Part shown: positions 1 to 64,000 of the stretch, piece after piece | Numbering within the stretch: position 1 is the stretch's first letter | Layout of the letters: every line of letters begins with the position of its first letter | Assembly: GCA_021081985.1 (NCBI GenBank) | Contig: GCA_021081985.1_3639.1 | Source of the DNA: a phage | DNA: 64,000 nt | Strand: one strand, 5' to 3' | Notes under the pieces: generated by a model | The model's input: the letters and a program-made list of their open reading frames with translations, nothing else | What the model was told of the DNA's origin: nothing | Databases searched by the model: none | Translations under genes and position numbers: made by a program

Positions 1-146
1 ATAATCTTGCGAATATTTGGTTTTACCCAATCAATAAAATCATCTAATTTATCCCGTCTGAACCTATATGCCAGATACACACATACAGAGAACAGTACAG
101 TAGTCAGTAGAACGAACACCCAATACCAAATCATAATTATTAACCT

Positions 147-1472
147 TTAATATATAGGATCCCACGTCAAAGAATCTACCTCACGAACACATTTGCCAAC
201 AGGAAATTGCGGAACACCGTCATCGGTCCTTGCTTGGTATGTAAAAGTTATATACTTGCCGATAAGTTTTTTCATATTCTCTTGTGAGCGTTCTTCGTGT
301 GTGCCTCTCATCTTACAGTTAAATTGTGTACCATCCTTCTCAGCACACAACAGGACACCTTCTCCATTCTTATCCTCAAAGGAATCAAGAACTCTGGCCT
401 CACCATCCTGAAACAATTTCCACTTTTGAAGATCAGACGATCTTTGTCCAAACTCATACTTTCCGTGAAAGTTCCTTATTACAACACCCTCATAACCTGC
501 TTCCATAAACTCCTTGATGAGCATTTTAACACGATCCTCATCAGACACTATTGCTCCGTGCACTACTTTAATCAGGTTATAAGGCCATGTATACTCAGAG
601 ACTTTCTGTAAATTATTAAACCTACACTTGTCTGTGTCAGAAGACATCCATGGTGTGTCATCTTCCGAAGGTATATCGAAAATATGATATTCTAAGTCTA
701 AACTTGAATAACCACAATACTTATTAATATTTTTCTCTGGTTTCTTTGTGATAGGATGTTCTAACCCTTCGGAGTCTTTCCAAAACTCATCACCATTGTT
801 AATTGCTTTTTCAAATCGCTTTATGTCTGATTGATAGTCTTTTTCTATCTCACATTCTATCTCTTCTGGTGTTCTCCATTTCTTAGCCAAAGAGACTATT
901 TTCTGGAGACTTAACCCATGAATATACAACTCTCCATCAAACATTTTCAATCCTGTCTTTTTGGCTAGTTTAGACATCTGATCAAGCAATTGGCCTTGTA
1001 CAGGATATGTTTTATTGCCACGACTATTAAACACAGGCACGCCATCATCACCAACCAGAACAAGTGCTCTAACACCATCAAGTTTTGGTTGAACATGCAA
1101 AGGATACACTAAAGAACTTTTCCTTTTGATGGCATCATGTGCCAGCATTGGTGAGAAATCTTGGGTTTTTGTAAGATCATCCTTAGATACGCGATACCCA
1201 AGGCGTACTTGTTTTTCCCACTTAGATTTTGCCTCCAAAACAGCTTGTTCTGTATCAGTTGTCTCATTTTTCTTACCGATGTTTTTGGCAAAGCATTTTG
1301 TGCGTTTATACTGCATTTTACCGTTTTCTTTACCAAACTCAACAACAGTTTCTGATCCATCTGCCCACACATTCCACACTTGATATGTACCATCCCTGTT
1401 TAGGGCGTATAGTGTTGGAAGGTTATTTTCAAGCATTAAATACCTCGCTTGTGACAACAGGTTTTCCTTCAA
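147..1472 (-). CDS. ATP-dependent ligase (nucleotidyltransferase superfamily)
   Basis: 441 aa; motif I KLDGVR (active-site Lys), motif IV EGVVIRN, motif V KWKLF. Confidence 0.75.
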   Translation of the reverse strand: MKENLLSQARYLMLENNLPTLYALNRDGTYQVWNVWADGSETVVEFGKENGKMQYKRTKCFAKNIGKKNETTDTEQAVLEAKSKWEKQVRLGYRVSKDDLTKTQDFSPMLAHDAIKRKSSLVYPLHVQPKLDGVRALVLVGDDGVPVFNSRGNKTYPVQGQLLDQMSKLAKKTGLKMFDGELYIHGLSLQKIVSLAKKWRTPEEIECEIEKDYQSDIKRFEKAINNGDEFWKDSEGLEHPITKKPEKNINKYCGYSSLDLEYHIFDIPSEDDTPWMSSDTDKCRFNNLQKVSEYTWPYNLIKVVHGAIVSDEDRVKMLIKEFMEAGYEGVVIRNFHGKYEFGQRSSDLQKWKLFQDGEARVLDSFEDKNGEGVLLCAEKDGTQFNCKMRGTHEERSQENMKKLIGKYITFTYQARTDDGVPQFPVGKCVREVDSLTWDPIY

Positions 1473-2214
1473 GGTGATTTTCTACCAACTCAATAAGTTT
1501 TTGGTTGCTGAATGCTTCAACTGCTCCACAGCGCATTTGGTACACACCATATTTATCATACTGCTCTTGTTCAAAGTAATTGATCGCTGGGTTTATTACA
1601 ACCAGTTTAATACCTCGTTTTGCGATTGCATGCAGCAATTCCCAGTTAAAGTCGATAACCTGATTAGAGCAGCCAACCAGAAGTACAAGATCTTGAGTAT
1701 TCAAGTCATCAAGCATGGTAAACATGTCCTGATAAAGTGGTGCATTCTCACCGAAAAATACCACATTTGGCTTGCACCACCAGTAATCATCAGGGTCAAC
1801 AACCGCATATCCGACATCAATCACACGTTTAGGAAACTCTTCACCATTCTGTACAACAAGCTCTTTGAGAAAACCATGTACATGGAGAATATCCTTCTTT
1901 TCAATGCCAGCACGTTCAAGCAGATCGTCAACGTTTGTTGTAAGATTACGTACTTGTCCAGGATAACGGTTATACCATTCTGCTACACGAAGATGTGCCA
2001 TGTTGGGGTGCACAGTCTTCAATTCTTCACGGCGTTTGTTATAAAATTCGTGTGTTTTGTGGTAAAAATTACCACGAAATGCATGAATATTACATACTTC
2101 TTCAAGATCATATTCATCCCAAAGAGCTTTACCTGACGAAGTATCTGTACGGAATGTGCGAATACCGCTTTCTGTTGACATACCTGCACCACTAATCACA
2201 AGTAATCGACGCAT
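1429..2214 (-). CDS. Sir2/sirtuin-family NAD-dependent protein
   Basis: 261 aa; N-terminal GAGMSTESGIRTFR matches the sirtuin NAD-binding signature. Confidence 0.75.
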   Translation of the reverse strand: MRRLLVISGAGMSTESGIRTFRTDTSSGKALWDEYDLEEVCNIHAFRGNFYHKTHEFYNKRREELKTVHPNMAHLRVAEWYNRYPGQVRNLTTNVDDLLERAGIEKKDILHVHGFLKELVVQNGEEFPKRVIDVGYAVVDPDDYWWCKPNVVFFGENAPLYQDMFTMLDDLNTQDLVLLVGCSNQVIDFNWELLHAIAKRGIKLVVINPAINYFEQEQYDKYGVYQMRCGAVEAFSNQKLIELVENHLEGKPVVTSEVFNA

Positions 2215-2222
2215 ATAACCAC

Positions 2223-2630
2223 CTATTGTAATTTTAAAGAGTTACGTAAACGTGCTTCTTGACGGTCACGAATAAACTGCGGGACATCATGAATGCTTTC
2301 GTTACCATGATAATTTTCCACAACTACAGATGTTACATCATAGCAGTAGTTTTCTGCTAAGTCAAGATAAGGTTTCAACTCTTTCGCAGAAGTTGTTGTG
2401 TTTGAAACAATAATCTTTTCAACTTCATTCTGCATGTGGAGTTCTACTTTGTCACGACACCATTGATGAGCTTTGTGGATATTTTCTTCTTTCCACTCAT
2501 ACACACCGTCTTCGGTGTAATGAAATTGGTCAGCTTCACACACAGGCCAACGACCATCATCAGACAACTCTTTAGCAAGAGTTGATTTTCCTGACCCAGA
2601 GACACCACGTAAAATAAATAACTTTTTCAT
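2223..2630 (-). CDS. small P-loop kinase, possibly polynucleotide 5'-kinase-like
   Basis: 135 aa; Walker A GVSGSGKST near N-terminus; sits between Sir2 and ligase-like genes. Confidence 0.55.
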   Translation of the reverse strand: MKKLFILRGVSGSGKSTLAKELSDDGRWPVCEADQFHYTEDGVYEWKEENIHKAHQWCRDKVELHMQNEVEKIIVSNTTTSAKELKPYLDLAENYCYDVTSVVVENYHGNESIHDVPQFIRDRQEARLRNSLKLQ

Positions 2631-2640
2631 TAGTTTTCCT

Positions 2641-2973
2641 TTAGTATTGGTGACGATAAAACTTTATACCTAAAGTGTTTTCGAAATATTCTCTCGCCAA
2701 CATAAACTTGTTCACGGCAGATGGGTTAGAGCTATGTACGTGAATCTCTTTAAGATTCGTAAACTTACCATCATGAAGCTCACGTTCAATATAGATGAAA
2801 GCATCGTAACCTTCCTCATCACCACCCAAATCATTATCAAAATGGATGGAATCAATGTCGCTATCACTCATAAATTTTAGTAATGAGTAGAAGCTAGAGA
2901 GATTCTTACACCATAAGGCATTAGGGTATCCATAATCTACTGGATTTCGCAGATCATCCAACCACAGTTTCAA
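2641..2973 (-). CDS. hypothetical protein in repair cluster
   Basis: 110 aa ORF tightly packed between kinase and ligase-like genes; no motif recognised. Confidence 0.45.
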   Translation of the reverse strand: MKLWLDDLRNPVDYGYPNALWCKNLSSFYSLLKFMSDSDIDSIHFDNDLGGDEEGYDAFIYIERELHDGKFTNLKEIHVHSSNPSAVNKFMLAREYFENTLGIKFYRHQY

Positions 2974-3902
2974 ATTGTACCTCCGAAAAAATCCTCAATA
3001 ATTTCACGACGGAATTGTTCATGCAAACATTCCCAATGTTCTTTAGAATAGTTATCACGCAAATAGTTTAAAAGGTTATAATACTCTTCGTCAACTTTCT
3101 TCTTAGCTTCTTCTGGGTTTCCCCAAATCATATCCCACTTGTTCTTACCGCCACGCATCAAAAATTTCTTCGCCAAATAGTGTGGTGATTTTATCTTCAA
3201 GAGAAGATCTTGCTGTCCTGTAGCAGCACGTACAACAAACCCTTCATGTTTGCATTCTTTAGACATTTTCAGGATGTCTGAAAAGTGCATATTTATGTAA
3301 GTCTCTGGTCGTTTAAAACCGAACTCTTTTGCGATAAGATCCAGAGCTTTTTCACTAAGCATAGAAGTTAATTTGTCTTTATGAAATCGAACACCAATCA
3401 AATACACACCTGCCTTTTCTGGTACAATGTGTGGGTCTGAAGGAGCGCAAATCTCAAAGATAAATGTTGTCTTTGGTTCTTCCACACATGATAACAACAT
3501 TGGCAAATTAGTACATTCTTCCATGATCATACCTTTTGCAAGTTTTGCAAAATCGGAATCTAGAGTTCCTGTTGTTGAAACAATTAGCTCACCATTGTAT
3601 GAGCTTACTGCTGCCATGAAGCCATTAACTTTACGTGCTGCATTCACAACCATATCTTTTGGAAGATCAGTACCGTTCTCTAAATGATTGAAAATCTTGG
3701 TAAAAGGCCACACAACGATGTTGTCATCACTGTCCACAACCATACCACGGCAATCAAGTAAGCGACTGTCTTGATCCCACAAGTTTTCCCAAAAAACTTT
3801 GTTACTGTATTTCAAAACAGACAAACCTTTAAACTCACCACTGGTATAAGTCTTCTTTTTGACAAGGCCTTTTGATACTAAATCTTCAACATTGAATTTC
3901 AT
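2970..3902 (-). CDS. ligase-family nucleotidyltransferase, likely RNA ligase
   Basis: 310 aa; motif I RKVNGF (KxNG), motif IV EGFVVR, motif V LLKIKSP. Confidence 0.6.
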   Translation of the reverse strand: MKFNVEDLVSKGLVKKKTYTSGEFKGLSVLKYSNKVFWENLWDQDSRLLDCRGMVVDSDDNIVVWPFTKIFNHLENGTDLPKDMVVNAARKVNGFMAAVSSYNGELIVSTTGTLDSDFAKLAKGMIMEECTNLPMLLSCVEEPKTTFIFEICAPSDPHIVPEKAGVYLIGVRFHKDKLTSMLSEKALDLIAKEFGFKRPETYINMHFSDILKMSKECKHEGFVVRAATGQQDLLLKIKSPHYLAKKFLMRGGKNKWDMIWGNPEEAKKKVDEEYYNLLNYLRDNYSKEHWECLHEQFRREIIEDFFGGTI

Positions 3903-4099
3903 TTGTCTTCACCGTCACTATTGTATGATTGTTTATTAAATGACTCAATTATACATGTTGATCGTCTTGCGTCAACAGATTGGCTTGTTAAATCTTTAGC
4001 AACAACTAGTTTTTCCACATCATCTTTTTTGATGGATCCGTAAGCACCAGAATCCATCATGAAGAATATTTTATCTTCTGTTATCTTGTGTATTTTCAT
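3899..4099 (-). CDS. hypothetical small protein
   Basis: 66 aa ORF, 4-nt overlap with upstream gene. Confidence 0.3.
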   Translation of the reverse strand: MKIHKITEDKIFFMMDSGAYGSIKKDDVEKLVVAKDLTSQSVDARRSTCIIESFNKQSYNSDGEDK

Positions 4100-4120
4100 T
4101 CATAAAATCTCAATAATTAT

Positions 4121-4699
4121 TCAATGGCCATCAGCAGTGAAAACGTCTTTTTCCATACACATTTGGTATGCTTCTGGCAGACCCAAAATTCTCCCATGTA
4201 CATCCCAACCAACATCAAGAATCCGTCCTTTCGCACTGTAAGATCCGTGACTGTGCCCATGCAAGAACACAGACCCATAGTGAGATTTATTCCACGCGGC
4301 AAACGGGTAATGACTCATACAAATTTTTTGTTCATAATCGTTAAATTCGTAATAATCGCACACATCATGACCACGTTTTTTGAATGTTTTAATCGCATCA
4401 AAATTGTCATGATTACCTTTGACAAGGACGATATGCCCAACAAGTTCATCAAGAATTTCTTCAAGTCTTTTAATAACTTGCTTGCCACGACCAAAACAAA
4501 AATCACCAAGCACAAAAGTCACAGTATCGGCATCTGCGCCGTGGTTAAATTTCACTGTGAGGTCTTGGTTCATTTGTTCAACGGTTTTGTACAAATCACC
4601 ACGAAAACGTTTTGAACTCTCAAAGTTCAGGATGTTTTTATGCCAGTAATGTAAATCAGATGTTACACGGTATTTGGTTCCCATTTCTCTCTCCCTCAC
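4121..4699 (-). CDS. calcineurin-like metallophosphoesterase
   Basis: 192 aa; GDxxxGR, GNHD and GHSH metal-binding motifs. Confidence 0.75.
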   Translation of the reverse strand: MREREMGTKYRVTSDLHYWHKNILNFESSKRFRGDLYKTVEQMNQDLTVKFNHGADADTVTFVLGDFCFGRGKQVIKRLEEILDELVGHIVLVKGNHDNFDAIKTFKKRGHDVCDYYEFNDYEQKICMSHYPFAAWNKSHYGSVFLHGHSHGSYSAKGRILDVGWDVHGRILGLPEAYQMCMEKDVFTADGH

Positions 4700-4709
4700 A
4701 CAACAAAAA

Positions 4710-5147
4710 TCACTGTCGCTCTAACAAATCTTCTGCTGGATAAGCATACAGCATGTATTCCCAACCACGATGGTAATGTCTGTGTTGCCAGTTGATTAAT
4801 TTTAGACACACAATGTTCACCACGTTCCTGTCCCCATGGATAAAAACACAAGTCTCAAGGATTGACTTTCCAAACTCAACATGACTGTCAAGATACAGTT
4901 TTGTGTTGTATCTTTTTTCAGCATCCAGCATGATCTGTTTCAAGGCCAGAAATGCCTCGCAACACACAGATTTTTCATCAGAAATCATTTTGATATTCAA
5001 GCATTCACCCCCACACAGGCAACCACGCAAATCGTGTCTGATCACCACAACACAATCGGTTTGAAACAAACCTGTTTGACACACAACAGGCATCGTCGTA
5101 GTGTCATGCCTAAACACAGACAGATATGATACGACGAAGATCCCCAC
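4710..5147 (-). CDS. hypothetical Cys-rich protein
   Basis: 145 aa ORF, several Cys pairs; first gene downstream of the AT-rich control region on the minus strand. Confidence 0.4.
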   Translation of the reverse strand: MGIFVVSYLSVFRHDTTTMPVVCQTGLFQTDCVVVIRHDLRGCLCGGECLNIKMISDEKSVCCEAFLALKQIMLDAEKRYNTKLYLDSHVEFGKSILETCVFIHGDRNVVNIVCLKLINWQHRHYHRGWEYMLYAYPAEDLLERQ

Positions 5148-5362
5148 ACAGAGTCACATAGTGACTTGTGACAACCCGAATCCATGATTGAGATAAACAC
5201 ACAGAGACAAACCTGTAGGGTTTGTTGATGTGGGTTTATCTCAGAATGGCTCATGAGGGTTAGATGATCACAAGCTATCAGCGCAGTGAGCATCTTACAC
5301 ACTCACGTATTGCCTGAAGAGTCTCATCGACTCATGCTTTCAGGCAAAACACTATGAACTCT

Positions 5363-5406
5363 ATGATTCGAAATCATCGAACCATACGATTCGACTCAAT
5401 CGAATC
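5363..5406. repeat. palindromes ATGATTcgaAATCAT and GATTCGA-n5-TCGAATC
   Basis: Perfect inverted repeats read directly in the divergent intergenic region. Confidence 0.6.
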
Positions 5407-5493
5407 ATATCAACAAAAATATTTAAAATCAAGTCTTGACATTCTTCAAGACTTAATGTATTTTAAATAAATTTTATATAATATATTATTATA

Positions 5494-5596
5494 TATAATA
5501 CGTAGTATTATATTATATTAAATTATATTATATAATTTATATTATATTAGATCATATTAAATAGATCATAGTATTATAATACGTAGTATTATATTT
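5494..5596. repeat. AT-rich direct repeats (aatacgtagtattatat x2, tagatcat x2)
   Basis: Two copies of a 17-19 nt unit about 80 bp apart in an almost pure AT stretch. Confidence 0.6.
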
Positions 5597-5644
5597 AATA
5601 GATCTTATAAGTTAGTTTAATTTGATCAGTTAGTATTGTGTCCC

Positions 5645-5689
5645 CAAAACGGGGACATACCCATGTCCCTGAAATGGGGACATATGGGA
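5645..5689. promoter_or_regulatory. paired hairpin/operator-like sites GTCCCC-n-GGGGAC
   Basis: gtccccaaaacggggaca and gtccctgaaatggggaca in tandem just upstream of a TTGACA box. Confidence 0.4.
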
Positions 5690-5693
5690 GGGG

Positions 5694-5722
5694 TTGACAT
5701 TGTGTGGGGTTATGGGTAGCAT
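5694..5722 (+). promoter_or_regulatory. sigma70-like promoter candidate
   Basis: TTGACA, 17-nt spacer, TAGCAT. Confidence 0.35.
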
Positions 5723-6129
5723 TCTCGGTGTTGGATTACACACCGGAGTTTGCCTTGAAATCTAATGTTGGGGGTTTCCATGTAAATCCGAAAGCTGGGT
5801 CATACATCGCTGTCCCGACAGAGTGGGTTTTTGATGAACGGTTATCACCAAGCGATCTGCAAAGATTGATACGCTTGTTGTGGAGATACGAGTATTTCAA
5901 GAATCTGAACCCTCTGGGTGGGGAACTGGTATTCTTTCCGTCACAACAATCCTTGTGTGGCCTGTTGGGGTGGAATGAAAACTCACGAACCAAAGTGTCT
6001 GAATTTCTGTCTCGGATGGAGAGCTTTGGTTATATCAGGCGTGTTAGATCAGGATTTCAGGATTCTGATGGTAACGTGAAACCAAGAAATTATATTATCG
6101 TCAATCGTATCAGAGGGGATAAATCATGA
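5704..6129 (+). CDS. hypothetical protein
   Basis: 141 aa ORF, 4-nt overlap with the downstream Prs-like gene; start uncertain because it overlaps the promoter-like site. Confidence 0.4.
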   Translation: MGLWVAFSVLDYTPEFALKSNVGGFHVNPKAGSYIAVPTEWVFDERLSPSDLQRLIRLLWRYEYFKNLNPLGGELVFFPSQQSLCGLLGWNENSRTKVSEFLSRMESFGYIRRVRSGFQDSDGNVKPRNYIIVNRIRGDKS

Positions 6130-6935
6130 ATATTCGTTTGAGTTTGAACAAGCTACATGTGCCAGTTGACCATTTCACATTTAGTGGTGGTGAGGAGCAG
6201 ATTAAGATCGATATGCGTCATGTTCCGCATGGTTCGATAGGTTTTGTTGATATCTTCGCTAGACTCAAGAACTCACAGGATGTGATGTGTTTGGCACTGC
6301 TTGTTGATGCAGTTAATCGTCTTGGCAATTTGGATGTTGGTGTGGAAAAGGTTTTACACCTGCCGTACATTCCGTATGCTCGACAAGACCGAGTTATGAA
6401 CCCTGGAGAATCTCTGTCGGTGAAAGTCTTTGCCACAATGATTAACTCGCTTGGTTTCCACAAAGTCATCGTCGATGATCCACACAGTGACGTATCCGCA
6501 GCACTGATTGATAACGTGAAAATTCGTTCTCAGACTGATTTGTTCTTGAACATGAATTTTGATTTTGATCTGCTTACGGACGAATCGCTTGTGTTGGTTG
6601 CTCCAGATGCAGGTGCACGCAAGAAGACCCAGAAGGTTGCTGATACCTTGGAACTATCTGTGGTTGAAGCAGGTAAAATCCGTGATGTGGGAACAGGGGC
6701 AATCACAGGCACAACAGTGTTTGGTGATGTTGGTGGGAAGACATGCCTGATTGTCGATGATATCTGCGATGGTGGGTTTACGTTTACAAACTTAGCTCAA
6801 GCCTTGAAAGCTGCTGGTGCAAAACGTGTTATTTTGTATGTTACGCATGGAATTTTCTCTCGTGGGAAAGAATTTATTCTCGACGGTGGTGTTGACGAAA
6901 TTTATGCATACTACGACTGGACAGAAAATTTTTAA
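6126..6935 (+). CDS. PRPP-synthetase-like phosphoribosyl pyrophosphokinase
   Basis: 269 aa; PRPP-binding signature LVAPDAGA and IVDDICDGG. Confidence 0.7.
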   Translation: MNIRLSLNKLHVPVDHFTFSGGEEQIKIDMRHVPHGSIGFVDIFARLKNSQDVMCLALLVDAVNRLGNLDVGVEKVLHLPYIPYARQDRVMNPGESLSVKVFATMINSLGFHKVIVDDPHSDVSAALIDNVKIRSQTDLFLNMNFDFDLLTDESLVLVAPDAGARKKTQKVADTLELSVVEAGKIRDVGTGAITGTTVFGDVGGKTCLIVDDICDGGFTFTNLAQALKAAGAKRVILYVTHGIFSRGKEFILDGGVDEIYAYYDWTENF

Positions 6936-6999
6936 GTTGGTATTGACAAAGATACGTTTTAGTGAAAAAATACGTTTTTAGGATTGGAGGGTTGAGATC

Positions 7000-8715
7000 A
7001 TGCTTCACAAAGAAAGTCCATTGCTGTTTGCAGATTTTTATAAACCAAGTCACATCTCGATGTACGACAAACGTTCACAGTTTGTTCAAGACAACATGAC
7101 ACCACGCAATGCGAAACACTTTGTACACTTTGCAGATGATGACCATCGTGTAATGTTTGCTGGTCTTCAGGGATTTATCAAGTGGTTCCTGATTGACATG
7201 TTTAATAATAATTTCTTTGCTTTACCGAAAGAAAAGGCGATTCAGGATTACAAAGAGATTTGTGATTTGAGCATTGGGAAGGATGCTGTTGAAACTTGGG
7301 GTTTTGAGAGATTGCATGATCTTGGATATCTCCCAATTGAAATTAGAGCTTTGCCTGAAGGAACTCTTGTTCCTGTTCAGGTTCCTATGTTCACGATTCA
7401 GAACACGCACCCTGATTTTTACTGGCTGCCAAACTTCCTTGAGAGCGTGATCTCCTCGGAGACTTGGAAGACAATTACCACGGCAACGACTTTCTGGCAA
7501 TATCGTAAACTATCAGAACTGTGGGCAAAGAAAACATGTGATAACAACGATCACGTTCCTTTCCAGAACCATTGTTTTGCATACCGTGGTGAAGCTGGAA
7601 CACATGACGCAGCACAGAGCGAATTTGGGCAACTGATTAGCTCAATGGGCACAGATACAATTCCAGCGATTGTTTACGCAAATCGCTATTACAACATGAA
7701 AGGTCGCTTTGTTGCTGGGTCTATTCCCGCATCTGAGCATAGCGTAGCGACAACGAACATTGGTTTTATTGTTGAGCGTATCCAGCAGGAAAATCCTGAC
7801 ATGTCGCTTGCTGAAGCACGTTTTCGTGCTGAAGTTGAGTTCTTAAAGCGTTATGCAACAGAGATTTTTCCGTCAGGCTATGCTTCATACGTCGCAGACA
7901 GCTATGATTTTTGGGCAATCATTACACAAGCAGCCAAAATCCTGAAAGATGAGATTATGTCTCGTGATGGCAAGCTGGTCTTCCGACCGGACAGTGGGAT
8001 CCCAGAGCACATCATTGCTGGCTATCGTGTGTGCTCTCAGGAAGAATGGGCAACGGGACAGTGCTGTGATATGGATGCTGTGCTGTTTAAAAATGGCAAA
8101 TATGTCACTCTGTACGAGATGTCCAGAGACACTTCTTGGATGCGAGATTCGGAAGGCAACCTCGTAGATTGGAAATCTTTGACAGGTGATGAATTTACAA
8201 ATTATCTTACCAAAGAGGAGGTTAAGGGTGCTGTACAATGCTTGTGGGAAATCTTTGGTGGTAGTGTAAACTCTTTGGGTTACAAAGTTCTTGATAGCCA
8301 TGTTGGTTTAATCTACGGAGACTCTATCACAATCTCTCGTGCTAAAGAGATCTTTGAGCGCCTTGAAGAACGAGGCTTTGCTTCCAGCAACATTGTGTTT
8401 GGTGTAGGATCTTATACAACGCAATATACAACCCGTGATTCTCTTGGGATGGCTGTAAAAGCTACTGGTGCTGTGATTGATGGCAGACAAGTAATGGTTG
8501 TAAAAGAGCCTAAGACTGATCTTGGGAAGAAATCTGCGAAAGGTTTTGTTAAAGTTATTCGTGGTGATGATGGTGAGTTGAAGCTGGTAGATAATCTTGG
8601 TATTAATCAGGTATCTGACCCTGACAACGAGCTTAGAACAGTTTTTGTTAATGGTAAGCTGCTTGTGGATGAGGATCTTGAAGAAATTCGTCAAAGAGCT
8701 TTGTCACAGCTTTAG
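7000..8715 (+). CDS. nicotinamide phosphoribosyltransferase family protein
   Basis: 571 aa; N-terminus LFADFYKPSH and overall length typical of NAMPT/NadV. Confidence 0.75.
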   Translation: MLHKESPLLFADFYKPSHISMYDKRSQFVQDNMTPRNAKHFVHFADDDHRVMFAGLQGFIKWFLIDMFNNNFFALPKEKAIQDYKEICDLSIGKDAVETWGFERLHDLGYLPIEIRALPEGTLVPVQVPMFTIQNTHPDFYWLPNFLESVISSETWKTITTATTFWQYRKLSELWAKKTCDNNDHVPFQNHCFAYRGEAGTHDAAQSEFGQLISSMGTDTIPAIVYANRYYNMKGRFVAGSIPASEHSVATTNIGFIVERIQQENPDMSLAEARFRAEVEFLKRYATEIFPSGYASYVADSYDFWAIITQAAKILKDEIMSRDGKLVFRPDSGIPEHIIAGYRVCSQEEWATGQCCDMDAVLFKNGKYVTLYEMSRDTSWMRDSEGNLVDWKSLTGDEFTNYLTKEEVKGAVQCLWEIFGGSVNSLGYKVLDSHVGLIYGDSITISRAKEIFERLEERGFASSNIVFGVGSYTTQYTTRDSLGMAVKATGAVIDGRQVMVVKEPKTDLGKKSAKGFVKVIRGDDGELKLVDNLGINQVSDPDNELRTVFVNGKLLVDEDLEEIRQRALSQL

Positions 8716-8728
8716 CAGCATAATCATT

Positions 8729-8751
8729 CCCCTCCGCACGGAGGGGTTTTT
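8729..8751 (+). terminator. rho-independent terminator
   Basis: CCCCTCCG-cac-GGAGGGG followed by TTTTT. Confidence 0.7.
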
Positions 8752-8769
8752 CATTCCTAGGAGAGCGTT

Positions 8770-8976
8770 TTGAGAAATTTCGTAGTCAAGCACGACAGAA
8801 ACCGTGCATCAGTCCACACAGACATGAAAAAAGCGTGGGAGCCAGATATCCTTGACGGACTAGAAGAACATTACATCGAAGTCGGTCTTTGCAAGGATGC
8901 CTCATGTGACCTTTCCCCTCATGAGATTGCAGTAGCAGAATACGAACGTGGTGTCAAGGCTTCTGGAATAGTTTAA
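8770..8976 (+). CDS. hypothetical small protein
   Basis: 68 aa ORF. Confidence 0.3.
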   Translation: MRNFVVKHDRNRASVHTDMKKAWEPDILDGLEEHYIEVGLCKDASCDLSPHEIAVAEYERGVKASGIV

Positions 8977-9044
8977 TTGACAAAAATAAACACCACTGAT
9001 AAGATCTAATAACAAGATAAAAATAAAGTTAGTGGTGATTTGTT

Positions 9045-9293
9045 ATGTTTAAATTAAAAATGGTTCTTAAGTCTGATAACGGGGAGTACGTAGAACATGA
9101 GTCTTTTCATAAAACACATGATGATGCGCTTGAAGAAGCGGATGATGTCGCTTTTTCTACAACTGGTTTTGGAATTGAATCCTGGAAATATATTGCATCG
9201 TTCGGTGAAGAAGGCGGGTTATATTATTTCTACCCCATCGAAGGGATTAGTACAACAAAGTACGTTATCAGGATCCTTAGAACAACCGTATAA
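9045..9293 (+). CDS. hypothetical small acidic protein
   Basis: 82 aa ORF. Confidence 0.3.
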   Translation: MFKLKMVLKSDNGEYVEHESFHKTHDDALEEADDVAFSTTGFGIESWKYIASFGEEGGLYYFYPIEGISTTKYVIRILRTTV

Positions 9294-9575
9294 AAATCGT
9301 AAACAAAGACGTGCAGAAGCTGCAATGAAAAGATCACGGAGAAAAGTAAGATGACCAAAACGTATACTGAAGAGACGCATAAACAAGTTGAGTTGTTGCT
9401 TTGTAGGTTACAACAGTGTATTGACAGAGTTCGTATTTTACGTTTTGAGTTTGAAAATAATATCTCTTAATGTGAGGAATGTATGAGAAAAGGTATTGAT
9501 TTTGAAAAAGAAGTTGGTTTCGGGGAAGGGTGTCATCAAGAAGAAAATTGGGATGTTTAAAATTTTAAAATATCT

Positions 9576-9604
9576 CTTGACAATGTAGATCATACAGGAT
9601 AACA
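9576..9604 (+). promoter_or_regulatory. sigma70-like promoter upstream of tRNA-Met
   Basis: TTGACA, 17 nt, TAACAT, about 22 nt before the tRNA 5' end. Confidence 0.5.
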
Positions 9605-9626
9605 TCATCTCATACCAAAGAGATAC

Positions 9627-9702
9627 GGCCCCTTAGCTCAGTGGTTAGAGCAGGTGACTCATAATCGCTTGGTCGCTGGTTAAAGTCCAGCAGGGGCCAC
9701 CA
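9627..9702 (+). tRNA. tRNA-Met (CAU)
   Basis: Acceptor GGCCCCT/AGGGGCC, anticodon loop CTCATAA, T-arm GGTTAAAGTCC, encoded CCA. Confidence 0.8.
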
Positions 9703-9754
9703 AATGTGGCACACGAAATAAACTAGGTTTATTGTTTTCGGAGGAGAAAACTTA

Positions 9755-10078
9755 ATGGCTAAGAAACAGTCTGCTAAAAAGGTATCAGCTATCGAGGCGA
9801 TCAAGCAACCTTTTCAGTTTGAATCAAAATCCACGCAGACACATTCTGCACCGCACGATGTGCGTCTTGGTGGCAAAACGCAAACTGTAGCAGTTCTGAA
9901 AAAACGCAAAGATGAAGACGGTAATACTGAAATGTATTATGAATCTGTGTCTCGTGTCATTGGTGGTGAAGTGATTTCTGCTTCCTATCGTATCCGTACT
10001 GGGAAAACAAAGCGTGAACGAGAAGTGAAACAGAAAACAAGCACTCCTGTAGGAAACGTTAAGAAAACTAAAAAATAA
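9755..10078 (+). CDS. hypothetical Lys-rich basic protein
   Basis: 107 aa ORF directly after tRNA-Met. Confidence 0.4.
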   Translation: MAKKQSAKKVSAIEAIKQPFQFESKSTQTHSAPHDVRLGGKTQTVAVLKKRKDEDGNTEMYYESVSRVIGGEVISASYRIRTGKTKREREVKQKTSTPVGNVKKTKK

Positions 10079-10154
10079 TTTACTGACGAGAGTGCCACCG
10101 TGAGCCAGCGTCATTAAACAAAGGGAATCACGGACATTCAGGAGGGTTGAGATT

Positions 10155-10346
10155 ATGATAGGATCTTTGCTTAAGATTGCAAGCGATGTAACAACAACGG
10201 CTGTTGAAGTGACTGCTGCGGTAACAACTCCGTTTGTTGATTTAGCATCAGATGCTATAGCAGCAGCAGACGAGATGATTTTGTCACCGACATCTGATCT
10301 TGTCCAAGATCTTTGTGATTCTATAAAAGATGCTGTAAAAGATTAA
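10155..10346 (+). CDS. hypothetical small acidic protein
   Basis: 63 aa, rich in Asp/Glu/Ala/Thr. Confidence 0.35.
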   Translation: MIGSLLKIASDVTTTAVEVTAAVTTPFVDLASDAIAAADEMILSPTSDLVQDLCDSIKDAVKD

Positions 10347-10354
10347 AATTTTTC

Positions 10355-10383
10355 TTGACATAGTTTTTGTTTTTCTGTATAGT
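10355..10383 (+). promoter_or_regulatory. sigma70-like promoter
   Basis: TTGACA, 17 nt, TATAGT. Confidence 0.55.
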
Positions 10384-10419
10384 TACTTTATCAAAGCTAA
10401 TTTACATAGGAGAGATTGA

Positions 10420-11067
10420 ATGTCTACTAAGATTTCCGTAACTCGTGCACTTGCTTCTATCTCTAAGATTGAAGATAAGATCAATAAGCGCATTTATAAC
10501 CTTGAATGTATTAAGATTGCAAAAGGAACTGAGAATAATTGTAAGATTCCTGGTTATATCGGCTCTGTTGATGATTTTAAGAAATCTGCGATCAACGACT
10601 ATCAAAGTCTGCAAGACCTCTTGGCAGTTCGCGATGAACTGAAGGCAAAAATTGTCAAGTCTAATGCTGAGACAATTGTCAAAATTGGTAAGGTGTCTAT
10701 GACAGTTGCTGAGGCAATCGAACGCAAACGGACGATTTGCTTTAAACAAGAGTTGTTAAACAAACTTTGTGCACAGCGTGCTTCTGCACAGCTTCTTCTG
10801 GCAAAAGAAGAAAAATCTCTGGAAGATAAACTTGAAAATGCCAGAGCGCCATATATCCAACGTGATAAAGCGCCAGATGCAGAGCAGATTAAGACTGTGG
10901 AAGCTCCCATTCGAATGATGAACACACCATCGGTTGTGGATCCTCTTGAACTGGCTTCTAAGATTCGTTCTCTTGAAGAAGAGATTGAAGATTTCTTGTC
11001 TAACGTTGATTTTGCGTTGTCTGAGTCAAACGCTAAGACAGAAATTGAGATTGAGCACTCTCTCTAA
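10420..11067 (+). CDS. hypothetical coiled-coil protein
   Basis: 215 aa, charged and helix-rich. Confidence 0.5.
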   Translation: MSTKISVTRALASISKIEDKINKRIYNLECIKIAKGTENNCKIPGYIGSVDDFKKSAINDYQSLQDLLAVRDELKAKIVKSNAETIVKIGKVSMTVAEAIERKRTICFKQELLNKLCAQRASAQLLLAKEEKSLEDKLENARAPYIQRDKAPDAEQIKTVEAPIRMMNTPSVVDPLELASKIRSLEEEIEDFLSNVDFALSESNAKTEIEIEHSL

Positions 11068-11432
11068 AAGGCTCTGATAATATCATTATCGTTCCTTTGT
11101 TTTGAAATTTAAAACATTGCTTTTGATTAACGAAGTTTACATCATCTTGCCTCCTGGGGATTGGAGGTTAAATATTCCCCACCATGTATCGTATATGTAT
11201 GAGGATAATACAGAACATAGATGCAGCGAGGCACACGAAGATGCTTTGTTGTTTCCACTAAGTAAAAGTTCATACAATAAAGGTCAATGGTTAAATGTGA
11301 AAGATGAAACTTGAAAGTTGACTCTTGAAAGATAAAATTTCGTTTATCATCTGAAATCCTTGACACAGGTTATGGCTCACAAGATATGGTCTGTAAAGCC
11401 TCAAGGCTGTTAATCGGAAGCAATGTCTTATT

Positions 11433-11507
11433 GCTCGTATAGCTCAACGGTAGAGCACCTGCCTTGTAAGCAGGGGGTTGCAGGTTCGAAACCTGCTGCG
11501 AGCACCA
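11433..11507 (+). tRNA. tRNA-Thr (UGU)
   Basis: Acceptor GCTCGTA/TGCGAGC, D-arm GCTC..GAGC, anticodon loop CTTGTAA, T-arm GCAGGTTCGAAACCTGC, CCA. Confidence 0.8.
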
Positions 11508-11509
11508 AT

Positions 11510-11606
11510 GCTGGGTAAGCCCTTTGGCAAGGGCGAGGATTTATAATCCTGAAAATAGACGGGCTAGCCGTTGAATACATAGGTGGTTCGATTCCATCAC
11601 CCAGCC
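11510..11606 (+). ncRNA. non-canonical tRNA-like RNA
   Basis: tRNA-type acceptor (GCTGGGT/ACCCAGC), D-arm and T-arm (GGTGGTTCGATTCCATC), but the anticodon position is a closed hairpin AGGATT-tat-AATCCT followed by a second tight hairpin; about 97 nt, no CCA. Confidence 0.4.
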
Positions 11607-11807
11607 ACAAGTTTGTTTTATAGTGTATTAGCTTATATTATTCGATATAAATGCCTGATCAGCATTTGTTGTGAATGAGGCATACAATGCGTGAGAAAGC
11701 TATCGGTGCGCAACGTTGATTTCAAACGTAGTCATGCTCGTAGAGCACCAACTGTGGAAGTTGGAGGGTGGTTGAGTAACCATACACTATAAAGCATTCT
11801 TTAAAAT

Positions 11808-11892
11808 GGGCGGTGTCCCCACACAAGTCTTCTAAACTTGTACTTAAAAAGTGGGAAGGAAGTGAGAGGTTCGATTCCTCCACCGTCTACCA
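11808..11892 (+). ncRNA. non-canonical tRNA-like RNA
   Basis: 3' end TTCGATTCC...ACCGTCTACCA with a pairing 5' segment GGGCGGT, no D-arm, internal hairpin ACAAGT-cttctaa-ACTTGT. Confidence 0.3.
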
Positions 11893-11968
11893 GATTAACC
11901 CCAACTTGAGAATCGTCAGCGCGGCTCGTAAGACCCACTCTATAGGTTCTCTACCTGGGGTGCTTATT

Positions 11969-12045
11969 GCACGGTTGCCGGAATTTGGTTACGGGTCTGT
12001 CTGCAAAACGGATATATGTCGGTTCAAGTCCGACACCGTGCTCCA
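11969..12045 (+). tRNA. tRNA-Cys (GCA)
   Basis: Acceptor GCACGGT/ACCGTGC, anticodon arm TCTGT-CTGCAAA-ACGGA, T-arm GTCGGTTCAAGTCCGAC, CCA; D-stem imperfect. Confidence 0.65.
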
Positions 12046-12082
12046 AACTTTCAATTTCTTGGCAAATATGTTAAAATACCAC

Positions 12083-12111
12083 TTGACAGATATGTTTTTA
12101 TTTGATAATAT
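12083..12111 (+). promoter_or_regulatory. sigma70-like promoter
   Basis: TTGACA, 17 nt, TAATAT, followed by RBS and ATG at 12132. Confidence 0.6.
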
Positions 12112-12131
12112 CATTAAGTGGGGTTTTTAAA

Positions 12132-12479
12132 ATGGCTACTAAGCAGCTTACAAAACGTAGAAGAGGAAAAGGTCGTCCTCTGAAAGAGGAATCTAATGCA
12201 ATTCAGTTAGAGAAAAATATCCTAGATTTGAAAACGAATCTGATTGCAATGATTCCTGAAGCTCATCAGGTTCTTAGGGATTTGATGAAGAATGTGAATA
12301 CAAAAGACAATATCAGAGAAAATATCGCTCGTTATGTTATTGAGAAAGGTGAGCAGATGCTTTCTGATTACTTTGATGAGGAAAACGAAGAGTTACTCGA
12401 AAAAGATAACTCAGAAAAAGCGCCTATTAAGGCAGCCAAACCATTCTCGACGGATATTGTTCAATTCAAACAAGGTTAA
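12132..12479 (+). CDS. hypothetical protein with basic N-terminus
   Basis: ORF track 12102..12479; start moved to the ATG after the promoter and RBS (MATKQLTKRRRGKGRP...). Confidence 0.45.
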   Translation: MATKQLTKRRRGKGRPLKEESNAIQLEKNILDLKTNLIAMIPEAHQVLRDLMKNVNTKDNIRENIARYVIEKGEQMLSDYFDEENEELLEKDNSEKAPIKAAKPFSTDIVQFKQG

Positions 12480-12480
12480 T

Positions 12481-12570
12481 GTGTCGTTAGACCGTAGGGG
12501 TAGCGGGGGAGACTGTAAATCTCCTGTCTCGAAAGGGACTCGGGTAGTTCGACTCTATCACGGCACACCA
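12481..12570 (+). tRNA. tRNA-Tyr (GUA), type II
   Basis: Acceptor GTGTCGT/ACGGCAC, anticodon arm GGAGA-CTGTAAA-TCTCC, long variable arm, T-arm GGTAGTTCGACTCTATC, CCA. Confidence 0.75.
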
Positions 12571-12638
12571 ACTAAATCTGTACTGGCTTTGATGTGTGAC
12601 GATACCCTCCAATCGTGGTTGTTGGGTCAGTACAGTTT

Positions 12639-12714
12639 GGGAGTGTAGATCAGTTAGTAGATCGCTCGACCGATAATCGAGAGGACGTAGGGGCAGAGCC
12701 TACCACTCCCACCA
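12639..12714 (+). tRNA. tRNA-Ile (GAU)
   Basis: Acceptor GGGAGTG/CACTCCC, D-arm GATC..GATC, anticodon arm CTCGA-CCGATAA-TCGAG, CCA; position 33 is C and the T-loop is atypical. Confidence 0.6.
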
Positions 12715-12719
12715 AATAT

Positions 12720-12794
12720 GCATCCATAGTTTAATTGGGAAAACTACAGCCTTCCAAGCTGAAGTCGAGGGTTCGATGCCCTCTGGATGCTCCA
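12720..12794 (+). tRNA. tRNA-Gly (UCC)
   Basis: Acceptor GCATCCA/TGGATGC, anticodon loop CTTCCAA, T-arm GAGGGTTCGATGCCCTC, CCA. Confidence 0.75.
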
Positions 12795-12919
12795 GTTAAA
12801 AGATGTCAATGAAATCCGCTTGGGTCAACTGAAGACCGTAACAAATTCCATGGGGTTGTGTTTGCGGTCCAACCCTAGACATCTTCTATCTTTAGTAGAA
12901 GGCTTTAATACGGACGAGT

Positions 12920-13150
12920 ATGATGGTTTCTAAATTAATCATAACAAGGCATCATAATGCTAAAGAAATAGAGATTGTGAATGCTGCTGGCACTCTTGTG
13001 CTAAAAGTTGGTAAAGACTGTCCTTTTGAATTGTGCCAGAAGGAACTTTTAAGTTTGTGCGGTTTCAGGTTTAAACAGATTATCTTTGAAAATGCTTTTC
13101 AATATTCAGACTTAAACCAGTACATTATATCTAGGCTTGATCCTGCATGA
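12920..13150 (+). CDS. hypothetical small protein
   Basis: 76 aa ORF, 4-nt overlap with the next gene. Confidence 0.35.
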   Translation: MMVSKLIITRHHNAKEIEIVNAAGTLVLKVGKDCPFELCQKELLSLCGFRFKQIIFENAFQYSDLNQYIISRLDPA

Positions 13151-13704
13151 GATACTTGAAATATTTATCTTGGATCCTGTTAGCACCTCTTGATCCAATT
13201 ATGTCGGCTCTCTGTGTTATTCTGGCTCCTTTTGTTGTTCCGTTCTATAATGAGAAGACAGGGCATCTACCCTATATTTTCAGGTGGATGGAAACATATG
13301 ATAATCCTATAGACGGTGACAGAGGACACATAGAGAGATGGGAAGAAGTCCGTAAAATAGGAAGTTTTGGTGTTTACCTACAACGAGTTGCTTGGTTGTG
13401 GAGAAATAAAGCCTACAATTTTTCCTATCACGTACTTGGACGTGAAATCGCATCTGTGACAAAGTGGAAAGGAAACATCCATGTAAGCTCTGATGTGGAG
13501 GATAATCAACAAGGCTATTTGTTGATGTGGAATGACAATGCGTGGGGTGTATTCGCGTTTGTCCCGTCTTTTAGATTGTTTGGAAAACAATTTTACTGGC
13601 GAATTTATGTCGGTTGGAAACTGAAGAGTGTGGTTCCTGAAGACAGAGCTTTTTCAAGAGAGAGGGTGATGTTGGCATTTTTCATAAGTCCTTTCCGAAA
13701 ATAG
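13147..13704 (+). CDS. hypothetical membrane protein
   Basis: 185 aa, hydrophobic N-terminal segment LSWILLAPLDPIMSALCVILAPFVVPF. Confidence 0.45.
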   Translation: MRYLKYLSWILLAPLDPIMSALCVILAPFVVPFYNEKTGHLPYIFRWMETYDNPIDGDRGHIERWEEVRKIGSFGVYLQRVAWLWRNKAYNFSYHVLGREIASVTKWKGNIHVSSDVEDNQQGYLLMWNDNAWGVFAFVPSFRLFGKQFYWRIYVGWKLKSVVPEDRAFSRERVMLAFFISPFRK

Positions 13705-13710
13705 TTTTTA

Positions 13711-13792
13711 ATGAGAGTAGCGTAACTTCACTGGGTGAAGGCTGGCCTCCAAAACCAGTGACTAAGAGGTTCGATTCCTCACTCTCGTGCCA
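13711..13792 (+). tRNA. tRNA-like, possibly tRNA-Trp (CCA)
   Basis: Acceptor ATGAGAG/CTCTCGT, loop CTCCAAA, T-arm GAGGTTCGATTCCTC, CCA; D-region is over-long and non-canonical. Confidence 0.4.
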
Positions 13793-13793
13793 A

Positions 13794-13869
13794 AGGGGAT
13801 TAGCATAGTGGCCTAATGCAACGGGCTTTGACCCCGTGATCGGTTGTTCGAATCAACCATCCCCTGCCA
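13794..13869 (+). tRNA. tRNA-Gln (UUG)
   Basis: Acceptor AGGGGAT/ATCCCCT, D-arm GCAT..ATGC, anticodon arm ACGGG-CTTTGAC-CCCGT, T-arm GGTTGTTCGAATCAACC, CCA. Confidence 0.8.
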
Positions 13870-13878
13870 AGTTAAAAC

Positions 13879-13968
13879 GGAGAAGCAAATCGATTGGCGA
13901 CGAAACCACATTGGAAATGTGCTGACTGGTAAAACGGCTTGAGAGTTCGATTCTCTCCTTCTCCACCA
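13879..13968 (+). tRNA. tRNA-Ser (GGA), type II
   Basis: Acceptor GGAGAAG/CTTCTCC, anticodon loop TTGGAAA, long variable arm, T-arm GAGAGTTCGATTCTCTC, CCA. Confidence 0.7.
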
Positions 13969-13982
13969 GTTTTTAAGGATTT

Positions 13983-14726
13983 ATGTATGCACTCTCCCCA
14001 AGAAAAAAAAATGGAAAACAGATATTTAATTTGTTGAAAAGCGGAAAAGGCTTCTCAAACCCGCTTCAATCAGGTCTTTCTCTGGTTGGTGGTAAAGTAA
14101 GTAGTCTATCTTCTTTATCTTCCTCTATTTCTTCGGTAACTAACCCAGCTATAAAGGCTCAATTAGCTGCCGCAGGTTTGACAACTGGCGTTTTATCAAA
14201 TTTTACTTCGTCTCTTGGTTCTGTTACAAGCACGACAAAAACGCTTGTTGATTATGGTCAGAAATCTGTTGAAGAGTTCTCCCAAAGAATGCACGCAGCG
14301 AGTAATTATATGAGTACTCTGAGCAGAATGGGAGAAAAGACAAGTTGTTCAATATTTAGTGACGTTATGTCTGTAGCCACTGATTTAGGTAAGAAAGCTA
14401 TGGATGCCGTTAATTCCGCGATGGATGCGGTGAACGATGTTATGTCTCAATTGCAAGATGCAATAAATAAGGGTTTGAATACAATATCTAGTTTGGCGAG
14501 TAAAGCTGTCTCAGCGATAAACAAAGGGATCCAGAAAATGTCTGAGTATGCTAGCCAAGTGACAAAGATGATTGAAGATGAAGCAAAGAAGTTGGCAGAC
14601 TACTTAAAGACAAGTGCTGAAGGATTTCTCGCAGATATCCTACCTGATTGGTTTAACGATTCTTGTAAATCTGGTATAGTTGACCAGATTGCTACACCAG
14701 AGATGAAAGAAGTTCTTAAAAAGTAA
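13983..14726 (+). CDS. hypothetical protein with Ser/Thr-rich N-terminus and amphipathic helical repeats
   Basis: 247 aa; repeated AMDAVN/SAINKG-type helices. Confidence 0.5.
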   Translation: MYALSPRKKNGKQIFNLLKSGKGFSNPLQSGLSLVGGKVSSLSSLSSSISSVTNPAIKAQLAAAGLTTGVLSNFTSSLGSVTSTTKTLVDYGQKSVEEFSQRMHAASNYMSTLSRMGEKTSCSIFSDVMSVATDLGKKAMDAVNSAMDAVNDVMSQLQDAINKGLNTISSLASKAVSAINKGIQKMSEYASQVTKMIEDEAKKLADYLKTSAEGFLADILPDWFNDSCKSGIVDQIATPEMKEVLKK

Positions 14727-14728
14727 TT

Positions 14729-14822
14729 GGAAGATTAACCCTAATTTGGTAAGGGGTCTCCCTGCTAAGGAGATAGTAACCCAGAAATGGGTGTGCCAGT
14801 TCAAGTCTGGCATCTTCCTCCA
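14729..14822 (+). tRNA. tRNA-Ser (GCU), type II
   Basis: Acceptor GGAAGAT/ATCTTCC, anticodon arm TCTCC-CTGCTAA-GGAGA, long variable arm, T-arm GCCAGTTCAAGTCTGGC, CCA. Confidence 0.75.
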
Positions 14823-14901
14823 CTGTATGTCAAGGCTCAGATTTCTTCGGACCTGGGCGTTCGCCTTTGTTGGGTGTATATTCTCGGCAGAGGCTATCTT
14901 T

Positions 14902-14990
14902 GGAGGCTGGGGTGCATGGTGCACAAGCTGGTTTGAACCCAGTCCCGCTGTAGAGATATGGTGACAGTTCGATTCTGTCAGCCTCCTCCA
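14902..14990 (+). tRNA. tRNA-Ser (UGA), type II
   Basis: Acceptor GGAGGCT/AGCCTCC, anticodon arm GCTGG-TTTGAAC-CCAGT, long variable arm, T-arm GACAGTTCGATTCTGTC, CCA. Confidence 0.7.
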
Positions 14991-15213
14991 AGTTATCTTT
15001 AATGTAGCTTGTTTAGTTGCTTGGTGTGATTTTTCGGTGGATGGCTGCAACCATCTTATCGATACCCCAGAGCAGTCCGCTCTTTACTGGCGTAAGCCAA
15101 ACACTTATGATGGTCATGTAATCGTAATCTATCATTAGTGTGCTCTCCCTGGAGAGCTGTTGCGTATAGCTAATTATTGTGTGAGTAATTAGCTATTTTA
15201 AAGATAATTTGAC

Positions 15214-15290
15214 GGATCTGTAGCCAAATGGTTTAAGGCACTCGACTTTTAATCGAGAGATTGTTGGTTCGAATCCAACCAGATCCACCA
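15214..15290 (+). tRNA. tRNA-Lys (UUU)
   Basis: Acceptor GGATCTG/CAGATCC, anticodon arm CTCGA-CTTTTAA-TCGAG, T-arm GTTGGTTCGAATCCAAC, CCA. Confidence 0.85.
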
Positions 15291-15299
15291 AAATATTCA

Positions 15300-15390
15300 G
15301 GTTCTTTGACCGAGTGGTCGATGGTGACGGCCTGTTAAGCCGTTGGGAGGAATCTCCCCACCGAAGGTTCGAATCCTTCAGGAACCGCCA
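15300..15390 (+). tRNA. type II tRNA with GUU anticodon (nominally Asn)
   Basis: Acceptor GGTTCTT/AGGAACC, anticodon arm ACGGC-CTGTTAA-GCCGT, 19-nt variable arm with hairpin GGGAG/CTCCC, T-arm GAAGGTTCGAATCCTTC, CCA. Confidence 0.55.
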
Positions 15391-15474
15391 ATTCTTGACT
15401 TAATCAAGTCACAGATATCACCTAGCCAGCGATACCAGTTAGTAGATTCTGGGACAATTAAAATCTACATTTCT

Positions 15475-15552
15475 CTGTCCGTAGCGCAGCTTGGGTAGCG
15501 CGGGTCACTTGGGATGATCAGGTCGTTGGTTCAAATCCAACCGGACAGACCA
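15475..15552 (+). tRNA. tRNA-Pro (UGG)
   Basis: Acceptor CTGTCCG/CGGACAG, D-arm GCGC..GCGC, anticodon arm GGTCA-CTTGGGA-TGATC, T-arm GTTGGTTCAAATCCAAC, CCA. Confidence 0.8.
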
Positions 15553-15594
15553 ATAAACATATACATATCAAAGCAGAAATGTACAGAGGATACC

Positions 15595-15786
15595 ATGTTA
15601 ACAGTTAAAGTCGTATCTCCAAATGATGAACAAATTTTTTGTGGGAAAATTGTTGGGTATTGTGCTCATCAAAAGTCTATAGCTATTTCAGGTATTGACC
15701 AAAAAGTGTTTTTGTCTGAGGATCAGACCGCTTATGTGATCAATGCCAATGGAAAAACTATTTCTGTGTATCGTGGAAAACCGTAA
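15595..15786 (+). CDS. hypothetical small protein
   Basis: ORF track 15514..15786 begins inside tRNA-Pro; internal Met (MLTVKVV...) taken as start. Confidence 0.3.
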   Translation: MLTVKVVSPNDEQIFCGKIVGYCAHQKSIAISGIDQKVFLSEDQTAYVINANGKTISVYRGKP

Positions 15787-15800
15787 CTCTTAATATAAAT

Positions 15801-15877
15801 GGGCGATTGATGGAATTGGTATACATGTCAGGCTTAGAACCTGAATTTTGGGGGTTCGAGTCCCTCATCGCCTACCA
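15801..15877 (+). tRNA. type I tRNA with UAG anticodon (nominally Leu)
   Basis: Acceptor GGGCGAT/ATCGCCT, anticodon arm TCAGG-CTTAGAA-CCTGA, 5-nt variable loop, T-arm GGGGGTTCGAGTCCCTC, CCA. Confidence 0.55.
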
Positions 15878-15882
15878 ATTAT

Positions 15883-15958
15883 GTGACGGTAACTCAGTTG
15901 GTAGAGTGCCTTGCTGAAGACTAGGTGGTCACAGGTTCGAATCCTGTCCGTCACACCA
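15883..15958 (+). tRNA. tRNA-Phe (GAA)
   Basis: Acceptor GTGACGG/CCGTCAC, D-arm ACTC..GAGT, anticodon loop CTGAAGA, T-arm ACAGGTTCGAATCCTGT, CCA. Confidence 0.75.
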
Positions 15959-15973
15959 AACAGGAAATAGATT

Positions 15974-16204
15974 ATGCGAAGAAAATTGAAGAGTGCATAT
16001 ATCCAAAAAATAGAGACAGTTAGAAAATTTTGTGCTGGGTGGCCTCTTATTCTACTTATTGCCGATTCTAGGTATACTACTCAAGATGTGAAGAACTACA
16101 AGAAAGTAGATAAGTATTGTCGGACAAAGAAAGGAAGACTTGATGGTACTTATGAGATCCATTTTGGTCATCCACCTAGAAGGATTTCTCTTGGTAATAA
16201 ATGA
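15974..16204 (+). CDS. hypothetical small protein
   Basis: 76 aa ORF between tRNAs. Confidence 0.3.
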   Translation: MRRKLKSAYIQKIETVRKFCAGWPLILLIADSRYTTQDVKNYKKVDKYCRTKKGRLDGTYEIHFGHPPRRISLGNK

Positions 16205-16208
16205 ACAT

Positions 16209-16284
16209 TGCGAGTTTGAAGTCTGGTGACTTCGCTGGTCTCATAAGCCAGTCCAGATTGGTTCGATCCCAATACTCGCAACCA
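16209..16284 (+). tRNA. tRNA-Met (CAU), second copy
   Basis: Acceptor TGCGAGT/ACTCGCA, D-arm GAAG..CTTC, anticodon arm CTGGT-CTCATAA-GCCAG, T-arm ATTGGTTCGATCCCAAT, CCA. Confidence 0.75.
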
Positions 16285-16416
16285 GAATTAAAGTGGACAC
16301 TAAGGAAGGTCGTGGCTGAGTAAACGGTAAGACACTCTCGACATGTAAAGGTTCCTTCGCCACTTTTCTCAAATAACTATAATAATAATCCAATCAATCT
16401 CCTCTCCTATGCCTAA

Positions 16417-16440
16417 CCCCGCCTCTTGCGGGGTTTTTCT
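16417..16440 (+). terminator. rho-independent terminator at end of tRNA island
   Basis: CCCCGC-ctctt-GCGGGG followed by TTTTTCTTT. Confidence 0.7.
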
Positions 16441-16486
16441 TTATGTGCTAGTCTTTACGCATCTTGTTTTGTACTTAAGGATAGCT

Positions 16487-17848
16487 AAGATGTTGCATGT
16501 TTTCAAAAAAGAAGATTTTCAAAGAGAGTATGACATTTTGTGCTCTTTTATACCAAAAGGTGTTTATGATTTATTGTCAAAGCTGGATGTTAAGATAGCT
16601 GGCGGTGCAATAACCTCTTTGTTCTCTAATAGTAAAGTCAACGATCTTGATTTGTATTTCCCATCTTGGGAAAGCCTTGAGATATTCATTGCGTACATGA
16701 TGGATAAAAGACTCTTGTCAGGGAAATATGATTTGTCTAAGAAAACAAATGGCTGGGCGTCAGATCAAAAAATAGCATTTAGGCATTTCTATAAACTTGA
16801 TCACGGTGATCCAGCATTTTCAAATTTTACAGATCCTCTTTCTATAGGTAGAGAATATGACAATGAATACGATTATTTATGTGATGAAGATGATAATTTG
16901 CCAACCATGAAAAAGGTTGGTGTGACAGATAAGAGTGTGATGTTTTACTTTGGACAAGAGCCTGTCTTTCAATGTGTGGCTGTGGATGTGTTCAAAACAA
17001 CAGAAGACATCTTTAGCAAATTTGATTTTACAATAAATATGGGTGCTTTTAACTTCAAAGATGGTGTGTGGGAATTTAATAGCAATTTCTTAAAACATAT
17101 TGCTCAAAGAGTTTTGGTTGTAAATCATAAAACTGAATACCCGATTATGTCACTTTTGAGATCTGAAAAATACAAATCTCGTGGCTATACAATTTCGAAA
17201 AAAGAGACAATGAAACTGGCTATGACCATTGCTAACCTTCAGATAGAAGGTTGGGAATCGGCAAAGTCACATCTTAGCGGGATGTACGGAATGAAACTGT
17301 CAGATATTTTTGATGAGACAAAACAGTTTTCACTTGATTCTTTGGTTGAGTGCCTAGACAGATTAGAATCTTGTTGCCAGCAGGTAGACAAAAATGTTAC
17401 CCCTGTGCAACCGTTGCCGTTTAATGATGTATCTAAAGTTAATATGTTTAATATTTTTCAAAGATTAAGAAAAGCAACAGGCAGGAAATACTTTACAAAA
17501 CTATATGGGGTTTGTCCTGCTGAAGTTTTCTATCTTATGATGCCAACAAAAGATACACATTATGTTGGGCTTTACAAAGAAGATATAGCAAATAATTTTC
17601 CCACTCTCAGACTTTATGTTGATGAGAAGAAGGCAAGAGAATATTACGAATACCTGTGTGAGTGTGGTAAGACAGATGGTTATGGATGCCTAATGTATAA
17701 ACCTGGGGCAGTTCTCTTAGATGTCTCAATAAGTGATCCATCTAAGATGCAATACGATATCATAACTGATGAGATTAATATTTATGAAAACAGAAAAACA
17801 ACATTGAAAATTGAAAACATTATTGTGTGTGATGGGGATATATCATGA
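16487..17848 (+). CDS. hypothetical protein, possible Pol-beta-type nucleotidyltransferase fold
   Basis: ORF track 16409..17848 starts inside the terminator; likely start is ATG at 16487 with RBS AAGGAT. N-terminal GGAITSLFSNSKVNDLDLYF fits the G[GS]-x9-13-DxD signature. Confidence 0.45.
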   Translation, partial: KMLHVFKKEDFQREYDILCSFIPKGVYDLLSKLDVKIAGGAITSLFSNSKVNDLDLYFPSWESLEIFIAYMMDKRLLSGKYDLSKKTNGWASDQKIAFRHFYKLDHGDPAFSNFTDPLSIGREYDNEYDYLCDEDDNLPTMKKVGVTDKSVMFYFGQEPVFQCVAVDVFKTTEDIFSKFDFTINMGAFNFKDGVWEFNSNFLKHIAQRVLVVNHKTEYPIMSLLRSEKYKSRGYTISKKETMKLAMTIANLQIEGWESAKSHLSGMYGMKLSDIFDETKQFSLDSLVECLDRLESCCQQVDKNVTPVQPLPFNDVSKVNMFNIFQRLRKATGRKYFTKLYGVCPAEVFYLMMPTKDTHYVGLYKEDIANNFPTLRLYVDEKKAREYYEYLCECGKTDGYGCLMYKPGAVLLDVSISDPSKMQYDIITDEINIYENRKTTLKIENIIVCDGDIS

Positions 17849-18246
17849 TATGGTTTAAAACGCTGTTAACTTTCTTTTCTAGGAACATAAAACAGATAGG
17901 TGTTGTTTTGTGTTGTGTGGTTCTCGTCTGTGGTATCTTGGGGATAAAACATTGGTATAATGACCAGTTAACATCGTCCTACAACGCAGGTGTCAGCGAC
18001 ACGGATCTTAAATGGGAGAGGATTAACCAGCAAGTTAGAGATCACAACAACGCTTTTAAAAAACAACAGCAGGATAAGATCGATGAGTTGTCAACCATGT
18101 TGGTGAAAGAGAGAGAAATTAATAACCAACTGAAAGAAGACCTTGATAAAAAGGTTAAAAGTTATAGCAAAACACAAGCAGGAAAACAGGTTTGCCTCGA
18201 TAACCAGTTTGTTGATATCTATAACGACAGTTTGGGGTCTAAATGA
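17845..18246 (+). CDS. i-spanin-like protein
   Basis: 133 aa; N-terminal transmembrane helix then charged coiled-coil; 4-nt overlap with a lipoprotein gene. Confidence 0.5.
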   Translation: MIWFKTLLTFFSRNIKQIGVVLCCVVLVCGILGIKHWYNDQLTSSYNAGVSDTDLKWERINQQVRDHNNAFKKQQQDKIDELSTMLVKEREINNQLKEDLDKKVKSYSKTQAGKQVCLDNQFVDIYNDSLGSK

Positions 18247-18536
18247 AAAAGTATGTTATCATGGTTCCTTTTCTATTGTTTATGTTAACAGGGTGCACTT
18301 CACCACCTGAGAGAGTTGTTCCTGTTGCAAAAGAGATCATAATAAGCGATATCCTAGCAAGACCACCCGCTGAAGCTATGATACCACCGAAAGAACCTGA
18401 AAAATTGCCAGGTGGTCTTAGTAATGCAGATGCTATCGAGGTGATTAAGAAAAACAACATTAAGGCTGCTGAAGATCGTATGAAATTAAGAACGTTACAG
18501 CAGTATGTAAAGACAATATTTTCTTCAGACAAATAG
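18243..18536 (+). CDS. o-spanin-like outer-membrane lipoprotein
   Basis: 97 aa; signal peptide with lipobox LTGC, Pro-rich mature region. Confidence 0.55.
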   Translation: MKKYVIMVPFLLFMLTGCTSPPERVVPVAKEIIISDILARPPAEAMIPPKEPEKLPGGLSNADAIEVIKKNNIKAAEDRMKLRTLQQYVKTIFSSDK

Positions 18537-18544
18537 TTGACAAT

Positions 18545-18577
18545 GCCCTTATTTAATGATAAGGGCTTTATTTTTAT
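18545..18577 (+). terminator. rho-independent terminator
   Basis: GCCCTTAT-ttaatg-ATAAGGGC followed by TTTATTTTTAT. Confidence 0.6.
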
Positions 18578-18631
18578 CGTGATTCGTGGTAAACTACCTC
18601 CTATGGTAGGAATAGAAAATATGGAGGTCTT

Positions 18632-19978
18632 TTGAGTAAAGTATTTGGACCTGCCAGTCCTAAACAAAAAATGATTTTGGAGAGTAAAGCCCAAATTCTA
18701 ATAATTGGCGGGGCCGCCGGGTGTTTGTCTAAAGACCACGAGGTGTTGACACCATCTGGCTGGATTAAGATATCAGAATGGTCAGGACAGGACATTCTGC
18801 AATATGATAAAGCCACTGGGGAGGCTAAATTTATCCCTCCTTTAGAGTTTGTTAAACTCCCTTGTGAAAAACTTACAAGAATAGAAGGTAATGGTATTTG
18901 TCAAGAGCTATCTGACGAACATACTGTGATTTATAAACCAGACTATAAATCACAGCCAAGAACACTTTCTTTTTCTGAAGTGGCAGAAAGACATAACAAC
19001 TCTGTTAAAAAAGGTTGGACAGGTAAGTTCATAACTACATTTAACTATGATGGGCCTGGGATAGACATGACAGAAGGGGAATTAAGGCTTCAGGTTGCTG
19101 TCATGGCTGATGGGAGAGTTGTTAAAGAAGGGAAAGATAATTATACACAGATGCGCTTTGCTAAAAAGCGTAAATATGACCGCTTAATCGAACTTTGTAA
19201 AAAGTTTGGATTAAGATATGAAGATAGAGGATCAAAACCCAGTGAAAGATATACCACTGGGGAACAGTACGAGGTCATTGTATGGCCTAAATATCCTGAT
19301 AAAAAATTTACAGAGAAATACTATCAGTGTTCAAATGAACAACTGGAGATAATACTTGATGAGATTTTTCATTGGGATGGTTCTTTTTGTAAGCCATATG
19401 GCGGTAAAACACATAATAGCTTTACAGGTAGATATTTTACTGCTCATAAGACGAACGCTGATTTTGTTCAGTTTATAGGATCTTCTCTTGGTTATAATAC
19501 CACCATAAGCCATGATACAAGAAGTGGAAAGGACAGTTATACTGTTAATATTATGGCTAGAGGAAAAGGATTAAGGTCACTGGCTAATAAAGACAGAAAA
19601 GCTGAGTTTAAAGAGTTTATACCTACGGATGGGTTTAAATACTGCTTTGTAACACAAACAGGTTTCTTTGTTACCAGACTAGAAGATTGTGTGGTTGTCA
19701 CTGGGAATAGTGGAAAATCATATCTCCTACAATTGATGCCGCTTGCTTATGTCGATGACCCGCAGACAGCATGTATAATGTTTCGTAGGACAACACCTCA
19801 ATTGACAGGTGCAGGTGGACTTTTTGATACAGCGAAAAGTATTTATTTGCAACTCGATAAGGAATGGAAGCCGAAGTTCAGGGAGAAAGCTCTGGAAGCA
19901 ATTTTCCCATCTGGGGCAAAGGTGTTGTGGAGACACATGGAGTATGAGAATAACAAATTAGATCATCAGGGTGAATAG
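18632..19978 (+). CDS. terL: terminase large subunit, 5' part (N-extein, intein, C-extein segment)
   Basis: TTG start with RBS GGAGG; Walker A split as IIGGAAG | intein | SGKSYLL; translation stops at 19978 where the putative intron begins. Confidence 0.75.
   Translation: MSKVFGPASPKQKMILESKAQILIIGGAAGCLSKDHEVLTPSGWIKISEWSGQDILQYDKATGEAKFIPPLEFVKLPCEKLTRIEGNGICQELSDEHTVIYKPDYKSQPRTLSFSEVAERHNNSVKKGWTGKFITTFNYDGPGIDMTEGELRLQVAVMADGRVVKEGKDNYTQMRFAKKRKYDRLIELCKKFGLRYEDRGSKPSERYTTGEQYEVIVWPKYPDKKFTEKYYQCSNEQLEIILDEIFHWDGSFCKPYGGKTHNSFTGRYFTAHKTNADFVQFIGSSLGYNTTISHDTRSGKDSYTVNIMARGKGLRSLANKDRKAEFKEFIPTDGFKYCFVTQTGFFVTRLEDCVVVTGNSGKSYLLQLMPLAYVDDPQTACIMFRRTTPQLTGAGGLFDTAKSIYLQLDKEWKPKFREKALEAIFPSGAKVLWRHMEYENNKLDHQGE
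18722..19708 (+). mobile_element. intein in terminase P-loop (329 aa), with LAGLIDADG-like endonuclease motifs
   Basis: Begins CLSKDHEVLT (block A-like Cys1), ends VVVTGN followed by Ser+1; internal LQVAVMADGRV and LDEIFHWDGS; flanking residues reconstitute GGAAGSGKS. Confidence 0.7.
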
Positions 19979-21162
19979 CTTGCCCTTCGTGCCTATAACG
20001 GTGGAACTCCCTATGGGAAAATACCGTGCCACAGAATATGGAAATATAAAATCTGGGTGTAACGACTATCTCCGATGAGTGTAGGAGAGTAGAATCACAA
20101 GCGATTGGTGATCCAAACGGCACGCCAAGGATGGAAGATATAGTCTGTTCCACATGGAAACATGTGGCGGGTGTTTTAGCACACCGCCTCAGTGTAGCGA
20201 ACTGAGGGGACAATAAGTTGCAGTATACCTTTATAGGTTTTGATGAGGGTTGGTATTAGCTCTCTTTAAACCTCCCTAATTGTCGGGGAAACCTTTATTG
20301 TTTACATAACCAAGCAAATGTGGTAACATGTTTGTGGCCTACACTAACTATGTAGGGTATGGTAATATCATGTAAAATTAGGTAATCCGCAGCGAAGCAT
20401 CCCTATGGGATGAACGTTCAACGACTATCGCTTACGGGCGTTAGGGCCAAGCGGTGAGGGAAACCTCCAGTCTTTCAGACTGCCGAAATGGGAGGATATT
20501 TGCGTAATAATATTAAAAAATGTGTTGACTGCCATAGAGAACTTCCTCTTGATAAATTTTTTCTTTCATCAAAAAGTAGTGATGGATATTCTGGAGCTTG
20601 TAAAGAATGCTACATGTATTATAGACTTAACAACTCCAGAAAGAATAAGGATATGATTAAGAAAGAGGATGCTGCCATGTTTATACAAGATTTGGTATCA
20701 TCTGGTGAACTTTTCGAATGCAAAACTTGCCGTAAGAAGTTTTTAGCTGATAATTTTTATACTAAGAGAGATTATGGTAAAGTGTATCTTGCAACAAATA
20801 GATGTAAAAGATGTGAAAAGTTTTACCAAATAGAGAGAAAGTTTGGCATCTCTGAGGAATATTACTTTTCAATGTTGGAAAGGCAGGGGTTTAAGTGCGA
20901 GATATGTAAAATACCTTTGGAAGATTATAAAAATCAAGGGTATAGAGATTTTTTCTCCGTAGATCATGACCATAAGACAGGGAAGATTAGAGGTTTGTTA
21001 TGCGATAAGTGTAACAGGGCTTTGGGATTTTTCGGAGAAAATGAGGAAACACTTTTAAATGCCGCAGAATATATACGCAAATATAAGATATAGTCTGGTC
21101 TGCATGGTGACATGCAGCAGCACGTAGTGGTGCGGGATAAGAGTAGCGATCTTATCTGAACA
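19979..21162 (+). mobile_element. putative group I intron carrying an HNH homing endonuclease ORF
   Basis: Non-coding structured flanks around the HNH ORF; 38-nt core (20383-20420) and 3' segment (21114-21162) nearly identical to sequences in the DNA polymerase interruption; terminase frame reopens right after an in-frame TGA at about 21160. Boundaries approximate. Confidence 0.5.
20488..21093 (+). CDS. HNH homing endonuclease
   Basis: 201 aa; Cys-rich N-terminus and HNH motif SVDHDHKTGKIRGLLCDKCN. Confidence 0.8.
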   Translation: MGGYLRNNIKKCVDCHRELPLDKFFLSSKSSDGYSGACKECYMYYRLNNSRKNKDMIKKEDAAMFIQDLVSSGELFECKTCRKKFLADNFYTKRDYGKVYLATNRCKRCEKFYQIERKFGISEEYYFSMLERQGFKCEICKIPLEDYKNQGYRDFFSVDHDHKTGKIRGLLCDKCNRALGFFGENEETLLNAAEYIRKYKI

Positions 21163-21240
21163 AAAACGACACAATTCACATGGTCACAGATAGATTATCT
21201 GATATCTCGTCTACGTTCAAACTCTAAATATCCGAGCAGG

Positions 21241-22281
21241 ATGGTTATCTCTTGTAACCCTGATCCAGATCATAAGATTAAAGAGTTGATTTCTTGGTAT
21301 TTAGACGATGAGGGGTATCCTATACCTGAACGTGACGGGGTGATTAGATGGTTTATAAGACGTGACGGGGAGTTTATCTGGGGTGAATCAGAGCAAGAAT
21401 TAATTGAAAAGTATTGGGATGGCAAGGATGAGAAAAGAAAGCCTAAACCACTTTCATTTTCCTTCATTTCCGCAACAATATTCGATAATCCTCCCATGCT
21501 GGAGAATAACCCAGATTATCTAGCATTCCTTGAAGGTCTTCCAGAGGTAGAAAAAGCCCAGTTATTGCATGGAAACTGGAACGCAAGACCTGAAGGGGCA
21601 AACTATTTCCAGAGATCTTATTTAAAAGAGGTTCCCTGCTTACCTCTCGGTGTTGTATCTGTTCGTCCGTATGATAAAGCAGGTACAGAAAGAACATCTG
21701 GAAACAGATATCCTGACTTTACAGCATCTGTTAAGGTAAGTAAAGACAATGATGGTTTTTACTACTTGTCTGGTGATTATTGTCCTGAATTTTTTGATGA
21801 TGGTAGATATTCGACTCAAACGCAGGGAAGATTCTGTAAAAAAGCTGGGGAACGTGATGTTATCATTAAGAAACAGGCTTATTTTGATGGTGATGATGTC
21901 ACCATAATTTTCAGTGTTGACCCAGGACAAGCAGGAATAAGTGAATTTTTAACAAGCTCCCGTGAACTAATAGCGGAAGGGTTTACAGTAGAAAAAGATC
22001 CTACACCAAGCAATAAATCAAAATTAACACGATTCACACCGTTTGCAAAACTTGCTCAAGCAGGTATGGTGAGAATAGTTCGTGATAGTTTTGATCCTAA
22101 AACTTATGAAGCCCTTATGACAGAGCTTGAAAAGTTCAATGGGGAAAGGAGTACTACGACAAGAAAAGACGATTGGGTCGACGCCATTTCTTCTGGGATA
22201 AATTATCTTGAAAAAGAAGAAATAGTCAAACCTGTTGTTATTCCAAAAATTGTAGCTCCTACCTTGTATAAAAGAATATAA
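21241..22281 (+). CDS. terL: terminase large subunit, 3' part
   Basis: 346 aa from first ATG; reading frame is open upstream to about 21163, so the true exon probably starts there without its own start codon. Confidence 0.7.
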   Translation: MVISCNPDPDHKIKELISWYLDDEGYPIPERDGVIRWFIRRDGEFIWGESEQELIEKYWDGKDEKRKPKPLSFSFISATIFDNPPMLENNPDYLAFLEGLPEVEKAQLLHGNWNARPEGANYFQRSYLKEVPCLPLGVVSVRPYDKAGTERTSGNRYPDFTASVKVSKDNDGFYYLSGDYCPEFFDDGRYSTQTQGRFCKKAGERDVIIKKQAYFDGDDVTIIFSVDPGQAGISEFLTSSRELIAEGFTVEKDPTPSNKSKLTRFTPFAKLAQAGMVRIVRDSFDPKTYEALMTELEKFNGERSTTTRKDDWVDAISSGINYLEKEEIVKPVVIPKIVAPTLYKRI

Positions 22282-22296
22282 CAGAGGGGATAATTC

Positions 22297-23838
22297 GTGT
22301 CAACAAGATTTGCACAACAAGAAGAGATTTCTAAAGCAGGTAATGAGAGACTTGCTGTTAGTCGTCTTCGCACCGGAGAGTTAGGCTCTGGTGCTCTTTC
22401 TCAACTTAGGGCTGAATCAGAAATTATGAAAGTTAAGGAGTTGAGATGGCCTAATTTCATCGCCACTGTTGAAGCCATGAAGCAAGACCATACAGTTTCC
22501 ACAGCCCTTGATACAAAGTATGTCTTTGTAACCAAAGCATTCAATGACTTTAAAATCTTGTACAACAGAGATAGCAGAAAATCTAAGAAAGCTGCTGAGT
22601 TTGTGGAGTATGCACTGAAGAATCTTGCTAATCAACAAACTCTGCGTGATATAGCCCGAAGCGCAGCAACGTTCAATGAGTATGGGTTTTCGATATTTGA
22701 AAAAGTTTATCGTACTGAGCCAGAGACTTCAAGGTATGCTGGGTATATTACGATTGATAAAATTGCATTCAGGCCACAGTGCAGTCTTTCTAGATCAAAG
22801 CCTTGGGTATTTGATGCCGATGGCAAGACGCTGAAGGGCATTAACCAAAGCAGTTTGGCTTTCTCTAATTTACAAAACGGAATGCTAGGTGACACTTTAA
22901 GCATTATACGTAAATTAACTAATGGTGATGATGTTTTTATTCCAGTTAATAAGTTGATGATAATGAGTTTGGGAGGTACAGAATCAAACCCGGCTGGGGT
23001 ATCACCATTAGTGGGTTGTTATAGGGCATTCCGAGAGAAGATCCTTATAGAAAATTTGGAGACTATTGGGGCATCTAAAGACCTTGGTGGTATCATAGAA
23101 CTTAAAATACCTTCCCAGATCCTTAATAAAGCAGCAATAGACCCAACATCACCAGAAGCTGCTATGGTGCAAGGATTAATGGCAGATGCTGCTAACGCAC
23201 ATGCTGGAGAACAAGCCTACTTTATTTTACCATCTGATCTCAATAACCAAGGTGGTAAACAATATGAAATGTCTCTCAAAGGGATAGATGGGGCAGGTAA
23301 ACAATACAGCACTCAAGAGCTTGTTAATTCTCGCAAGAAGGCCATTCTTGATCGCTTTGGTGCTGGGTTTATTAACTTAGGTAACGACGGGCAGGGATCT
23401 TATAATCTTTCAGAATCAAAACAGACTATTCATGGTCATTTTGTCCAGAGAGATATTGATATTATTACCGAGGCGTTCAATAAGAACTTAATACCCCAAC
23501 TTCTTGCTTTGAATGATATAAGATTATCTGACGAAGATATGCCTAGATTAAAACCTGGACTTATTCAAGAAGTTGATATGGAAGGGTTCTCTAAATTTGT
23601 TCAGCGTATTGGTGCTGTTGGGTACTTGCCTAAGACACCTACAGTTATTAATAAAATTCTTGAGGTTGGTGGTTTTGACGAAGAAATCCCAGAAGATATG
23701 GACCTTGAAGAGTTGTTGCAAATTCTTGGTCAGGATGTAAGTCGTTCTGGTGATGGGATGACTCCAGGGTCAACAGGTAACGGAACATCAAAAATATCAA
23801 CAGTGAGGGATAATTCTGTTTCTAATTTAGAGAATTAA
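22297..23838 (+). CDS. portal protein
   Basis: 513 aa, immediately downstream of terminase. Confidence 0.65.
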   Translation: MSTRFAQQEEISKAGNERLAVSRLRTGELGSGALSQLRAESEIMKVKELRWPNFIATVEAMKQDHTVSTALDTKYVFVTKAFNDFKILYNRDSRKSKKAAEFVEYALKNLANQQTLRDIARSAATFNEYGFSIFEKVYRTEPETSRYAGYITIDKIAFRPQCSLSRSKPWVFDADGKTLKGINQSSLAFSNLQNGMLGDTLSIIRKLTNGDDVFIPVNKLMIMSLGGTESNPAGVSPLVGCYRAFREKILIENLETIGASKDLGGIIELKIPSQILNKAAIDPTSPEAAMVQGLMADAANAHAGEQAYFILPSDLNNQGGKQYEMSLKGIDGAGKQYSTQELVNSRKKAILDRFGAGFINLGNDGQGSYNLSESKQTIHGHFVQRDIDIITEAFNKNLIPQLLALNDIRLSDEDMPRLKPGLIQEVDMEGFSKFVQRIGAVGYLPKTPTVINKILEVGGFDEEIPEDMDLEELLQILGQDVSRSGDGMTPGSTGNGTSKISTVRDNSVSNLEN

Positions 23839-23859
23839 CACCCAACCTTCTGAAATAAC

Positions 23860-24549
23860 TTGCAAAAGAAAAAGAACGATGTTAAAATAACTGTTAATGG
23901 GGAAATAATGAAATTTAAAAGCATTAAAGACCTTCCTTCATCAGTATCTGATCTGTCTCTTGTTCAAAAGAGCAAGATACTGAATATCGCTAATGGCCTG
24001 ATTGCTTCAGGCCATTCTCCAGAAATTTCTGTAGAAAAGGCTTCCGAGAGAGTTTTATCTCTAAATCTTAAAAAGAGTCTTAATAAAGAAACATCTGTAG
24101 TTAATATTCAAAAAGATGCGGAACAAATGATCTCTTATGAGGTTATTTATGAGCCAAACACTAAGGATGCCCATGGAGAGTGGATGTCTCCTGAAACGAT
24201 AGTAAAGGCAAAAGAATCCTACGATAAGGCACTCGCTGCTGGTTTGGTGAAAGAAAATTTATTCCATCTTAGTGAGACTGATGCATTCACTATTGAAAAA
24301 ACTTGGATTCAAGAAGAACTGGATGTTGTGGTCATTGGGACGGAACAGATAATTAAAGCAGGAACATGGGTAGCCAAGGTTAAGTATAATGATCCTGATT
24401 TGTGGAATTTGAAAAAAGCAAATGTTGTTGGTGGTTTAAGCATCCAGTGCTCTGGGCGTGTGGACACAGCAACAGGAGAAATAACAGATGTTGATTTCGG
24501 TATCGAATGTCTGGGTTATCTAGATGAAACAGAGGAAGAGGACGAATGA
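23860..24549 (+). CDS. head morphogenesis protein, possible prohead protease
   Basis: 229 aa between portal and scaffold; acidic C-terminus; assigned by position only. Confidence 0.3.
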   Translation: MQKKKNDVKITVNGEIMKFKSIKDLPSSVSDLSLVQKSKILNIANGLIASGHSPEISVEKASERVLSLNLKKSLNKETSVVNIQKDAEQMISYEVIYEPNTKDAHGEWMSPETIVKAKESYDKALAAGLVKENLFHLSETDAFTIEKTWIQEELDVVVIGTEQIIKAGTWVAKVKYNDPDLWNLKKANVVGGLSIQCSGRVDTATGEITDVDFGIECLGYLDETEEEDE

Positions 24550-25547
24550 CAATTGTAAAGGCCAAAGCCATTAAGGAGAAGGGTATTGCACTGTGTCATG
24601 AGCTTCAAGGGTATTCTGCTAATTTAAGACCAGTATCACTTCTTATGAAGTCTGATCTTAAACCCGAGCAGCTTACTAAAGACGTTATCAAAGCCCTCCA
24701 GCAAGTAACTGTTACAATGAGCTTTGAAGAATTTCTGCGTAGATTCTTCTACATGTGGCATGATGATGCAGAACTGCTGGCAAAACTTCTTGGTTTTGAA
24801 ACTGAACTTGAATACGATGCGGCGCAAAACCCTGATGATGAATTTATTGTGGCGTGGAATGCACAACATCAAGAATTTCTTGAAGAACGCGTGCAAGCAA
24901 TAACAATTGCTAAAGCTGCTCACGAAGGTAAAGAATTAGATCTCACTAAACAATATGAGTTGTTAAAATTACAACAATTGTTTGAAAAAGGTGTTGCAGA
25001 ATTAGGAGTCACTTTCGTAGAGGGTGATGATAAAGATCTCCAGGTGACTGGGGTCGTCAAAGAAGCAGGTTCAAATCCTGTAGTTGATAAATCCAAGAAA
25101 AAAGAGGAGACCTCAGTGTCTAATAATGTTGATGTTACCAAATCTCAGGAATATCTGGATCTGGTTAAAAAATTAGAAGAAGCTGAAGCCAAAGCTGCTA
25201 AAGCTGATGAAATTATCAAAGCTGCTGTTGAAGTGGAAAAGAAAGAAGCTCTGAATAAAGCAAAAACTTTCACTTTCGCTGCTGACTCTGATCATGAAGC
25301 ACTGGCTAACTTTATTATCGAGAAAGCTAATGCTCCTGTGGTGGCTATTCTGGAAAAAGCACAGGCTCGTATTCAGGAGCTTGAAGAAGAAGTTAAGACT
25401 GTGAAAAAAGAATTTGCTACCGCTGAACATGGCTCCGGTGCTGAAGCTACTACAGACGACATTAATAAGTCTGCTGAAGATATTCTGAAAGCCAACGTAG
25501 AAAAAGCTCGCGCCCGTGCACGCGAAGCGGCTGCAATGAACGCGTAA
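24546..25547 (+). CDS. scaffolding protein
   Basis: 333 aa, Ala/Glu/Lys-rich coiled-coil (EEAEAKAAKADEIIKAAVEVEKK), directly upstream of capsid genes. Confidence 0.55.
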   Translation: MTIVKAKAIKEKGIALCHELQGYSANLRPVSLLMKSDLKPEQLTKDVIKALQQVTVTMSFEEFLRRFFYMWHDDAELLAKLLGFETELEYDAAQNPDDEFIVAWNAQHQEFLEERVQAITIAKAAHEGKELDLTKQYELLKLQQLFEKGVAELGVTFVEGDDKDLQVTGVVKEAGSNPVVDKSKKKEETSVSNNVDVTKSQEYLDLVKKLEEAEAKAAKADEIIKAAVEVEKKEALNKAKTFTFAADSDHEALANFIIEKANAPVVAILEKAQARIQELEEEVKTVKKEFATAEHGSGAEATTDDINKSAEDILKANVEKARARAREAAAMNA

Positions 25548-25565
25548 TTCGAGGAGATTAAATAA

Positions 25566-25988
25566 ATGGCTAATCCAATTCAAGGTTTCTACTCTGACAT
25601 TGTACTGGGTAAAGTTGATTCTTCTGACCAAGGCTATAGCTTCAAGGAAATGGAGATTCAGTACGCAGCAGGTATGAAAGCAGGTATGATCGTTAAAGAA
25701 GACGGTACTCTGGTCGCTTCTGGAAGTGGTACAGATGCTTATGGTGTTCTTGTTGACCATGATCTTGTGCCTGCTTACGAGCCAGTTACCCCGTACAAAG
25801 TAGGAACCAAATATAATTTTGTTGTTGCTGTTCGTGGCGTTACTCTGAATAAGTCCAAGATTGTGTTCTCCGACGGTTCCACTGGAATTGACGAGACTGC
25901 TATTAAAGCTCTTGAGGCAAGAGGTCTGAAAATCACCGATAAATATTACGATGGTTCTGAAGATATTAAAGTAACGGCTATCAGCTAA
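25566..25988 (+). CDS. head decoration-like protein
   Basis: 140 aa between scaffold and major capsid gene, lambda D-like position. Confidence 0.4.
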   Translation: MANPIQGFYSDIVLGKVDSSDQGYSFKEMEIQYAAGMKAGMIVKEDGTLVASGSGTDAYGVLVDHDLVPAYEPVTPYKVGTKYNFVVAVRGVTLNKSKIVFSDGSTGIDETAIKALEARGLKITDKYYDGSEDIKVTAIS

Positions 25989-26011
25989 TTTGCATCAAGG
26001 AGAATTTATAA

Positions 26012-27025
26012 ATGGCAGCAGTACAGACTAACGACTTTCAAATCGTAAACCTTGGCGCAGCACTGGAACTTGTTCCACGTCAGTATCGCCTGATTACCAA
26101 CATGGATCTGTTCACCGCTTACCATGGTGAAACCACAATTGCTCGTGTTGAGCGTGTTGACGAAATTGTTGCGGATATTCCTGCACGTCGTCGTGGTGGA
26201 GAACGTAACTATGTGGGTAGTGAAAAAGCTCAAATCAAGAACTTCAACATTCCGTTCTTCCCTCTGGATCGTCAGATCACTGCGGCAGATGTTCAGAACT
26301 TCCGTAAATATTTCACTACGGACGCTCCGAGAACTGTTGAAGACGTAGTTGCTCGCGTAGTTAAGCGTATTCGCGTTTCTCATGAACAACTGAAAGAAAA
26401 AGCAATGGTTCAGGCAATCATGGGTAAATCATGGTCTCCACAAGATCCGACCGCACAGTACAACTACTTTACCGAGTGGGGAGTTACCCAGCATACTGCC
26501 AATATCGACTTCACAGATGTCGCTGTTGACCCGTCTGATCTGATTGAAAAAGACGCTCGTGCATACATCATCGACAATGCAGGTGATAACGGCAATAACT
26601 ACAATATCATTGTTCTGGCTTCTCGTAAATGGTTCTCTGCTCTGATCGCCCATCCGCTGATCATGAATGCATACCAGTATTATTCTTCTACCCAAGAGCC
26701 GCTGCGTCGTCGTCTGGGTATGGGTTCTGAGAATGCCAACAACCGTATGTTTGTTCATAAGAACGTAACCTACATTGAAGACATCTCTGGATATATCCCA
26801 GATGGTGAAGCATACATCCTGCCGCAAGGTATTGATGATATGTTCCAGATCCACTATGCTCCGGCAGATGATGTTCGTGAAGCAAACACTGTAGCTGAAG
26901 AACTGTATCTGTGGTACAAATCTTCTGCATATCTGCGTGAAGAGAAAGTTGAATCTGAAACTTCCTTCTTGACGGTTAACACCCGTCCTGAACTGGTTGT
27001 GCGTTCTACTGGTACTTTCGCATAA
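26012..27025 (+). CDS. major capsid protein (lambda E-like)
   Basis: 337 aa, high codon-bias, strong RBS AAGGAGAA, followed by a strong terminator. Confidence 0.7.
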   Translation: MAAVQTNDFQIVNLGAALELVPRQYRLITNMDLFTAYHGETTIARVERVDEIVADIPARRRGGERNYVGSEKAQIKNFNIPFFPLDRQITAADVQNFRKYFTTDAPRTVEDVVARVVKRIRVSHEQLKEKAMVQAIMGKSWSPQDPTAQYNYFTEWGVTQHTANIDFTDVAVDPSDLIEKDARAYIIDNAGDNGNNYNIIVLASRKWFSALIAHPLIMNAYQYYSSTQEPLRRRLGMGSENANNRMFVHKNVTYIEDISGYIPDGEAYILPQGIDDMFQIHYAPADDVREANTVAEELYLWYKSSAYLREEKVESETSFLTVNTRPELVVRSTGTFA

Positions 27026-27051
27026 GATAGCTTAAATGCTACCTCTAATGA

Positions 27052-27082
27052 GGGGAGGTGAATTATCACCTCCCCTTTTTTC
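27052..27082 (+). terminator. rho-independent terminator after capsid gene
   Basis: GGGGAGGTG-aattat-CACCTCCCC followed by TTTTTTC. Confidence 0.8.
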
Positions 27083-27156
27083 ACATTCTGACCTTAATAA
27101 TAGCCACTTATCCTGTGTTGTCAAGTGGTTTTTACTAAGGAATAAAAGGAGATTTT

Positions 27157-27666
27157 ATGGCAAATCAAAATTATCGTATTTTCCCTAATAAAGTGGAACT
27201 GTTTAAGTTTTTCGGAGCATATGCACCACAATTGAATGCAGCGGTATCTGCAAGACTGCCTTTGAATGGTTTATGTGTGGGAACACAACACAAAGCATTC
27301 AGAAACACTGTTGAGTTTTTCACTGCTCTTGCTGAGATGTCTGGTCTTGATGTTGATGCACAGCACTCTACTATTCGTATGGGATCTTATATCGTGTTCT
27401 TCAACAAAGATATCCCTAGCCCAAATAGTATGGGTAAGGTAGTTGATGCCAAGATTGTAGAAGTGCAAGATAAAAAGGATGATAAAGAAAATCTATCTAT
27501 TGACCTGATTTTAGAGGAAGCAATGTCTCTGAATGATGAAGCTGATAAAAAAGGTAGTAAAGATAGATTAGTTGAGTTTGCACTTTCTAAAGGTGTTACA
27601 CTGACTAAGAACAAATCCTTTGAAAAGATGATTGCTGATCTTAAATCTGAATTAGAAGCATTTTAA
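27157..27666 (+). CDS. hypothetical structural protein
   Basis: 169 aa ORF with RBS AAAGGAG. Confidence 0.4.
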   Translation: MANQNYRIFPNKVELFKFFGAYAPQLNAAVSARLPLNGLCVGTQHKAFRNTVEFFTALAEMSGLDVDAQHSTIRMGSYIVFFNKDIPSPNSMGKVVDAKIVEVQDKKDDKENLSIDLILEEAMSLNDEADKKGSKDRLVEFALSKGVTLTKNKSFEKMIADLKSELEAF

Positions 27667-27693
27667 AATGTTTTTTTTTCAAGGAGTTAAGCA

Positions 27694-28947
27694 ATGACAG
27701 CAACAACAGGTGTTGGTGGTTTAATTTATGGTCGTGCATTGGTTGACCAGAAGACAGGAAAGAAAATAAATTTTGATGAACTGGGTGGCGGGAATATTCC
27801 AGAAGATATAACAGATCTTATTGCATCTAAAGCCCCAATAGAAAGCCCTTCATTTACAGGGAACCCTCAAGCACCAACACCGTTGGATGATGCTATTGGA
27901 AAGGAAATAGCTAATGTAGAATATGTGAGGGGTTTAATTGCAAAATTGGCTGACTCAGCGCCTGAAACATTGGATACTCTCAATGAATTAGCGAAGGCAT
28001 TAGGTGATGACCCTAACTTTGCGACAACCATAACTAACGCTCTTGCTGGTAAACAACCATTGAGTGAAATACTGACATCTTTGTCAGGATTGATTACTGC
28101 TGGAAATAAACTAGCTTATTTCAGTGATAAAAACGTAATGGCTTTGGCAAATCTCTCCGCTGTTGGTCGAGTTATCATAGGGCAAGACTCAAAAACTGGT
28201 GTTCTCGATTATCTGGGGATAAAAACCGCTGCCGCAAAAGATGTACAAAGGGATATCTACGATACCACAGAAGGGGTGGTATCTTTACCAGGGGCATTTG
28301 GTTTTGGTGCGTTTTTTCCTACGGAGAAAGAAGTTGTTTTTCAAGAGAAGAATGGGCCAGAGGAATGGGTTTCTTGGTTGAGAAGTGCACAACCTGGTCG
28401 CTACCTTGTTCGCCAAGATTTACCTTCAGGTGGCACACCTATTATTAAAGGGATTACTGCTTTCAAAGGTATGGTTGAGGTATTGTCACCATATCCAGCA
28501 GAGAATGCAGAGCAGGCAGCAAAAAATAGTAAACATGCCTATTTTTATGGCATAAATGGGGAGTTGTACCATTATCGCTTACTGACTATTTTTGCCAATG
28601 GTGACTGGGTGAATATAAAAGGGCAATTCTCTTCTTTGCAGTCTACGGTAGGCAATTCTTGGGGGAGTCCTGATGTTGGAGGAATAATGTTAGGAGTGTA
28701 TCTTGGCGCTTCAGACACTGATTCAAACAGAAAACTTGTTCGTGGTCAGACTATCCCAGGATCCCGCATAGGGTGTATAACTCTTTACAGCAAAGTTTCC
28801 GCAACAGGTGCATATCAAAGTACACCAGTTTCTGTTACACACAGTACTGAAACACAGAGAGGTACGTTTATAGCCTTATCCGGTTCACCAAGCAATAGTA
28901 ATGGTACTGATACAGGTTATATTGGCCTTTTTATGAGGATTGCATGA
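27694..28947 (+). CDS. tail fiber protein
   Basis: 417 aa; conserved fiber motif SPSFTGNPQAPTP...IANVEYV; N-terminus MTATTGVGGLIYGRALVD. Confidence 0.6.
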   Translation: MTATTGVGGLIYGRALVDQKTGKKINFDELGGGNIPEDITDLIASKAPIESPSFTGNPQAPTPLDDAIGKEIANVEYVRGLIAKLADSAPETLDTLNELAKALGDDPNFATTITNALAGKQPLSEILTSLSGLITAGNKLAYFSDKNVMALANLSAVGRVIIGQDSKTGVLDYLGIKTAAAKDVQRDIYDTTEGVVSLPGAFGFGAFFPTEKEVVFQEKNGPEEWVSWLRSAQPGRYLVRQDLPSGGTPIIKGITAFKGMVEVLSPYPAENAEQAAKNSKHAYFYGINGELYHYRLLTIFANGDWVNIKGQFSSLQSTVGNSWGSPDVGGIMLGVYLGASDTDSNRKLVRGQTIPGSRIGCITLYSKVSATGAYQSTPVSVTHSTETQRGTFIALSGSPSNSNGTDTGYIGLFMRIA

Positions 28948-29516
28948 TGCTAGATATTAAAGATATCAAGTCTCCACAGTATCTTCTTAATGGCGACGTT
29001 GATTGTCTGGTACTTTTTGATGGTTTTTCTGATTATCTTCCATACACCGCTTCCAGCAACGACTATAGTGAAACTGGGAAAGCAGTTTGGGATTCCTTAC
29101 AGTCTGGTAATTTTGGGGAGATTGCCCCGTATGTAGTAAACCCTCAATTTATCGAGGCATTAAAGCAACAGATGTTATCAGAAATAAAAGAGTGGAGAAA
29201 ACTGGAAGAAAGCTCTACAGCTATTGTTTCTTATAATGGTGCAAGGTATGATGTCAATAATGCAACCCTTGGTCGTATTTATCCAGTATTATTAGCACAA
29301 AAAGCATCCTCGGCTAGACAAGCTGTGGTTTGGAGAGATGTTGATAACAAACCTGTAGAGATGAGTAGCTCTGAATTTGAAAATCTTGTTGTAGCTATGT
29401 CTTCCGAGTTGGCAACTAAGAATGATTCAATATACATCAAGCAACGAGAAATGAAAGATCAAGTGCTTTCAGCCTCTACGGTTGAGGAATTACAAAGGAT
29501 AAAAATTGGGTGGTAG
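28944..29516 (+). CDS. hypothetical protein, fiber-associated
   Basis: 190 aa, overlapping start/stop with both neighbours. Confidence 0.4.
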   Translation: MMLDIKDIKSPQYLLNGDVDCLVLFDGFSDYLPYTASSNDYSETGKAVWDSLQSGNFGEIAPYVVNPQFIEALKQQMLSEIKEWRKLEESSTAIVSYNGARYDVNNATLGRIYPVLLAQKASSARQAVVWRDVDNKPVEMSSSEFENLVVAMSSELATKNDSIYIKQREMKDQVLSASTVEELQRIKIGW

Positions 29517-31297
29517 CTATGGATTATAAGGATAAAGTTGTCAATGCTGAAGTCATACTTCCAGATGGGCATAGTATTGGAGGATCAGGACTCCCAAGCC
29601 AATCTTTTAAATTATACACAGAAGACACCGCGACCATAAAACTTTCAGGTAATGGTGAAAAAGCAACACCACTTAAAGGTGTTGTTGTGGTGGCAGAAGA
29701 TGAAAATAATGCTCTCCAAGCTGGAGATAATGGGTTAGCTGTTAAGGTTAGCCCTGCTGCAAATAACCTGTTGGAGTTGAAACAAGGGGCATTATATGTA
29801 ACAGCGCCCGAAATAAATATCCCTATATCTCCTAAAGAAGGAAATGCTTTAACAAATCTGACTTCTGAAGGTGAAGAGGGGTTGTATGTTGCACCTACCA
29901 AAGTACAAGGATGGCTTTATGATCCTGCGCCTGGTGTTGCAGCTTTGCCTGGAGCTTTCGGCTACGGAATGACAAATCCTGGAGCAATTTCACTTATTGC
30001 TTACAGTCTTGGCGATGTTGCACGTTCTGCCCATAACCTACACCCAGGTAGGTATTATACTTTCACCACACGATCTGAGGAAATGACCGGAATAACAGAA
30101 ATTATCTGGCTGGATAATGGCTGGGGCGACAAAACCAGCCAGACAGCAACAAAGCTGGTTCTGTTTTTTGGAAAAGACGGTCGTATGAAGTATACAATCC
30201 GTGGCGACAATCCAAGGGAGCCAGCAGTGTGGTATGATTTGTTAACTGCCAAACAAGCGAATATTCATGATCGCACGGCTGGTGTTGCAGCCATACCGGG
30301 AAGTTTTGGGTACGGTATGGCAGCGAGCGATGGTGTCACCTTATCGTTGCTAAACATTGATGAGATCGCTTCTCTTGCTAATCAGACCATGCCGGGGAGG
30401 TATTATGCCCATATACAATTCCCAGCAAACTCTGGCGTATTTGAAATAATATGGCTAGATAATTGGCAAAATGATAAAACTTCAGCAACGGCAAGTAAAT
30501 TGATCTTGTTTTATGGCGCGGATGGTAGTGTTAAGTATACAATTAGAGGCTCAGACCCTAGTACCCCTGTTTCCTGGGTAGACCTTGGAGGAAGTTCTGC
30601 CACCTATTCACTATCTATCGGCACAGTTTCCTCTTTGGAAAGTGGGCAACAGGCAACCGCATCAATAACTGGTGATTCTCCTTCACAAGTTCTTAACTTA
30701 GGTATCCCTAAGGGTGCTGATGGACAAACAATAAAATCTGTTAATGCTGTTGTTAAAGAAATAGACAGTGCACAACAGGTAACACTGACTTTTACAATGA
30801 CAGATGATTTAAGTCAACAGGCGAGCTTTAATATCCCATTTTCTCCTCAGCCGACTATGAAGTTGTCAGCAACATCTGGGAATTTCTCTTTCAATTATAG
30901 CGATACACCTTCAGCGAAAAAAGCAGCGGGGAGATCTGGGTCTTCTATATATTTGAAAACAACAGTTGATCTGAACAGATCAACTGCTGGCAGTACAGAT
31001 GTTATGGTGGATGTTCGTTTGACAGAGATACCTTGTACGGAAGACGGTACGTATCTTGATTATGATATCTATGCAGAATACCCAAGTGTTGTCGGGTCAG
31101 GGCAACCCACAGTGGCTGTATGGCTTATTCTACCAACAGTTCCCACGCATACCATTGATCCCAAGACGAAGACAATAACTAAACTTCTTCGTGGTGATGG
31201 TTTATCAGGACTTAATGGAATCATTCCTATTGCAGGTGCAGACGAACAAGTCCACGAATTTAAATATTTCTTGCAATATTCTTATCTGAACAACTAA
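29510..31297 (+). CDS. tail fiber or structural protein with internal tandem domain duplication
   Basis: 595 aa; two ~100-aa repeats (ALPGAFGYGM...IIWLDNGWGDKTSQTATKL and AIPGSFGYGM...IIWLDNWQNDKTSATASKL). Confidence 0.5.
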   Translation: MVAMDYKDKVVNAEVILPDGHSIGGSGLPSQSFKLYTEDTATIKLSGNGEKATPLKGVVVVAEDENNALQAGDNGLAVKVSPAANNLLELKQGALYVTAPEINIPISPKEGNALTNLTSEGEEGLYVAPTKVQGWLYDPAPGVAALPGAFGYGMTNPGAISLIAYSLGDVARSAHNLHPGRYYTFTTRSEEMTGITEIIWLDNGWGDKTSQTATKLVLFFGKDGRMKYTIRGDNPREPAVWYDLLTAKQANIHDRTAGVAAIPGSFGYGMAASDGVTLSLLNIDEIASLANQTMPGRYYAHIQFPANSGVFEIIWLDNWQNDKTSATASKLILFYGADGSVKYTIRGSDPSTPVSWVDLGGSSATYSLSIGTVSSLESGQQATASITGDSPSQVLNLGIPKGADGQTIKSVNAVVKEIDSAQQVTLTFTMTDDLSQQASFNIPFSPQPTMKLSATSGNFSFNYSDTPSAKKAAGRSGSSIYLKTTVDLNRSTAGSTDVMVDVRLTEIPCTEDGTYLDYDIYAEYPSVVGSGQPTVAVWLILPTVPTHTIDPKTKTITKLLRGDGLSGLNGIIPIAGADEQVHEFKYFLQYSYLNN

Positions 31298-31307
31298 GGG
31301 GATAATT

Positions 31308-31565
31308 ATGGCAACAACAGGTGTGGCTGGTAAAGTATATGCATCAAGCCTTGTTGATATAAAAACTGGAAAATCTGTGAAAATCGAAGATATTATTGCT
31401 GGAGGCTCAGATAGCTATGTTCTTCCAGCGGCTACGGAATCAGTATTAGGAGGTGTTAAGAAAGCACAAACACAAGCAGATTCTGTGGCTTCAGATGTCT
31501 CTACGTTGGTCAACGATTTTAATGCTTTGCTTGCCAAGTTGAAAGCCGCTGGTATTATGTCGTGA
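31308..31565 (+). CDS. short fiber-like protein
   Basis: 85 aa; N-terminus MATTGVAGKVYASSLVDIKTGK parallels the N-terminus of the 27694 fiber. Confidence 0.4.
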   Translation: MATTGVAGKVYASSLVDIKTGKSVKIEDIIAGGSDSYVLPAATESVLGGVKKAQTQADSVASDVSTLVNDFNALLAKLKAAGIMS

Positions 31566-31570
31566 TAAAA

Positions 31571-31596
31571 AAGACCCTTCGGGGTCTTTTTATTTT
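31571..31596. terminator. bidirectional rho-independent terminator
   Basis: AAGACCC-ttcg-GGGTCTT with T-runs on both sides, between convergent genes. Confidence 0.75.
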
Positions 31597-31994
31597 AGGA
31601 GTTCCTGTACTCCTTTATTCAAATTTGCATTAATATACGGTTCACGCCCATTCTTATAGAAAGTACAGATGTATTTCCCAGTGTAAGATTTTTTTCCTGA
31701 GATAATTGCGACATCATCAAAATATTGATATGCTTCTGCTTGCTCTGCAATTCTGCCTTCAAAGCCTGATGACACAACAATCACGTCTGGTTTAAATGCT
31801 TCTCTGAATCTCTTATCGCAAGATAATTGTACAATACGGCTAATTGCCTCATCTTTTTCTTCTGGTGACAACCAACTTGCCTCGACAGATTTATAATCAT
31901 TAATGTCTGGGTTATTTTTCACATATTGGAGAGTCCCCGCTGCAATAACAGCACAGACGCACAGACCAATTGTAATTTTTAAAATATTTTTCAT
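31590..31994 (-). CDS. lipoprotein on opposite strand, candidate superinfection-exclusion protein
   Basis: 134 aa; signal peptide with Cys-containing lipobox region ITIGLCVCAVIAAG; only minus-strand gene inside the plus-strand tail module. Confidence 0.55.
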   Translation of the reverse strand: MKNILKITIGLCVCAVIAAGTLQYVKNNPDINDYKSVEASWLSPEEKDEAISRIVQLSCDKRFREAFKPDVIVVSSGFEGRIAEQAEAYQYFDDVAIISGKKSYTGKYICTFYKNGREPYINANLNKGVQELLK

Positions 31995-32121
31995 AAATCC
32001 TCCATAGCAGTTGTTGTGTTTATCTTACCTACGGAATTTTTCGTGTCAAGCGTTTTTAATGACAAAAATTGTATTTTGTGATAATATAGTTACTAACAAG
32101 TAACATAAAATGGAGAGTTAG

Positions 32122-32640
32122 ATGACAGACCAAGAAATTGTTGATTACATCAGGCTCCTGCTTGGGTCAATATCCCCAGAGGCACTACCTGATGAAGTTA
32201 TCATGGCATTCCTTGAGATGGAGAAAAAAAGAGCAAACTGGCCTAACCCATCATCCACGCCTTGCGACATGTGGAGAGTGGTCTATAACACAATGGTGGC
32301 TGTATTAAGATGGTTAATTCTTCAAGAGATAAATTCTGGCGAGGCATCCATCACAGAAAGATTGGAAAAGATAGGTGATGAGACAATACAGGTGAAAGGC
32401 GGATCGTCATACCAGAACTGGAAAGATTTTCTGGACTGGCTACTGCAAAACCCTGATTACGTCAATAGCTGCCTGAATGGTGTCTCTGGTTTGGTTATTG
32501 TGGGCGGTGTGCGACAGGATGAGTTTTGGCGTGTTAAGAGTAATCCTAACTCAAGAAGCCCGTTTGATGTTTCCGGTATAGTTCCTCAAACAGGAGTTCC
32601 CGGTATTCCTCGGAGATACCCAAAACACAGGTATTATTGA
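32122..32640 (+). CDS. hypothetical head-tail joining protein
   Basis: 172 aa, position between fiber genes and tail genes. Confidence 0.4.
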   Translation: MTDQEIVDYIRLLLGSISPEALPDEVIMAFLEMEKKRANWPNPSSTPCDMWRVVYNTMVAVLRWLILQEINSGEASITERLEKIGDETIQVKGGSSYQNWKDFLDWLLQNPDYVNSCLNGVSGLVIVGGVRQDEFWRVKSNPNSRSPFDVSGIVPQTGVPGIPRRYPKHRYY

Positions 32641-32705
32641 CAATCGTATTCCTAATTATTGATTTTGCTTGGATAATGTGGTAAAATACCTTAACGGGAG
32701 TTCTT

Positions 32706-33182
32706 ATGAGAACAAAATTTAAATCTCATCAAGATTTAAGTGCTTTGGAGAATTTTTATAACTCTGTACAGCAACTTGATAAAAAACAAGTCTCCTATGG
32801 TTATTATGATGACCCACACTATTCAGGACTAAATACTGCAACTCTGGCAGCTATCCATGAACAAGGCTGGAATAATCTTCCAGCCCGTACATTCATAACT
32901 AGCGCGGCTGTGTCCTTTCAAAAGGATTTGGAGAAATTACAGAAGGAGTTATTCGGCACGTTAGCATCTGGAAGTAATAATCCAACCCCAATGCTGAAAA
33001 AAATTGGTAAAGCAGGTGCTGAAAAAATTAAGTTTGTAATAGACTCTGGGCTTTTCCCTCATAATACTGTATCAGATGCATGGGCAGATGTCAAAGGTTT
33101 TAGTGCAGCTATGTATCATTATGGGGATTTAAGAGATTCCACAACTTATAAGATTTCGAACAGAAGAGGTTCAGGGGCGTAA
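32706..33182 (+). CDS. hypothetical head-tail joining protein
   Basis: 158 aa. Confidence 0.4.
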   Translation: MRTKFKSHQDLSALENFYNSVQQLDKKQVSYGYYDDPHYSGLNTATLAAIHEQGWNNLPARTFITSAAVSFQKDLEKLQKELFGTLASGSNNPTPMLKKIGKAGAEKIKFVIDSGLFPHNTVSDAWADVKGFSAAMYHYGDLRDSTTYKISNRRGSGA

Positions 33183-33185
33183 ATT

Positions 33186-33620
33186 ATGGCGGGATACAAA
33201 CTTATAGGCAAGAACAAATTGATACCCAGAGTTACCATGAAAGGTAGACACAGGCAGTTCAAAAAGACAGACTTAGATAATCCATTTGAAAATGGTGGGT
33301 TGGATATTGAGTATGTTGAATTTGATGTACCTGAATGTGTCGTTCAACCTATTAGTGGTAAAGCAGCTAGGGATTACACGTCCCAATTAGTTCCTGAAGG
33401 TGGTAGGCAGTATGATTCCTTTACTGTGTATTCATCTGTGATGTTAAAAGGCCCAGTTGAAGGATCTGATAACATGGCTGATCAGATTCTATTAATGAAC
33501 TCTCGTGGTGAGATGGAGTGGTTCACAGTTATTAAATCTGATTTGTATCAGACCACAGGTGTCTCTAGGTTCAGAGCTTATGTGGTGGCAATACCAGAAG
33601 GGACAAACGGAGGTATTTAA
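33186..33620 (+). CDS. hypothetical tail completion protein
   Basis: 144 aa. Confidence 0.4.
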   Translation: MAGYKLIGKNKLIPRVTMKGRHRQFKKTDLDNPFENGGLDIEYVEFDVPECVVQPISGKAARDYTSQLVPEGGRQYDSFTVYSSVMLKGPVEGSDNMADQILLMNSRGEMEWFTVIKSDLYQTTGVSRFRAYVVAIPEGTNGGI

Positions 33621-34150
33621 TGACTGATTTTATCAGTGCAGATGAAATCTTCGATGCTTTGACGAAAACAATAGGTTCTTTTTGTAAAGAAGTTACTGGT
33701 AGGAAAGTCGTGCTGGCAGGGGAAGATGAAATACCTAAAGTTGATGGTGAGTTTATTCTAGTGGATCTTACTGCTGTAGATCAGCTTGACTGGCAATCAG
33801 ACGATGGATTTACTGATGATGGTCGAGCGATGACAGTCCATAACTATGAAATTGTATATACATTGACTGCTTATCGTGGTAAAGCACCAAATGCCCTAAG
33901 TCGTATTTTACAAGCTATGAACTTACCTTTTATATACGATAAGTATTTCCCAACTAATTCACCTTTTGCATATTCCTCCTCTTCAACAATATCTCGGTTG
34001 AGAGTTCCTTTGAATGTCCAAAAATATGAAACTCGGGCTGTAGTGCTGATAACTTTTAATGTTTGCTTTGCAGAAACAGACACTGGAGTTTTCGAAGATT
34101 TGGAAACCCTCAATGCGCAACTTTCATATCATTTTCCGAAAGAGGATTAA
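33620..34150 (+). CDS. hypothetical tail completion protein
   Basis: 176 aa, start overlaps previous stop. Confidence 0.4.
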   Translation: MTDFISADEIFDALTKTIGSFCKEVTGRKVVLAGEDEIPKVDGEFILVDLTAVDQLDWQSDDGFTDDGRAMTVHNYEIVYTLTAYRGKAPNALSRILQAMNLPFIYDKYFPTNSPFAYSSSSTISRLRVPLNVQKYETRAVVLITFNVCFAETDTGVFEDLETLNAQLSYHFPKED

Positions 34151-34276
34151 AAGAAATATTTTGGTTATTGATAAGCACTGGCTTATTGGTGATCACGATG
34201 TGGAGAAATAACCCACAACACAGCACAAATAAGTGCTGGTCAATAACTGTACGTACAGAAATAAAAGAGGAAATCG

Positions 34277-35689
34277 ATGGCTTATAATGACAAGGTGGTT
34301 GATGTAACAGTCACACTTGGTACTCAACCAATCGACACAAAAGGGTTTGAAACCCCACTGTTCCTTGCGATCCATAATGTCTTCCCAGAAAGAGTTCGTG
34401 CTTATACCGAACTTAGTCAATTAGTTGATGATGGATTTGCTGTTGGAACACCTGCATATAATTATGCATCTAAGGCATTTTCTGGAACATTCCGTCCACA
34501 ATATCTGATGATTGGTCGCCAAGGCTTCACCAATACGGTTGTGGATTTTACAGACCAGACAAACACAGACCCAGAAACACCTGTAGCTCTAAACTTTGTG
34601 ACAGGGGCTTATCAAAAGAGCATACTTGTCAATGTAAATGCATCTTCAGAGCCTTCTACAATTGCTACATCTCTGGCTGACGCTATTAATGCGGATACAA
34701 CGCTGAAGACTGTACTTACGGCAACAGCAAGCGAGGCTAAAGTAACAATTGCCCCAAAAGATAGTGGCAAGTTTAGTGTTGGTAAAGACAGCGGAAATAT
34801 GGTCATCACCAATACCTCCGATGAGACAGTTTCTTCTGTTCTTCCGCAGGTTATGACCGCAAATGAGAACTGGTATTTTGTCAGCACTGAGTCACACACA
34901 AAAACATCTATCTTAAGTGCCGCCGCATTCGCCGCTGCAAATTACAAGATGCATGTCTACTCAACTGCGGATGAAAAATCTAAAACTGCTGATAGTGATT
35001 CCATCGCAGATGAACTGAAAGCTCTGCAATACGACACCTCTATTGGTATGTACGATCCGCTGGCAGACAGTGCCTATCCAGAAGGAGGAATTATCGGGGC
35101 GATGGCCTCAAATGATCCTTCCTATGGGGATTCTATCCACCTGAAGACTATGGACGGGGTTGTTGCTCCAACCTTGAGTGCAACGGAACGTATGACTATC
35201 TGGGGTAAGAATCTGAACTTCTACCGCATGATTAATGGTGTAGGATCCTTCTATGAAGGCAAATGCGCTTCCGGCAATTATGTAGATGTTGTGAGATTTG
35301 GTCACTGGCTTAAGTTCCGCACCGAAGAAAGTGTTTTCGGATATATGTCCCGCAGATCCAACATGGGCCTGTCTGTTAAAATGAGTGATGATGACCTCCC
35401 TAACCTGAAGTCTGTCATCATGAATAACCCTATCAACGTAGGTATTTCTAACGGAGCTATTTTAACAGGTTATGATGAGGTTAACAAGGTCTTCTTCGAC
35501 CCTGTAATCACAATCCCTCTGCGTGGAAGCATACCTACTAACGATCTGGCAGCACGTACACTTAACAACGTGAAAGTGGAACTGGTATACAACACACCAC
35601 TACATTTTGTCAAGATCCGTATGACTGTCATGCTGGACAAAACAGGTTCAAATTCTGGTAACGCACAGACAGTAACAGCAGGAGTGTAA
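34277..35689 (+). CDS. tail sheath protein
   Basis: 470 aa, followed by a ~150-aa tube-sized gene, chaperones and tape measure (PBSX/Mu-like order); by position and size. Confidence 0.5.
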   Translation: MAYNDKVVDVTVTLGTQPIDTKGFETPLFLAIHNVFPERVRAYTELSQLVDDGFAVGTPAYNYASKAFSGTFRPQYLMIGRQGFTNTVVDFTDQTNTDPETPVALNFVTGAYQKSILVNVNASSEPSTIATSLADAINADTTLKTVLTATASEAKVTIAPKDSGKFSVGKDSGNMVITNTSDETVSSVLPQVMTANENWYFVSTESHTKTSILSAAAFAAANYKMHVYSTADEKSKTADSDSIADELKALQYDTSIGMYDPLADSAYPEGGIIGAMASNDPSYGDSIHLKTMDGVVAPTLSATERMTIWGKNLNFYRMINGVGSFYEGKCASGNYVDVVRFGHWLKFRTEESVFGYMSRRSNMGLSVKMSDDDLPNLKSVIMNNPINVGISNGAILTGYDEVNKVFFDPVITIPLRGSIPTNDLAARTLNNVKVELVYNTPLHFVKIRMTVMLDKTGSNSGNAQTVTAGV

Positions 35690-35692
35690 TAA

Positions 35693-36166
35693 ATGAATAC
35701 AGCTATTCTAACGCCGTATGCATATGACCCTAAAAAAGTAAAACTGTATCTGATGACTCAAAGAGTAACAGGATTCGCAGCGGACACGAAAATTGTTGTG
35801 TCCCGTAATGAAGACAATATCATCCCCCACATGGGGGTTGATGGTGAGCTATCTGCTGCACTGTCCCGTAACCAATCTGGTGTTATGACGGTTTCTCTTC
35901 AGAATACAGCATCATGGAATGGTAATTTAGCAAACTGGCAAAAACAAGCATCCGTAACTGGCCTTATTTTCTTCCCTGTTCTTCTGGAAGGTTCTCAAGG
36001 TATGGGCTTGAGTACAATTGGATGGATTCAGAAACAGCCTGACCTTACTTACGGAACGGAAGTTGGTCAGATGGACTGGGAAATTGGTATTCTGGATGCT
36101 TGGTTGAGTCCTGATACTCTGTCCTCTGTTGGCTTCGGCCTCGCTGGACTTTCCGGTATTATTTAA
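35693..36166 (+). CDS. tail tube protein
   Basis: 157 aa immediately after the sheath candidate. Confidence 0.5.
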   Translation: MNTAILTPYAYDPKKVKLYLMTQRVTGFAADTKIVVSRNEDNIIPHMGVDGELSAALSRNQSGVMTVSLQNTASWNGNLANWQKQASVTGLIFFPVLLEGSQGMGLSTIGWIQKQPDLTYGTEVGQMDWEIGILDAWLSPDTLSSVGFGLAGLSGII

Positions 36167-36241
36167 TAATTTCGTGTGCCACATGGATGTGGCCTTTATA
36201 CACGTAAGGATAGTTCAACTTCTAAAGACGCAGGAGCGTGC

Positions 36242-36709
36242 ATGAAAATCAGACAAACAACTGAAATTGACCTAGCGGGTCACAACTTTGTTATTACACA
36301 TTGGTCCCCAACAAAAGCATTTAAAAATATTCCTAAGATAGGACGTTATATTGCTGTTCCAATGGCATCCATTTCTGGAGCACTTATGTCTGGTGGGCAG
36401 AATCTTTCTGATGCTATTCCAACAGCAGTATTATACCTATTTGACCAGATGGAGCAAGATAATATTGAAGAACTTTTTGCCTTAATTCTGGACGATGTAT
36501 CTGTTGATGGTATGGCAGGTAAGGTAGACATTGATGATATTTTCCAAGGGAAGATGATGGACCTTATCAAACTCGTGGCGAAAGTGCTGGAGGTTAACTA
36601 CGGCTGTTTTTTCACGAAAGACGGTTTCGCAAGCCTTCAGGATCTTCTGGGACGCCTGGGTCAGACCCATCAACTGAACACGATGGATCAGGCAGAGGAA
36701 GCGGAGTAA
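36242..36709 (+). CDS. tail assembly chaperone
   Basis: ORF track 36176..36709; start moved to ATG after RBS AGGAGC because the 5' end overlaps a hairpin. Confidence 0.4.
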   Translation: MKIRQTTEIDLAGHNFVITHWSPTKAFKNIPKIGRYIAVPMASISGALMSGGQNLSDAIPTAVLYLFDQMEQDNIEELFALILDDVSVDGMAGKVDIDDIFQGKMMDLIKLVAKVLEVNYGCFFTKDGFASLQDLLGRLGQTHQLNTMDQAEEAE

Positions 36710-36744
36710 CACCGTCTAATATTTCGAAAGTTGTCCTGAGAGCT

Positions 36745-36987
36745 ATGAACTATGCAAGAAAAAATAGCTCATTGACTTGGTTCGATTATTTGTGGTGTCG
36801 TGCTCTGAAGAGTTTTAAAGGTGAGTCTTATTCCTCACTTGAGTCTGCTGACATGGCCTACCTGCTTAAACTGAACGAATATCTTGATATCGAAGAGTTT
36901 ATCCAAGACGTACAGGAGAGAGAGGAACAAAGTGCAGCCAATGCTGCCGCCGCTGCAAATAGGTCGCGCCGAGGTAGAAGAGGTTAA
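36745..36987 (+). CDS. hypothetical protein, possible second tail chaperone
   Basis: 80 aa, Ala-rich basic C-terminus, just upstream of tape measure. Confidence 0.35.
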   Translation: MNYARKNSSLTWFDYLWCRALKSFKGESYSSLESADMAYLLKLNEYLDIEEFIQDVQEREEQSAANAAAAANRSRRGRRG

Positions 36988-37038
36988 TCTCAAGCCAGGT
37001 TCCTTCTCGGAACCTGGCTTTTTTATTGAGGAAAATCT

Positions 37039-39411
37039 ATGGCGAATATCATAGTAACTAAAACCGTAAATGCTGTCGAGTGGTCTGTAGATCGCACCAG
37101 TTACGGTCGTGCAATGAAAGCTATAAAATCCCTGAAGAAGGAATGGGAAAAGACTAACAGAGCTTTCACTTCTAATAAAAGTAATCCGGCAGCAATTTAT
37201 AAACGTTCTGCGCAAGAGGCTCGTCTTGTAGCTAAAAGATTACACCAAACTGAACGTGCAGAGCAAGCAAAATCTACGGCACATGCTATTGCAATGGCAA
37301 AAAAGGAAGCTCGTGCTCGTGAACAAATAGCCAAAGTTGAGAGCGCGAGAAGAAAGCAAGCAGTAGCCAGACTAACAAACAGAAGAACACCTGAAGAACA
37401 AAAAGAATATAATGCATTAAAATCAAAGTTGAAGCAGATGGAAAAAACAGGTTCTGGATATGTAACAAATCCAGAAATATCTGCTGCCCGTCAAGCAAGA
37501 TTGCAGCAAGAACTTGCAGCAAGAAAGTCTTCAGGGTCTGCCTCTGGTATTGTTGGGGATCCTAATAGTCGTCACGATCCAAGTCTTGTGGCTGCCCAGA
37601 ACTCTGCTATGGAACGCTATCATAAATCTATTCCGAAAGAAAAAACAGCGGATGAGATTAAGGCAGAAAAAGATGCTAATAAGAAGAAAGAAAGAGAAGC
37701 GTTAAGAGCAGAAAGGATAAAGGCTGCAAAACAATCAACAATTGCTAATGCTGCTGTAAGACTTCGTGCTAAGTATGGTGATGATTTCAGGTCTAAAATT
37801 AAAGGTTATGATGATCTGGAAAAGAGATTTATGCAAAGCCAGACTATGAGAGCTTCTAATTTCCGTGCTGAATTGGCAGCAATGGAAACAGGACTCCGCA
37901 AAGCTAAGGCAAATACACTATCTCTTGATCAAGGATTGAAAAACCTTCGTAGCACATTAATTAGTGTTTCTGCTGCATACGGAGCTTTTAATGCTGCCGC
38001 AAGTGTTGTGAAAACAGGACAATTCTTTCAAGGCATGGAAGCTACCATGTTAATGGTTTCTGATGACTCAGAAGAAGCAGCGAAAAGAATACAGTTTGTT
38101 CGGGAGCAATCTTACAGATTGGGTTTGAATTTAAAAACCGCCGCCCAAGGTTATACCCAAATGTCCATATCTGCCAAAGGTGTTTTGAGCAAGGCGCAAA
38201 ATGACGAACTGTTCAAAGGTTTCTCAGAATATGCTACTGCACTTCAGGTTGATCCTGTAAAATACCAGCGTGGTATTACCGCTATCCAACAAATGATGGG
38301 TAAAGGTCAGATCATGGCTGAAGAATTAAAACAGCAGTTAGCCGAGGGTATTCCTGGTTCTCTTGATGTATTCCTTAAAGCCACACAAGAAGCATTCAAT
38401 GATTCATCTATAGACATTGCAAAATTAATGGATATGATGAAGAATGGAGAGCTAAAGGCTTCAAAAATTCTTCCTTTGGTCGCTAAGTATTATGCCGAGG
38501 CTGCAAGAAAAGGTGGTGCACTTACCAAGGCACAACAAAGCAACCGTGTTGCTATGCAGCGTTTACAACAAACATGGATGAACTTTCAAAATAAGATATT
38601 TGAAAGTGGATTTGGGGATGAATTAACTAAAACGTTTAATGATTTGTCTCACATGTTGGATGCTAAAGGACCGTTAGCTGAGAAAGTTGGACAATTTACT
38701 TCTGGATTCATAAAGGGCTTTATGGATATCGCACATACGATATCTAATGTCTGCATTTTTATAAATGCAGAATTAAACATGTATATCCCACAATGGATAA
38801 AGAAAAGTGAGACATTCCAAAAAGCGACTAACTGGGTAGGTTGGGGTCTCGGTGCTCTATTCTTCGCGACTTCCTTGGTTAGAGTATTCAGAATCTTGGC
38901 TAAAATTGCTGGAATAACGGGAACATTGAAAGTATTGAAGGATATCTTTGGTGATGGTGACGATAAACCTAAAAATCCAAGAAAACCAAGAATACCAAAA
39001 TTCCTGAGACGCGGTAAAGGTTGGCTCGGTTTAATAGCAACAGCCGCTATAGCAGCAACAGGTTTGGATGTTGATGACTCCGAAGAACCAAGTTCTGACC
39101 AAATACCTACAAAATCAATGCAGGAAGATTTTGTTAAGAACAGGAGTATTTCAGGCGGCCTTTCTCAATGGTGGGATAGTTTATGGGCTGGGCATATGCA
39201 GGATAAAGCCAACTATCTTCAATCCCATAATCTAATGCCTGGCGGATCTGCTACAGGTCAAACTGTAGCTCCTATGGTTATTCCTACCGAGCCTGTCAGT
39301 GGTGAAATAACAATTAAAATAGATGCTGGAGAATTACGGAATATGATTGACCAGCAAATAGAGACAGCTAATATGGATAACATTAATCTTATTCTTGCTG
39401 TCCCTCAATAA
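37039..39411 (+). CDS. tail tape measure protein
   Basis: 790 aa; long Ala/Lys/Glu-rich helical N-terminus, internal hydrophobic segment, located between chaperones and baseplate genes. Confidence 0.8.
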   Translation: MANIIVTKTVNAVEWSVDRTSYGRAMKAIKSLKKEWEKTNRAFTSNKSNPAAIYKRSAQEARLVAKRLHQTERAEQAKSTAHAIAMAKKEARAREQIAKVESARRKQAVARLTNRRTPEEQKEYNALKSKLKQMEKTGSGYVTNPEISAARQARLQQELAARKSSGSASGIVGDPNSRHDPSLVAAQNSAMERYHKSIPKEKTADEIKAEKDANKKKEREALRAERIKAAKQSTIANAAVRLRAKYGDDFRSKIKGYDDLEKRFMQSQTMRASNFRAELAAMETGLRKAKANTLSLDQGLKNLRSTLISVSAAYGAFNAAASVVKTGQFFQGMEATMLMVSDDSEEAAKRIQFVREQSYRLGLNLKTAAQGYTQMSISAKGVLSKAQNDELFKGFSEYATALQVDPVKYQRGITAIQQMMGKGQIMAEELKQQLAEGIPGSLDVFLKATQEAFNDSSIDIAKLMDMMKNGELKASKILPLVAKYYAEAARKGGALTKAQQSNRVAMQRLQQTWMNFQNKIFESGFGDELTKTFNDLSHMLDAKGPLAEKVGQFTSGFIKGFMDIAHTISNVCIFINAELNMYIPQWIKKSETFQKATNWVGWGLGALFFATSLVRVFRILAKIAGITGTLKVLKDIFGDGDDKPKNPRKPRIPKFLRRGKGWLGLIATAAIAATGLDVDDSEEPSSDQIPTKSMQEDFVKNRSISGGLSQWWDSLWAGHMQDKANYLQSHNLMPGGSATGQTVAPMVIPTEPVSGEITIKIDAGELRNMIDQQIETANMDNINLILAVPQ

Positions 39412-39413
39412 TT

Positions 39414-39444
39414 TGAAGGGGCTTTTGCCCCTTTTTGTTGTTTT
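39414..39444 (+). terminator. rho-independent terminator
   Basis: GAAGGGGC-tttt-GCCCCTT followed by TTTGTTGTTTT. Confidence 0.7.
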
Positions 39445-39490
39445 AATAAAAGATTTATGATAAAATCATACAATAACAAGTGAGGTTCTT

Positions 39491-40357
39491 ATGGCTTCAG
39501 TTTCCAATAACCAGTCAAAACCGCAGCAAGGTAAAGCTACAGCAAATGTCGAAAGAAAGGTAAGTAATGCACAAGAAACAAGCTCTGGTGTTAAGTATAC
39601 ACTTTTTGCCAGCGGTTTGAATTATGGTGGTCGTAATATTGAACTGAAAGATAAAAATTATACAGACGATTTAGCTATAATTTTTGATGTTGTTGAAGAA
39701 CACTCCTATACGAGAACTGTGGATAAGACTTCTTATGCAGTTGAAGATAGGGTTAAGTTTAGTGATCACGGTGTAATAGAAGATGGGAAATTCTCTTTTA
39801 GTGCAAGGGTTAGCTCATCACCACTTTCAATTATTCAGTTTAATTACATAGATAAAGATACCGATAATCAGAACCCCGCTGCTTCAAAAAGACCAGAAAA
39901 AGCTCTGGAAGTGCTTGAGCGCCTCATAGACCAAAGACAAATTGTAACTCTTGTGACAGAGGATAGAATCTTAGATAATTATATCCTTACTTCAATGGAG
40001 GCATCTCGTAGCAATTCAGATGGTGCGGCATTAGTTTTTCAATTAGAGTTTACAGAGTTCCGTACATTCACATTAGGAAAGACTGTTTTAGCCACCATCT
40101 ACACAGATCCTAAGAAGTCAGGGAAAACAAAACAGAAAGGTTCTGTTCAATCATCCGCTACCCAACAAGAAGTTGATATTATGGCTAGAAAAACATTATA
40201 CTCTGGAGACCAAGCTGATTTCTGGAAAAACTGGTCAGAGAGCAGACACCATAATTTAGATGATGTTACTTCTCTACAGAAAGTTGGGTCATATACACTT
40301 ACTCCGTCTGGGGAATTTAAAGATCTGGATGGGAACCCTATGAAGTTTGGTAAGTAA
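39491..40357 (+). CDS. baseplate/tail protein
   Basis: 288 aa, first gene after tape measure. Confidence 0.45.
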   Translation: MASVSNNQSKPQQGKATANVERKVSNAQETSSGVKYTLFASGLNYGGRNIELKDKNYTDDLAIIFDVVEEHSYTRTVDKTSYAVEDRVKFSDHGVIEDGKFSFSARVSSSPLSIIQFNYIDKDTDNQNPAASKRPEKALEVLERLIDQRQIVTLVTEDRILDNYILTSMEASRSNSDGAALVFQLEFTEFRTFTLGKTVLATIYTDPKKSGKTKQKGSVQSSATQQEVDIMARKTLYSGDQADFWKNWSESRHHNLDDVTSLQKVGSYTLTPSGEFKDLDGNPMKFGK

Positions 40358-40367
40358 GGAACTATAG

Positions 40368-40718
40368 ATGTCTAAAATAACTTTTGTCTGGGATATAGAT
40401 GGGTTTGCTGATCAAACAATGAGAGTTGTCTTGGACAGTAAAACATACGAGATGAGATTTCAATGGAATGAAAGGGATGAATCTTGGCTTGTGTATTTTG
40501 GGGATGTTGGCTCCACACCCACGATATCTTTTAAATTAACAACAATATTTGATATCTTTGAGCCGTTCAAATACCTTGAGAATATACCATCTGGTCAATT
40601 GTCTGTTTTTTCTTTTAAACAGTCTACAAAACGTGTCGGAAGATACAATATCGGATTTCTTGCAGATCTCCAACTTCTTTATTCATCTCCTGACGAGGAG
40701 TTAACAGGTGAGGAGTAA
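40368..40718 (+). CDS. hypothetical baseplate protein
   Basis: 116 aa. Confidence 0.4.
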   Translation: MSKITFVWDIDGFADQTMRVVLDSKTYEMRFQWNERDESWLVYFGDVGSTPTISFKLTTIFDIFEPFKYLENIPSGQLSVFSFKQSTKRVGRYNIGFLADLQLLYSSPDEELTGEE

Positions 40719-40723
40719 TAATT

Positions 40724-41722
40724 ATGCCATCTTACAGAACAAGAACATATAAACTAACAATAGGTAAACCAGTATACATTGGAGAGAAGCCAACGAATAT
40801 TTCAGATTATACAAATCAGAATAATAAGGATGCTTATGTTGTAAGTAACGAGTACGGTTCTGCAAATATAGAATTTGAAGTTAAAAAAGACAACTCAAAA
40901 GACCCTAACAAAGGTTACGTAACAATTTACAATTTAAGTGATGAGACCGTTAGCTATCTAGATGCTAATCAGAGAGAATCTCTAGCCATAGTGTTGGAGG
41001 CTGGGTTTGATGGTGAAAACCAAATGTTATTCTCTGGGACAGTAGAGTTTGTTCAGGATAAATGGGATGGAAATACTCGCCAAACAAAAATGATCCTTGG
41101 TGATGCAACCACAAATATTATGACTGCTAAAACAGCAAGATCATATAAAAAAGGAACACCTTTAGATACTGTTCTTAATGATTTAATTTCTGATTTAAAA
41201 TTACCTATCGGAAAAGTTGTTAAATTCGGGAATAAGACTCTTCAACAATCAATGGCATTCACAGGGAATGCTGCTAATAATCTTGAGAGGTTAGCTAGAA
41301 ATACAGGTTCCACATTTAGTGTCCAAGACGGTGCTGTGTACTGGACAACCCAAGGTAAAAGATTTAAGAACGCTGTTTTTGAAATAAGCGCAGAATCTGG
41401 GATGCATGATTCTCCAACCCCACAGAATCCAGAACCTGCTAAAAGAAGACTTGAGAAAGAAAGCAAAAAGAAAAAAAGGAAACCTAAACCCGGTACGGAT
41501 ACAAGACCAAGTAGAGCAAGAATAAAAGAAGACGCTGGGTTGGTTGTAACCACAGAGCTTAATGGGGCAATTATTCCTGAGAGCACAATTTATTTGAAGA
41601 GTCATAAATATACAGGTTTTTATAAAGTAGTATATTTGACACACAAAGGGCAACTTGAAGGTGGAGATTGGATTTCCGAAATTGGCCTTGCTGAAGCCCG
41701 TGGTGGTGTTGTGGAGGAATAA
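40724..41722 (+). CDS. baseplate hub-like protein
   Basis: 332 aa with Lys-rich internal linker; upstream of V-like spike. Confidence 0.45.
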   Translation: MPSYRTRTYKLTIGKPVYIGEKPTNISDYTNQNNKDAYVVSNEYGSANIEFEVKKDNSKDPNKGYVTIYNLSDETVSYLDANQRESLAIVLEAGFDGENQMLFSGTVEFVQDKWDGNTRQTKMILGDATTNIMTAKTARSYKKGTPLDTVLNDLISDLKLPIGKVVKFGNKTLQQSMAFTGNAANNLERLARNTGSTFSVQDGAVYWTTQGKRFKNAVFEISAESGMHDSPTPQNPEPAKRRLEKESKKKKRKPKPGTDTRPSRARIKEDAGLVVTTELNGAIIPESTIYLKSHKYTGFYKVVYLTHKGQLEGGDWISEIGLAEARGGVVEE

Positions 41723-42423
41723 TGGCAGCAATTCAAAGAATGGACGCAGCATTGAATCAGTGGTTTGCGAGACAAGCCAGAGACATCCATACAGGATTAA
41801 GGGCGAAGGTTGTTGAGGTTGATTATAGCATACCCTCAGCAACTGTACAACCTTTGGCATCCACCAATTTCGACGACGGAACAGTAGATGCATATCCTGC
41901 TGTTTTCGACGTGCCACTTTCGATGCCAAGCGCAAACGGCGGTAAGGCAAGACTTACATTGCCTGTTAAACCAGGTGATATTGTCGGGTTATCTTTTTCA
42001 GAGAGAAATGAGTCAGATGCTAATGACTTAACGACACACGGTTTATTTCCTGGGTGGTCAATCATTGGTGTTCACAGTGATGGGAATGCAATGGTTATCG
42101 ACCCAAACAATGTGGAATTATGGAACGACCAAGTTCATTTCTCTCTTGCCCCTGAAGGAGATTTTGTATTAAAAGGCCCAGTGGGAACATTTACTGTTGA
42201 TAAAGATGGCAAAATGTCTTTTACCAACGGGTCTGCGACATTGACAGCGAAGCCTGATGGGAATATAGAGATGAATGGGGCGAAGGTGACACCAGATGGG
42301 AATATTGTGACAGCTAGAGGTGTAAGTCTAAATGATTTCTACGACTGGTTTACAAGACACACACATCACTATATTTGGACAGACCCATCTGGTGAAAGTG
42401 ACACAAATGTCCCTAACAAATAA
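41722..42423 (+). CDS. baseplate spike (gpV-like)
   Basis: 233 aa; C-terminal His cluster TRHTHHYIW resembling spike-apex metal-binding motifs. Confidence 0.5.
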   Translation: MAAIQRMDAALNQWFARQARDIHTGLRAKVVEVDYSIPSATVQPLASTNFDDGTVDAYPAVFDVPLSMPSANGGKARLTLPVKPGDIVGLSFSERNESDANDLTTHGLFPGWSIIGVHSDGNAMVIDPNNVELWNDQVHFSLAPEGDFVLKGPVGTFTVDKDGKMSFTNGSATLTAKPDGNIEMNGAKVTPDGNIVTARGVSLNDFYDWFTRHTHHYIWTDPSGESDTNVPNK

Positions 42424-42432
42424 GGAGTGTAA

Positions 42433-42960
42433 ATGGCAACTCTCTATTCTGATTTATTAATGGATCCTGTTACTGGGGATCTCGATGTCTCAGAAGGTCT
42501 TAAACTGATAGAATCAAACCAAGTTAGTCTTCGTCAACGTTTGTGGCTAAGGTTTAATGTCTGGCAAGGAGACTGGTATTTCGATGAGACATTCGGATTT
42601 CCATATCGAACATATATTAGCAAGAAGGTTATGAAGACTGTACTTGATAATAAGATAAAAGAGGTAACAAGGCAGGAACCGGACGTTTTGGAAATAACTT
42701 ATTTTCATTCCACAATGGATTCAGGGACAAGAAGCTATCAAGCATATTTTGAAGTGACAACCAAAGAACAAGAGGTTGTTAGGATTGCCTTTATAGGGCA
42801 GGATGAGTATTATTATCCAGAAGCTGATGCAGGGACAACAATCCTTTGCGATGATGATGGCTGGATACTTTGGGCTAACAAACTCTATTACCTCATCAAT
42901 TTCCGTTTACCTCGTACAGGTGACGCAACTTGGTGGAATAAGTGGGCAACTAATGAATAA
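42433..42960 (+). CDS. baseplate wedge protein
   Basis: 175 aa, position between spike and J-like gene. Confidence 0.45.
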   Translation: MATLYSDLLMDPVTGDLDVSEGLKLIESNQVSLRQRLWLRFNVWQGDWYFDETFGFPYRTYISKKVMKTVLDNKIKEVTRQEPDVLEITYFHSTMDSGTRSYQAYFEVTTKEQEVVRIAFIGQDEYYYPEADAGTTILCDDDGWILWANKLYYLINFRLPRTGDATWWNKWATNE

Positions 42961-42964
42961 TGGA

Positions 42965-42995
42965 AAGGGGCTTATGCCCCTTTATTTGTGTTTAC
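42965..42995 (+). terminator. rho-independent terminator
   Basis: AAAGGGGC-ttat-GCCCCTTT followed by a T-rich run. Confidence 0.65.
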
Positions 42996-43065
42996 TATTT
43001 ATAATTAAGACATATTGTGGTAAAATAACCACATCTTATAATAATTTACAAGAGGAGGCATAATC

Positions 43066-44559
43066 GTGGCTGCTCAATTTGGATTAAATGACTACGGTTT
43101 TTCAATTCCGTCCCTTGATGACTTGATAACAGACACTAAGCAATCCCTTATTAGAGCTTTTGGTGAAAACTTTAACACCCAAACTAACTCTGTTGTTGAT
43201 AAGATCACTACTATTTTCAACGAAAGGGAATATCAATTAATTCTTTTGGCTGCATCTATTTATGCAGCACAAACGCTAGCAGGGGCAGAAGGTATATATC
43301 TTGACGAGATTCTTGGTCGTCGTGGCATATTCCGTAGAGGAAAAACCAAAGGGTCCGGTACTGTTCAAATGGTAATTAATAACACAGTGCCGTATAACAT
43401 GATTTATGATGCCGCAACATACAGTATTGACGGTGGAAATTTTGTGTTAACAGAAGATACCGCCGTTGCTGGCAATATCATAGCGCAGCAAATAACCAAT
43501 CAAGATTGGGTTCTTGGTAACTACACCATCCAGATAGTTAACCAGAATGATGGGACAACAAAGACACTGAACCTATCTCTGAAAAACAAAACTCCAAACA
43601 GTACCGAATTAAACTCTTTTATGATGGCTATGAAAGAGTTTATAGTCGATAATACAACTTATCTGAATGAAGATAAGATCTTTATCGAATCTTCTTCAGG
43701 AAGTATGTTTATAGGTTATGATCAAAATAAGAAAATGATTGGTCTGAATGCCCCTGTGGACTTTAGAACATCACCCCTACTTGGTCAAAGAACAATAACC
43801 ATGGATGTTATTGCTGTTGAAGCAGGAGAAATATCTAGAGAAGCAGAGACAGTTACTAACATAAGCCCAACACCAAGTGGTTTTGTTAGCTTGACGAACA
43901 GGGAAGCATTCAGTGATGGTACAGATGTCGAGACAGATACAGAATATAAGCTGAGAGCCTCAAATACAACATCCGCAGGTGCAGCCGCAACACGACCTGC
44001 TATTGTTTCTGCTGTTTTAAATGTGCCTGGTGTAAGTAAGGTTAAAATTTTCTCCAACAATACTGGTGTGACAAACGAGTACGGTGTTCCAGCGTATAAG
44101 TTTGAGACAGTAGTCTATGGTGGGGCCACAGAAGATATCAGTAAGGCACTTTATAATACTATAGCACTCTCTAATGCTACTTATGGTGATGTATTCTATG
44201 ATGTGACTACAGAAGATGACCAAGTAGAAAGAATTTATCATAGCAAGGCAAAAGTAAGGCAACTTGAAATTCGTGTCAGATATAAAGGTAAATTACTATC
44301 CCTTACAGAACAGAACACGATCAGGGATTCCCTTAAAGCTGTTGTTGATCCTCTTAACATTGCAGATACGTTGTACAATATTCAACTTGTTTCTGCTGTG
44401 GGGTCATCCATCTCATCAGGCAGATTTACTCAACTTTTAGTAGATGTCAAAAACAAAGGTGAGCCAGACAGTACGTACACTAATGATGATATTGTTGCTA
44501 CTATGACAGAAGTTTTCGCTGTAGAGTTAAATGACATAACTTTCCAGCAAGTTCTTTAA
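43066..44559 (+). CDS. baseplate J-like protein
   Basis: 497 aa, size and order match J-like baseplate subunits. Confidence 0.5.
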   Translation: MAAQFGLNDYGFSIPSLDDLITDTKQSLIRAFGENFNTQTNSVVDKITTIFNEREYQLILLAASIYAAQTLAGAEGIYLDEILGRRGIFRRGKTKGSGTVQMVINNTVPYNMIYDAATYSIDGGNFVLTEDTAVAGNIIAQQITNQDWVLGNYTIQIVNQNDGTTKTLNLSLKNKTPNSTELNSFMMAMKEFIVDNTTYLNEDKIFIESSSGSMFIGYDQNKKMIGLNAPVDFRTSPLLGQRTITMDVIAVEAGEISREAETVTNISPTPSGFVSLTNREAFSDGTDVETDTEYKLRASNTTSAGAAATRPAIVSAVLNVPGVSKVKIFSNNTGVTNEYGVPAYKFETVVYGGATEDISKALYNTIALSNATYGDVFYDVTTEDDQVERIYHSKAKVRQLEIRVRYKGKLLSLTEQNTIRDSLKAVVDPLNIADTLYNIQLVSAVGSSISSGRFTQLLVDVKNKGEPDSTYTNDDIVATMTEVFAVELNDITFQQVL

Positions 44560-44569
44560 GGATGTTATT

Positions 44570-45247
44570 ATGGCAGACTATTTAAAAGATGTAAATCATA
44601 TACACACACTGCCAGATTTCGTTGAGGGAGGTATTGATTATCTCCCTGGTGATTTTCTGAAAGAGAAAAAGAATCTTGTAAAATTTCTGACAATATACCT
44701 TGAAAGATTGAAAGCTATTGATGAGATGCTTGTAAAGCTATCAGAAGGTAGATTATTAAGGAATGCCGCAGGGCTGAATCTTGATGAGATAGGTAATCAG
44801 GTTGGTATTGAGAGGAACGGGCTTGATGATGCCACCTATAGGGCAATAATAATGATCTTGGCTGCTGGATCTGCAAGACACGGTACAAGACCAGAGTTTA
44901 TTGAAACATTAGATCAACTGTTTGGTGTTGGAAATTTTACAACTTACAAAGGGGATAATTACCGTTTTGACGTAAACGTATCGAAAAGCTGTTTCGACTT
45001 AGCAGCAGCGATAGATGAGATACTTGACCTATTACCGTTACCAACTCACCTTAGACTAACAGAGTCTGTGGGTTTGGCGTTTGGCTTTAAGAATGACAAA
45101 CATGCACTTGGATTCGGATCTGTGGCAGAGAAATCAAGAACTGGGGATGGCGGTTTAGCCCATCTAGTTTACGTACCGGATCCACCAAGAACATCGGATG
45201 ACATCCTTATTTATGTTGACAATATCTCTGTAGATGCAACAGAGTAG
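44570..45247 (+). CDS. baseplate/tail protein (I-like)
   Basis: 225 aa following the J-like gene. Confidence 0.4.
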   Translation: MADYLKDVNHIHTLPDFVEGGIDYLPGDFLKEKKNLVKFLTIYLERLKAIDEMLVKLSEGRLLRNAAGLNLDEIGNQVGIERNGLDDATYRAIIMILAAGSARHGTRPEFIETLDQLFGVGNFTTYKGDNYRFDVNVSKSCFDLAAAIDEILDLLPLPTHLRLTESVGLAFGFKNDKHALGFGSVAEKSRTGDGGLAHLVYVPDPPRTSDDILIYVDNISVDATE

Positions 45248-45259
45248 AGGAGACCACAT

Positions 45260-47323
45260 ATGGCAGAGGCTATTTTCACAGCCAGAAGAGAAGATGACTC
45301 TGTAGCTGTCAGCTTTGACTATGAAACAATACCAAACACAGCTATTGCTGGAAGAGATTATACACCCAAGGTAGGTACGGCAACAATTCCTAAAGGGGAA
45401 AAGTCTGTACAGATACCTGTGGAGATAAAACAACATCCTAAAAACTCATTACCAAGAGAATTTACCTTAAAAATGAGTAATCCGTCTTTTGGTGCAAGGC
45501 TAGACAGGCTGGCTTCCAGATGTGTTATTAGCACCAAGGAGGATATGTCTGAGTTGGGGTGGGGAACAAAAGAAGAGAAAATGTTTCTACCTAAATATTG
45601 GACAATTGATTCTCAACCCACAGAAAGTTGCTCTATAATATCTAATGGTAATATACTTACAGCTTATATGACTAATAGAACTGTAAGCGGTTTAGCAGGG
45701 GTTATTTGGAGCACAAAAGATAAGTATGATCATAAAGGGATCTCTTTTCAAGATCACACAGATCTTCGAAACGCTAAGCTGTGGTTCGATATAGAGTTGG
45801 GCGACGGAATGCCTGATTTCAATAATGAGAAATTGACCCCGACATTAACCCTTAAACTTTTAGATGGGGCGACCCATTATATCCCTCTGTACGCTTATGC
45901 TGAAAATATCAGCGAGGATTATAAAAGAGCCACAATCAAACTTGATTTTTCAAATTTAAAATCTGGCCCTGATGTGAACGTGCCAGTGGATACCTCTCAA
46001 GTGGATCAGTTTTTCTTTTCTATGATATCTGAGAAGTATGCAGAAGGAGAAGATGTTGTCCCTAAAGAAAATCAGAACCTTATGTTGAAAATAACTCTTA
46101 AAGAGCCTGATACAGGCTATACAATGATGAGAGTTAATAATTTGACAATTCCTGCACATGATGTGCGTATGTGTACATCCTATGATGACATGTATAACCT
46201 GACACCTGAACGAGTGGTGGACAACTGCTTGAAACTTGGGTACAGGGATATGATAAACCACTATAATGGTATGTCGCATTATTACGAGTTCTCTTGGGAA
46301 AGCTCCGCATGGAAACTGAACAAAGATGTCCCTGTCAATAATGCAACCCTACAATGGATGAATAACTATTTCGCACTGACACGAGCAAATGGTTATAAGG
46401 TTATCAATTCTATTAGTTTTGAGTTGATGAGCACTGTATGTCCGGCAGAATGGGTGCAGCATGATTGGAATGATGCATTGGCTGAAACAGGCTATACACC
46501 TCCTAGTTGGGTATTATCACCTAATATTAATGAGGGTATGCAATATATCCAAAGTGTGATAAATAAAATAGCAGCTACGTGCGAACAAGTTAACCAAGTT
46601 GTTATCATTCAGATAGGAGAACCTTGGTGGTGGTATAATACAGCTACTAACTTACCTTGTGTCTATGATTATACTACAAAAGTTCGTTTTAATGAAGAGA
46701 CTGGATTGTATGCTCAAGACATGGGAACAATTTATGACTTTAAGACCGGAACACCCTATGATGAGTATGTAGATTTTCTAAGACAGTGCTTAGGGGAGCG
46801 AGTGGTAAAATTCGGTGCTGATCTTAAAAAATCTTATCCTAATGCAAAAATAACACTTTTACCGTTTTTACCATCCATTATTGGTAATGGTATTATGGAA
46901 AAGATAAATTTCCCTAGTGGTAGTTATACACCTGAGAATTTTGATTTCTATTGCTCCGAGTGCTATGACTGGTTACTTCAAGGAAAAATGGAAAAATCAT
47001 TTCAGGCTATCACCATTCCGCGAGATGTCTTAAAATTTGAAGAAGATAAGATACATTATCTGGCAGGATTTGTTCCAGATGAAGGGCTAGCACCATTATA
47101 CGGATTTGACCCTAATTCTAATTATAGAGAATATCTTTGGAAAATGATTATAGGGAACATCGTTCTTAATGAGTTTAAGTTTCCAGGTATTTATCAATAC
47201 ATATGGGCGTATCCACAAGTAATGCATGATTCTATAACAGTGCACAACTCTCAATCCGCAGTCTTTCATATGGGGCATACAGCATTGAAAGGGTATTTAA
47301 AAGATACCCCACCAGAAGTTTAA
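45260..47323 (+). CDS. large tail/receptor-binding protein, possibly with an enzymatic domain
   Basis: 687 aa, Trp/Tyr-rich central region (IGEPWWWYNT); function not recognised. Confidence 0.45.
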   Translation: MAEAIFTARREDDSVAVSFDYETIPNTAIAGRDYTPKVGTATIPKGEKSVQIPVEIKQHPKNSLPREFTLKMSNPSFGARLDRLASRCVISTKEDMSELGWGTKEEKMFLPKYWTIDSQPTESCSIISNGNILTAYMTNRTVSGLAGVIWSTKDKYDHKGISFQDHTDLRNAKLWFDIELGDGMPDFNNEKLTPTLTLKLLDGATHYIPLYAYAENISEDYKRATIKLDFSNLKSGPDVNVPVDTSQVDQFFFSMISEKYAEGEDVVPKENQNLMLKITLKEPDTGYTMMRVNNLTIPAHDVRMCTSYDDMYNLTPERVVDNCLKLGYRDMINHYNGMSHYYEFSWESSAWKLNKDVPVNNATLQWMNNYFALTRANGYKVINSISFELMSTVCPAEWVQHDWNDALAETGYTPPSWVLSPNINEGMQYIQSVINKIAATCEQVNQVVIIQIGEPWWWYNTATNLPCVYDYTTKVRFNEETGLYAQDMGTIYDFKTGTPYDEYVDFLRQCLGERVVKFGADLKKSYPNAKITLLPFLPSIIGNGIMEKINFPSGSYTPENFDFYCSECYDWLLQGKMEKSFQAITIPRDVLKFEEDKIHYLAGFVPDEGLAPLYGFDPNSNYREYLWKMIIGNIVLNEFKFPGIYQYIWAYPQVMHDSITVHNSQSAVFHMGHTALKGYLKDTPPEV

Positions 47324-47338
47324 GAAGGAGATACTTTT

Positions 47339-48409
47339 ATGGCTACACCAAGTATACCAATCGAGATTTGGGCAGCGGGGGATGTAATTCTCCCTAATAC
47401 TCACGGGGAGAATAAAATAAGACCTATTGACGACCTTTGGTTAAAAGGTTGGGATATGGGAGAAAAACCAGCTTGTGAAGAATTTAACTATGTTCTTCAT
47501 ATGATGACAAGTTGGATAAAATATGTTACAGGGGATCAAATTCCTGAATTAGATACAAGATTTTTAAGAAGAAGTGAAAATCTGTCTGATTTAGCTGACA
47601 AGGAAACATCCAGAGTCAACCTTGATGTGTGGAGCAGATCAGAGGCCGATAACCGTTACGTGAATGTAACGGGAGATACAATGACAGGAGCTTTGTCATT
47701 GCCGAGGTTGAATTTTCAACCTTCTGAAACAGATACTGCGTATATCACAACTACAAATCCGGCTTCTGACTGGACGTACTGGGATTTTGTTCTTGGAGAT
47801 AATCCAGGAACAGCAGGGACAAACGGTGTAGATTCTATACGTTTCCGATTCTCTCCTTCAGGTAACTCTGGGATGTTCACTATGATGGAGCTTAATGCTA
47901 TTAGCTCCTCAGCGGCTTTGTGTAAAGTAACAGGAAATGTTGTTGCCACAGGCACTGTACAAGGAACTAATGTTAATGGCACAAATGCAACATTCACCAC
48001 AACAAGAACATCCTCTTTGACGGCTACAGGACAAATTCAAGGCCAAACTATTGTAGCAACAAGCTCATTAACAACACCATCTGCAAGAGTTAATGGAACA
48101 GCAAACGTAAATGCACTAATTGTAAATAATAACTCTGCTACGGTTGCCGGGAGAAATATCGTAAGATCTGTTAATGGTGTAGGTGCGGATGGTAACGGAA
48201 ATGTTAACTTACCAACAGGAAGTGTTCAGCAAATAAGACTTGGTAATCGTTTCTCTGCTGGGGTTGTTGAGTCTACGTTTTATCCTGGACATGTAATGAC
48301 TGGCTGGGCATTTGGTAATAAAAAGGAATTGAGAGGTGGTTCGTATTACACTGCTCCTTTGCAATATCTTGTGAATGGTCAATGGGTAACAGTGACAAAT
48401 TTAAACTAA
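47339..48409 (+). CDS. tail fiber protein
   Basis: 356 aa, Thr/Asn/Gly-rich repetitive C-terminal half. Confidence 0.5.
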   Translation: MATPSIPIEIWAAGDVILPNTHGENKIRPIDDLWLKGWDMGEKPACEEFNYVLHMMTSWIKYVTGDQIPELDTRFLRRSENLSDLADKETSRVNLDVWSRSEADNRYVNVTGDTMTGALSLPRLNFQPSETDTAYITTTNPASDWTYWDFVLGDNPGTAGTNGVDSIRFRFSPSGNSGMFTMMELNAISSSAALCKVTGNVVATGTVQGTNVNGTNATFTTTRTSSLTATGQIQGQTIVATSSLTTPSARVNGTANVNALIVNNNSATVAGRNIVRSVNGVGADGNGNVNLPTGSVQQIRLGNRFSAGVVESTFYPGHVMTGWAFGNKKELRGGSYYTAPLQYLVNGQWVTVTNLN

Positions 48410-48412
48410 GGG

Positions 48413-48964
48413 GTGCATATGTACAAGATCTATGGTAATTTTCAGCCTTACACACCTGAAAGAACAGAGTATAATTCGGCCTTCATAGATACAGGGGCAG
48501 GTTTCCTTAAAGATAGTGATGGCAGAGATTGGTATGAATTATCAAAAGAACTAGCTGATAACAAAGCGGAAAATCAAAAATTTTTGCTTCTGACTTCGGA
48601 TGATATAGTCCTCTGTGTCTCACAAGACCCGACCGCTTATTTTCCTTATGGAATGAAAATAGTAGTTATTGAGAATCTTACTGTAAACTTAGACCCTAAA
48701 CTCGGGCATATAAAATTTACAGATGGAGAATTTGTTGATTATAACAAAGAAGCGGTAGAACAAGCTCAATCAATTATAGAAACAGAAATGATGTGGGCTT
48801 CTAATCAAATCTCTACCTTGGAGGATATGATCTCTATGGGATTGGGAACAGAGAGTAGAAAAAAATATCTGGAAAAATTAAAAGAGTATCGCATAAAACT
48901 GTTTTCGTTAGACCCTGAAGAAGATATGGATATTTCTTTACCAGACAGACCTTCTAAAAAATAA
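48413..48964 (+). CDS. tail fiber assembly-like protein
   Basis: 183 aa directly after a fiber gene. Confidence 0.4.
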   Translation: MHMYKIYGNFQPYTPERTEYNSAFIDTGAGFLKDSDGRDWYELSKELADNKAENQKFLLLTSDDIVLCVSQDPTAYFPYGMKIVVIENLTVNLDPKLGHIKFTDGEFVDYNKEAVEQAQSIIETEMMWASNQISTLEDMISMGLGTESRKKYLEKLKEYRIKLFSLDPEEDMDISLPDRPSKK

Positions 48965-48975
48965 GGAGACAAGGA

Positions 48976-49290
48976 ATGTCTATTGACCTATTTGCTATCT
49001 TAAAAGCCGTATGGGGCGTTTTGACGTTTTTCTTAGTTGGTGTTCTGAAGTTAACATACTCAGACTATAAAAAGACACAGCAACGTCTTGATGAACTTGA
49101 TAGGGACATCATAAGAATTAAGGCAGAGATGGTCACTAAAGAGAAACTTGATGAGATTCTTGATAAAAAACTGAAAGCTGTCCGCGATGATGTTTCAGAT
49201 TTTAGAAAAGACTTAAAAGAGGATGTGAGCAGTTTGAGAGTTGATCTTATAGACCAGCTTAAAATTCTTATAGAGAGTCAAATGAAATGA
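48976..49290 (+). CDS. small membrane protein with coiled-coil
   Basis: 104 aa; N-terminal TM helix LFAILKAVWGVLTFFLVGVL then charged helix. Confidence 0.4.
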   Translation: MSIDLFAILKAVWGVLTFFLVGVLKLTYSDYKKTQQRLDELDRDIIRIKAEMVTKEKLDEILDKKLKAVRDDVSDFRKDLKEDVSSLRVDLIDQLKILIESQMK

Positions 49291-49760
49291 TAAGTTCTGC
49301 ACTGTACTTTATATGCTTTGCAGTGCTACTTCTCGATAATGATAAAGGGATCCGAGCCATGTCAGTATTTGGCATGGTTCATATCGTGGCAGAGAATATA
49401 TTATACTGGTGGTTCTGTTCCCATATCTACGCATTTGACTTGTCACTCTACCTAACCTTTTGTTGGTTCTTGGATATATCTCTGATTTTCTTTACTGCAT
49501 GTGCTTTGACAGGATGGAGAAAAAAGCTAATGCTTGCATTATCTCTTCCTGTTCTGTTTTGCCAAATTTTAGTTATGCAGTTCCCATTTATTTTACCAAG
49601 CGCATTAGGCTTCACGATAAATTCATCATATCCGACATTTATGGAAGCTCTTTTATTATGCGCCGCATACAAAAGCGGTACAATAAAAGAATTGCTTGAG
49701 ACTTCTGTTGTTGTTGGTTTCATAATTATAGCCAGAATTGTTCCTGGAGTAAATTATTGA
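49287..49760 (+). CDS. polytopic membrane protein
   Basis: 157 aa with about four hydrophobic segments. Confidence 0.45.
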   Translation: MISSALYFICFAVLLLDNDKGIRAMSVFGMVHIVAENILYWWFCSHIYAFDLSLYLTFCWFLDISLIFFTACALTGWRKKLMLALSLPVLFCQILVMQFPFILPSALGFTINSSYPTFMEALLLCAAYKSGTIKELLETSVVVGFIIIARIVPGVNY

Positions 49761-49775
49761 GGATTCTAATGTATT

Positions 49776-50039
49776 ATGCTAAAATCAATATTGAAATTTT
49801 TAAAAGATCTTGTCAGATCCCCAGTAAATCCAGAGAAGGCATCTCACACAAAATTTTGGAGTAATATCGGATTAGCTGCAATGACAGCAGTTTTTTTAGA
49901 TTGGGGTTTCAAAGGCACATTAACGGAGTGGTATATGTGGGTGTATGCCCCCACAGTAGCTGCCCCGCAGTTAATAAGTAAGTTAATATCTCTACGTTGG
50001 GGTGTAGAAGCACAACGTAGGGAAGAGTCAGACCAATAA
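49776..50039 (+). CDS. small membrane protein
   Basis: 87 aa with one hydrophobic segment. Confidence 0.35.
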   Translation: MLKSILKFLKDLVRSPVNPEKASHTKFWSNIGLAAMTAVFLDWGFKGTLTEWYMWVYAPTVAAPQLISKLISLRWGVEAQRREESDQ

Positions 50040-50049
50040 GGAGATTCTT

Positions 50050-51804
50050 GTGGCAGACATGACTAAATTTGAACAGGCGGTCGATCAGGTTGTAGAAGAT
50101 TCTGAACGCCTTCATAAAGTTGTCAATGGAGCAGCTACTGAAACTGTAGTTACAGAGGATGGCAGTCTGATACCTACAGTCAGAAAAGCATTTCTTGACA
50201 ATTTATTCTTTAAAACACCTCCACTGCCGTGGGTTGCTGGACAACAGACGACGGTATTTAATCAGTTGTATGCCTATACAGGGGAAAGAGGTGTCCAATG
50301 GTGGTATGCACCCGGTGCGACAGAGAGTTCGCCTGTAACACTACCTCCTAATCCAGTCAATAATGTTAACTGGAGATTATACAACGATTTAGAATCTATG
50401 TCTCAGCTATTTGCGCCTATTGACAGCCCTATTTTTACAGGGAACCCTCAAGCACCAACACCATCAGCGGATAGTAACAGTACAACTCTGGCAACAACAC
50501 AATTCGTTACTAGAGCTATTGCTACTGCTTTGGCTGGAATTGCGGGTGGCAACGGTACATTCGCGGATCTTACTGTAACAGGTTTAGCGAGTCTTAATAC
50601 GCTTTCTGTTGGCGGTGTGTCAACATTTAATGGGCCTGTTAATGCTGAAAATCAAACAGGAAAATTCCAGAATCTTATCTTAACAAAAGATAATTCAAGT
50701 CTATCTTTTGCCTACAGTGATGATTCTAACCCGACGTTTATAAAAACAAGGCTTGAAGCATACTCAGCGCAGACACATCAGTTACATACAGACATCATCA
50801 TAAACGGTGTGCCAGTAGCAGACAATACAACAATGTCTTTCACAGGTCTTGGTAATAATACCTTCGACTATGTTTACATTACAGGTAACTCTAAAAAAGA
50901 CCCTTCTGAAGCTCGTCTTAAAGTCTTTGGGATGACAGAACTTGAAAACTTAAAGATCACAGGTACTGTAACAGGACTTTCTTTTTCTGTCAATGGGGAA
51001 GATATCTCGCCTAATTCTGTAACAACGGCACAAGGGGTTACTGTAGGTGGTGATTTACAAGTCAATGGTAACACCAATCTCAACAGTACAACATGTGAGA
51101 GCTTAGAAGTTACTAACAACCTTGTTGTTAATGGACAAGCCAGCCTCAAAGATTTCTCCTCTACAACTGGTAATGTCACAGGGCTATTAACTTTGGGGGA
51201 GGGATTTACTGCTACTGGCGACGGGTCTGTAGGCGGTGATCTAACTGTCAACGGAACTTCAACCCTTGGTAAGATAATATCTGATGGCGATGTGACTTTA
51301 AATAGATCTTCTGGCACAACAACAGTAAACAATTTGGTTGTTAAGGGGACTGTATCTGGTATTACGTTTGATTTGACAGGACAAAACGTAAACGTAGCAT
51401 CTCTTTCTGCTCAAAGCAGTGTAACAACAAATCAGTTATTTGTTAACGGCCAGGCACAACTTTCTTCCACCAATGTAAGTTTTCTAACTTTACAATCGGA
51501 AGAGGTTGACGATCCAACAGCAACATGGACACCAAGCGGCACATCCAACATTTATAATATCACAGTGAATAAAAATCTGACAATCGGAGCATGGCCTGAT
51601 CCACAGCAACCTTTCTCCGCTATGATTTATCTGACGCAGGATGCCACAGGTGGACACAGTGTGATTCTGGATCCTAATTATGTTGTCCTTAACAGCGAAA
51701 CTGTTAATACAGCAGCAAATTCAGTTACCATCCTTCAATTAACCTTTAACGGTGTTGAAGATGGGGTTGTTGACACCATTATTGTCCGTAGACCACAACC
51801 ATAA
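50050..51804 (+). CDS. tail fiber protein
   Basis: 584 aa; fiber motif SPIFTGNPQAPTP...LATTQFV; Thr/Gly/Asn-rich beta-repeat C-terminal half. Confidence 0.6.
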   Translation: MADMTKFEQAVDQVVEDSERLHKVVNGAATETVVTEDGSLIPTVRKAFLDNLFFKTPPLPWVAGQQTTVFNQLYAYTGERGVQWWYAPGATESSPVTLPPNPVNNVNWRLYNDLESMSQLFAPIDSPIFTGNPQAPTPSADSNSTTLATTQFVTRAIATALAGIAGGNGTFADLTVTGLASLNTLSVGGVSTFNGPVNAENQTGKFQNLILTKDNSSLSFAYSDDSNPTFIKTRLEAYSAQTHQLHTDIIINGVPVADNTTMSFTGLGNNTFDYVYITGNSKKDPSEARLKVFGMTELENLKITGTVTGLSFSVNGEDISPNSVTTAQGVTVGGDLQVNGNTNLNSTTCESLEVTNNLVVNGQASLKDFSSTTGNVTGLLTLGEGFTATGDGSVGGDLTVNGTSTLGKIISDGDVTLNRSSGTTTVNNLVVKGTVSGITFDLTGQNVNVASLSAQSSVTTNQLFVNGQAQLSSTNVSFLTLQSEEVDDPTATWTPSGTSNIYNITVNKNLTIGAWPDPQQPFSAMIYLTQDATGGHSVILDPNYVVLNSETVNTAANSVTILQLTFNGVEDGVVDTIIVRRPQP

Positions 51805-51808
51805 TATA

Positions 51809-51835
51809 AAAGGCCACAGCAGTGGCCTTTGTTTT
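51809..51835 (+). terminator. rho-independent terminator
   Basis: AGGCCAC-agca-GTGGCCT followed by TTGTTTT. Confidence 0.65.
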
Positions 51836-51845
51836 AGGAGGATTA

Positions 51846-53789
51846 ATGTATCCAATTCCTTGTTTTTATATCATAATTTCCAATAACCCTCTAGCCAACT
51901 CCATTTCCTTAACCTCCCTCGGTACGTGTCTTAAAGGAGGCAAAGCACAATTAATATGGTCTGTTGTGCCGGAAGGTGCAGACTTGCATGATATAACATT
52001 TACACCAGACAAACCGACGATTGTATCTGTTGATCCTACGGGGCTAGTATCTTTTCTTGAAGATGGTGATTTTATCATTACAATGTCTGCAAAGACTGGC
52101 AAAGGAGACGAAGAAAAGACCTTAACAGCGCAAATCAATGGTCATATCGATACACTACGCATTGATGTTGATCCTATAGGCAGCAGAAGCATTAATGATA
52201 GATTCTGGTTTGTCTACAAAGGCGACCCGTCTTTTGACCCAAGCAATCCGAATCCGAATATGATTGGCTTTAACATCTCTCCAGCAGAAGTTATGGAGGA
52301 GGATGACTTTTATGTCACCGCAGTTTCTGAAACACCTGATATATTAAGTCTGGCTCCTAGTGGTATCATCACATGTGTTAGTAAAGGTGTTGGGCATTGT
52401 GGTATGAAAGGAACCTATAAGGATGTGACAGTAACGACACTTACCGATGTATATGTAGATATAGCACCACAACTTATAAATCCGACTGCTGTAGCCAACA
52501 GTTATGGTGACGTTAAGATAGCGTGGGATGTTCAATTTCCCTCCTTGGATGATATTTATACCGTAGAGGTTTATGATTCTGAAGGGATGGAGGTTGTGTG
52601 GAGTAAGAAAACCAAAGACACATTCGTATTCTTTGATGTTACAGAATCAGTGCCTATCTTTGGATTTGCCCCTACATATCTTAAAGTGGTCATCAAAGGA
52701 TCAGATCCAGAAACACAACCTATATCTTTTAATAATAATGTAACTGTTGACGACTCTTTTGTTAAAGAGGTGCTTGTTTTTGCTGGCGGTGATAACGCAG
52801 CAGCACATTTTAACTCTTTTTCTGGTAGGGATAAAACAAGCCAAAGTGCAACCGTAGCACGTAATGAGTATGCTCTTAGCAAAGGGTTTTACCCAGCAGA
52901 AGTATTACCAATCAATGCCGCATTCATTACATCTTGTGCAGAAGCACAGGCAAACTCCTCTACAGGGTTAGCCACAAATTACTGGTATGACGTTAGTTCC
53001 TCCACAGCAGGTCCGTGTCTAACACAATTCCTTGCGAAGGTTAAACCTTATAAGGATAAAATTAAGGCTGTTTTCTGGTCGTTAGGGGAACAAGATGCCA
53101 TGGTAGCAGCAGCAAAACAGGAGGGGAAACATAGCGATGATGCTCGTTTTCAGACTGCTATGACCGCCATCTTTGAAAATATCCGATCTGTTATCACAAA
53201 TCCTGAAGCTAAGATTGTATTGCAGACACTTGGTAGATGCTTTGATGATAGTGTGGAAGTAGGTGGTGTTGAGTGGTATCGTTATAGAAGTATTCAACAA
53301 CAGTTAGTGGTAGATTCCGGGGGTGAGGTTATAATTGGCTCTTGGGTTGATGGTGCTGAACACTATGGCAATTATGTTGTTTCAGGGGCAGGTGATGGTT
53401 TAAGAATACAGTACCGACCAACAATTTATAAGAATGCCGCAGTATCCTTGGCTAACATGGAGGACTTGTCGAACACACCTCCTGTTTGGGTGGATATGAA
53501 AGTTCCCATGGGAGGAAAGGCAGTAAGGCAAGCAAACCAGGATATTCTTTTATCATGGGATACCAGAGGCTACAACAAGTTCTTTCTTGTTAACTTTGAT
53601 GTCCTGACAGGGGCTGTTATATCCCAACAAACATTGACCACCAATAGTTACACATTTACCTACGCAGATCAAGTAAAACAATACGGGTATGCTGCGGGTA
53701 CAGTTTTGTTTGGTGTTGCATATGTTCAAACAACCAGTAAAGGTGATATTACATCTCCGTTGGCGAAATTCAGTATCAATGTAGCGTGA
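51846..53789 (+). CDS. tail-associated protein, possible C-terminal esterase-like domain
   Basis: ORF track 51822..53789; start moved to ATG after RBS AGGAGG. C-terminal half has VFAGGDN...DGAEHY, loosely SGNH-esterase-like. Confidence 0.45.
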   Translation: MYPIPCFYIIISNNPLANSISLTSLGTCLKGGKAQLIWSVVPEGADLHDITFTPDKPTIVSVDPTGLVSFLEDGDFIITMSAKTGKGDEEKTLTAQINGHIDTLRIDVDPIGSRSINDRFWFVYKGDPSFDPSNPNPNMIGFNISPAEVMEEDDFYVTAVSETPDILSLAPSGIITCVSKGVGHCGMKGTYKDVTVTTLTDVYVDIAPQLINPTAVANSYGDVKIAWDVQFPSLDDIYTVEVYDSEGMEVVWSKKTKDTFVFFDVTESVPIFGFAPTYLKVVIKGSDPETQPISFNNNVTVDDSFVKEVLVFAGGDNAAAHFNSFSGRDKTSQSATVARNEYALSKGFYPAEVLPINAAFITSCAEAQANSSTGLATNYWYDVSSSTAGPCLTQFLAKVKPYKDKIKAVFWSLGEQDAMVAAAKQEGKHSDDARFQTAMTAIFENIRSVITNPEAKIVLQTLGRCFDDSVEVGGVEWYRYRSIQQQLVVDSGGEVIIGSWVDGAEHYGNYVVSGAGDGLRIQYRPTIYKNAAVSLANMEDLSNTPPVWVDMKVPMGGKAVRQANQDILLSWDTRGYNKFFLVNFDVLTGAVISQQTLTTNSYTFTYADQVKQYGYAAGTVLFGVAYVQTTSKGDITSPLAKFSINVA

Positions 53790-53796
53790 TAGCAAA

Positions 53797-53828
53797 ATAA
53801 AAGGGAGCTAAAAGCTCCCTTTTATTCT
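53797..53828. terminator. bidirectional terminator between convergent genes
   Basis: AAGGGAGC-taaa-GCTCCCTT with T/A runs on both sides. Confidence 0.7.
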
Positions 53829-54214
53829 AACTCACCTTTATAGGTGTATGGAATGTTATAATGGCTACATATTTGGTCAAGGATTTTTATAAGCAAATAC
53901 CTGTGGCAAAAGCCTCCTCCTTTACAATAACATGCAATTGCAAGAGGATCTTTAGTATTACAGAAATCAACAAACCACTGCTTATCTCTAATATATCTTT
54001 CCCTCATAATAGAGAGATACTCTTTTTCATATTGTTCTTTACCGATTGTCCCCTCTTTGTATGCCCACAAAAGATTTTTTGTTGGTGCTAACCATCTTTC
54101 ACCACAATGGTGTACTCCACTTTTTAATGTACAGTCAATAATCTGAATGTCTTGTTTCTTTGCAAGCCTCCATTTAGAGAGTTGCATTGTGTATATTTCC
54201 ATTAGAATACTCAC
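53822..54214 (-). CDS. DUF488 (YeaO)-like protein
   Basis: 130 aa; recalled resemblance to YeaO-family small proteins. Confidence 0.4.
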   Translation of the reverse strand: MSILMEIYTMQLSKWRLAKKQDIQIIDCTLKSGVHHCGERWLAPTKNLLWAYKEGTIGKEQYEKEYLSIMRERYIRDKQWFVDFCNTKDPLAIACYCKGGGFCHRYLLIKILDQICSHYNIPYTYKGELE

Positions 54215-54221
54215 TTTAACA

Positions 54222-54255
54222 GCAAATAAAAATGGAGGGTTCCACCCTCCATTTT
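54222..54255 (-). terminator. rho-independent terminator (minus strand)
   Basis: AATGGAGGGT-gga-ACCCTCCATT followed by TTTTATTT on the minus strand. Confidence 0.65.
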
Positions 54256-54264
54256 GTGTATTAA

Positions 54265-55482
54265 TTAAAGAATGTATACCCGATGTTTACCGTACTGTAG
54301 ACCTACAGGACTGAAAGGGATATCTTCATCATAGTCAAATTCAGGTGCTGGCGATTCCATATTCGGAATATCGCTATTGGAACTGTTCAAAGGTTCCTTA
54401 GCATGCTGTTTGTTCTTTTGTTGTGTCTTCCCATCACCTTTAGATAAGAACTCGTAAAACGGCTCTGATAGTGTTAGGTAAACATCTTTGGCGGCATTCA
54501 GAATACTATCTTCTGTTAGTTTATCGGTTTGATGATACAAAGCACAAGCCACTAAGATAGCATTACCCGCACTAGCGCCCACCGCATTAGATTCCACATC
54601 TTTTCCTGTTTTCTCTGCCACAAAAGCCTTCATAGCTACTGTAGCGTTGTGAACCATTTTCGCAGCAGAGAGACGATCCTCAATCTTAAAACCAGCTTTA
54701 ATGAGTTCCTTCACACCGTTGATGCCGTGCCCACAAGCAACACCTAAAGCATCATAACCACCAGATGACTTCTTAGTCTGCCCAGCAGGACCGTAGGCTT
54801 TAAACCCACCTAAGACCGTACCATCACTTAGGTTAACAATCGCAGTGACACGACCACCTACTACAACTTGCGACAATTGCTCATCTGTGAGGACAAGGTT
54901 TCCTTGACCATTCTTCTCATCATTAACTGTCACCACATTGCCAACGATTGCAGCAATCTCACCATAAATTTTAGTGCCTTTAACTTGGGCATTTGCAGGT
55001 GATTGGGTCGAAGATTGCTGGCGAGGAGCACTTTGACCAACTTTACTTTCATCGAGAATGCTGAAGGTCTTTCCGTTTAAAGTGCCGTTTGTATACGTTT
55101 TATCCCCACTCTTAGTAATTTTGAGAGGGAAAGAAACAACCATCCCCGCCACAATATCTTTGTATCCAGAATCAAATTTCACCTGAATTTTGTCTGCATG
55201 GCTTGGGTGAAGTTTTTTCTCACCCATAGAAATCCACTCACCTTGGCTCTGTGGGTCAATAACGTTGTTATTATCGTCAACCTCTTGCATCAGGAAACTG
55301 ATTGAGTGCGTAGCCTCAATAACTTTAGCTGGTTGCCCTTTGCGAGCAGGGATATGGGTACGCCGGATACCATCTGCGTCAGCGTTTTTCACTGGACGAA
55401 TATTAACATACTTGATAAAACCTTTCGCAAAATAATCAACTTTTCCGTTGATTGGATTCTTAAATTCATTGATTACGCTCAT
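54265..55482 (-). CDS. hypothetical protein
   Basis: 405 aa; Gly/Val-rich core; acidic EFDYDEDIPF motif close to, but not at, the C-terminus. Confidence 0.5.
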   Translation of the reverse strand: MSVINEFKNPINGKVDYFAKGFIKYVNIRPVKNADADGIRRTHIPARKGQPAKVIEATHSISFLMQEVDDNNNVIDPQSQGEWISMGEKKLHPSHADKIQVKFDSGYKDIVAGMVVSFPLKITKSGDKTYTNGTLNGKTFSILDESKVGQSAPRQQSSTQSPANAQVKGTKIYGEIAAIVGNVVTVNDEKNGQGNLVLTDEQLSQVVVGGRVTAIVNLSDGTVLGGFKAYGPAGQTKKSSGGYDALGVACGHGINGVKELIKAGFKIEDRLSAAKMVHNATVAMKAFVAEKTGKDVESNAVGASAGNAILVACALYHQTDKLTEDSILNAAKDVYLTLSEPFYEFLSKGDGKTQQKNKQHAKEPLNSSNSDIPNMESPAPEFDYDEDIPFSPVGLQYGKHRVYIL

Positions 55483-55496
55483 TCTCTCTCCTTTTA

Positions 55497-55838
55497 TTAC
55501 TTAACGCCTTCAGCAGTTTCGTTTCCAACGCTCAACATTTTATCTACCACTAAATCTTCAACTTGATTTAGCAGGTTCAATGCAAAAGTGGAAGCAGTAT
55601 TTAATTTCAACAAATTGTTGCGGTGTCCTCGGATCCATGAAATTGCATCCTCTACCGTTTTATAGTTACCACTTTGGATGAGCTTCAGCATCTCTTCTCG
55701 AATTTCTTTCGACCCGATTACTGTTCCCATCTGGTGACTGGCGCTGGACAAGTATACGATTGTTCCAAACTGCCCTTCATCAAGATCAAGAAAACGGATA
55801 TCCTCTTTATTTTCAGGTGTTTGTTTTTCTTTAGGCAT
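55497..55838 (-). CDS. hypothetical protein
   Basis: 113 aa. Confidence 0.4.
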   Translation of the reverse strand: MPKEKQTPENKEDIRFLDLDEGQFGTIVYLSSASHQMGTVIGSKEIREEMLKLIQSGNYKTVEDAISWIRGHRNNLLKLNTASTFALNLLNQVEDLVVDKMLSVGNETAEGVK

Positions 55839-55894
55839 GTCTATTCCTTACAAGGTTGTTGAGTATCACATCTTACACTATGCATGCATGTATG

Positions 55895-56086
55895 TCAAGA
55901 TGATTTTTTGTCTTTTTCTTGGAGAAAAGACAGGACAAATGCTGTAACCGCTATAATCAAAGGGGGCATGACAACAATTGCCCATGGTAGGTATAGAGGG
56001 GCAAGAACTAACCACCAAGACCAGTCTATAATCTCACACAACTTCAACGCTATGAAGAGAATGCTTAACGCAGATAAAAATCTCAT
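55895..56086 (-). CDS. hypothetical small membrane protein
   Basis: 63 aa with two hydrophobic segments. Confidence 0.3.
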   Translation of the reverse strand: MRFLSALSILFIALKLCEIIDWSWWLVLAPLYLPWAIVVMPPLIIAVTAFVLSFLQEKDKKSS

Positions 56087-56093
56087 AAAAACC

Positions 56094-56375
56094 TCAAGAG
56101 AAAAACTCTTCTATAACTTCCCAAATCCTTTCCGAATCCCCTCCTGAAAGGATACTCCAAATAACCATATCTTGATAGCCTTTCTTACACACATCCACTT
56201 GTCGAAATGCTTTGTGGAAACCCTCTGGACAACCATATTCCACAGGGAGCATATCCACATTATCTTCGAAATATTTAAGTAGCAATTCCTCTTCCAAAGA
56301 GGGATTGTTGCGAAGTTTCTCTTTGAGATTCTCAACAAGTTGTGCACCTGTTAACTTTTTGTTTGTCATGTCCAA
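56094..56375 (-). CDS. hypothetical protein
   Basis: 93 aa. Confidence 0.4.
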   Translation of the reverse strand: MDMTNKKLTGAQLVENLKEKLRNNPSLEEELLLKYFEDNVDMLPVEYGCPEGFHKAFRQVDVCKKGYQDMVIWSILSGGDSERIWEVIEEFFS

Positions 56376-56722
56376 TCTCCATTTTTAATTTCCAGTATAT
56401 CTACGCTCTCTGTTGGTACAAAACCAACAACAGGCTTCATACATTTCTCTTTTACATTGTCGAAAACATACATTTCATCCAATGCTTTTTGTGTTGTGCA
56501 CGATTCCCAGTTTTTTGTGTACTCTTTGTAACCATCCTCGTAAAGGAGAAAGTAGTTAATAGTTGTTGCCCCAAGAATAACGAATATAACAAAAGAGACA
56601 ACAACGTGTTTCCATGTTCCTTTATACGATAAAATGAAAGCCCAAATAGAACACAACACATAAAACGATAAAGCAGGGAACCAGTTATTATGCACTTGGA
56701 CCCACTCTAAAAAAGACATCAT
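56366..56722 (-). CDS. hypothetical membrane protein
   Basis: 118 aa with hydrophobic N-terminal half. Confidence 0.4.
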   Translation of the reverse strand: MMSFLEWVQVHNNWFPALSFYVLCSIWAFILSYKGTWKHVVVSFVIFVILGATTINYFLLYEDGYKEYTKNWESCTTQKALDEMYVFDNVKEKCMKPVVGFVPTESVDILEIKNGDWT

Positions 56723-56726
56723 GTCT

Positions 56727-57020
56727 CTATCCTTTATTCATATATCTCTTCCAGTCAGAAACAATGTTAGATGCAAGCTGATAAATTCCGTTGGCATGTC
56801 CATCAGTTTTTGCTGCCGCTTTTACATACGGTAGGGATTGTTCGAGAGCATCCACAATCAAGGGACACATTGCAATAGCCAAAGCTAGATTCCCGTTTTC
56901 AGCGGTACAGATTGGGGAGTAGCTCTCCATTCCGTTTCCGTATTTCTCAAGACTACCTTTAACAATAACTTGGTTTTCACCAAACAAATCCTCGTGATGT
57001 TCCCACATTTCTTTGGTCAT
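56727..57020 (-). CDS. hypothetical protein
   Basis: 97 aa. Confidence 0.4.
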   Translation of the reverse strand: MTKEMWEHHEDLFGENQVIVKGSLEKYGNGMESYSPICTAENGNLALAIAMCPLIVDALEQSLPYVKAAAKTDGHANGIYQLASNIVSDWKRYMNKG

Positions 57021-57242
57021 CTAGTTATTCCTCAATTTTGCCATTGCATTATTAAATATTTTTTCGAGTTTCCTGTATTTAATCTTTTGTTTTATGCTTA
57101 ACTTTTGTCGGACTCCACCAACCATTGCGCCATAATACTTAAATAAAACAACACGTCTATTGCTTACTTTTAATACTTGGGATTCCCTTTTCCTTGGCAG
57201 GAGAAGGATTTTAGCTTTGCGATTTTTCATCTTTATCTCCAA
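57021..57242 (-). CDS. hypothetical small basic protein
   Basis: 73 aa. Confidence 0.35.
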   Translation of the reverse strand: MEIKMKNRKAKILLLPRKRESQVLKVSNRRVVLFKYYGAMVGGVRQKLSIKQKIKYRKLEKIFNNAMAKLRNN

Positions 57243-57741
57243 TCATCTTATCCAGTTTTCGCCACATATCCCACACACCACCATTACCTATTGTGTTTTT
57301 CGATGGAGTCACACAGGCGATAAATTCCAGATCAGTACCTTTATTCATGAGATATTCAGAGAGCAGACCAGAAGCAACAAGTTTTATATTTCCAAGATCT
57401 TCTTCAAGCTCTTTAATACGAGCCTGTGCTTTTTCAATTTCTTCCTTATGTCTTTTGTATTCTTGAAAAGCGTGCCAAGATTGTCCTTTATGAACACTTT
57501 CACAAATGGCCTCTACTTGCTCTTTTGAGAGCACAGTGAGTGGTTGAGATGGGAAAATCATTATTTGTCCACTATCCCAATCGAATCCTGCATGTATAGA
57601 TTGAACATCAACCGAAGGTGTTGCTCCAACAGTACCTGGGGAATGAATAACAATTGTTACTTTAGTGTCTGGATCCTGATATTGTTTCCCACGTAAAGAG
57701 GCTATATGGTTAACCAAGTCTGCGAATTTAGAAAGTTCCAT
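57211..57741 (-). CDS. hypothetical protein
   Basis: 176 aa. Confidence 0.45.
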   Translation of the reverse strand: MELSKFADLVNHIASLRGKQYQDPDTKVTIVIHSPGTVGATPSVDVQSIHAGFDWDSGQIMIFPSQPLTVLSKEQVEAICESVHKGQSWHAFQEYKRHKEEIEKAQARIKELEEDLGNIKLVASGLLSEYLMNKGTDLEFIACVTPSKNTIGNGGVWDMWRKLDKMIGDKDEKSQS

Positions 57742-57995
57742 TATTCTACCTCCCCAACATAGATAAAGTCTTCTTTGAACTGTTTGTATGTTAAACAGTG
57801 CTCTAAATAACCCTCGTTAATTTTAATCAAAGGGTAGTCAGTAATCAAGACATGATTTAAACCAACGGCAGTAACAAGGTATTTCTGCTCTGGATCCCAA
57901 GACAATTTAGACTTGTACAAACAACCTTGTCTAATTTTAAAATCTTCCACACACCCACCCTTCACAGTTGTGATCACGACATCCTTCAAAATCAT
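57741..57995 (-). CDS. hypothetical protein
   Basis: 84 aa. Confidence 0.35.
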   Translation of the reverse strand: MILKDVVITTVKGGCVEDFKIRQGCLYKSKLSWDPEQKYLVTAVGLNHVLITDYPLIKINEGYLEHCLTYKQFKEDFIYVGEVE

Positions 57996-58623
57996 ATGGG
58001 CTGTACTGCCAGGTTATTTTTCCGCAGTGCGGACAATTCCAGCGCACCTTCCCGCTTCGTGACTTCTTCCTTCTGTTTTGCTTTTTCAACCAGTCTGGCA
58101 TGATCAAACCTGCGCCCTGAACCATTGTTCTGCGGTTAAAGTTATTGATATTGAACGTCCGGCGCTTTGCTGCATCAGCAATGGAAAATGGCAACCAAAC
58201 TATTCCTGGTTCGTTTTTGTTGGCGACGCTAAAGATGGTTGCTTTACTGAAGTCATCGGTTGGCAATCCACCGTGTTGAAGCCAGTAAACATCGTTGCCG
58301 TTCCAGCTACCTTTTTTGTAGGCCACATACGCAGTGCAATCTGGCTCAATCAGGCTTTCTGTAGGGATGTACTGGCAATCAACGTGCCACACAGCCATTG
58401 CATCCACGCTATCGGCGCAAACAGGCTGATCGATATCTCGACCACAATTCCAGGCTTTTTGGGCTTCTTCCAGCGTGTAAACATGAGCGCGATCGATATC
58501 AGAACTGTAACCATTGCCGTTATGGCAATGTAATGAGGCGTTATTACCCACAGTTTCACGCAAGCACATCATGTAAAAACGGTTGCTCACTGGTTGCCTC
58601 CGTTGCGAAGCTGTTCCGCACAA
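57937..58623 (-). CDS. hypothetical protein with C-terminal zinc ribbon
   Basis: 228 aa; CPHCG...CRDHNCEGWVC; noticeably higher GC than surrounding genes. Confidence 0.45.
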   Translation of the reverse strand: MCGTASQRRQPVSNRFYMMCLRETVGNNASLHCHNGNGYSSDIDRAHVYTLEEAQKAWNCGRDIDQPVCADSVDAMAVWHVDCQYIPTESLIEPDCTAYVAYKKGSWNGNDVYWLQHGGLPTDDFSKATIFSVANKNEPGIVWLPFSIADAAKRRTFNINNFNRRTMVQGAGLIMPDWLKKQNRRKKSRSGKVRWNCPHCGKITWQYSPYDFEGCRDHNCEGWVCGRF

Positions 58624-59036
58624 TGCCGCAGGGCATCCGTAGCATCTTTAAGCGTAACCATCTCGTCATCATCCAGTCCTGCTCCCCTCGCATTCATGAC
58701 AAACGCTGCGCAAAGGTCGTTAAACACTTCAGCCCGTATTTCAGCCAGAAAAGCATCGGTGGCTGGGGTTTTGATATCATAAATTTCAGGAAGAATCTCT
58801 TCCCATGCAGAGATATCGCCATTCAAATGCCAATCGGCAACCCCACTGGAGTTATCAGCAACATTGTGGACAGCTTTAATTGCCCTGTGCAGCACTATAT
58901 TTTCAGCGACTAGCTCTGCACAACGAGTCGCAAGTTCGGAGATTTTCTTTTTATCATGGTATTTCTCTTCTAAAAGAGTTGCACATTTAGCACCAAGACG
59001 TTTGATTTCATCAATGTGCACCGATTTCTTAGTCAT
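58587..59036 (-). CDS. hypothetical protein
   Basis: 149 aa, higher-GC segment. Confidence 0.45.
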   Translation of the reverse strand: MTKKSVHIDEIKRLGAKCATLLEEKYHDKKKISELATRCAELVAENIVLHRAIKAVHNVADNSSGVADWHLNGDISAWEEILPEIYDIKTPATDAFLAEIRAEVFNDLCAAFVMNARGAGLDDDEMVTLKDATDALRHCAEQLRNGGNQ

Positions 59037-59256
59037 GGCTAATTACCCCTTCCTTCAATAACTCGACATTAGTTTTGAGTTCTGCAATTTGACACATGGC
59101 GTCAATATTTGTGTCTTCTAACTTCTTAATTTCATCAAGAAGTGCCAGCACAAGCTGAGGCGTGACCATAGCACGGTAGTCAGTTATTTCTTGATGAGTA
59201 CCACCATCTCTTGCTATCTCTGCTAACTTACGTAATTCTTGGTAGTCAATTTTCAT
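59029..59256 (-). CDS. hypothetical small protein
   Basis: ORF track 59029..59376 overlaps the upstream gene; internal Met (MKIDYQEL...) taken as start. Confidence 0.3.
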   Translation of the reverse strand: MKIDYQELRKLAEIARDGGTHQEITDYRAMVTPQLVLALLDEIKKLEDTNIDAMCQIAELKTNVELLKEGVISHD

Positions 59257-59632
59257 AACTTGATAAGTCCTGTGTTGTTTTATTGACTGCATTATATGCC
59301 TCTTTGAGCACCCAGTCAACAGCATCTTTCCATGCTCCGGTTTCGACTGGTGGATTCTCACGCTTAACCTGTTCATAGAAGCGCACTGCTTTAATCAATC
59401 CTTCTAAGGTTACAGGTGTGGTGTATAACGCCTGAATTTCGTAGTTTGGTCTGTCGTTACAATCTTCTTTTGTTGGGACATATTTCCAGTCACCAGTCCA
59501 CAGATTTCCCTGTTTTACATAACGATAGCGCCAAGCAACTGGTTGTTGGGTTGCTGCTTTAAGGCTTGGTGACGAAGGTGGAAGCGCAACATTAGTCATT
59601 ACCGAGATGACAGGTTGATAACCATTGCTCAT
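59246..59632 (-). CDS. hypothetical protein
   Basis: 128 aa. Confidence 0.4.
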   Translation of the reverse strand: MSNGYQPVISVMTNVALPPSSPSLKAATQQPVAWRYRYVKQGNLWTGDWKYVPTKEDCNDRPNYEIQALYTTPVTLEGLIKAVRFYEQVKRENPPVETGAWKDAVDWVLKEAYNAVNKTTQDLSSYEN

Positions 59633-59807
59633 TTAAATCTCCTCCTGCCTCATATGCCACTTGTAACCAATACATAAATGTTTCAATAGAAACACAACCA
59701 CAATCCACATCAATCTGGTCATGTTGTTGTTCCAACCACTGCTGAAAACGTGATTTTTGAGTATCAGTCTCTGGTTGTTCTTTTATCATTATCACCCCCA
59801 TCGGCAA
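59592..59807 (-). CDS. hypothetical small protein
   Basis: 71 aa. Confidence 0.3.
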   Translation of the reverse strand: MPMGVIMIKEQPETDTQKSRFQQWLEQQHDQIDVDCGCVSIETFMYWLQVAYEAGGDLNEQWLSTCHLGND

Positions 59808-59871
59808 ACTGAGTACACTGCAAAGGCTACAGCCATTACAACCCCTACCGTTGTGAATGCTTCAGGCCAAG

Positions 59872-60534
59872 TCATTGATTCATCCCCTTCTTTTTGAGCA
59901 TAGCGGCACGACAGGCATTCCAGCCATCAACATAATCAAACGTATTGCTATCGTCTGGCTCGATTTCATCCGGTACTGCCAATGTCGCCTGGGCGGCAAC
60001 ATTGGCAAAGGCTGCACGCAACCCTGTCTTAATCTCCTCTACCTCATCAGCGCCTAGCGATGAATCTGATAGTGCATGATGGAATGCGTATGCCATGTCG
60101 TCGTTTACTGTTATCGGTTCCACTTTCTTTACTGTAAGTGTTGGCGGTACATGATACAACGGGATTACACGACGCGGGTCTGTACCTTTACTTGGTGGGT
60201 ACGGCATTATCCAGCCTAAACCAATCTGATCAACATCCCGCAACTCCTCTTCGTCCGTCCATCCCACCGGTTCTGCTCTCAACTCCACCTGCGCATTAGG
60301 GGAGGTGTAGAGTGGGATTCCTTTCCTCCCACCAGAAAATTCATTGCGAGCGTTATACTCACGACCATCTGCGTCCTCACACATCCATGCTACAGGCTCT
60401 GTTTCCAGCACTGCCAGAGCAATTCGAGCCAGTTCTTGCGCTTCTTCTGCTGGCAGTACAACGTTGCCACCAAGTCCGTATGTTTCACGCCACTGCTTGA
60501 TTGTCAGCAGACGTTCTTTGGTAATAGTGATCAT
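59872..60534 (-). CDS. hypothetical protein
   Basis: 220 aa, higher-GC segment. Confidence 0.45.
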   Translation of the reverse strand: MITITKERLLTIKQWRETYGLGGNVVLPAEEAQELARIALAVLETEPVAWMCEDADGREYNARNEFSGGRKGIPLYTSPNAQVELRAEPVGWTDEEELRDVDQIGLGWIMPYPPSKGTDPRRVIPLYHVPPTLTVKKVEPITVNDDMAYAFHHALSDSSLGADEVEEIKTGLRAAFANVAAQATLAVPDEIEPDDSNTFDYVDGWNACRAAMLKKKGMNQ

Positions 60535-60536
60535 AC

Positions 60537-60797
60537 CTATTTCACCTTAATCTCAACATTTCTCATATCTAGCTCTACGGGGAGTTCTGACTTTCCGGTC
60601 AGTGCTAATGCAAGATTTTCTGGGGTAACAAGGACAGTTATTGTTTTTCCTCTCTCCAGACGAATAGCCATTCTTATCTTGTCATCATCACCTGTGTTAG
60701 GTCGAGTAATTGATATTTGTCCGTTCATATATTTATCCTCTGTTATTAACATGCCAATCCTTAATAAATAGTTATGTGAATGAAAGAAAGCAACCAA
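60537..60797 (-). CDS. hypothetical protein
   Basis: 86 aa. Confidence 0.35.
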   Translation of the reverse strand: MVAFFHSHNYLLRIGMLITEDKYMNGQISITRPNTGDDDKIRMAIRLERGKTITVLVTPENLALALTGKSELPVELDMRNVEIKVK

Positions 60798-60904
60798 AGA
60801 ATTGACTCAATAGCTGCCCAACCAATAACTGCACAAACAACACCAAGAAACAAGAAAAAACCAGTACCGGGCAAATTATTGAACATCCTCACTCCCCCTT
60901 GTTA

Positions 60905-61210
60905 TTAACACACTGTAAAAGCAAGTGGTGAAGTGTACACTTCAATTTTTCCGTTATCAATAGGCCATTCTCCATCTTTGATATAGTCGCTTGTACCATC
61001 GACTCGCTGCTCTGCGATATGGAAAGCACCAATCGGTTTTGCTTCTAATGCATTTAATGCGATCTTGGCAATCTCCAAATCAAGAGATACCGTATCAAAA
61101 ATCTTCTTATACTCATCTCCAGCCTCACCAACACGCTGTTGGAGGTCTTTCAGATGGTCGACATTAGAACGAACATGCTTAAGTAGCTGCTCTTTTGTAA
61201 ATTTTTTCAT
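60905..61210 (-). CDS. hypothetical protein
   Basis: 101 aa. Confidence 0.4.
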   Translation of the reverse strand: MKKFTKEQLLKHVRSNVDHLKDLQQRVGEAGDEYKKIFDTVSLDLEIAKIALNALEAKPIGAFHIAEQRVDGTSDYIKDGEWPIDNGKIEVYTSPLAFTVC

Positions 61211-61218
61211 AAGTCACC

Positions 61219-61482
61219 TTATCCTGCTGTACTTGCCACTACCGAGGGAAATGTAATACTCTCTTCAAACAAAGCGTCAAGGTTTTCAACAGCCATGCAA
61301 AAATCAAATGCCGTCCCAGAGTCAAGCGCCTTAAAAATTTTATCTTCACGGCGTAAATCGTACAGATAAATATGCCTATCCCCTATGGTATAAAAACCTA
61401 TCTTTTTTGGGGATGGGCAACGATCAATGATGCTTTGAAGGTCTTTTAACCACTTCTTTTCTTCTTTTGTCAGTTTTGGCAT
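61219..61482 (-). CDS. hypothetical protein
   Basis: 87 aa. Confidence 0.35.
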   Translation of the reverse strand: MPKLTKEEKKWLKDLQSIIDRCPSPKKIGFYTIGDRHIYLYDLRREDKIFKALDSGTAFDFCMAVENLDALFEESITFPSVVASTAG

Positions 61483-61484
61483 AA

Positions 61485-61976
61485 TTACTCTTCCCTTTTG
61501 AATAATACATCCCGTAATACAGGAACGCTTTTATCCATACTTGCTTTAAATTGTCCACTGTCCGCACTTGCCCATGTATACACAACCATTTTAGCAGCGT
61601 CGCTCAAAGTTTCATACTTATTTCTTAAAGCTCCTTGCTCCTTCTTGAACAAATCTATATTGTCTTGTACCCATTGCAAGCGTTCTTTGTTCTCATGGCA
61701 AGTATTTTTAAACATTTCTCTACTATAAGGACTTGTCTGGTTGAAAGGCAATCTTTTATCTAGCCCCGCCTTTTCGAAATCATCATGCAGCATGTCTAGT
61801 AGGTCATCCATGTAGCCGGACAAATGATTCACATTACACCAATCATATAAATTAGCACACAAACCGCAGTTACGAGAGAAAATATCAGAGTCTGGTGCTC
61901 CTCTTTTTACCCAAGCATCGTAAGAAAGGTAAAAACTTTGTAGTAAGACATGTAGCTTTGTAATATCAAAATTCAT
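61485..61976 (-). CDS. hypothetical protein
   Basis: 163 aa. Confidence 0.45.
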   Translation of the reverse strand: MNFDITKLHVLLQSFYLSYDAWVKRGAPDSDIFSRNCGLCANLYDWCNVNHLSGYMDDLLDMLHDDFEKAGLDKRLPFNQTSPYSREMFKNTCHENKERLQWVQDNIDLFKKEQGALRNKYETLSDAAKMVVYTWASADSGQFKASMDKSVPVLRDVLFKREE

Positions 61977-62434
61977 CGTTCGAAATCTCCATTACGAAGT
62001 TGTTCTGCATAAAGAAGGGCTTGCTTTCCCGCATAGATGATGCTTTCTTCTTGCTCCTGCTCTCCGATACTGATTGTGAGCATACCGTACATATGAACAC
62101 CTTGAGCCATCATCTCTGTGGAGAACTTCTTTGTGGCTTCCAAACCAGGCATCAAAGGTGATTGATCTGCTGGGGTATATGCATCAGAGATATCAGATTG
62201 TTCCCCATCAAAAACATAACAACTCTCACGAATGAACTTCTTTAGGAGTGCATTTTCTGATGCTACGTCAATGAACATACCCTCCAGTTTCTTGTAGTCA
62301 TCGTAAGAAACCATGTCTGTACAGAAGGAACTCCCTTGTACAGGGGGTGATAAATAGTCACTTGGTATTGCATGTATCTTTACATTTCTCATAGAAATTC
62401 TCCACAAAGTGTCAGGTAGTGAAATGATACACAA
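61973..62434 (-). CDS. hypothetical protein
   Basis: 153 aa. Confidence 0.45.
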   Translation of the reverse strand: MCIISLPDTLWRISMRNVKIHAIPSDYLSPPVQGSSFCTDMVSYDDYKKLEGMFIDVASENALLKKFIRESCYVFDGEQSDISDAYTPADQSPLMPGLEATKKFSTEMMAQGVHMYGMLTISIGEQEQEESIIYAGKQALLYAEQLRNGDFER

Positions 62435-62458
62435 ACAGATTGCCTATAGCATGTGTTC

Positions 62459-62830
62459 TTAATTAGCCAATTCAGCATCCAACGACATTATATACTCAGG
62501 TAGCTTTCGGATGTTCTCATACAGCACAATCTCTCCGTGTGTCAATGGCCTGATTTCTTTATCCACACCAACATTATTATGGTAATCCCAATCTGCATCA
62601 ACATGGACGAAGACCTGTGTTCCTCTATTGCCAGCCTTAGCGTCCTTTCTTACGATAATCTCTCCGTCTATTGAAGGTAGGCATCTTTTAAAGAATTTGT
62701 TTAAAAGTTCTTGTTGAATTGCTTCTGCCAAGATCATTTTGTCTTGGCTATCTACGATTCTTTTGATTTCAGAGTCGTTTACTTCAACATCAATAAGTTG
62801 TGTTGTTGTCTGTGTTCCTTTTACTTTCAT
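62459..62830 (-). CDS. hypothetical protein
   Basis: 123 aa. Confidence 0.4.
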   Translation of the reverse strand: MKVKGTQTTTQLIDVEVNDSEIKRIVDSQDKMILAEAIQQELLNKFFKRCLPSIDGEIIVRKDAKAGNRGTQVFVHVDADWDYHNNVGVDKEIRPLTHGEIVLYENIRKLPEYIMSLDAELAN

Positions 62831-62875
62831 GCCACCTCTTCTTTTAAAAAGGTGCTTTTCAGCACCTTACCATTT

Positions 62876-63178
62876 TTAGTGGGAATCTGCCCATGTGTAT
62901 CCACAAAGATATTCTCCTGTAATTAAAACGGGAAGCCCCATTATCTTAGATGCTTTTTCTACACATTTTGTTGCAAGCTCTCCTACTGGGCAATGCAGTA
63001 TCCTGTATTTCCCATACACATCAGGTTCAACAATAACTTTACCTGCTTTCACATAATGCCCGTCGAAACGATGACCTTTTTCAAGCATCATGTCTACATA
63101 GCTTTGTGCAGCCTCTAAGTTAGAATGCTCCGTTATTGATTTAAATCTTTCCGGTACTTGTACCTGTATCTCATCCAT
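62876..63178 (-). CDS. family A DNA polymerase, C-terminal part (motif C to C-terminus)
   Basis: Begins MDEIQV (HDE-like motif C region) and ends GYTWADSH, matching the Pol I C-terminal WxxAH pattern; frame is open upstream of the first ATG. Confidence 0.7.
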   Translation of the reverse strand: MDEIQVQVPERFKSITEHSNLEAAQSYVDMMLEKGHRFDGHYVKAGKVIVEPDVYGKYRILHCPVGELATKCVEKASKIMGLPVLITGEYLCGYTWADSH

Positions 63179-63184
63179 CAGTTC

Positions 63185-63444
63185 AGAGAGTTCGTTACGC
63201 TCTCCCGCACCATTACGTGCATAGCCACAAGATTTCTCCTGTGGGTCGGACTATTTCATCCTCCTAATGTTAAGGAGGCCTCCCGTTTCGACCGCACTTG
63301 CTGGCCTACTCTACTCGCTTTCACATTACTAGTGTGCTTTCGATAGTCTCTGAACGTTCATCCCGTAGGGATGCTTCGCTGCGGATTAGCATATTGAACT
63401 TTTACCACTTTTACGTATAAAAGTCAACTTAGCCTTCCCGTCAA
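63185..63444 (-). mobile_element. putative ORF-less group I intron in DNA polymerase gene
   Basis: About 260 nt non-coding insert between the motif B and motif C exons; contains a 38-nt core (63351-63388) nearly identical to the terminase intron. Boundaries approximate. Confidence 0.5.
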
Positions 63445-63978
63445 TTAAAGAGGTTTTCGACATGCATTACTGCATGAAGCCACAATTTGTTTATGGTAGT
63501 AGATAACCCTCCTGACACCTTGGTCGTACCATCCCCGTTTTACCAATTCCCAATGGAACAGGACTCCCATGAGGTCAAACAATGAAGCACCACCGTTTTG
63601 TTGGTAAGCATTCAGCAGAGAATGTTTAGAACGAGTCCAAATTTTACGCCCGTCCATGCCTGGAATATAGCGTCTGCCATTTGCCTCCCAGAATTTTTCC
63701 AACCACTCTCTACGCATTTTCAACCCGAAGTTACTATCCCAGAATGCGTCTATTACAGCCTGTGCTCTATTAAGGGGGATACCCAGCATTGCGGCTATCT
63801 TAGGAGCTTGTGCTCCATACATAATTCCATACGTAACCCCCTTTCCTCCAGAGCGTGTTACCTCCTTTCCTGCTGCTATTGTGTATGCTCTTGCGTTTCG
63901 TTCATGGGCATCCTCTTCCATCATGATACGTAAATACTCACCACCGTCAAACTCAAAAGCCCCTGCCGCTGCAATCAT
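63445..63978 (-). CDS. family A DNA polymerase, upstream part containing motif B (ORF-track fragment; N-terminal region beyond first ATG and window edge not assessed)
   Basis: TRSGGKGVTYGIMYGAQAPK matches Pol A motif B (R..K..YG..YG). Confidence 0.7.
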   Translation of the reverse strand: MIAAAGAFEFDGGEYLRIMMEEDAHERNARAYTIAAGKEVTRSGGKGVTYGIMYGAQAPKIAAMLGIPLNRAQAVIDAFWDSNFGLKMRREWLEKFWEANGRRYIPGMDGRKIWTRSKHSLLNAYQQNGGASLFDLMGVLFHWELVKRGWYDQGVRRVIYYHKQIVASCSNACRKPL

Positions 63979-64000
63979 ACCTTCTAAGTTAGATCCATCA

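Follow-up and report, generated by a model that had tools for sequence, protein, structure and literature searches.

A gene lying directly behind the tRNA island of an Escherichia coli phage is a member of the already described Gad2 family (Gabija anti-defence 2) and, as a genome feature, an ordinary one. Its product joins an N-terminal nucleotidyltransferase (NTase) module of class II to a C-terminal domain with an ADP-ribosyltransferase (ART)-like fold; it keeps the conserved catalytic residues and lacks the elements specific to CCA addition. Taken as a whole, the protein is probably a Vequintavirinae Gad2, a two-module enzyme that protects the phage from Gabija by nucleotidyl transfer. The anti-Gabija activity of this particular homologue, predicted from its relatives, seems slightly favoured, and we infer both its enzymatic mode of action and its acceptor. 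The window, i.e., the whole stretch of 64,000 nucleotides that was analysed, is 95.8% identical to Escherichia phage Av-05 and comes from an Avunavirus Av-05-like (Vequintavirinae) phage of E. coli.

Gene boundaries and surroundings

The open reading frame on the + strand ends at 17848, as had been proposed in a previous reading of the sequence alone, and its translation contains GGAITSLFSNSKVNDLDLYF, which corresponds to residues 38-57 of the 452-residue protein. The other limits proposed in that reading do not agree with each other: 16487-17848 amounts to 454 codons, which is incompatible with a product of 479 residues; the latter is the frame from the ATG at 16409 onward, and 16487 is the codon immediately 5' of the ATG at 16490. 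The version of 479 residues was rejected because its N-terminal extension is spurious, crossing a terminator hairpin, and homologues start at the Met of 16490, where their alignments begin. The annotation of Av-05 uses the equivalent start, and an AAGGA is found 6-10 nt 5' of this ATG (spacer 5 nt). From the terminator in the extension, the alignment of homologues and the Av-05 start, the coding sequence is most likely that of 452 residues (Table 1).

Table 1. Coordinates of the Gad2-family gene, its parts and its neighbours in the window
Feature	Position	Strand	Evidence or remarks
Final tRNA of the island, CAU anticodon, encoded CCA	16208..16282	+	Rfam, cloverleaf fold
Intrinsic terminator, 8-bp GC-rich stem and T-run	16415..16444	+	folding against shuffles
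Gad2-family CDS (most likely; ATG 16490)	16490..17848	+	452 aa; homologue alignment, Av-05 annotation
NTase motif A GGAITSLFSNSKVNDLD, residues 38-54	16601..16651	+	metal-binding aspartates D52, D54
Head-domain lineage-specific insertion, residues ~67-140	16688..16909	+	alignment columns 101-240; hhalign insert
NTase motif B equivalent FDFTINMGA, residues 178-186	17021..17047	+	invariant D179
Neck motif YPIMSLLRSEKYKSRGYTIS, residues 217-236	17138..17197	+	invariant R224, K227, Y228
C-terminal alpha/beta domain, ADP-ribosyltransferase-superfamily-like fold, residues ~335-452	17492..17845	+	
Two overlapping Rz-like spanin genes	17845-18246, 18243-18536	+	Av-05 annotation
Terminator-like hairpin closing the three-gene unit	18545..18576	+	

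The placement of the gene directly after the tRNA island, also noted in the earlier reading, is borne out by the neighbouring sequence. The last tRNA detected by ARAGORN ends at 15958, and a further cloverleaf missed by this program lies 207 nt upstream of the ATG at 16490; it matches the Rfam tRNA clan at 16210-16279 (37 bits), folds with -27.6 kcal/mol (z -3.8) and ends in ACCA at its 3' side. The tRNA transcription unit is closed by the first terminator of Table 1 (16415-16435 plus the T-run: -13.9 kcal/mol, z -4.2; 0 of 200 shuffles fold equally well). The segment from the last tRNA to this terminator (16286-16376) was dropped as a structured RNA candidate (z -0.5 against shuffles), and the sequence from the terminator to the ATG at 16490 shows no conspicuous sigma-70-like promoter. 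At the other end, the stop codon of the Gad2-like gene shares ATGA with the start of the next gene, and the spanin genes are translationally coupled to it between two terminators, so that the Gad2-like gene may be expressed late. We read the location after the tRNA island as synteny inherited within an accessory-gene region, which also contains an NAD+-salvage anti-defence pair.

Family membership and domain architecture

Several comparisons place the protein in the Gad2 family. BLASTP against the experimentally validated Gad2 of Bacillus phage SPbetaL7 gave 36% identity over 167 aa (E 1e-30), and 42% in the N-terminal 50 aa (E 9e-10), whilst a profile alignment to it in hhalign spans 337 columns, C-terminal domain included, with a probability of 100% (E 1.3e-73); a tblastn search matched the coding sequence annotated as 'Gad2' in OQ921347.1. 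Precomputed matches to PF26128 (Gad2) are present in 90 of 90 homologues, including a 93%-identical orthologue (P0001), and by relatedness the window protein would belong there too. The family comprises 6,217 cluster representatives (E <= 1e-3), and relatives are carried by 144 phage records and 167 viral contigs, i.e., they are phage-encoded. The protein is collinear over its full length with the Gad2 of SPbetaL7 and with the homologue from a Brevibacillus laterosporus prophage, all of them being acidic, phage-encoded and endowed with the same neck motif and C-terminal domain; the motifs GGAITSxF...NDxD (N-terminal) and FDFT(I/V)xMGA are also common to it and SPbetaL7 Gad2. On the other hand, identity is only 27-36%, the hosts differ (E. 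coli versus Bacillus), and so does the genomic setting, since the window gene is found behind a tRNA island, coupled to spanin genes, whereas that of SPbetaL7 lies in the SPbeta anti-Gabija locus. The head of the window protein also carries an extra insertion of some 75 residues, helical and bearing an acidic low-confidence loop EYDNEYDYLCDEDDN (pLDDT 56-65 at residues 121-140); most other family members, SPbetaL7 Gad2 among them, have a short version of it or none. Moreover, its C-terminal domain is devoid of the FYKxV...SxY...FxY pattern common to most other members.

The NTase fold proposed from the letters alone was recovered in its class II head-neck form. The structure model (pLDDT 88.9, pTM 0.88) matched class II NTases in Foldseek with E from 8e-7 to 3e-3, the nearest solved structures being CCA-, CC- and A-adding enzymes and PAP I, and hhalign against a class II profile of 63 sequences built from phage loci gave P 2.8e-4 with the motifs in register. 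A large protein search with the head of E. coli Cca brought up nothing but near-identical Cca of enterobacteria. Against PDB chains, sequence and profile searches yielded noise only, Pfam (PF01743 included) gave no match at E <= 10, and no usable match for the protein was obtained in NCBIfam, PADLOC or a copy of Pfam without PF26128; a sub-threshold Pfam match to TcpC-like_C was disregarded. The FAM46/TENT5 non-canonical poly(A) polymerases (PDB 6jyj, 8exf) differ in being eukaryotic, without detectable sequence relationship and without an ART-like domain.

As regards the Pol-beta-type signature that had first drawn attention to the gene, the regular expression G[GS]-x9-13-DxD alone is no better than chance (the 95 window ORFs with 100 aa or more hold 6 matches, and shuffles 3.0 +/- 1.7). 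The motif gains its meaning from the fold, which agrees, from the invariance of G38, G39, D52 and D54, and from GG-x12-DxD being found, always equally spaced, in 90 of 90 homologues. In the alignment of 60 sequences, T42, Y56, D179, R224, K227 and Y228 are also invariant. Motif A aligns with GGAVRD...KDRD of Cca and FDFTINMGA corresponds to RRDLTINA of class II enzymes; GG and DxD are kept with the same spacing, as is D-F-T-I-N, whereas ITS stands in place of VRD and motif B no longer has its RR. The neck motif aligns with (ED)PLRvLRaxRF, but the profile alignment shows gaps opposite E and D and places S221 at the R of EDxxR. In class II enzymes, EDxxR (motif D) is the amino-acid template that selects CTP or ATP, and the helical body and tail bind the acceptor/T arm of the tRNA.

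The neck is followed by a helical stretch of about 60 residues and, beyond a disordered linker, by the alpha/beta domain, which shows the split beta-sheet of the ART fold. An alignment of 27 sequences of this domain holds no invariant or near-invariant column and none of the ART catalytic motifs (H-Y-E, R-S-E, Tpt1 tetrad), and divergence is greatest in the Vequintavirinae branch; a profile of the domain alone recovered three fragments in the large protein search. Its identity to the BC2332-like branch of the ART superfamily (PDB 2aua; SCOP d.166.1.6) and to the Tpt1/KptA RNA 2'-phosphotransferase is 7-16%, and the domain is probably not an active ART. The family as a whole is acidic (median pI 5.2, net charge -11), with a net-negative C-terminal domain, which speaks mildly against polyanionic nucleic acid being bound extensively.

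Proposed action against Gabija

Gad2 knockout has been shown to sensitise SPbetaL7 to Gabija, and the Brevibacillus prophage homologue abolishes Gabija defence; in the same work, Gad2 was described with 170 homologues, an NTase domain was predicted by AlphaFold2, and the SPbetaL7 protein was found to be toxic by itself, in cells without Gabija (bioRxiv 10.1101/2023.05.01.538930). This toxicity suggests that Gad2 acts on a general cell component. The literature of 2025-2026, reviews included, explicitly lists the Gad2 mechanism as unsolved. Gad1, the other anti-Gabija protein of the SPbeta group, presumably has the same target system as the window protein; it is sequence-unrelated and non-enzymatic, encircling GajAB and blocking DNA binding, whereas Gad2-family proteins retain an enzyme active site. 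Among the known Gabija inhibitors, Gad2 alone has an enzyme-like appearance. An active-site mutant result may have been reported in the account of Gad2 published in Nature; no conclusion drawn here depends on it.

In the mechanism that we propose, the N-terminal module is a class II Pol-beta NTase head and neck of the CCA-adding enzyme/poly(A) polymerase type, with an intact metal site formed by D52, D54 and D179. Ribonucleoside triphosphates are the substrates most likely used, because of this metal site and of the ribose-recognising D-x-T-x-N element. The ART-like module, without conserved catalytic residues, would serve to bind the substrate or target, and would occupy the place of the tRNA-binding body and tail of tRNA nucleotidyltransferases. 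During infection, the protein would most likely shield the phage from the host GajA-GajB nuclease-helicase system, Gabija being countered catalytically by nucleotidyl transfer, unlike the stoichiometric caging by Gad1. Acceptor and product are guesses for any Gad2: we tentatively prefer a nucleic-acid 3'-OH, where untemplated ribonucleotide tailing would mask or alter what Gabija senses or cuts, followed by two less likely and equally ranked options, namely a small-molecule nucleotide product holding GajA in its nucleotide-inhibited state and the nucleotidylylation of a protein, for instance GajA or GajB. Counting against the whole proposal, validated Gad2 proteins come only from SPbetaL7 and the Brevibacillus prophage, to which the window homologue is distant (the 27-36% identity given above). 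One model has Gabija acting on freshly injected DNA ends (PMC12407980); spanin coupling, with possibly late expression, fits poorly with defence at such ends.

Alternative functions and biological meaning

The alternative that survives best, unlikely as it is, keeps the same chemistry and changes or broadens the target, which would be another defence system or a non-defence role (for example, RNA tailing for host shut-off) and not Gabija. The distance to validated Gad2 proteins and the lineage-specific insertion would fit such a change, as would a C-terminal domain without invariant residues that is most diverged in precisely this branch, the operon with lysis genes and the toxicity of SPbetaL7 Gad2 in cells without Gabija; a family of 6,217 cluster representatives, far more than the 170 homologues first described, also leaves room for functional divergence. 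However, homology is full-length and collinear, C-terminal domain included, all catalytic and neck residues are conserved, the NAD+-salvage pair is found in the same accessory region, and two divergent homologues from Firmicute phages both block Gabija (bioRxiv 10.1101/2023.05.01.538930).

The position at the end of the island had suggested a tRNA 3'-end repair or tailing enzyme. Such an enzyme would restore or lengthen the CCA end of tRNAs of the phage or its host. This function is rather improbable, even though the closest solved structures, the exact class II spacing of motif A and the D-F-T-I-N of motif B all point to such enzymes, and the gene is directly 3' of the tRNA island in all Vequintavirinae-type loci retrieved. 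In one unrelated lineage the homologue adjoins an RNA ligase, an AAA_33 kinase-like gene and a metallophosphoesterase, and in another it is near RlaP; a metallophosphoesterase is present in 5 of 38 lineages, at variable positions among ordinary nucleotide-metabolism genes, and is not counted as evidence. Other OLD/Toprim defence nucleases do cut tRNA, with P2 Old and PARIS AriB as recent examples, but GajA is described as a DNA nuclease (PMC12445682). Compared with class II tRNA nucleotidyltransferases and PAP I (PF01743; PDB 3aql, 3h37, 3wfo, 1miv), the window protein has the head-neck fold but neither the EDxxR template nor the RR of motif B nor the helical body and tail, which are replaced by a short helical linker and the acidic ART-like domain; no Pfam model scores at E <= 1-10, and the similarity is detected only profile to profile. 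Besides, a canonical tRNA nucleotidyltransferase accompanies the Gad2-like gene in Av-05, KB57, GAP31, Ro1, GAP32 and others, and in nearly all tRNA genes of the island the CCA is already encoded. A tRNA within 10 kb is lacking in about 65 of the 83 family loci, and of the 38 homologue groups only the six of the Vequintavirinae-type synteny block and one other show tRNA adjacency; neighbour clustering across the 38 lineages found no recurrent RNA-repair neighbour. A CCA-adding function was rejected on the missing EDxxR and body/tail, the separate CCA enzyme of Av-05 and its relatives, the encoded CCA and the restricted tRNA adjacency, and it is very unlikely that the phage repairs the CCA of its tRNAs with this protein.

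A related proposal, just as improbable, would make Gad2-family proteins RNA-end enzymes, in which a class II NTase and a Tpt1/BC2332-like ART module beat Gabija through the repair or tailing of RNA, plausibly tRNA. If this were true, the physiologically relevant damage by GajA (an OLD-family Toprim nuclease) would include tRNA, as for P2 Old and PARIS AriB, and the tRNA-island position in Vequintavirinae and the RNA-ligase/kinase/phosphoesterase neighbourhood would be functional and not accidental.

A nucleotide-signal function had also been put forward. The protein would then be a cGAS/DncV-like synthase or a modifier of immune signalling nucleotides, and the Pol-beta fold and G[GS]...DxD speak for it, as do its acidic nature and an ART-like domain that could bind NAD+- or ADP-ribose-type ligands. 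It was rejected as highly improbable: the top cGAS match in Foldseek has E 0.42 and probability 0.10, far below 48 class II/TENT5 matches, PADLOC and the CD-NTase families gave none, and no signalling nucleotide is known for Gabija (PMC12407980). Least credible of all is a catalytically dead scaffold whose inhibitory effect would come from binding alone, as it does in many stoichiometric anti-defence proteins and as it could through an acidic insertion loop mimicking nucleic acid, since the invariant carboxylates, GG loop and R224/K227 indicate selection on catalysis.

The NTase reading of the gene is supported and the tRNA-repair reading largely is not. Gabija, which is reported in more than 15% of sequenced prokaryotic genomes (PMC10781630), is among the commonest bacterial anti-phage systems, and a coliphage protein is now placed in the Gad2 family. 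The description of Gad2 is sharpened from a 'nucleotidyltransferase domain' to a core of the class II CCA/poly(A)-polymerase type, which has lost the nucleotide template and the tRNA-binding domains and gained an ART-like C-terminal module. Vequintavirinae are used in phage therapy and biocontrol, and their Gad2 homologues, judged by relatedness, flag them as likely to be resistant to Gabija.

Gene limits and membership of the Gad2 family

In its longest form, the open reading frame runs on the + strand from the ATG at 16409 to 17848 and would encode 479 aa. The sequence-only reading combined this length with the coordinates 16487-17848, which hold 454 codons; the end at 17848 is confirmed, and the mismatch arose because 16487 is the codon preceding the second in-frame ATG (16490), while the 479-aa form starts at 16409. 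This longer form was dropped, since its first 27 codons cross a terminator-like hairpin, AACCCCGCCTCTTGCGGGGTT followed by a T-run, which folds far better than its shuffles (-13.9 kcal/mol, z -4.2). ATG 16490 has AAGGA 6-10 nt upstream (spacer 5 nt), its Met is the alignment start for the N-termini of nearly all homologues, and RefSeq annotates the equivalent start in the nearest phage, Escherichia phage Av-05 (Vequintavirinae, Avunavirus; 95.8% identity to the region over 2.3 kb); for these reasons, the shorter CDS was adopted (see table). A search of 5.8 billion proteins returned 90 relatives of the product, and 90/90 carry a precomputed match to PF26128, named Gad2 in contig look-ups (E <= 1e-5 on a 93%-identical orthologue). 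Pfam scans of the protein itself were empty because the Pfam copy scanned lacks the PF26128 model. By tblastn against phage genomes, the gene matches a CDS of Bacillus phage SPbetaL7 that bears the annotation 'Gad2'. BLASTP aligned the two products with 36% identity over 167 aa (E 1e-30) and 42% in the N-terminal 50 aa (E 9e-10), and the family profile aligned to SPbetaL7 Gad2 over 337 columns, including the C-terminal domain (probability 100%, E 1.3e-73). As judged from these comparisons, the protein has been shown to be a Gad2-family member. The family is much larger than the 170 homologues of the first report (bioRxiv 10.1101/2023.05.01.538930), as an exhaustive profile search found 6,217 cluster representatives at E <= 1e-3, 751 of them at E <= 1e-30.

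A class II-type core and an ART-like C-terminal domain

The Pol-beta motif noticed earlier is present within GGAITSLFSNSKVNDLDLYF (residues 38-57). The pattern G[GS]-x9-13-DxD alone is weak evidence (6 matches in the 95 window ORFs of at least 100 aa vs 3.0 +/- 1.7 in shuffled ORFs), and it is conservation and structure, not pattern count, that make the motif meaningful. GG-x12-DxD occurs in 90/90 homologues, and A37, G38, G39, T42, D52, D54, Y56, D179, R224, K227, and Y228 are invariant in the family. This is the pattern expected for an active Pol-beta-type enzyme. The proposed nucleotidyltransferase (NTase) fold was borne out by an AlphaFold2 model from a 60-sequence alignment (mean pLDDT 88.9, pTM 0.88), for which the top 48 Foldseek matches in the PDB (E 8e-7 to 3e-3) were solely class II CCA-, CC-, and A-adding enzymes, E. 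coli poly(A) polymerase I (PAP I), and FAM46/TENT5. The structure comparison, whose figures are unlabelled, gave 13.2 for PAP I, 12.5 for the T. maritima CCA enzyme, 12.4 for the Aquifex enzyme, and 10.4 for FAM46B. The sequence link to class II enzymes is faint, though in register: hhalign against a 63-sequence class II profile (phage and E. coli) gave P 2.8e-4 over 195 columns, with GGAITS, NDLD, FDFTINMGA, and LRxxKY of the Gad2-like protein facing GGAVRD, KDRD, RRDLTINAMA, and LRxxRF, respectively. Motif D (EDxxR), the protein template by which class II enzymes choose CTP and ATP, is absent in that alignment, with E and D deleted and R aligned to S221. The core has thus been shown to be a class II-type NTase with a conserved metal site and a D-x-T-x-N ribose element, and, on the alignment, one lacking the CCA template. 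In the remaining protein, where the sequence-only reading recognised no feature, two further elements were found. Residues ~67-140 form a head-domain insertion, of which Vequintavirinae have a long version and other members a short one or none. It is helical in the model and has an acidic low-confidence loop; the strongly acidic loop of the Vequintavirinae insertion is EYDNEYDYLCDEDDN. The other element is the C-terminal domain, for which the comparison (figures again unlabelled) listed BC2332 (PDB 2aua; 8.5), Tpt1/KptA (5.7), TreTu (5.7), Arr (5.1), PARP15 (5.1), IcmQ (5.1), diphtheria toxin (4.8), pertussis toxin (4.4), and CC0527 (4.2). The SCOP ADP-ribosylation superfamily includes BC2332-like and CC0527-like families (PMC3000352); therefore, the domain has an ART-superfamily-like fold, and this module has been shown to be ART-like. 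A catalytic triad was not seen in it, and no column of its alignment is invariant or nearly so. We read it as a putative binding module, standing at the position of the tRNA-holding helical body and tail of class II enzymes.

Proposed action on Gabija and the question of tRNA repair

In the paper defining Gad2, SPbetaL7 without Gad2 was Gabija-sensitive, a Brevibacillus prophage homologue abolished Gabija defence, SPbetaL7 Gad2 was toxic if expressed alone, and an AlphaFold2 prediction pointed to 'a nucleotidyltransferase protein domain' (Yirmiya et al., bioRxiv 10.1101/2023.05.01.538930); later papers still give the mechanism as unknown (PMC12904381). That the present protein inhibits Gabija appears marginally probable. 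It would act catalytically, shielding the phage: active-site conservation favours enzyme action, and the toxicity of SPbetaL7 Gad2 without Gabija favours a substrate of general occurrence in the cell, either nucleic-acid ends or nucleotides, over a protein target specific to Gabija. Of the Gabija models, one, as cited in PMC12445682, involves motif-specific DNA cleavage regulated by nucleotide levels, and another (PMC12407980) involves attack on linear DNA ends lacking bound RecBCD. Our favoured, still tentative, mechanism would be the addition of untemplated ribonucleotides to a nucleic-acid 3' end sensed or processed by Gabija, because the active site is conserved, SPbetaL7 Gad2 is toxic, and the Gabija models act on DNA. 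This tailing is weakened by the uniform acidity of the family (median pI 5.2 and net charge about -11 in the 60-sequence alignment; SPbetaL7 Gad2, pI 4.9) and of the C-terminal domain, which is net negative. The coupling to spanin genes also weakens the proposed action, as the gene may therefore be expressed late. A small-molecule product keeping GajA nucleotide-inhibited seems rather improbable, and nucleotidylylation of GajA or GajB is equally doubtful. A tRNA 3'-end repair role, one of those that the sequence-only reading had proposed, is unlikely, CCA repair included. Two loci hint at RNA repair, and they support solely the low-probability RNA-repair reading. In viral contig L004 (6910-11558; ENA ERZ27245341 k141_193465), from an unrelated phage lineage, a 287-aa Gad2-like gene is flanked by a metallophosphoesterase gene on one side and an RNA-ligase-family gene on the other, followed by genes for a D12 methyltransferase and an AAA_33 kinase-like protein, resembling RNA-repair cassettes; in contig L003, the homologue is two genes away from an RlaP-family NTase. 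However, the protein has neither motif D nor tRNA-binding domains, and Av-05 also encodes a canonical tRNA nucleotidyltransferase (37649-38338, NC_025830.1), a gene lying outside the window. Both genes also occur in KB57, GAP31, GEC_vB_MG, Ro1, GAP32, pEa_SNUABM_12, and Shewanella phage 1/40, and two viral contigs were recovered independently with the Gad2-like and the class II query (L014/L094 and L031/L097). Two class II-fold enzymes, a canonical Cca-like one and the Gad2-like one, coexist in single genomes of Vequintavirinae and of several jumbo phages. Moreover, the tRNA genes of the island (9627-16282) have, with few exceptions, an encoded CCA immediately behind them, so no CCA synthesis is needed for their maturation. 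Among 83 family loci, inspected with flanks of up to 10 kb, a directly upstream tRNA cluster is found only in Vequintavirinae-type loci (L008-L019), which count as one ancestral arrangement because they share spanin and terminase synteny; in one further lineage, a lone tRNA lies 400 nt downstream, and about 65 loci have no tRNA. Neighbour clustering (38 lineages at 60% identity) turned up no RNA-repair gene as a repeated partner. The neighbours that did recur were replication and nucleotide-metabolism genes, and the list includes primase-helicase, DNA polymerases, dCMP deaminase, PhoH, ClpP, methyltransferase, and metallophosphoesterase. The protein shares its scaffold with PAP I and the class II tRNA nucleotidyltransferases, yet lacks what defines them (motif D, body and tail, match to the Pfam model); it is therefore not to be filed as a CCA-adding enzyme, and that label was rejected. 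Of the sequence-only reading, the NTase assignment and the CCA-like fold stand; its cGAS-like alternative falls, as the best cGAS match by Foldseek against the PDB had E 0.42.

Genomic surroundings and place within the family

The tRNA island upstream of the gene holds 14 ARAGORN tRNAs and several detected by Rfam only. Just before it lies the gene pair described as the phage NAD+ reconstitution pathway NARP2, with an anti-defence function, which makes the whole 6-18.5 kb stretch look like a region of accessory and anti-defence genes. After the first spanin gene come a second one, a terminator at 18545, and the large terminase gene; the terminators and the ATGA overlap thus delimit a unit of terminator, Gad2-like gene, two spanin genes, and terminator. 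The large terminase gene lies in pieces across 18632-22281, and Av-05 is annotated with a shorter one at the corresponding place.

Features of the region around the Gad2-like gene
Feature	Coordinates	Strand	Remarks
Ribose-phosphate pyrophosphokinase-like gene	6126-6935		Upstream of tRNA island
NAMPT/NAPRTase-family gene	7000-8715		Just upstream of tRNA island
tRNA-like elements	11510-11606, 11807-11889, 13715-13786		Rfam, not ARAGORN; weak, may be degenerate tRNAs
tRNA-like element	12639-12711		Rfam (53 bits), not ARAGORN
DUF7338 gene	13147-13704		E 2e-64; among island tRNAs; equivalent place in related contig L151
DUF7217 gene	13983-14726		E 9e-75; embedded in island
Last tRNA of island	16208-16282		207 nt before ATG; Rfam only; clean cloverleaf, CAU anticodon, z -3.8
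Gad2-like CDS	16490-17848	+	452 aa
Acidic loop of head insertion	16853-16897
ATGA overlap	17845-17848		Stop of Gad2-like gene, start of Rz-like spanin gene
Terminase ORF	18632-19978		Apparent intein-like insert within Walker A (IIGGAAG/CLSKDHEVLT ... VVVTGN/SGKSYLL)
Endonuclease VII-family ORF	20488-21093
C-terminal terminase part	21241-22281		Terminase_6N/6C

Within the Gad2 family, three features mark this lineage: an insertion in the head, a C-terminal domain that has diverged, and synteny with both the tRNA island and the spanin genes. In other respects, the gene is a typical member of a large family that already has a name. Two points go beyond the published description of Gad2, namely that the catalytic core is specifically related to class II enzymes and that the C-terminal domain is ART-like; by homology, both extend to SPbetaL7 Gad2. 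This architecture makes the mechanism of the Gad2 family more directly testable.

Follow-up and report, generated by a model that had tools for sequence, protein, structure and literature searches.

Inteins interrupting the P-loop of phage large terminase subunits (TerL) have been described previously (PMC5050341, PMC4760082). The mycobacteriophage elements TerL1-a and TerL1-b are, by description, located in the Walker A loop of the large-terminase ATPase domain; many contain LAGLIDADG endonucleases, and both splicing and endonuclease activity have been demonstrated for some of them (Kelley et al. 2016, PMC5050341). Loss of the penultimate His is common among phage inteins, and good splicing was reported for one phage class 1 intein with a penultimate Gly (PMC5050341). 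Intervening elements of different types can also share a terminase gene, as in Campylobacter phage vB_CcoM-IBB_35, whose large-terminase gene contains both an intein and a homing-endonuclease-containing intron (PMC3322345). In Certrevirus CB7, a member of the same subfamily (Vequintavirinae) as the phage examined here, TerL intron splicing was shown by RT-PCR and no intein was reported (PMC7344957).

PI-SceI, TliVMA, and PI-PfuI (1VDE, 7QSU, and 1DQ3), found in archaeal and yeast genes for V-ATPase or RNR, combine a HINT domain with a LAGLIDADG endonuclease placed between blocks B and F; their block F is of the Asp type and their penultimate residue is His. The defining trait of class 3 inteins is the lack of an N-terminal nucleophile, with which a WCT triplet (Trp B:12, Cys F:4, and Thr G:5) co-varies (PMC2807308). 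Canonical members (MP-Be DnaB, Msm/Mch DnaB-1) are phage-associated and frequent in P-loop helicases. The AceL NrdHF split intein (6ZGQ; Hoffmann et al. 2020, PMC7891396) has been proven to belong to class 3; it has Ala at position 1, an 'MCT' triplet, a functional SxxH block B, and a block-F Cys that serves as obligate first nucleophile. It is of phage-like origin, naturally split and devoid of an endonuclease, and resides in an RNR beta-subunit gene beside a GIY-YIG gene.

The locus described here lies in a 64,000-nucleotide stretch of phage DNA (the window) from an rV5-like or Avunavirus-like coliphage (rV5-related, E. coli), whose TerL is interrupted inside the ATP-binding loop. An open reading frame at 18632-19978 on the plus strand encodes 448 amino acids (...AQILIIGGAAG, CLSKDHEVLT ... 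DCVVVTGN, SGKSYLLQLMPL...) and represents only part of the terminase, since the frame is closed by a TAG that lies just within a group I intron (beginning at 19973); the gene then resumes as a 33-nt exon and a third exon. The start codon is TTG with a GGAGG Shine-Dalgarno sequence upstream, and the N-terminus, MSK.FGP.S.KQ, is common to the annotated TerL starts of phages SSE121, rV5_ev156, and CR8. All parts of the gene are on the plus strand. The N-extein (M1-G30, 18632-18721) carries the first half of Walker A (GGAAG) at its end, and the C-extein part of exon 1 (S31...HQG, 19709-19972) opens with the SGKS of the same motif. Exon 2 (20218-20250) codes for LQYTFIGFDEG, including Walker B (FIGFDE), and exon 3 (TQFTW...KRI, 21169-22281 including the stop) supplies the remaining ATPase domain and the RNaseH-like nuclease (Pfam Terminase_6N, Terminase_6C). 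With the intein and two introns removed, the product is 499 amino acids long and aligns with the TerL of Salmonella phage SSE121 over 499/499 positions with 0 gaps and 431 identities (86%). The spliced protein matches Pfam Terminase_6N (PF03237, 1.3e-24, profile positions 1-213 of 215) and PF17289 (1e-7), while the unspliced reading frame does not score. The T4-type (Terminase_6) layout of an N-terminal ATPase with Walker A and B followed by a C-terminal RNaseH-like nuclease is thus apparent only once intein and introns are taken out, and the gene is correctly modelled as three exons plus one intein, yielding a 499-amino acid TerL. In public records, the nearest phages (18-1-2, TH18, and Av-05) have this region split into three fragments labelled simply 'terminase large subunit', and no intein is mentioned. 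No second TerL was found within the window. Minus-strand reading frames at 18601-18816, 19331-19513, 19727-19936, and 19878-20213 (60-111 amino acids) were dismissed as unsupported mechanical ORFs.

Intron 1 (19973-20217, plus strand) is 245 nt in length, contains no reading frame, and matches the group I intron model Rfam RF00028 at 34.5 bits (E about 1e-6). Its 5' splice site follows U19972, its last base is G20217, and the in-frame TAG lies two codons inside; the predicted junction of exons 1 and 2 is contiguous at 24/24 positions in Av-05, which is without intron 1. Intron 2 (20251-21168, plus strand, 918 nt) matches RF00028 in its 5' part (40 bits, E 2.5e-8) and its 3' part (29 bits, E 5e-5), is bounded by U20250 and G21168, and has a predicted exon 2-exon 3 junction that is contiguous at 23/24 positions in phage 18-1-2, which is without intron 2. 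Neither intron reaches the RF00028 gathering score of 50 (40.0 and 34.5 bits), and both have the boundaries of group I introns, with the exon ending in U, the intron ending in G, and an in-frame join as found in intron-less alleles. Intron 2 carries a 201-amino acid homing endonuclease of the endonuclease VII type (HNH superfamily; 20488-21093, plus strand; Pfam PF02945, 4.7e-20; PHROG endonuclease VII families to 8e-33), the stop codon of which falls inside the conserved GAUAUAGUC core element. Phage navn also has an intron with an endonuclease reading frame at the intron 2 site. TerL function also needs RNA splicing of two group I introns. A further intron was observed in the catalytic HDE motif of the DNA polymerase. 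Compared with vB_CcoM-IBB_35 and CB7, the present TerL differs in combining two introns with an intein and in having a 33-nt Walker B exon between the introns.

The initial annotation had proposed a 329-amino acid insert running from Cys to Asn within Walker A, and translation confirmed it: positions 18722-19708 (plus strand) comprise exactly 329 stop-free codons, the first for Cys (TGT) and the last for Asn (AAT). The insert falls between G30 and S31 of TerL (GGAAG/SGKS), leaving Ser as the +1 residue, and its deletion restores GGAAGSGKS, in agreement with the Walker A pattern G-x4-G-K-S. Four relatives (SSE121, rV5_ev156, CR8, and navn) contain an uninterrupted IIGGAAGSGKS, so that the insert residues are not a normal domain of related terminases. 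With the gapless SSE121 alignment, this excludes chance as the source of the pattern. The intein-free allele proved to be the usual state in relatives, and 1393 of 1438 phage TerL matches cover 80% or more of the spliced query at a single location. An in-frame insertion with orthologues lacking it and the host motif recovered upon removal, together with Asn329 and Ser+1 at the C-terminal junction, is as expected of an intein; the ligated exteins are predicted to contain the junction peptide AQILIIGGAAGSGK. Intein-less alleles encode the +1 Ser by TCN whereas the intein allele of the window uses AGT. The GC profile was uninformative, with a mild dip across the intein (0.33-0.40) relative to the neighbouring exon and intron RNA cores (0.40-0.46). 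Within the window, neither the intein nor the intron endonuclease turned up a second time. Relative to TerL1-a, which lies between the invariant Lys and Thr of a Terminase_1 protein (the family of TerL1-a and TerL1-b alike), this element lies between G and S-G-K-S, a position three residues further upstream, and in a Terminase_6 protein.

Structure predictions are consistent with an endonuclease-containing intein. AlphaFold (AF2) models of the whole intein had a pLDDT of 90.3, with 92.8 for a second model, and the top whole-model Foldseek matches in the PDB were TliVMA (7qsu, E 8.6e-14), PI-SceI, and PI-PfuI, ranging to E 4e-10 at only 9-13% sequence identity, along with LAGLIDADG enzymes. BIL domains and the hedgehog autoprocessing domain were also retrieved, indicating that the model adopts a HINT fold. 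The splicing-domain model superposed over its full length on AceL NrdHF (6zgq; TM 0.81, rmsd 2.5 A, E 1.6e-9), the closest solved structure, with an E-value approximately 1000-fold better than that of any other intein; canonical class 3 structures (MchDnaB-1) ranked approximately 40th (TM 0.53-0.60). The putative nested LAGLIDADG homing-endonuclease domain spans residues ~109-295 (19046-19606, plus strand), a segment missing from a natural mini-intein (P0018), and matched I-DmoI, I-Tsp061I, and I-SceI in Foldseek (E 4e-6 to 1e-4). Both LAGLIDADG-like segments that had been noted earlier were located: LRLQVAVMADG at residues 121-131 (19082-19114, plus strand), with helix 118-130 leading into a strand and catalytic Asp130, and LEIILDEIFHWDG at residues 208-220 (19343-19381, plus strand), with helix 205-215 leading into a strand and catalytic Asp219. 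The model predicts that these two helices, each ending in a catalytic acid, belong to an alpha-beta-beta-alpha-beta-beta-alpha pseudo-dimer. Pfam LAGLIDADG_3 (PF14528) gave a weak hit of 14.1 bits (E 0.058), short of its gathering score of 22.5. The intein is contiguous and holds this domain, in contrast to AceL NrdHF.

Clear answers on the insert came only from a family profile and structure prediction. Searches of the insert against Pfam (E<=0.01) and NCBIfam (E<=1) and of ten family members against Pfam at E<=10 gave no match to an intein model, and nothing significant came from searching the PDB with the insert as a single sequence; the lack of matches to curated intein models is attributable to model sensitivity and is not a defining biochemical feature. 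The family profile had one significant match in the PDB, the AceL NrdHF class 3 intein (E 3e-8), and recovered 7293 cluster representatives at E<=1e-3. The family is very large, mostly phage-borne, P-loop-targeting, and overlooked by curated models. Its members occur in proteins unrelated to TerL, including primase/helicase, PhoH, RtcB, RecD-like, and KaiC-like ATPases, and 122 of 161 copies are inserted at G/xGK[ST]. At the same TerL site, full elements (the window, P0002), elements with a decayed endonuclease (Av-05, P0016), and a mini-intein (P0018) were all represented. Intein and extein identities were discordant (77% vs 62% for P0002, 42% vs 77% for P0018). A 98.8% identical intein is present in four cultured lytic isolates, which are independent phage records, and the same structure recurs in many metagenome and Logan contigs. 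A literature search on the Av-05/Avunavirus TerL intein, KIL1 inteins, and inteins with both nucleophiles found no description.

Residue conservation was counted over 161 diverse family members, with all blocks on the plus strand. Block A (residues 1-13, CLSKDHEVLTPSG, 18722-18760) begins with Cys1, the candidate N-terminal nucleophile, present in 160/161. Block B (residues 58-71, GICQELSDEHTVIY, 18893-18934) includes Ser64 (B:7), His67 (B:10), Thr68 (B:11), and Val69 (B:12), and the usual T-x-x-H takes the variant form S64-D-E-H67; in the profile alignment to 6zgq, SDEHTV lies opposite the SPNHRM of AceL. His at B:10 and S/C/T at B:7 each occur in 159 members, and B:12 is V, I, F, L, or M throughout, with Trp in 0/161. 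Block F (residues 305-320, FKYCFVTQTGFFVTRL, 19634-19681) contains Cys308 at F:4 (161/161) and Arg319 (Arg in 160). Block G, VVVTGN with the Ser+1 codon AGT (19688-19711), comprises Thr327 (G:5), Gly328 (G:6), and Asn329 (G:7). A TGN terminus is found in 141 members, Asn in all 161, Thr/Ser at G:5 in 159, and Gly at G:6 in 156, and the +1 residue is Ser in 87, Cys in 53, and Thr in 21, i.e. one of these three in every copy. Cys308 and Asn329 are 21 residues apart, the same spacing as Cys124-Asn145 in the class 3 Mch/Mle DnaB inteins (PMC7664689, PMC5222942). Sequence searches did not align blocks F and G residue by residue with AceL NrdHF: a 48-amino acid C-terminal query matched only 3C proteases at a chance level (E ~1) and a mini-intein query aligned over the N-terminal half only; the F:4 assignment of Cys308 follows instead from spacing, invariance, and the full-length structural superposition.

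Cys1 supplies the Cys/Ser/Thr expected at position 1 of a class 1 intein, and its near-invariance departs from the missing position-1 nucleophile of class 3. The class 1 assisting residues Asp F:4 and His G:6, typical but non-obligatory traits of that class, are both replaced, by Cys308 and Gly328, respectively, which also distinguishes the element from PI-SceI, TliVMA, and PI-PfuI. The counterpart of the WCT triplet reads 'VCT' (Val69, Cys308, Thr327). With canonical class 3 inteins it shares Cys F:4, Thr G:5, Ser/Thr at +1, and the 21-residue spacing, and it differs from them in having Cys1, no Trp at B:12, and a penultimate Gly rather than His. The likeness to AceL NrdHF extends to Ser B:7, His B:10, a non-Trp hydrophobic B:12, Cys F:4, a Thr-Gly-Asn end, Ser+1, the lack of His at both F:13 and G:6, and a phage-like origin; position 1 (Ala in AceL) and the host site, here the Walker A loop, are different. 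The initial annotation had passed over the missing penultimate His and block-F Asp, as well as the two group I introns and the class 3 identity of the nearest solved relative.

Taken together, the insert is very likely a splicing-competent intein of some class, and the earlier proposal of a homing-endonuclease intein is supported by the HINT fold with its nested LAGLIDADG domain, recurrence in unrelated proteins, and near-invariant junction residues. As for the specific route, we lean with modest confidence towards a functional mobile intein that homed into the Walker A DNA of TerL and whose splicing is initiated by Cys1. By this route, the two group I introns would leave the TerL pre-mRNA by RNA self-splicing and translation would yield an 828-amino acid precursor, presumably unable to bind ATP because GGAAG and SGKS would be 329 residues apart. 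The HINT domain would then excise itself and join G30 to S31, giving a 499-amino acid active packaging ATPase-nuclease. Cys1, helped by Ser64 and His67, would carry out the first N-S acyl shift, the acyl group would move to Ser+1, and cyclisation of Asn329 would free the intein. The missing penultimate His may be offset by Thr327, Arg319, and block-B residues, while the invariant Cys308 may stand in for the block-F Asp as essential assisting residue. Excision of the intein and ligation of the exteins are suggested by the viability of the four cultured isolates; these carry the intein, and the essential TerL must therefore be produced.

Endonuclease activity is likewise predicted, the Asp residues of both LAGLIDADG motifs being kept in 158/161 family members. 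The domain (Asp130/Asp219) would cut intein-less TerL at the GGAAG/SGKS coding sequence during co-infection, after which repair would copy the intein into the intein-less allele (homing). The candidate cleavage target in TerL of SSE121, rV5, and CR8 is GGN GGN GCN GCN GGG / TCN GGN AAA TC, and a candidate intein-less target of the SSE121 or rV5 type would be GGNGGNGCNGCNGGG / TCNGGNAAATC, with the slash marking the insertion point.

The Cys1-first route is not secure, since the closest solved relative uses the block-F Cys first. [quoted passage not shown] The F:4 Cys is conserved even above Cys1 and is accompanied by the conserved G:5 and G:6 residues, its spacing to Asn is that of class 3 DnaB inteins, and Ser or Thr, a class 3 trait (PMC2807308), occupies +1 in 108 of 161 members. 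The profile match to and full-length superposition on AceL NrdHF, in which Cys124 is essential and the S-x-x-H, B:12, F:4, T-G-N, and +1 residues correspond (PMC7891396), point the same way. However, Cys1 in 160/161 would be unexpected if it were dispensable, class 3 being defined by its loss; no member has the Trp at B:12 that co-varies with that loss, and canonical class 3 structures rank far below AceL NrdHF. The near-invariance of Cys1 is what argues that it is used. The family holds the class 1 nucleophile plus the class 3 nucleophile with Thr at G:5, whereas its one solved relative, AceL NrdHF, has lost Cys1. A hybrid or transitional mechanism in which both cysteines act covalently, either as alternative entry points or in a thioester relay running from Cys1 through Cys308 to Ser+1, is offered only tentatively.

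That the insert is dead, either a retained domain around which TerL works or part of a pseudogene with packaging supplied otherwise, is very unlikely. Inactive intein pseudogenes are documented in prophage remnants (PMC3196547), and the missing penultimate His and the failure of curated intein models to match would agree with such a state, but a retained insert would leave 329 residues between GGAAG and SGKS in the loop that binds the nucleotide, the junction and catalytic residues are all intact and strongly conserved, and relatives work without the insert. Four cultured lytic isolates carry it, the window offers no second TerL or element copy, and the closest solved relative, with the same atypical residues, splices in minutes (PMC7891396). 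A permanent insertion domain was ruled out by the intein-less alleles and by the recurrence of the element in proteins unrelated to TerL. Faulty assembly or annotation, whether through a chimeric join or through mistaken read-through of an independent endonuclease gene, might be suggested by the three-piece GenBank records but has a negligible probability given one unbroken frame that leads from the start of TerL across the insert into TerL sequence, residue-exact boundaries, and the 98.8% identical structure in four independent records and many metagenome and Logan contigs; the continuous frame itself rules out split TerL genes separated by a free-standing endonuclease.

An intein in a phage terminase is a known kind of parasite. 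What goes beyond it here is the sharing of one gene with two self-splicing introns and the unusual catalytic residues. TerL holds three independent selfish elements at catalytic motifs, the intein in Walker A and the introns bracketing Walker B, near-identical phages differ in the combination carried, and the DNA polymerase has an intron as well; the locus therefore lends itself, as a compact model supplied by nature, to studies of homing, of element turnover, and of competition in co-infected cells. Because TerL is widely used for phage phylogeny and packaging-strategy prediction, unrecognised inteins and introns corrupt such analyses. Furthermore, thousands of natural family sequences with both Cys1 and a block-F Cys bear on intein mechanism, and the family may become a source of fast inteins that do not depend on His, of use in protein engineering as the related AceL NrdHF has been. 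Class 3 inteins have been proposed to derive from a 'standard phage intein' through loss of the N-terminal nucleophile (Tori & Perler, as cited in PMC3196547); if the hybrid mechanism is true, this family would be a living representative of that ancestor.

Translation of the window placed 329 sense codons, Cys first and Asn last, exactly in 18722-19708 (+). The insert lies within a 448-aa ORF (18632..19978, +) forming the 5' part of the large terminase subunit (TerL) gene, in the order MSKVFGPASPKQKMILESKAQILIIGGAAG, CLSKDHEVLT...DCVVVTGN, and SGKSYLLQLMPL; the initial annotation of an intein inside the Walker A motif was thus correct in its coordinates and residues. The textbook form of Walker A is G-x4-G-K-S, and deletion of the insert makes GGAAG abut SGKS, reconstituting the P-loop as had been proposed. 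The unspliced 448-aa ORF yielded zero Pfam matches. A 499-aa TerL spliced in silico, with the insert and two introns taken out, matched Terminase_6N over the entire profile (1.3e-24) as well as Terminase_6C. Against the TerL annotated in Salmonella phage SSE121, its 499/499 residues aligned without a gap, 431 of them being identical. Intein-free alleles, which the initial annotation had suggested seeking in relatives, were present in SSE121, rV5_ev156, CR8, and navn, all with an uninterrupted IIGGAAGSGKS(Y/F)LLQLMPL, and when the N-terminal 272 aa of the spliced protein served as query, 1393 of 1438 matching phage records covered at least 80% of it in one place. Relatives clearly read through this site and do not have these residues as an ordinary domain; this comparison marks the insert as foreign to the terminase. 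Avunavirus phages of the subfamily Vequintavirinae gave the nearest records, namely 18-1-2, 19-1-2, 24-2-1, and vB_EcoM_TH18 (approximately 98%) and Av-05 (93%).

The insert is a mobile element. Searches with the insert only recovered homologues in other TerL proteins, including rV5-type exteins (the relative P0002), in a PhoH/AAA_19 protein (GTGPAG/C...TGN/CGKT), in KaiC/DnaB-like ATPases (TGN/SGIGKST), and in a toprim-helicase. Matches to 279 records among deposited phage genomes included the primase/helicase of Pseudomonas phage KIL1-5 (43% identity, GSASG/C...TGN/TGKST), RtcB of Bacillus phage BCP8-2 (VDIG/C...TGN/CGME), and RecD-like, PhoH-like, and RNA-ligase genes. Searched against 1.84 billion cluster representatives, a ten-sequence intein-only profile detected 7293 at E<=1e-3 and 678 at E<=1e-30, and 161 full-length copies were taken from the best 150 of the 7293; the Walker A site G/xGK[ST] was occupied in 122 of these 161. 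At this TerL site every stage of the classical homing cycle was represented: full-length inteins with endonuclease (window, 18-1-2, P0002), inteins with the endonuclease deleted or decayed (Av-05 and P0013, 241 aa; P0016, 240 aa), and a mini-intein of 152 aa (P0018). Similarity was discordant between intein and extein (P0002, 77% intein vs 62% extein; P0018, 42% vs 77%). A related metagenomic phage in two Logan contigs (ERR5001971, ERR5003250) carries, at this Walker A site, the mini-intein of 152 aa and, in addition, two endonuclease-containing interruptions or introns in TerL (Endonuclease_7 and HNH_3), and a Gad2-family gene three genes upstream of TerL.

The AlphaFold2 model of the 329-aa intein had a mean pLDDT of 90.3 and a pTM of 0.89. 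Its top PDB matches were endonuclease-containing inteins (TliVMA 7qsu, E 8.6e-14, TM 0.65; PhoVMA, PI-SceI, and PI-PfuI), and in PDB structure comparison its middle resembled the LAGLIDADG enzymes I-DmoI, I-Tsp061I, and I-SceI. The two LAGLIDADG-like segments noticed initially were confirmed at intein residues 121-131 and 208-220, and conservation of their terminal Asp130 and Asp219 in 158/161 relatives (best 150 of 7293 representatives) argues for selection acting on the endonuclease. For Ser at +1 the codon is AGT in the window vs TCN in empty TerL alleles, consistent with an altered target site in the occupied allele.

The window insert is judged to be a genuine intein. Its residues at conserved intein motifs A, B, F, and G, compared with the 161 relatives from the best 150 of 7293 representatives, were Cys1 (A:1; Cys 160/161), Ser64 (B:7; S/C/T 159/161), His67 (B:10; His 159/161), Val69 (B:12; V/I/F/L/M, Trp in 0/161), Cys308 (F:4; Cys 161/161), Thr327 (G:5; T/S 159/161), Gly328 (G:6, penultimate; Gly 156/161), Asn329 (G:7; Asn 161/161), and Ser at +1 (S 87, C 53, T 21). 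Two features are atypical: Gly instead of His at the penultimate position and an invariant Cys at F:4, which is usually Asp; assignment of Cys308 to F:4 is based on spacing, invariance, and global superposition rather than a residue-level structural alignment. In the phage class 1 intein Bethlehem RDF, penultimate Gly supports efficient splicing (PMC5050341). Since Cys1 is near-invariant, a class 1-type first step, with Cys1 initiating splicing, is modestly favoured. The serious, though less likely, rival is that Cys308 acts in a class 3-type or relay role. Invariant Cys at F:4 and Thr at G:5 supply two of the three residues of the class 3 'WCT' signature, and the only significant PDB sequence match of the family profile was the class 3 AceL NrdHF intein (6zgq, E 3e-8). 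The natural mini-intein of this TerL site was modelled as well (pLDDT 92.8); along its whole length the model superposed on 6zgq (TM 0.81, rmsd 2.5 A, E 1.6e-9), an E-value approximately 1000-fold better than for any other intein, and the canonical class 3 MchDnaB-1 ranked approximately 40th. AceL NrdHF has Ala1, Ser65-x-x-His68, Met70, Cys124 (F:4), Thr144-Gly145-Asn146, and Ser+1, has neither of the assisting histidines, and is a fast splicer whose class 3 route is proven and cannot do without Cys124 (PMC7891396); the window intein differs from this residue set only in having Cys at position 1. The Cys308-Asn329 spacing of 21 residues in the window intein equals that of class 3 DnaB inteins (PMC7664689, PMC5222942). 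The WCT signature, however, normally co-varies with a missing N-terminal nucleophile (PMC2807308), yet Cys1 is retained in this family.

Downstream of the intein, TerL is interrupted directly after ...KLDHQG by an ORF-less group I intron (intron 1, 19973-20217, +), in which an in-frame TAG two codons in terminates the 448-aa ORF. A 33-nt exon 2 encoding the Walker B motif (LQYTFIGFDEG; 20218-20250, +) is thereby flanked on both sides by group I introns, and is followed by intron 2 (20251-21168, +) and exon 3 (21169-22281, +). Rfam RF00028 matched at 19917-20167 (34.5 bits, E 1e-6), 20223-20578 (40 bits, E 2.5e-8), and 20907-21117 (29 bits, E 5e-5), all under the gathering score of 50, yet far from chance. 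At both introns the 5' exon ends in U and the intron in G. The predicted exon 1-exon 2 junction was contiguous (24/24) in Av-05, a natural allele without intron 1, and the exon 2-exon 3 junction (23/24) in 18-1-2, a natural allele without intron 2. Intron 2 encodes a 201-aa endonuclease VII-type homing endonuclease (20488-21093, +; Pfam 4.7e-20; PHROGs) with Cys-rich zinc-finger-like repeats at its N-terminus, its stop codon falling within the conserved GAUAUAGUC core. Intron content is polymorphic between near-identical phages, since the 98% identical 18-1-2 retains intron 1, lacks intron 2, and carries another, HNH-containing intron farther along the gene, after ...SFISATI; in navn the intron 2 site is occupied by an intron. 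Splicing of a TerL intron was shown by RT-PCR in a related phage, Certrevirus CB7 (PMC7344957).

Elsewhere in the window, a strong group I intron (approximately 63176-63502, -; Rfam 78.7 bits, E 2.5e-18) splits the catalytic HDE motif of a family A DNA polymerase gene, with ...VIYYH on one side and DEIQVQV on the other. Klebsiella phages Iguana_ER37 and NDO71 and Raoultella phage Ro1 have the predicted spliced junction as contiguous sequence, and 18-1-2-like phages have it split. Translation of the 5' end of the polymerase intron gives IVASCSNACR, which is similar to the translated 5' end of the downstream TerL intron in 18-1-2. A cluster of 13 tRNA genes (9627-15955, +; Rfam) lies upstream of the packaging module. 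Two small overlapping genes adjoin TerL upstream: that at 17845-18246 (+) is orthologous to a navn gene annotated as i-spanin, and that at 18243-18536 (+) is a candidate o-spanin gene, since it opens with the lipoprotein signal MKKYVIMVPFLLFMLTGC. In navn the orthologue of this second gene is probably misannotated as 'putative large terminase subunit'.

Judging from intron signatures and intron-less alleles, two RNA self-splicing events would give the mature TerL mRNA, to be translated into an 828-aa precursor with a split nucleotide-binding loop. The HINT domain would then cut itself out and join G30 to S31, as must happen given that TerL is essential and that the element is present in four cultured isolates. 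In mixed infection, the LAGLIDADG domain of the freed intein may cut intein-less TerL at the conserved P-loop coding sequence, and repair would copy the intein into the cut allele; residue conservation and the distribution of the element point to such homing.

Across the records OK136180, KM190144, and KU130126, public annotation of relatives divides TerL into two or three CDSs, each labelled 'terminase large subunit', and marks neither inteins nor introns; the intein is not annotated in GenBank records of relatives, the TerL CDS of Av-05 extends into an intron, and the intein-bearing KIL1 primase/helicase CDS is annotated as a two-piece join. No description of this Avunavirus TerL intein was found in a literature search. 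Terminases are recognised favourite intein targets in phages (PMC4760082), Walker A inteins are described in mycobacteriophage TerL, although in another terminase family and at a slightly different loop position (PMC5050341), and an intein and intron are reported in one terminase gene of a Campylobacter phage (PMC3322345); the element is therefore of a known kind. Less ordinary are the crowding of three elements around Walker A and Walker B of one TerL and a hybrid catalytic signature in a large intein family missed by curated models.

Follow-up and report, generated by a model that had tools for sequence, protein, structure and literature searches.

Two putative tandem group I introns flank a Walker B mini-exon in the intein-bearing terminase gene of an rV5-like phage

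The window, a stretch of 64,000 nucleotides of phage DNA (assembly GCA_021081985.1, contig GCA_021081985.1_3639.1), encodes a T4-type large terminase (TerL) on its plus strand, and the phage records closest to it are those of Vequintavirinae coliphages. According to the list of open reading frames, the terminase frame is closed by TAG 19976-19978, which ends the ORF 18632-19978, and further downstream TerL can be read again from 21160, right after the in-frame TGA 21157-21159; the first start codon of this downstream frame is ATG 21241. An earlier note on this DNA had recognized the frame break and proposed a putative group I intron at 19979-21240, with a free-standing HNH endonuclease ORF in an otherwise non-coding gap. 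The type of RNA was named correctly but the count was not, as two complete and independent group I introns are found instead of one. Also, the limits had to be moved: the elements extend over 19973-20217 and 20251-21168, the 72 nt at 21169-21240 belong to an exon, and a coding exon of 33 nt (20218-20250) had been overlooked within the gap. The features of the locus are as follows.

18632-19972, plus strand: TerL exon 1, TTG start, includes the intein, ends ...CAG GGT; tblastn maps amino acids 1-30 and 31-118 here
18722-19708, plus strand: intein of 329 amino acids in the Walker A P-loop (GGAAG/C...VVTGN/SGKS)
19973-20217, plus strand: intron 1, group I, 245 nt, no ORF
20218-20250, plus strand: mini-exon, 33 nt, LQYTFIGFDEG, Walker B strand and catalytic D-E
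20251-21168, plus strand: intron 2, group I, 918 nt, ORF in the P8 loop
20488-21093, plus strand: endonuclease ORF, 201 amino acids, Endonuclease VII/HNH-type (ββα-Me), putative homing endonuclease
21169-22281, plus strand: TerL exon 3, TQFTWSQIDYL... to the stop codon; tblastn maps amino acids 130-499 here

Excision of both introns would give a continuous, conserved TerL frame. The predicted spliced and intein-free product comprises 499 amino acids, matches Terminase_6N and Terminase_6C of Pfam, and is aligned by tblastn in a single piece (residues 1-499) with the uninterrupted TerL of Klebsiella phage BIS47 at 82% identity. Similarly, it aligns in one piece with 10 of 14 relatives from IMG/VR. 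In-frame stops occur two codons into intron 1 (GAA TAG) and three codons into intron 2 (TGG TAT TAG), and the first 24 codons of exon 3, upstream of ATG 21241 (TQFTWSQIDYLISRLRSNSKYPSR), are conserved in BIS47 and rV5. For the GenBank relatives TH18, 18-1-2, 19-1-2 and 24-2-1, three separate CDSs are annotated as 'terminase large subunit' and intron 1 is unannotated. The intein begins with Cys and ends with Asn, which is followed by Ser, and uninterrupted TerLs lack it exactly at amino acids 30/31. Its PHROG match is to an intein-bearing PhoH-like family (E 7e-27); when compared with Pfam and PDB, the intein gave no significant match.

A search with group I intron models, which the earlier note had suggested, gave a divided outcome. 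At the gathering threshold, the Rfam scan reported no intron at the terminase gap, and a scan of 19900-21300 with a permissive E-value produced three matches to RF00028. One of them (19917-20167; 34.5 bits, E 9.6e-7 local, 4.5e-5 against the whole 64-kb window) falls on intron 1, and the other two (20223-20578; 40 bits, E 2.1e-8 local, 9.8e-7 against the whole 64-kb window; and 20907-21117; 29 bits, E 4.4e-5 local) fall on intron 2. The three matches correspond to one full core and a second core that is divided by the ORF, and intron 2 is matched in two pieces because its 606-nt ORF splits the match. The gathering score of RF00028 is 50 bits, which is a database criterion and not a biological definition, and both introns score below it (34.5 for intron 1; 40 and 29 for intron 2). 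Both introns lack the P2 expected by the model and possess extra P7.1/P7.2 and P9.x helices. Elsewhere in the window, the same gathering-threshold scan detected an intron at 63228-63502 on the minus strand, the DNA-polymerase intron.

The sequence TTGCAGTATACCTTTATAGGTTTTGATGAGGGT separates the two cores and encodes LQYTFIGFDEG, and the limits of both elements can be read from natural alleles. Phage Av-05 presents the exact empty site for intron 1 (CATCAGGGT/TTGCAGTAT) and phage TH18 the exact empty site for intron 2 (GATGAGGGA/ACACAATTC), and the boundaries 19973-20217, 20218-20250 and 20251-21168 are thereby fixed. Av-05 is unreliable at its record origin, where TerL amino acids 118-233 lie on the opposite strand, probably due to misassembly, and L023 and rV5 were used in its place as references for an ORF-less intron 2. 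When numbered on the 499-residue TerL, the insertion sites and their occupants are distributed as follows.

Site A, amino acids 30/31: intein; window, TH18, Av-05, L023
Site B, amino acids 118/119: intron 1; window, TH18 group, L008, L023, L024
Site C', amino acids 127/128: intron; CB7
Site C, amino acids 129/130: intron 2; window, rV5, many rV5-like phages, Av-05, L008, L023
Site D, amino acids 233/234: intron with a different HNH; TH18, rV5, phiWec193, L019; empty in the window

The subfamily has three distinct intron sites within a span of 13 codons. The suggestion that an intein and an intron in the same terminase gene make it a hotspot for selfish elements is borne out and can be extended, since the intein occupies the Walker A site and at least four intron sites exist across the subfamily. 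In natural alleles the presence of intron 1, of intron 2 and of the ORF varies, as does the length of the intein (long or short), and all combinations occur; at site C, rV5-like phages carry homologous introns with or without an ORF. No record of the phage collection covers both introns together. The tandem layout is found in the IMG/VR contig L008, where intron 1, an amino-acid-identical mini-exon and intron 2 with a homologous ORF follow each other, the 3' part of intron 2 lying outside the recovered sequence; TerL exon 1 of L008 is about 70% identical to that of the window and has no intein. Also, in the metagenome contig L023, which is 94-99% identical to the window, intron 1 and the mini-exon are followed by an intron 2 of 349 nt that has no ORF.

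For both introns the helices P1 to P9.2 were obtained with support from covariation, which answers the call for a fold prediction of P1-P9, and the structured flanks that had been noticed are reflected in the MFE z-scores of intron 1 (-3.14) and of the intron 2 core (-5.03). The U•G pair at the 5' splice site is invariant across all copies of both introns, and the last intron nucleotide is in each case the terminal G (omega-G; G20217 and G21168). Both introns display a P3-P4-P5-P6-P7-P8 core with P3/P7 pseudoknot topology; this core is supported by covariation, P7 itself being invariant and corresponding in both introns to the consensus GACUA/UAGUC. In the classification of Michel & Westhof, subgroup IA2 is characterized by the extra helices P7.1 and P7.2 between P7 and P3'. 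By the presence of P7.1/P7.2 at this position we provisionally place both introns with the IA2 phage introns. The helices of intron 1 are located at the following positions.

19968-19972/19982-19986 and 19988-19993/20119-20124, plus strand: intron 1 P1 and P3
19998-20003/20022-20027, 20008-20011/20015-20018 and 20028-20035/20052-20058, plus strand: intron 1 P4, P5 and P6
20064-20068/20141-20145, 20069-20073/20084-20088 and 20094-20098/20108-20112, plus strand: intron 1 P7, P7.1 and P7.2
20125-20127/20132-20134 and 20150-20156/20161-20167, plus strand: intron 1 P8 and P9
20168-20174/20181-20186, 20187-20193/20201-20207 and 20217, plus strand: intron 1 P9.1, P9.2 and terminal G

Intron 1 is IA2-like, without P2, with a P8 of only 3 bp and with a GNRA loop on P9. 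In its P1, exon AGGGU pairs with GCCCU and places a U•G pair at the 5' splice site. Separate MFE folds of the intron 1 copies from the window and from L008 led to the same architecture. In the MAFFT alignment, small indels of P5 and of the P9.2 loop are placed wrongly; the pair count therefore omits P5 as well as the four inner pairs of P9.2, and all 58 of the 58 tested pairs were standard in every sequence of a four-sequence alignment. Changes on both sides affected 15 pairs, compared to 3.7 ± 1.8 in shuffles (0 of 500 as high) and 0-1 in slid controls, and this covariation depends essentially on one diverged lineage, L008. Two and four compensatory pairs are located in P7.1 and P7.2, respectively; P7, P1 and P3 are invariant and therefore yield no covariation signal. 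A search by eye for P10, comparing the IGS region of intron 1 with the 3' exon, gave nothing convincing, and weak blastn matches to the intron 1 core were obtained from T4-like phages. A recent duplication of intron 2 was considered as the origin of intron 1 and rejected. The two are 71-74% identical and intron 2 is about 71% identical to the unrelated DNA-polymerase intron, so the global identity provides no specific support for duplication.

The helices of intron 2 were assigned as follows.

20245-20250/20259-20264, 20271-20276/20490-20495 and 20281-20286/20386-20391, plus strand: intron 2 P1, P3 and P4
about 20291-20383 and 20392-20419, plus strand: intron 2 P5 with its extension, and P6
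20423-20427/21091-21095, 20428-20483 and 20496-20504/21076-21084, plus strand: intron 2 P7, P7.1/P7.2 region and P8
21100-21106/21111-21117 and 21120-21123/21130-21133, plus strand: intron 2 P9 and P9.1
21136-21142/21150-21156 and 21168, plus strand: intron 2 P9.2 and terminal G

Similarly, intron 2 is IA2-like and lacks P2, and it carries its ORF within the P8 loop. Its P1 is formed by GAGGGU with GCUCUC, again with a U•G pair at the 5' splice site. When seven intron 2 cores, from which the P8 loop had been excised, were submitted to RNAalifold with no prior structure, P1, P3, P4, the extended P5, P6, P8, P9 and P9.2 were recovered in a structure of 86 pairs, 28 of them compensatory. With the P7 pseudoknot added, the structure amounts to 91 pairs, 98.5% of cells are paired, and 28 pairs show changes on both sides, compared to 10.0 ± 2.4 in shuffles (0 of 500 as high) and at most 5 in slid controls. 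Between P7 and P3', two or three hairpins are formed that covary in part. From these features we infer that both introns are spliced out, putatively by self-splicing.

The ORF with the motif DHDHKTG...CDKCN had been described as a free-standing HNH endonuclease; the endonuclease ORF is confirmed by its match to Endonuclease_7 of Pfam (PF02945; E 4.7e-20, 71.7 bits versus a cutoff of 23.6 bits), but this ORF is not free-standing, being contained in the P8 loop of intron 2. Its PHROG matches are endonuclease VII families (E 8.7e-33), its PDB matches are Hpy99I (E 3.3e-6) and T4 endonuclease VII, and its N-terminal part contains CxxC DNA-binding modules. The ORF aligns over its full length with the ORF of phiWec193. 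Its true start is likely TTG 20500, which lies 4 nt after the GGAGG of P3' and corresponds in the alignment to the ATG at which the phiWec193 homologue starts. Coding sequence and ribozyme overlap at both ends: the P8 stem is itself coding, and the stop codon TAG 21091-21093 lies within P7' (AUAGUC). As the Shine-Dalgarno sequence of the endonuclease is the P3' strand of intron 2, the folded ribozyme should limit translation of the endonuclease.

The endonuclease appears dispensable, because L023 and rV5 keep the intron without the ORF; an ORF-less intron 2 is also present in Av-05. When the window is compared with L023, the 5' part of intron 2 is 79.4% identical, the intron 3' end 98.7%, and the flanks more than 99%. 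Among phages that are otherwise about 99% identical, divergence peaks around site C, and this mosaic fits repeated gene conversion, as would be expected for homing, for which it provides indirect support. Directly before site C, all intron 2-bearing alleles have a T and the empty alleles checked have an A, a difference which would fit the requirement for the U•G pair and possibly reflects immunity of the target site.

The mini-exon is colinear with uninterrupted TerLs, and its homologues read LQYTF[IV]GFDEG. Five synonymous and no non-synonymous codon changes separate the mini-exon of the window from that of L008. When compared to TH18, the mini-exon of the window differs at 4 of 33 nt and intron 1 at 2 of 245 nt. 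Without splicing, the mini-exon frame yields only a peptide of 13 amino acids, with no plausible independent translation. The pattern of substitutions indicates that the mini-exon is under strict purifying selection and would be translated.

We consider it very probable (roughly 0.88) that the TerL pre-mRNA of this rV5-like (Vequintavirinae) phage contains two independent IA2-like group I introns that are 33 nt apart, with an ORF in intron 2. In the proposed course of events, TerL would be transcribed as one pre-mRNA, in each intron a separate P1 would be built with the last nucleotides of the exon before it, and the terminal G of that intron would set its 3' splice site. Once both introns are out, exon 1, the mini-exon with its 11 codons for the Walker B strand, and exon 3 would be joined to a continuous TerL frame, and the intein in Walker A would then be removed at the protein level. 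In co-infections, the endonuclease of intron 2 presumably cuts intron-less terminase alleles near site C, which would lead to gene conversion. Some phage group I introns require cellular factors or do not splice in vitro (PMC11878797), and one CB7 intron failed to splice (PMC7344957).

One large group I intron across the whole gap, as proposed in the earlier note, would agree with the single ORF and the single contiguous interruption of the frame, and the Rfam matches do overlap the region; this reading is almost certainly wrong in the face of two cores that are both complete and possess a P1, P3-P9.2 and a terminal G of their own, and of natural alleles that carry either element alone with precise boundaries. 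Moreover, a single splice would delete the conserved 33 nt of Walker B, which show only synonymous change. Alternatively, splicing might not occur at all and the endonuclease gene might split the terminase into separate polypeptides with post-translational assembly, for which Aeh1 NrdA/mobE is a reported case. Non-splicing split genes exist in phages (discussed in PMC7344957), three separate terminase CDSs are annotated in the GenBank relatives, and exon 3 does have an ATG at 21241. However, of the Walker B segment only the 13-residue peptide would be left, and translation of exon 3 from ATG 21241 would give a product short of 24 conserved residues, which together with the in-frame stops constitutes a strong argument against separate polypeptides. 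As a group I fold with covariation is also seen in the intervening sequences, the ORF lies inside P8 and does not stand alone, and intron 1 is without any ORF, we regard this alternative as very unlikely. It is slightly less credible still that the HNH protein assists in DNA packaging as an accessory factor, in the manner of the HK97 gp74-type HNH proteins, which act together with terminase, and is not a homing endonuclease. The ORF is encoded inside a terminase gene, and HNH proteins take part in some packaging machines (Kala et al., 2014, as cited in PMC7344957), but the protein belongs to the Endonuclease_7 family with N-terminal CxxC DNA-binding modules, is dispensable in L023 and rV5, which keep the intron, and is encoded in an intron loop with flanking divergence consistent with gene conversion.

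Both introns might be spliced and an exon-skipped mRNA (exon 1-exon 3) be formed in addition, giving a Walker B-less, ATPase-dead TerL as by-product or regulator. Both 5' splice sites end in AGGGU, the guide of intron 1 pairs over 6 bp with site C and that of intron 2 over 5 bp with site B, and the skipped product would be in frame with Walker B deleted. Exon skipping is documented for the tandem group I introns of Twort orf142 and of SIOphi (PMC11878797; for SIOphi, the Results of that paper place it in the terminase gene and the Discussion in the polymerase gene). A dead terminase would, on the other hand, be costly, and the strict purifying selection on the mini-exon indicates that it is the full product that matters; on balance, we judge this addition to be unlikely. 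More speculative, and likewise unlikely, is the proposal that the tandem pair acts as a unit and not as two independent introns, skipping the Walker B exon, so that an in-frame, ATPase-dead TerL modulates packaging. As a separate and equally speculative proposal, ORF-less intron 1 may persist by hitch-hiking, since it lies 33 nt from the presumed cut site of the intron 2 endonuclease and every homing of intron 2 would convert it as well.

Two independent introns in the TerL pre-mRNA, our preferred reading, represent a kind of element that is well known: terminase introns have been published in the subfamily (rV5 in 2013, CB7 in 2020), and for other phages, introns in tandem and small exons have been described. 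New are the finding that the gap holds two introns, the insertion site B, and the 33-nt Walker B mini-exon beside an intein-bearing exon. No new mechanism is involved. The gene model is corrected, TerL being one protein from three exons with protein splicing of the intein. An unusually dense cluster of self-splicing elements appears in one ATPase active site, with an intein in Walker A and introns directly before and after the Walker B strand, and the cluster agrees with the accepted view that homing elements are directed at those codons that are most conserved and least mutable. The allele combinations provide a convenient coliphage system for homing, co-conversion and possible exon skipping.

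The IA2 introns of T4 td, nrdB and nrdD (sunY) likewise have P7.1/P7.2 between P7 and P3' and P9.1/P9.2 extensions, and their ORF is looped out from a peripheral helix. In the T4 introns the translation signals of the endonuclease are sequestered in the intron structure, a trait that intron 2 of the window would share. They interrupt other host genes and their endonucleases are GIY-YIG or of other types, whereas the ORF of the window is Endonuclease VII-like and located in P8. The first group I intron reported in a phage terminase large-subunit gene was that of Lactobacillus phage LL-H (Mikkonen and Alatossava, 1995, as cited in PMC3606486); going by its description, LL-H differs as an unrelated siphovirus with a single intron. 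In Bastillevirinae, TerL and polymerase genes contain two to three group I introns with a small exon between introns (PMC11878797). As far as the text of the papers allows a comparison, these phages and Twort orf142 of a Staphylococcus phage (Landthaler and Shub, 1999) resemble the window in having several group I introns per gene, small internal exons and exon skipping, but they are unrelated phages with unrelated hosts (Firmicutes), and other genes and sites are involved.

Within the Vequintavirinae, in vivo splicing of a TerL intron with an HNH ORF was demonstrated for Pectobacterium phage CB7 by RT-PCR and sequencing (Buttimer et al., 2020; PMC7344957). The CB7 intron lies within the Walker B motif and its 3' domain (P7'-P9-P9.2, ending in ...UGAACAAAAAUG) resembles that of intron 2; in contrast to the window, it is a single intron at VD/EG (amino acids 127/128), 6 nt upstream of site C, and its HNH ORF is another one, located elsewhere in the intron. 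For rV5, terminase introns were described by Kropinski et al. (2013; PMC3606486), and its TerL in RefSeq (rv5_gp065) is a join of three pieces with introns at sites C and D. Phage rV5 has neither intron 1 at site B nor the intein, its introns are about 104 codons apart versus 11 in the window, and its second intron at site D (amino acids 233/234), with a different HNH, is missing from the window. Its first intron is inserted in the same gene of the same subfamily exactly at site C (amino acids 129/130); it is homologous to intron 2, with about 78% identity, and lacks the ORF, and many rV5-like phages carry the version of this intron with an Endonuclease VII ORF, at about 69% identity.

Further features of the window:

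18722-19708, + strand: intein-like insertion of 329 aa in the Walker A loop of the terminase large subunit TerL (GGAAG/CLSKD...VVTGN/SGKS)
63228-63502, - strand: group I intron without an ORF (Rfam 78.7 bits, E 2.5e-18, well above threshold)
9627-16279, + strand: cluster of 13 tRNA genes directly upstream of the terminase region, and in addition
13879-13968: weak, sub-threshold tmRNA match (21 bits)
16210-16279: weak, sub-threshold tRNA-Sec match (37.4 bits)

The intron at 63228-63502 interrupts the family A DNA polymerase gene within motif C (...VIYYH/DEIQVQV...) and brings the number of group I introns in the window to three. The intein-like insertion carries a glycine instead of a histidine at its penultimate position, and searches of its 329 aa against Pfam and PDB gave no match; a PHROG family labelled 'PhoH-like' matches it over its full length (E 7e-27). 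A shorter intein-like version of about 241 aa occupies the same Walker A site in Av-05, in L024 and in the closely related metagenome contig L023, and the TerL of the IMG/VR contig L008 is free of the insertion at this site.

Intron 2 of the window is a mosaic relative to its copy in L023: the 5' two-thirds (window 20251-20487) are 79% identical, the last 75 nt of the intron 98.7%. In L008, the P1-P5 region of intron 2 resembles that of rV5 and the P7.1/P7.2 region resembles that of the window, a pattern that points to recombination between intron variants. The P9.2 loop reads GUAGCGA in both intron 1 (20194-20200) and intron 2 (21143-21149), CUAGCGA in rV5 and UUAGCGA in CB7. The loop is kept although the stems that carry it are wholly different, which suggests that it makes a conserved tertiary contact.

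In the Av-05 record (KM190144.1), the TerL segment for codons 118-233 is inverted: an intron-less copy of it sits on the opposite strand beside the record origin, where the terminase annotation is fragmented. Probably a mixed or permuted terminase region was misassembled here. In the records of the TH18 group, TerL is entered as three unrelated CDSs and intron 1 went unrecognised.

Relatives carry further TerL introns:

TH18, 3463-4444 of locus L001: intron at site D (aa 233/234) with a different HNH endonuclease
rV5, 1364-2342 of locus L003: intron at site D (aa 233/234) with a different HNH endonuclease
CB7 (KY514263.1), 385-1350 of locus L025: terminase intron at the D/E boundary of Walker B, validated by RT-PCR (PMC7344957)

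Site D is also occupied in phiWec193 and L019, and is empty in the window and in JES2013. The CB7 intron is inserted 6 nt away from site C, the intron 2 site, and thus the subfamily as a whole has three distinct intron sites within 13 codons at Walker B.
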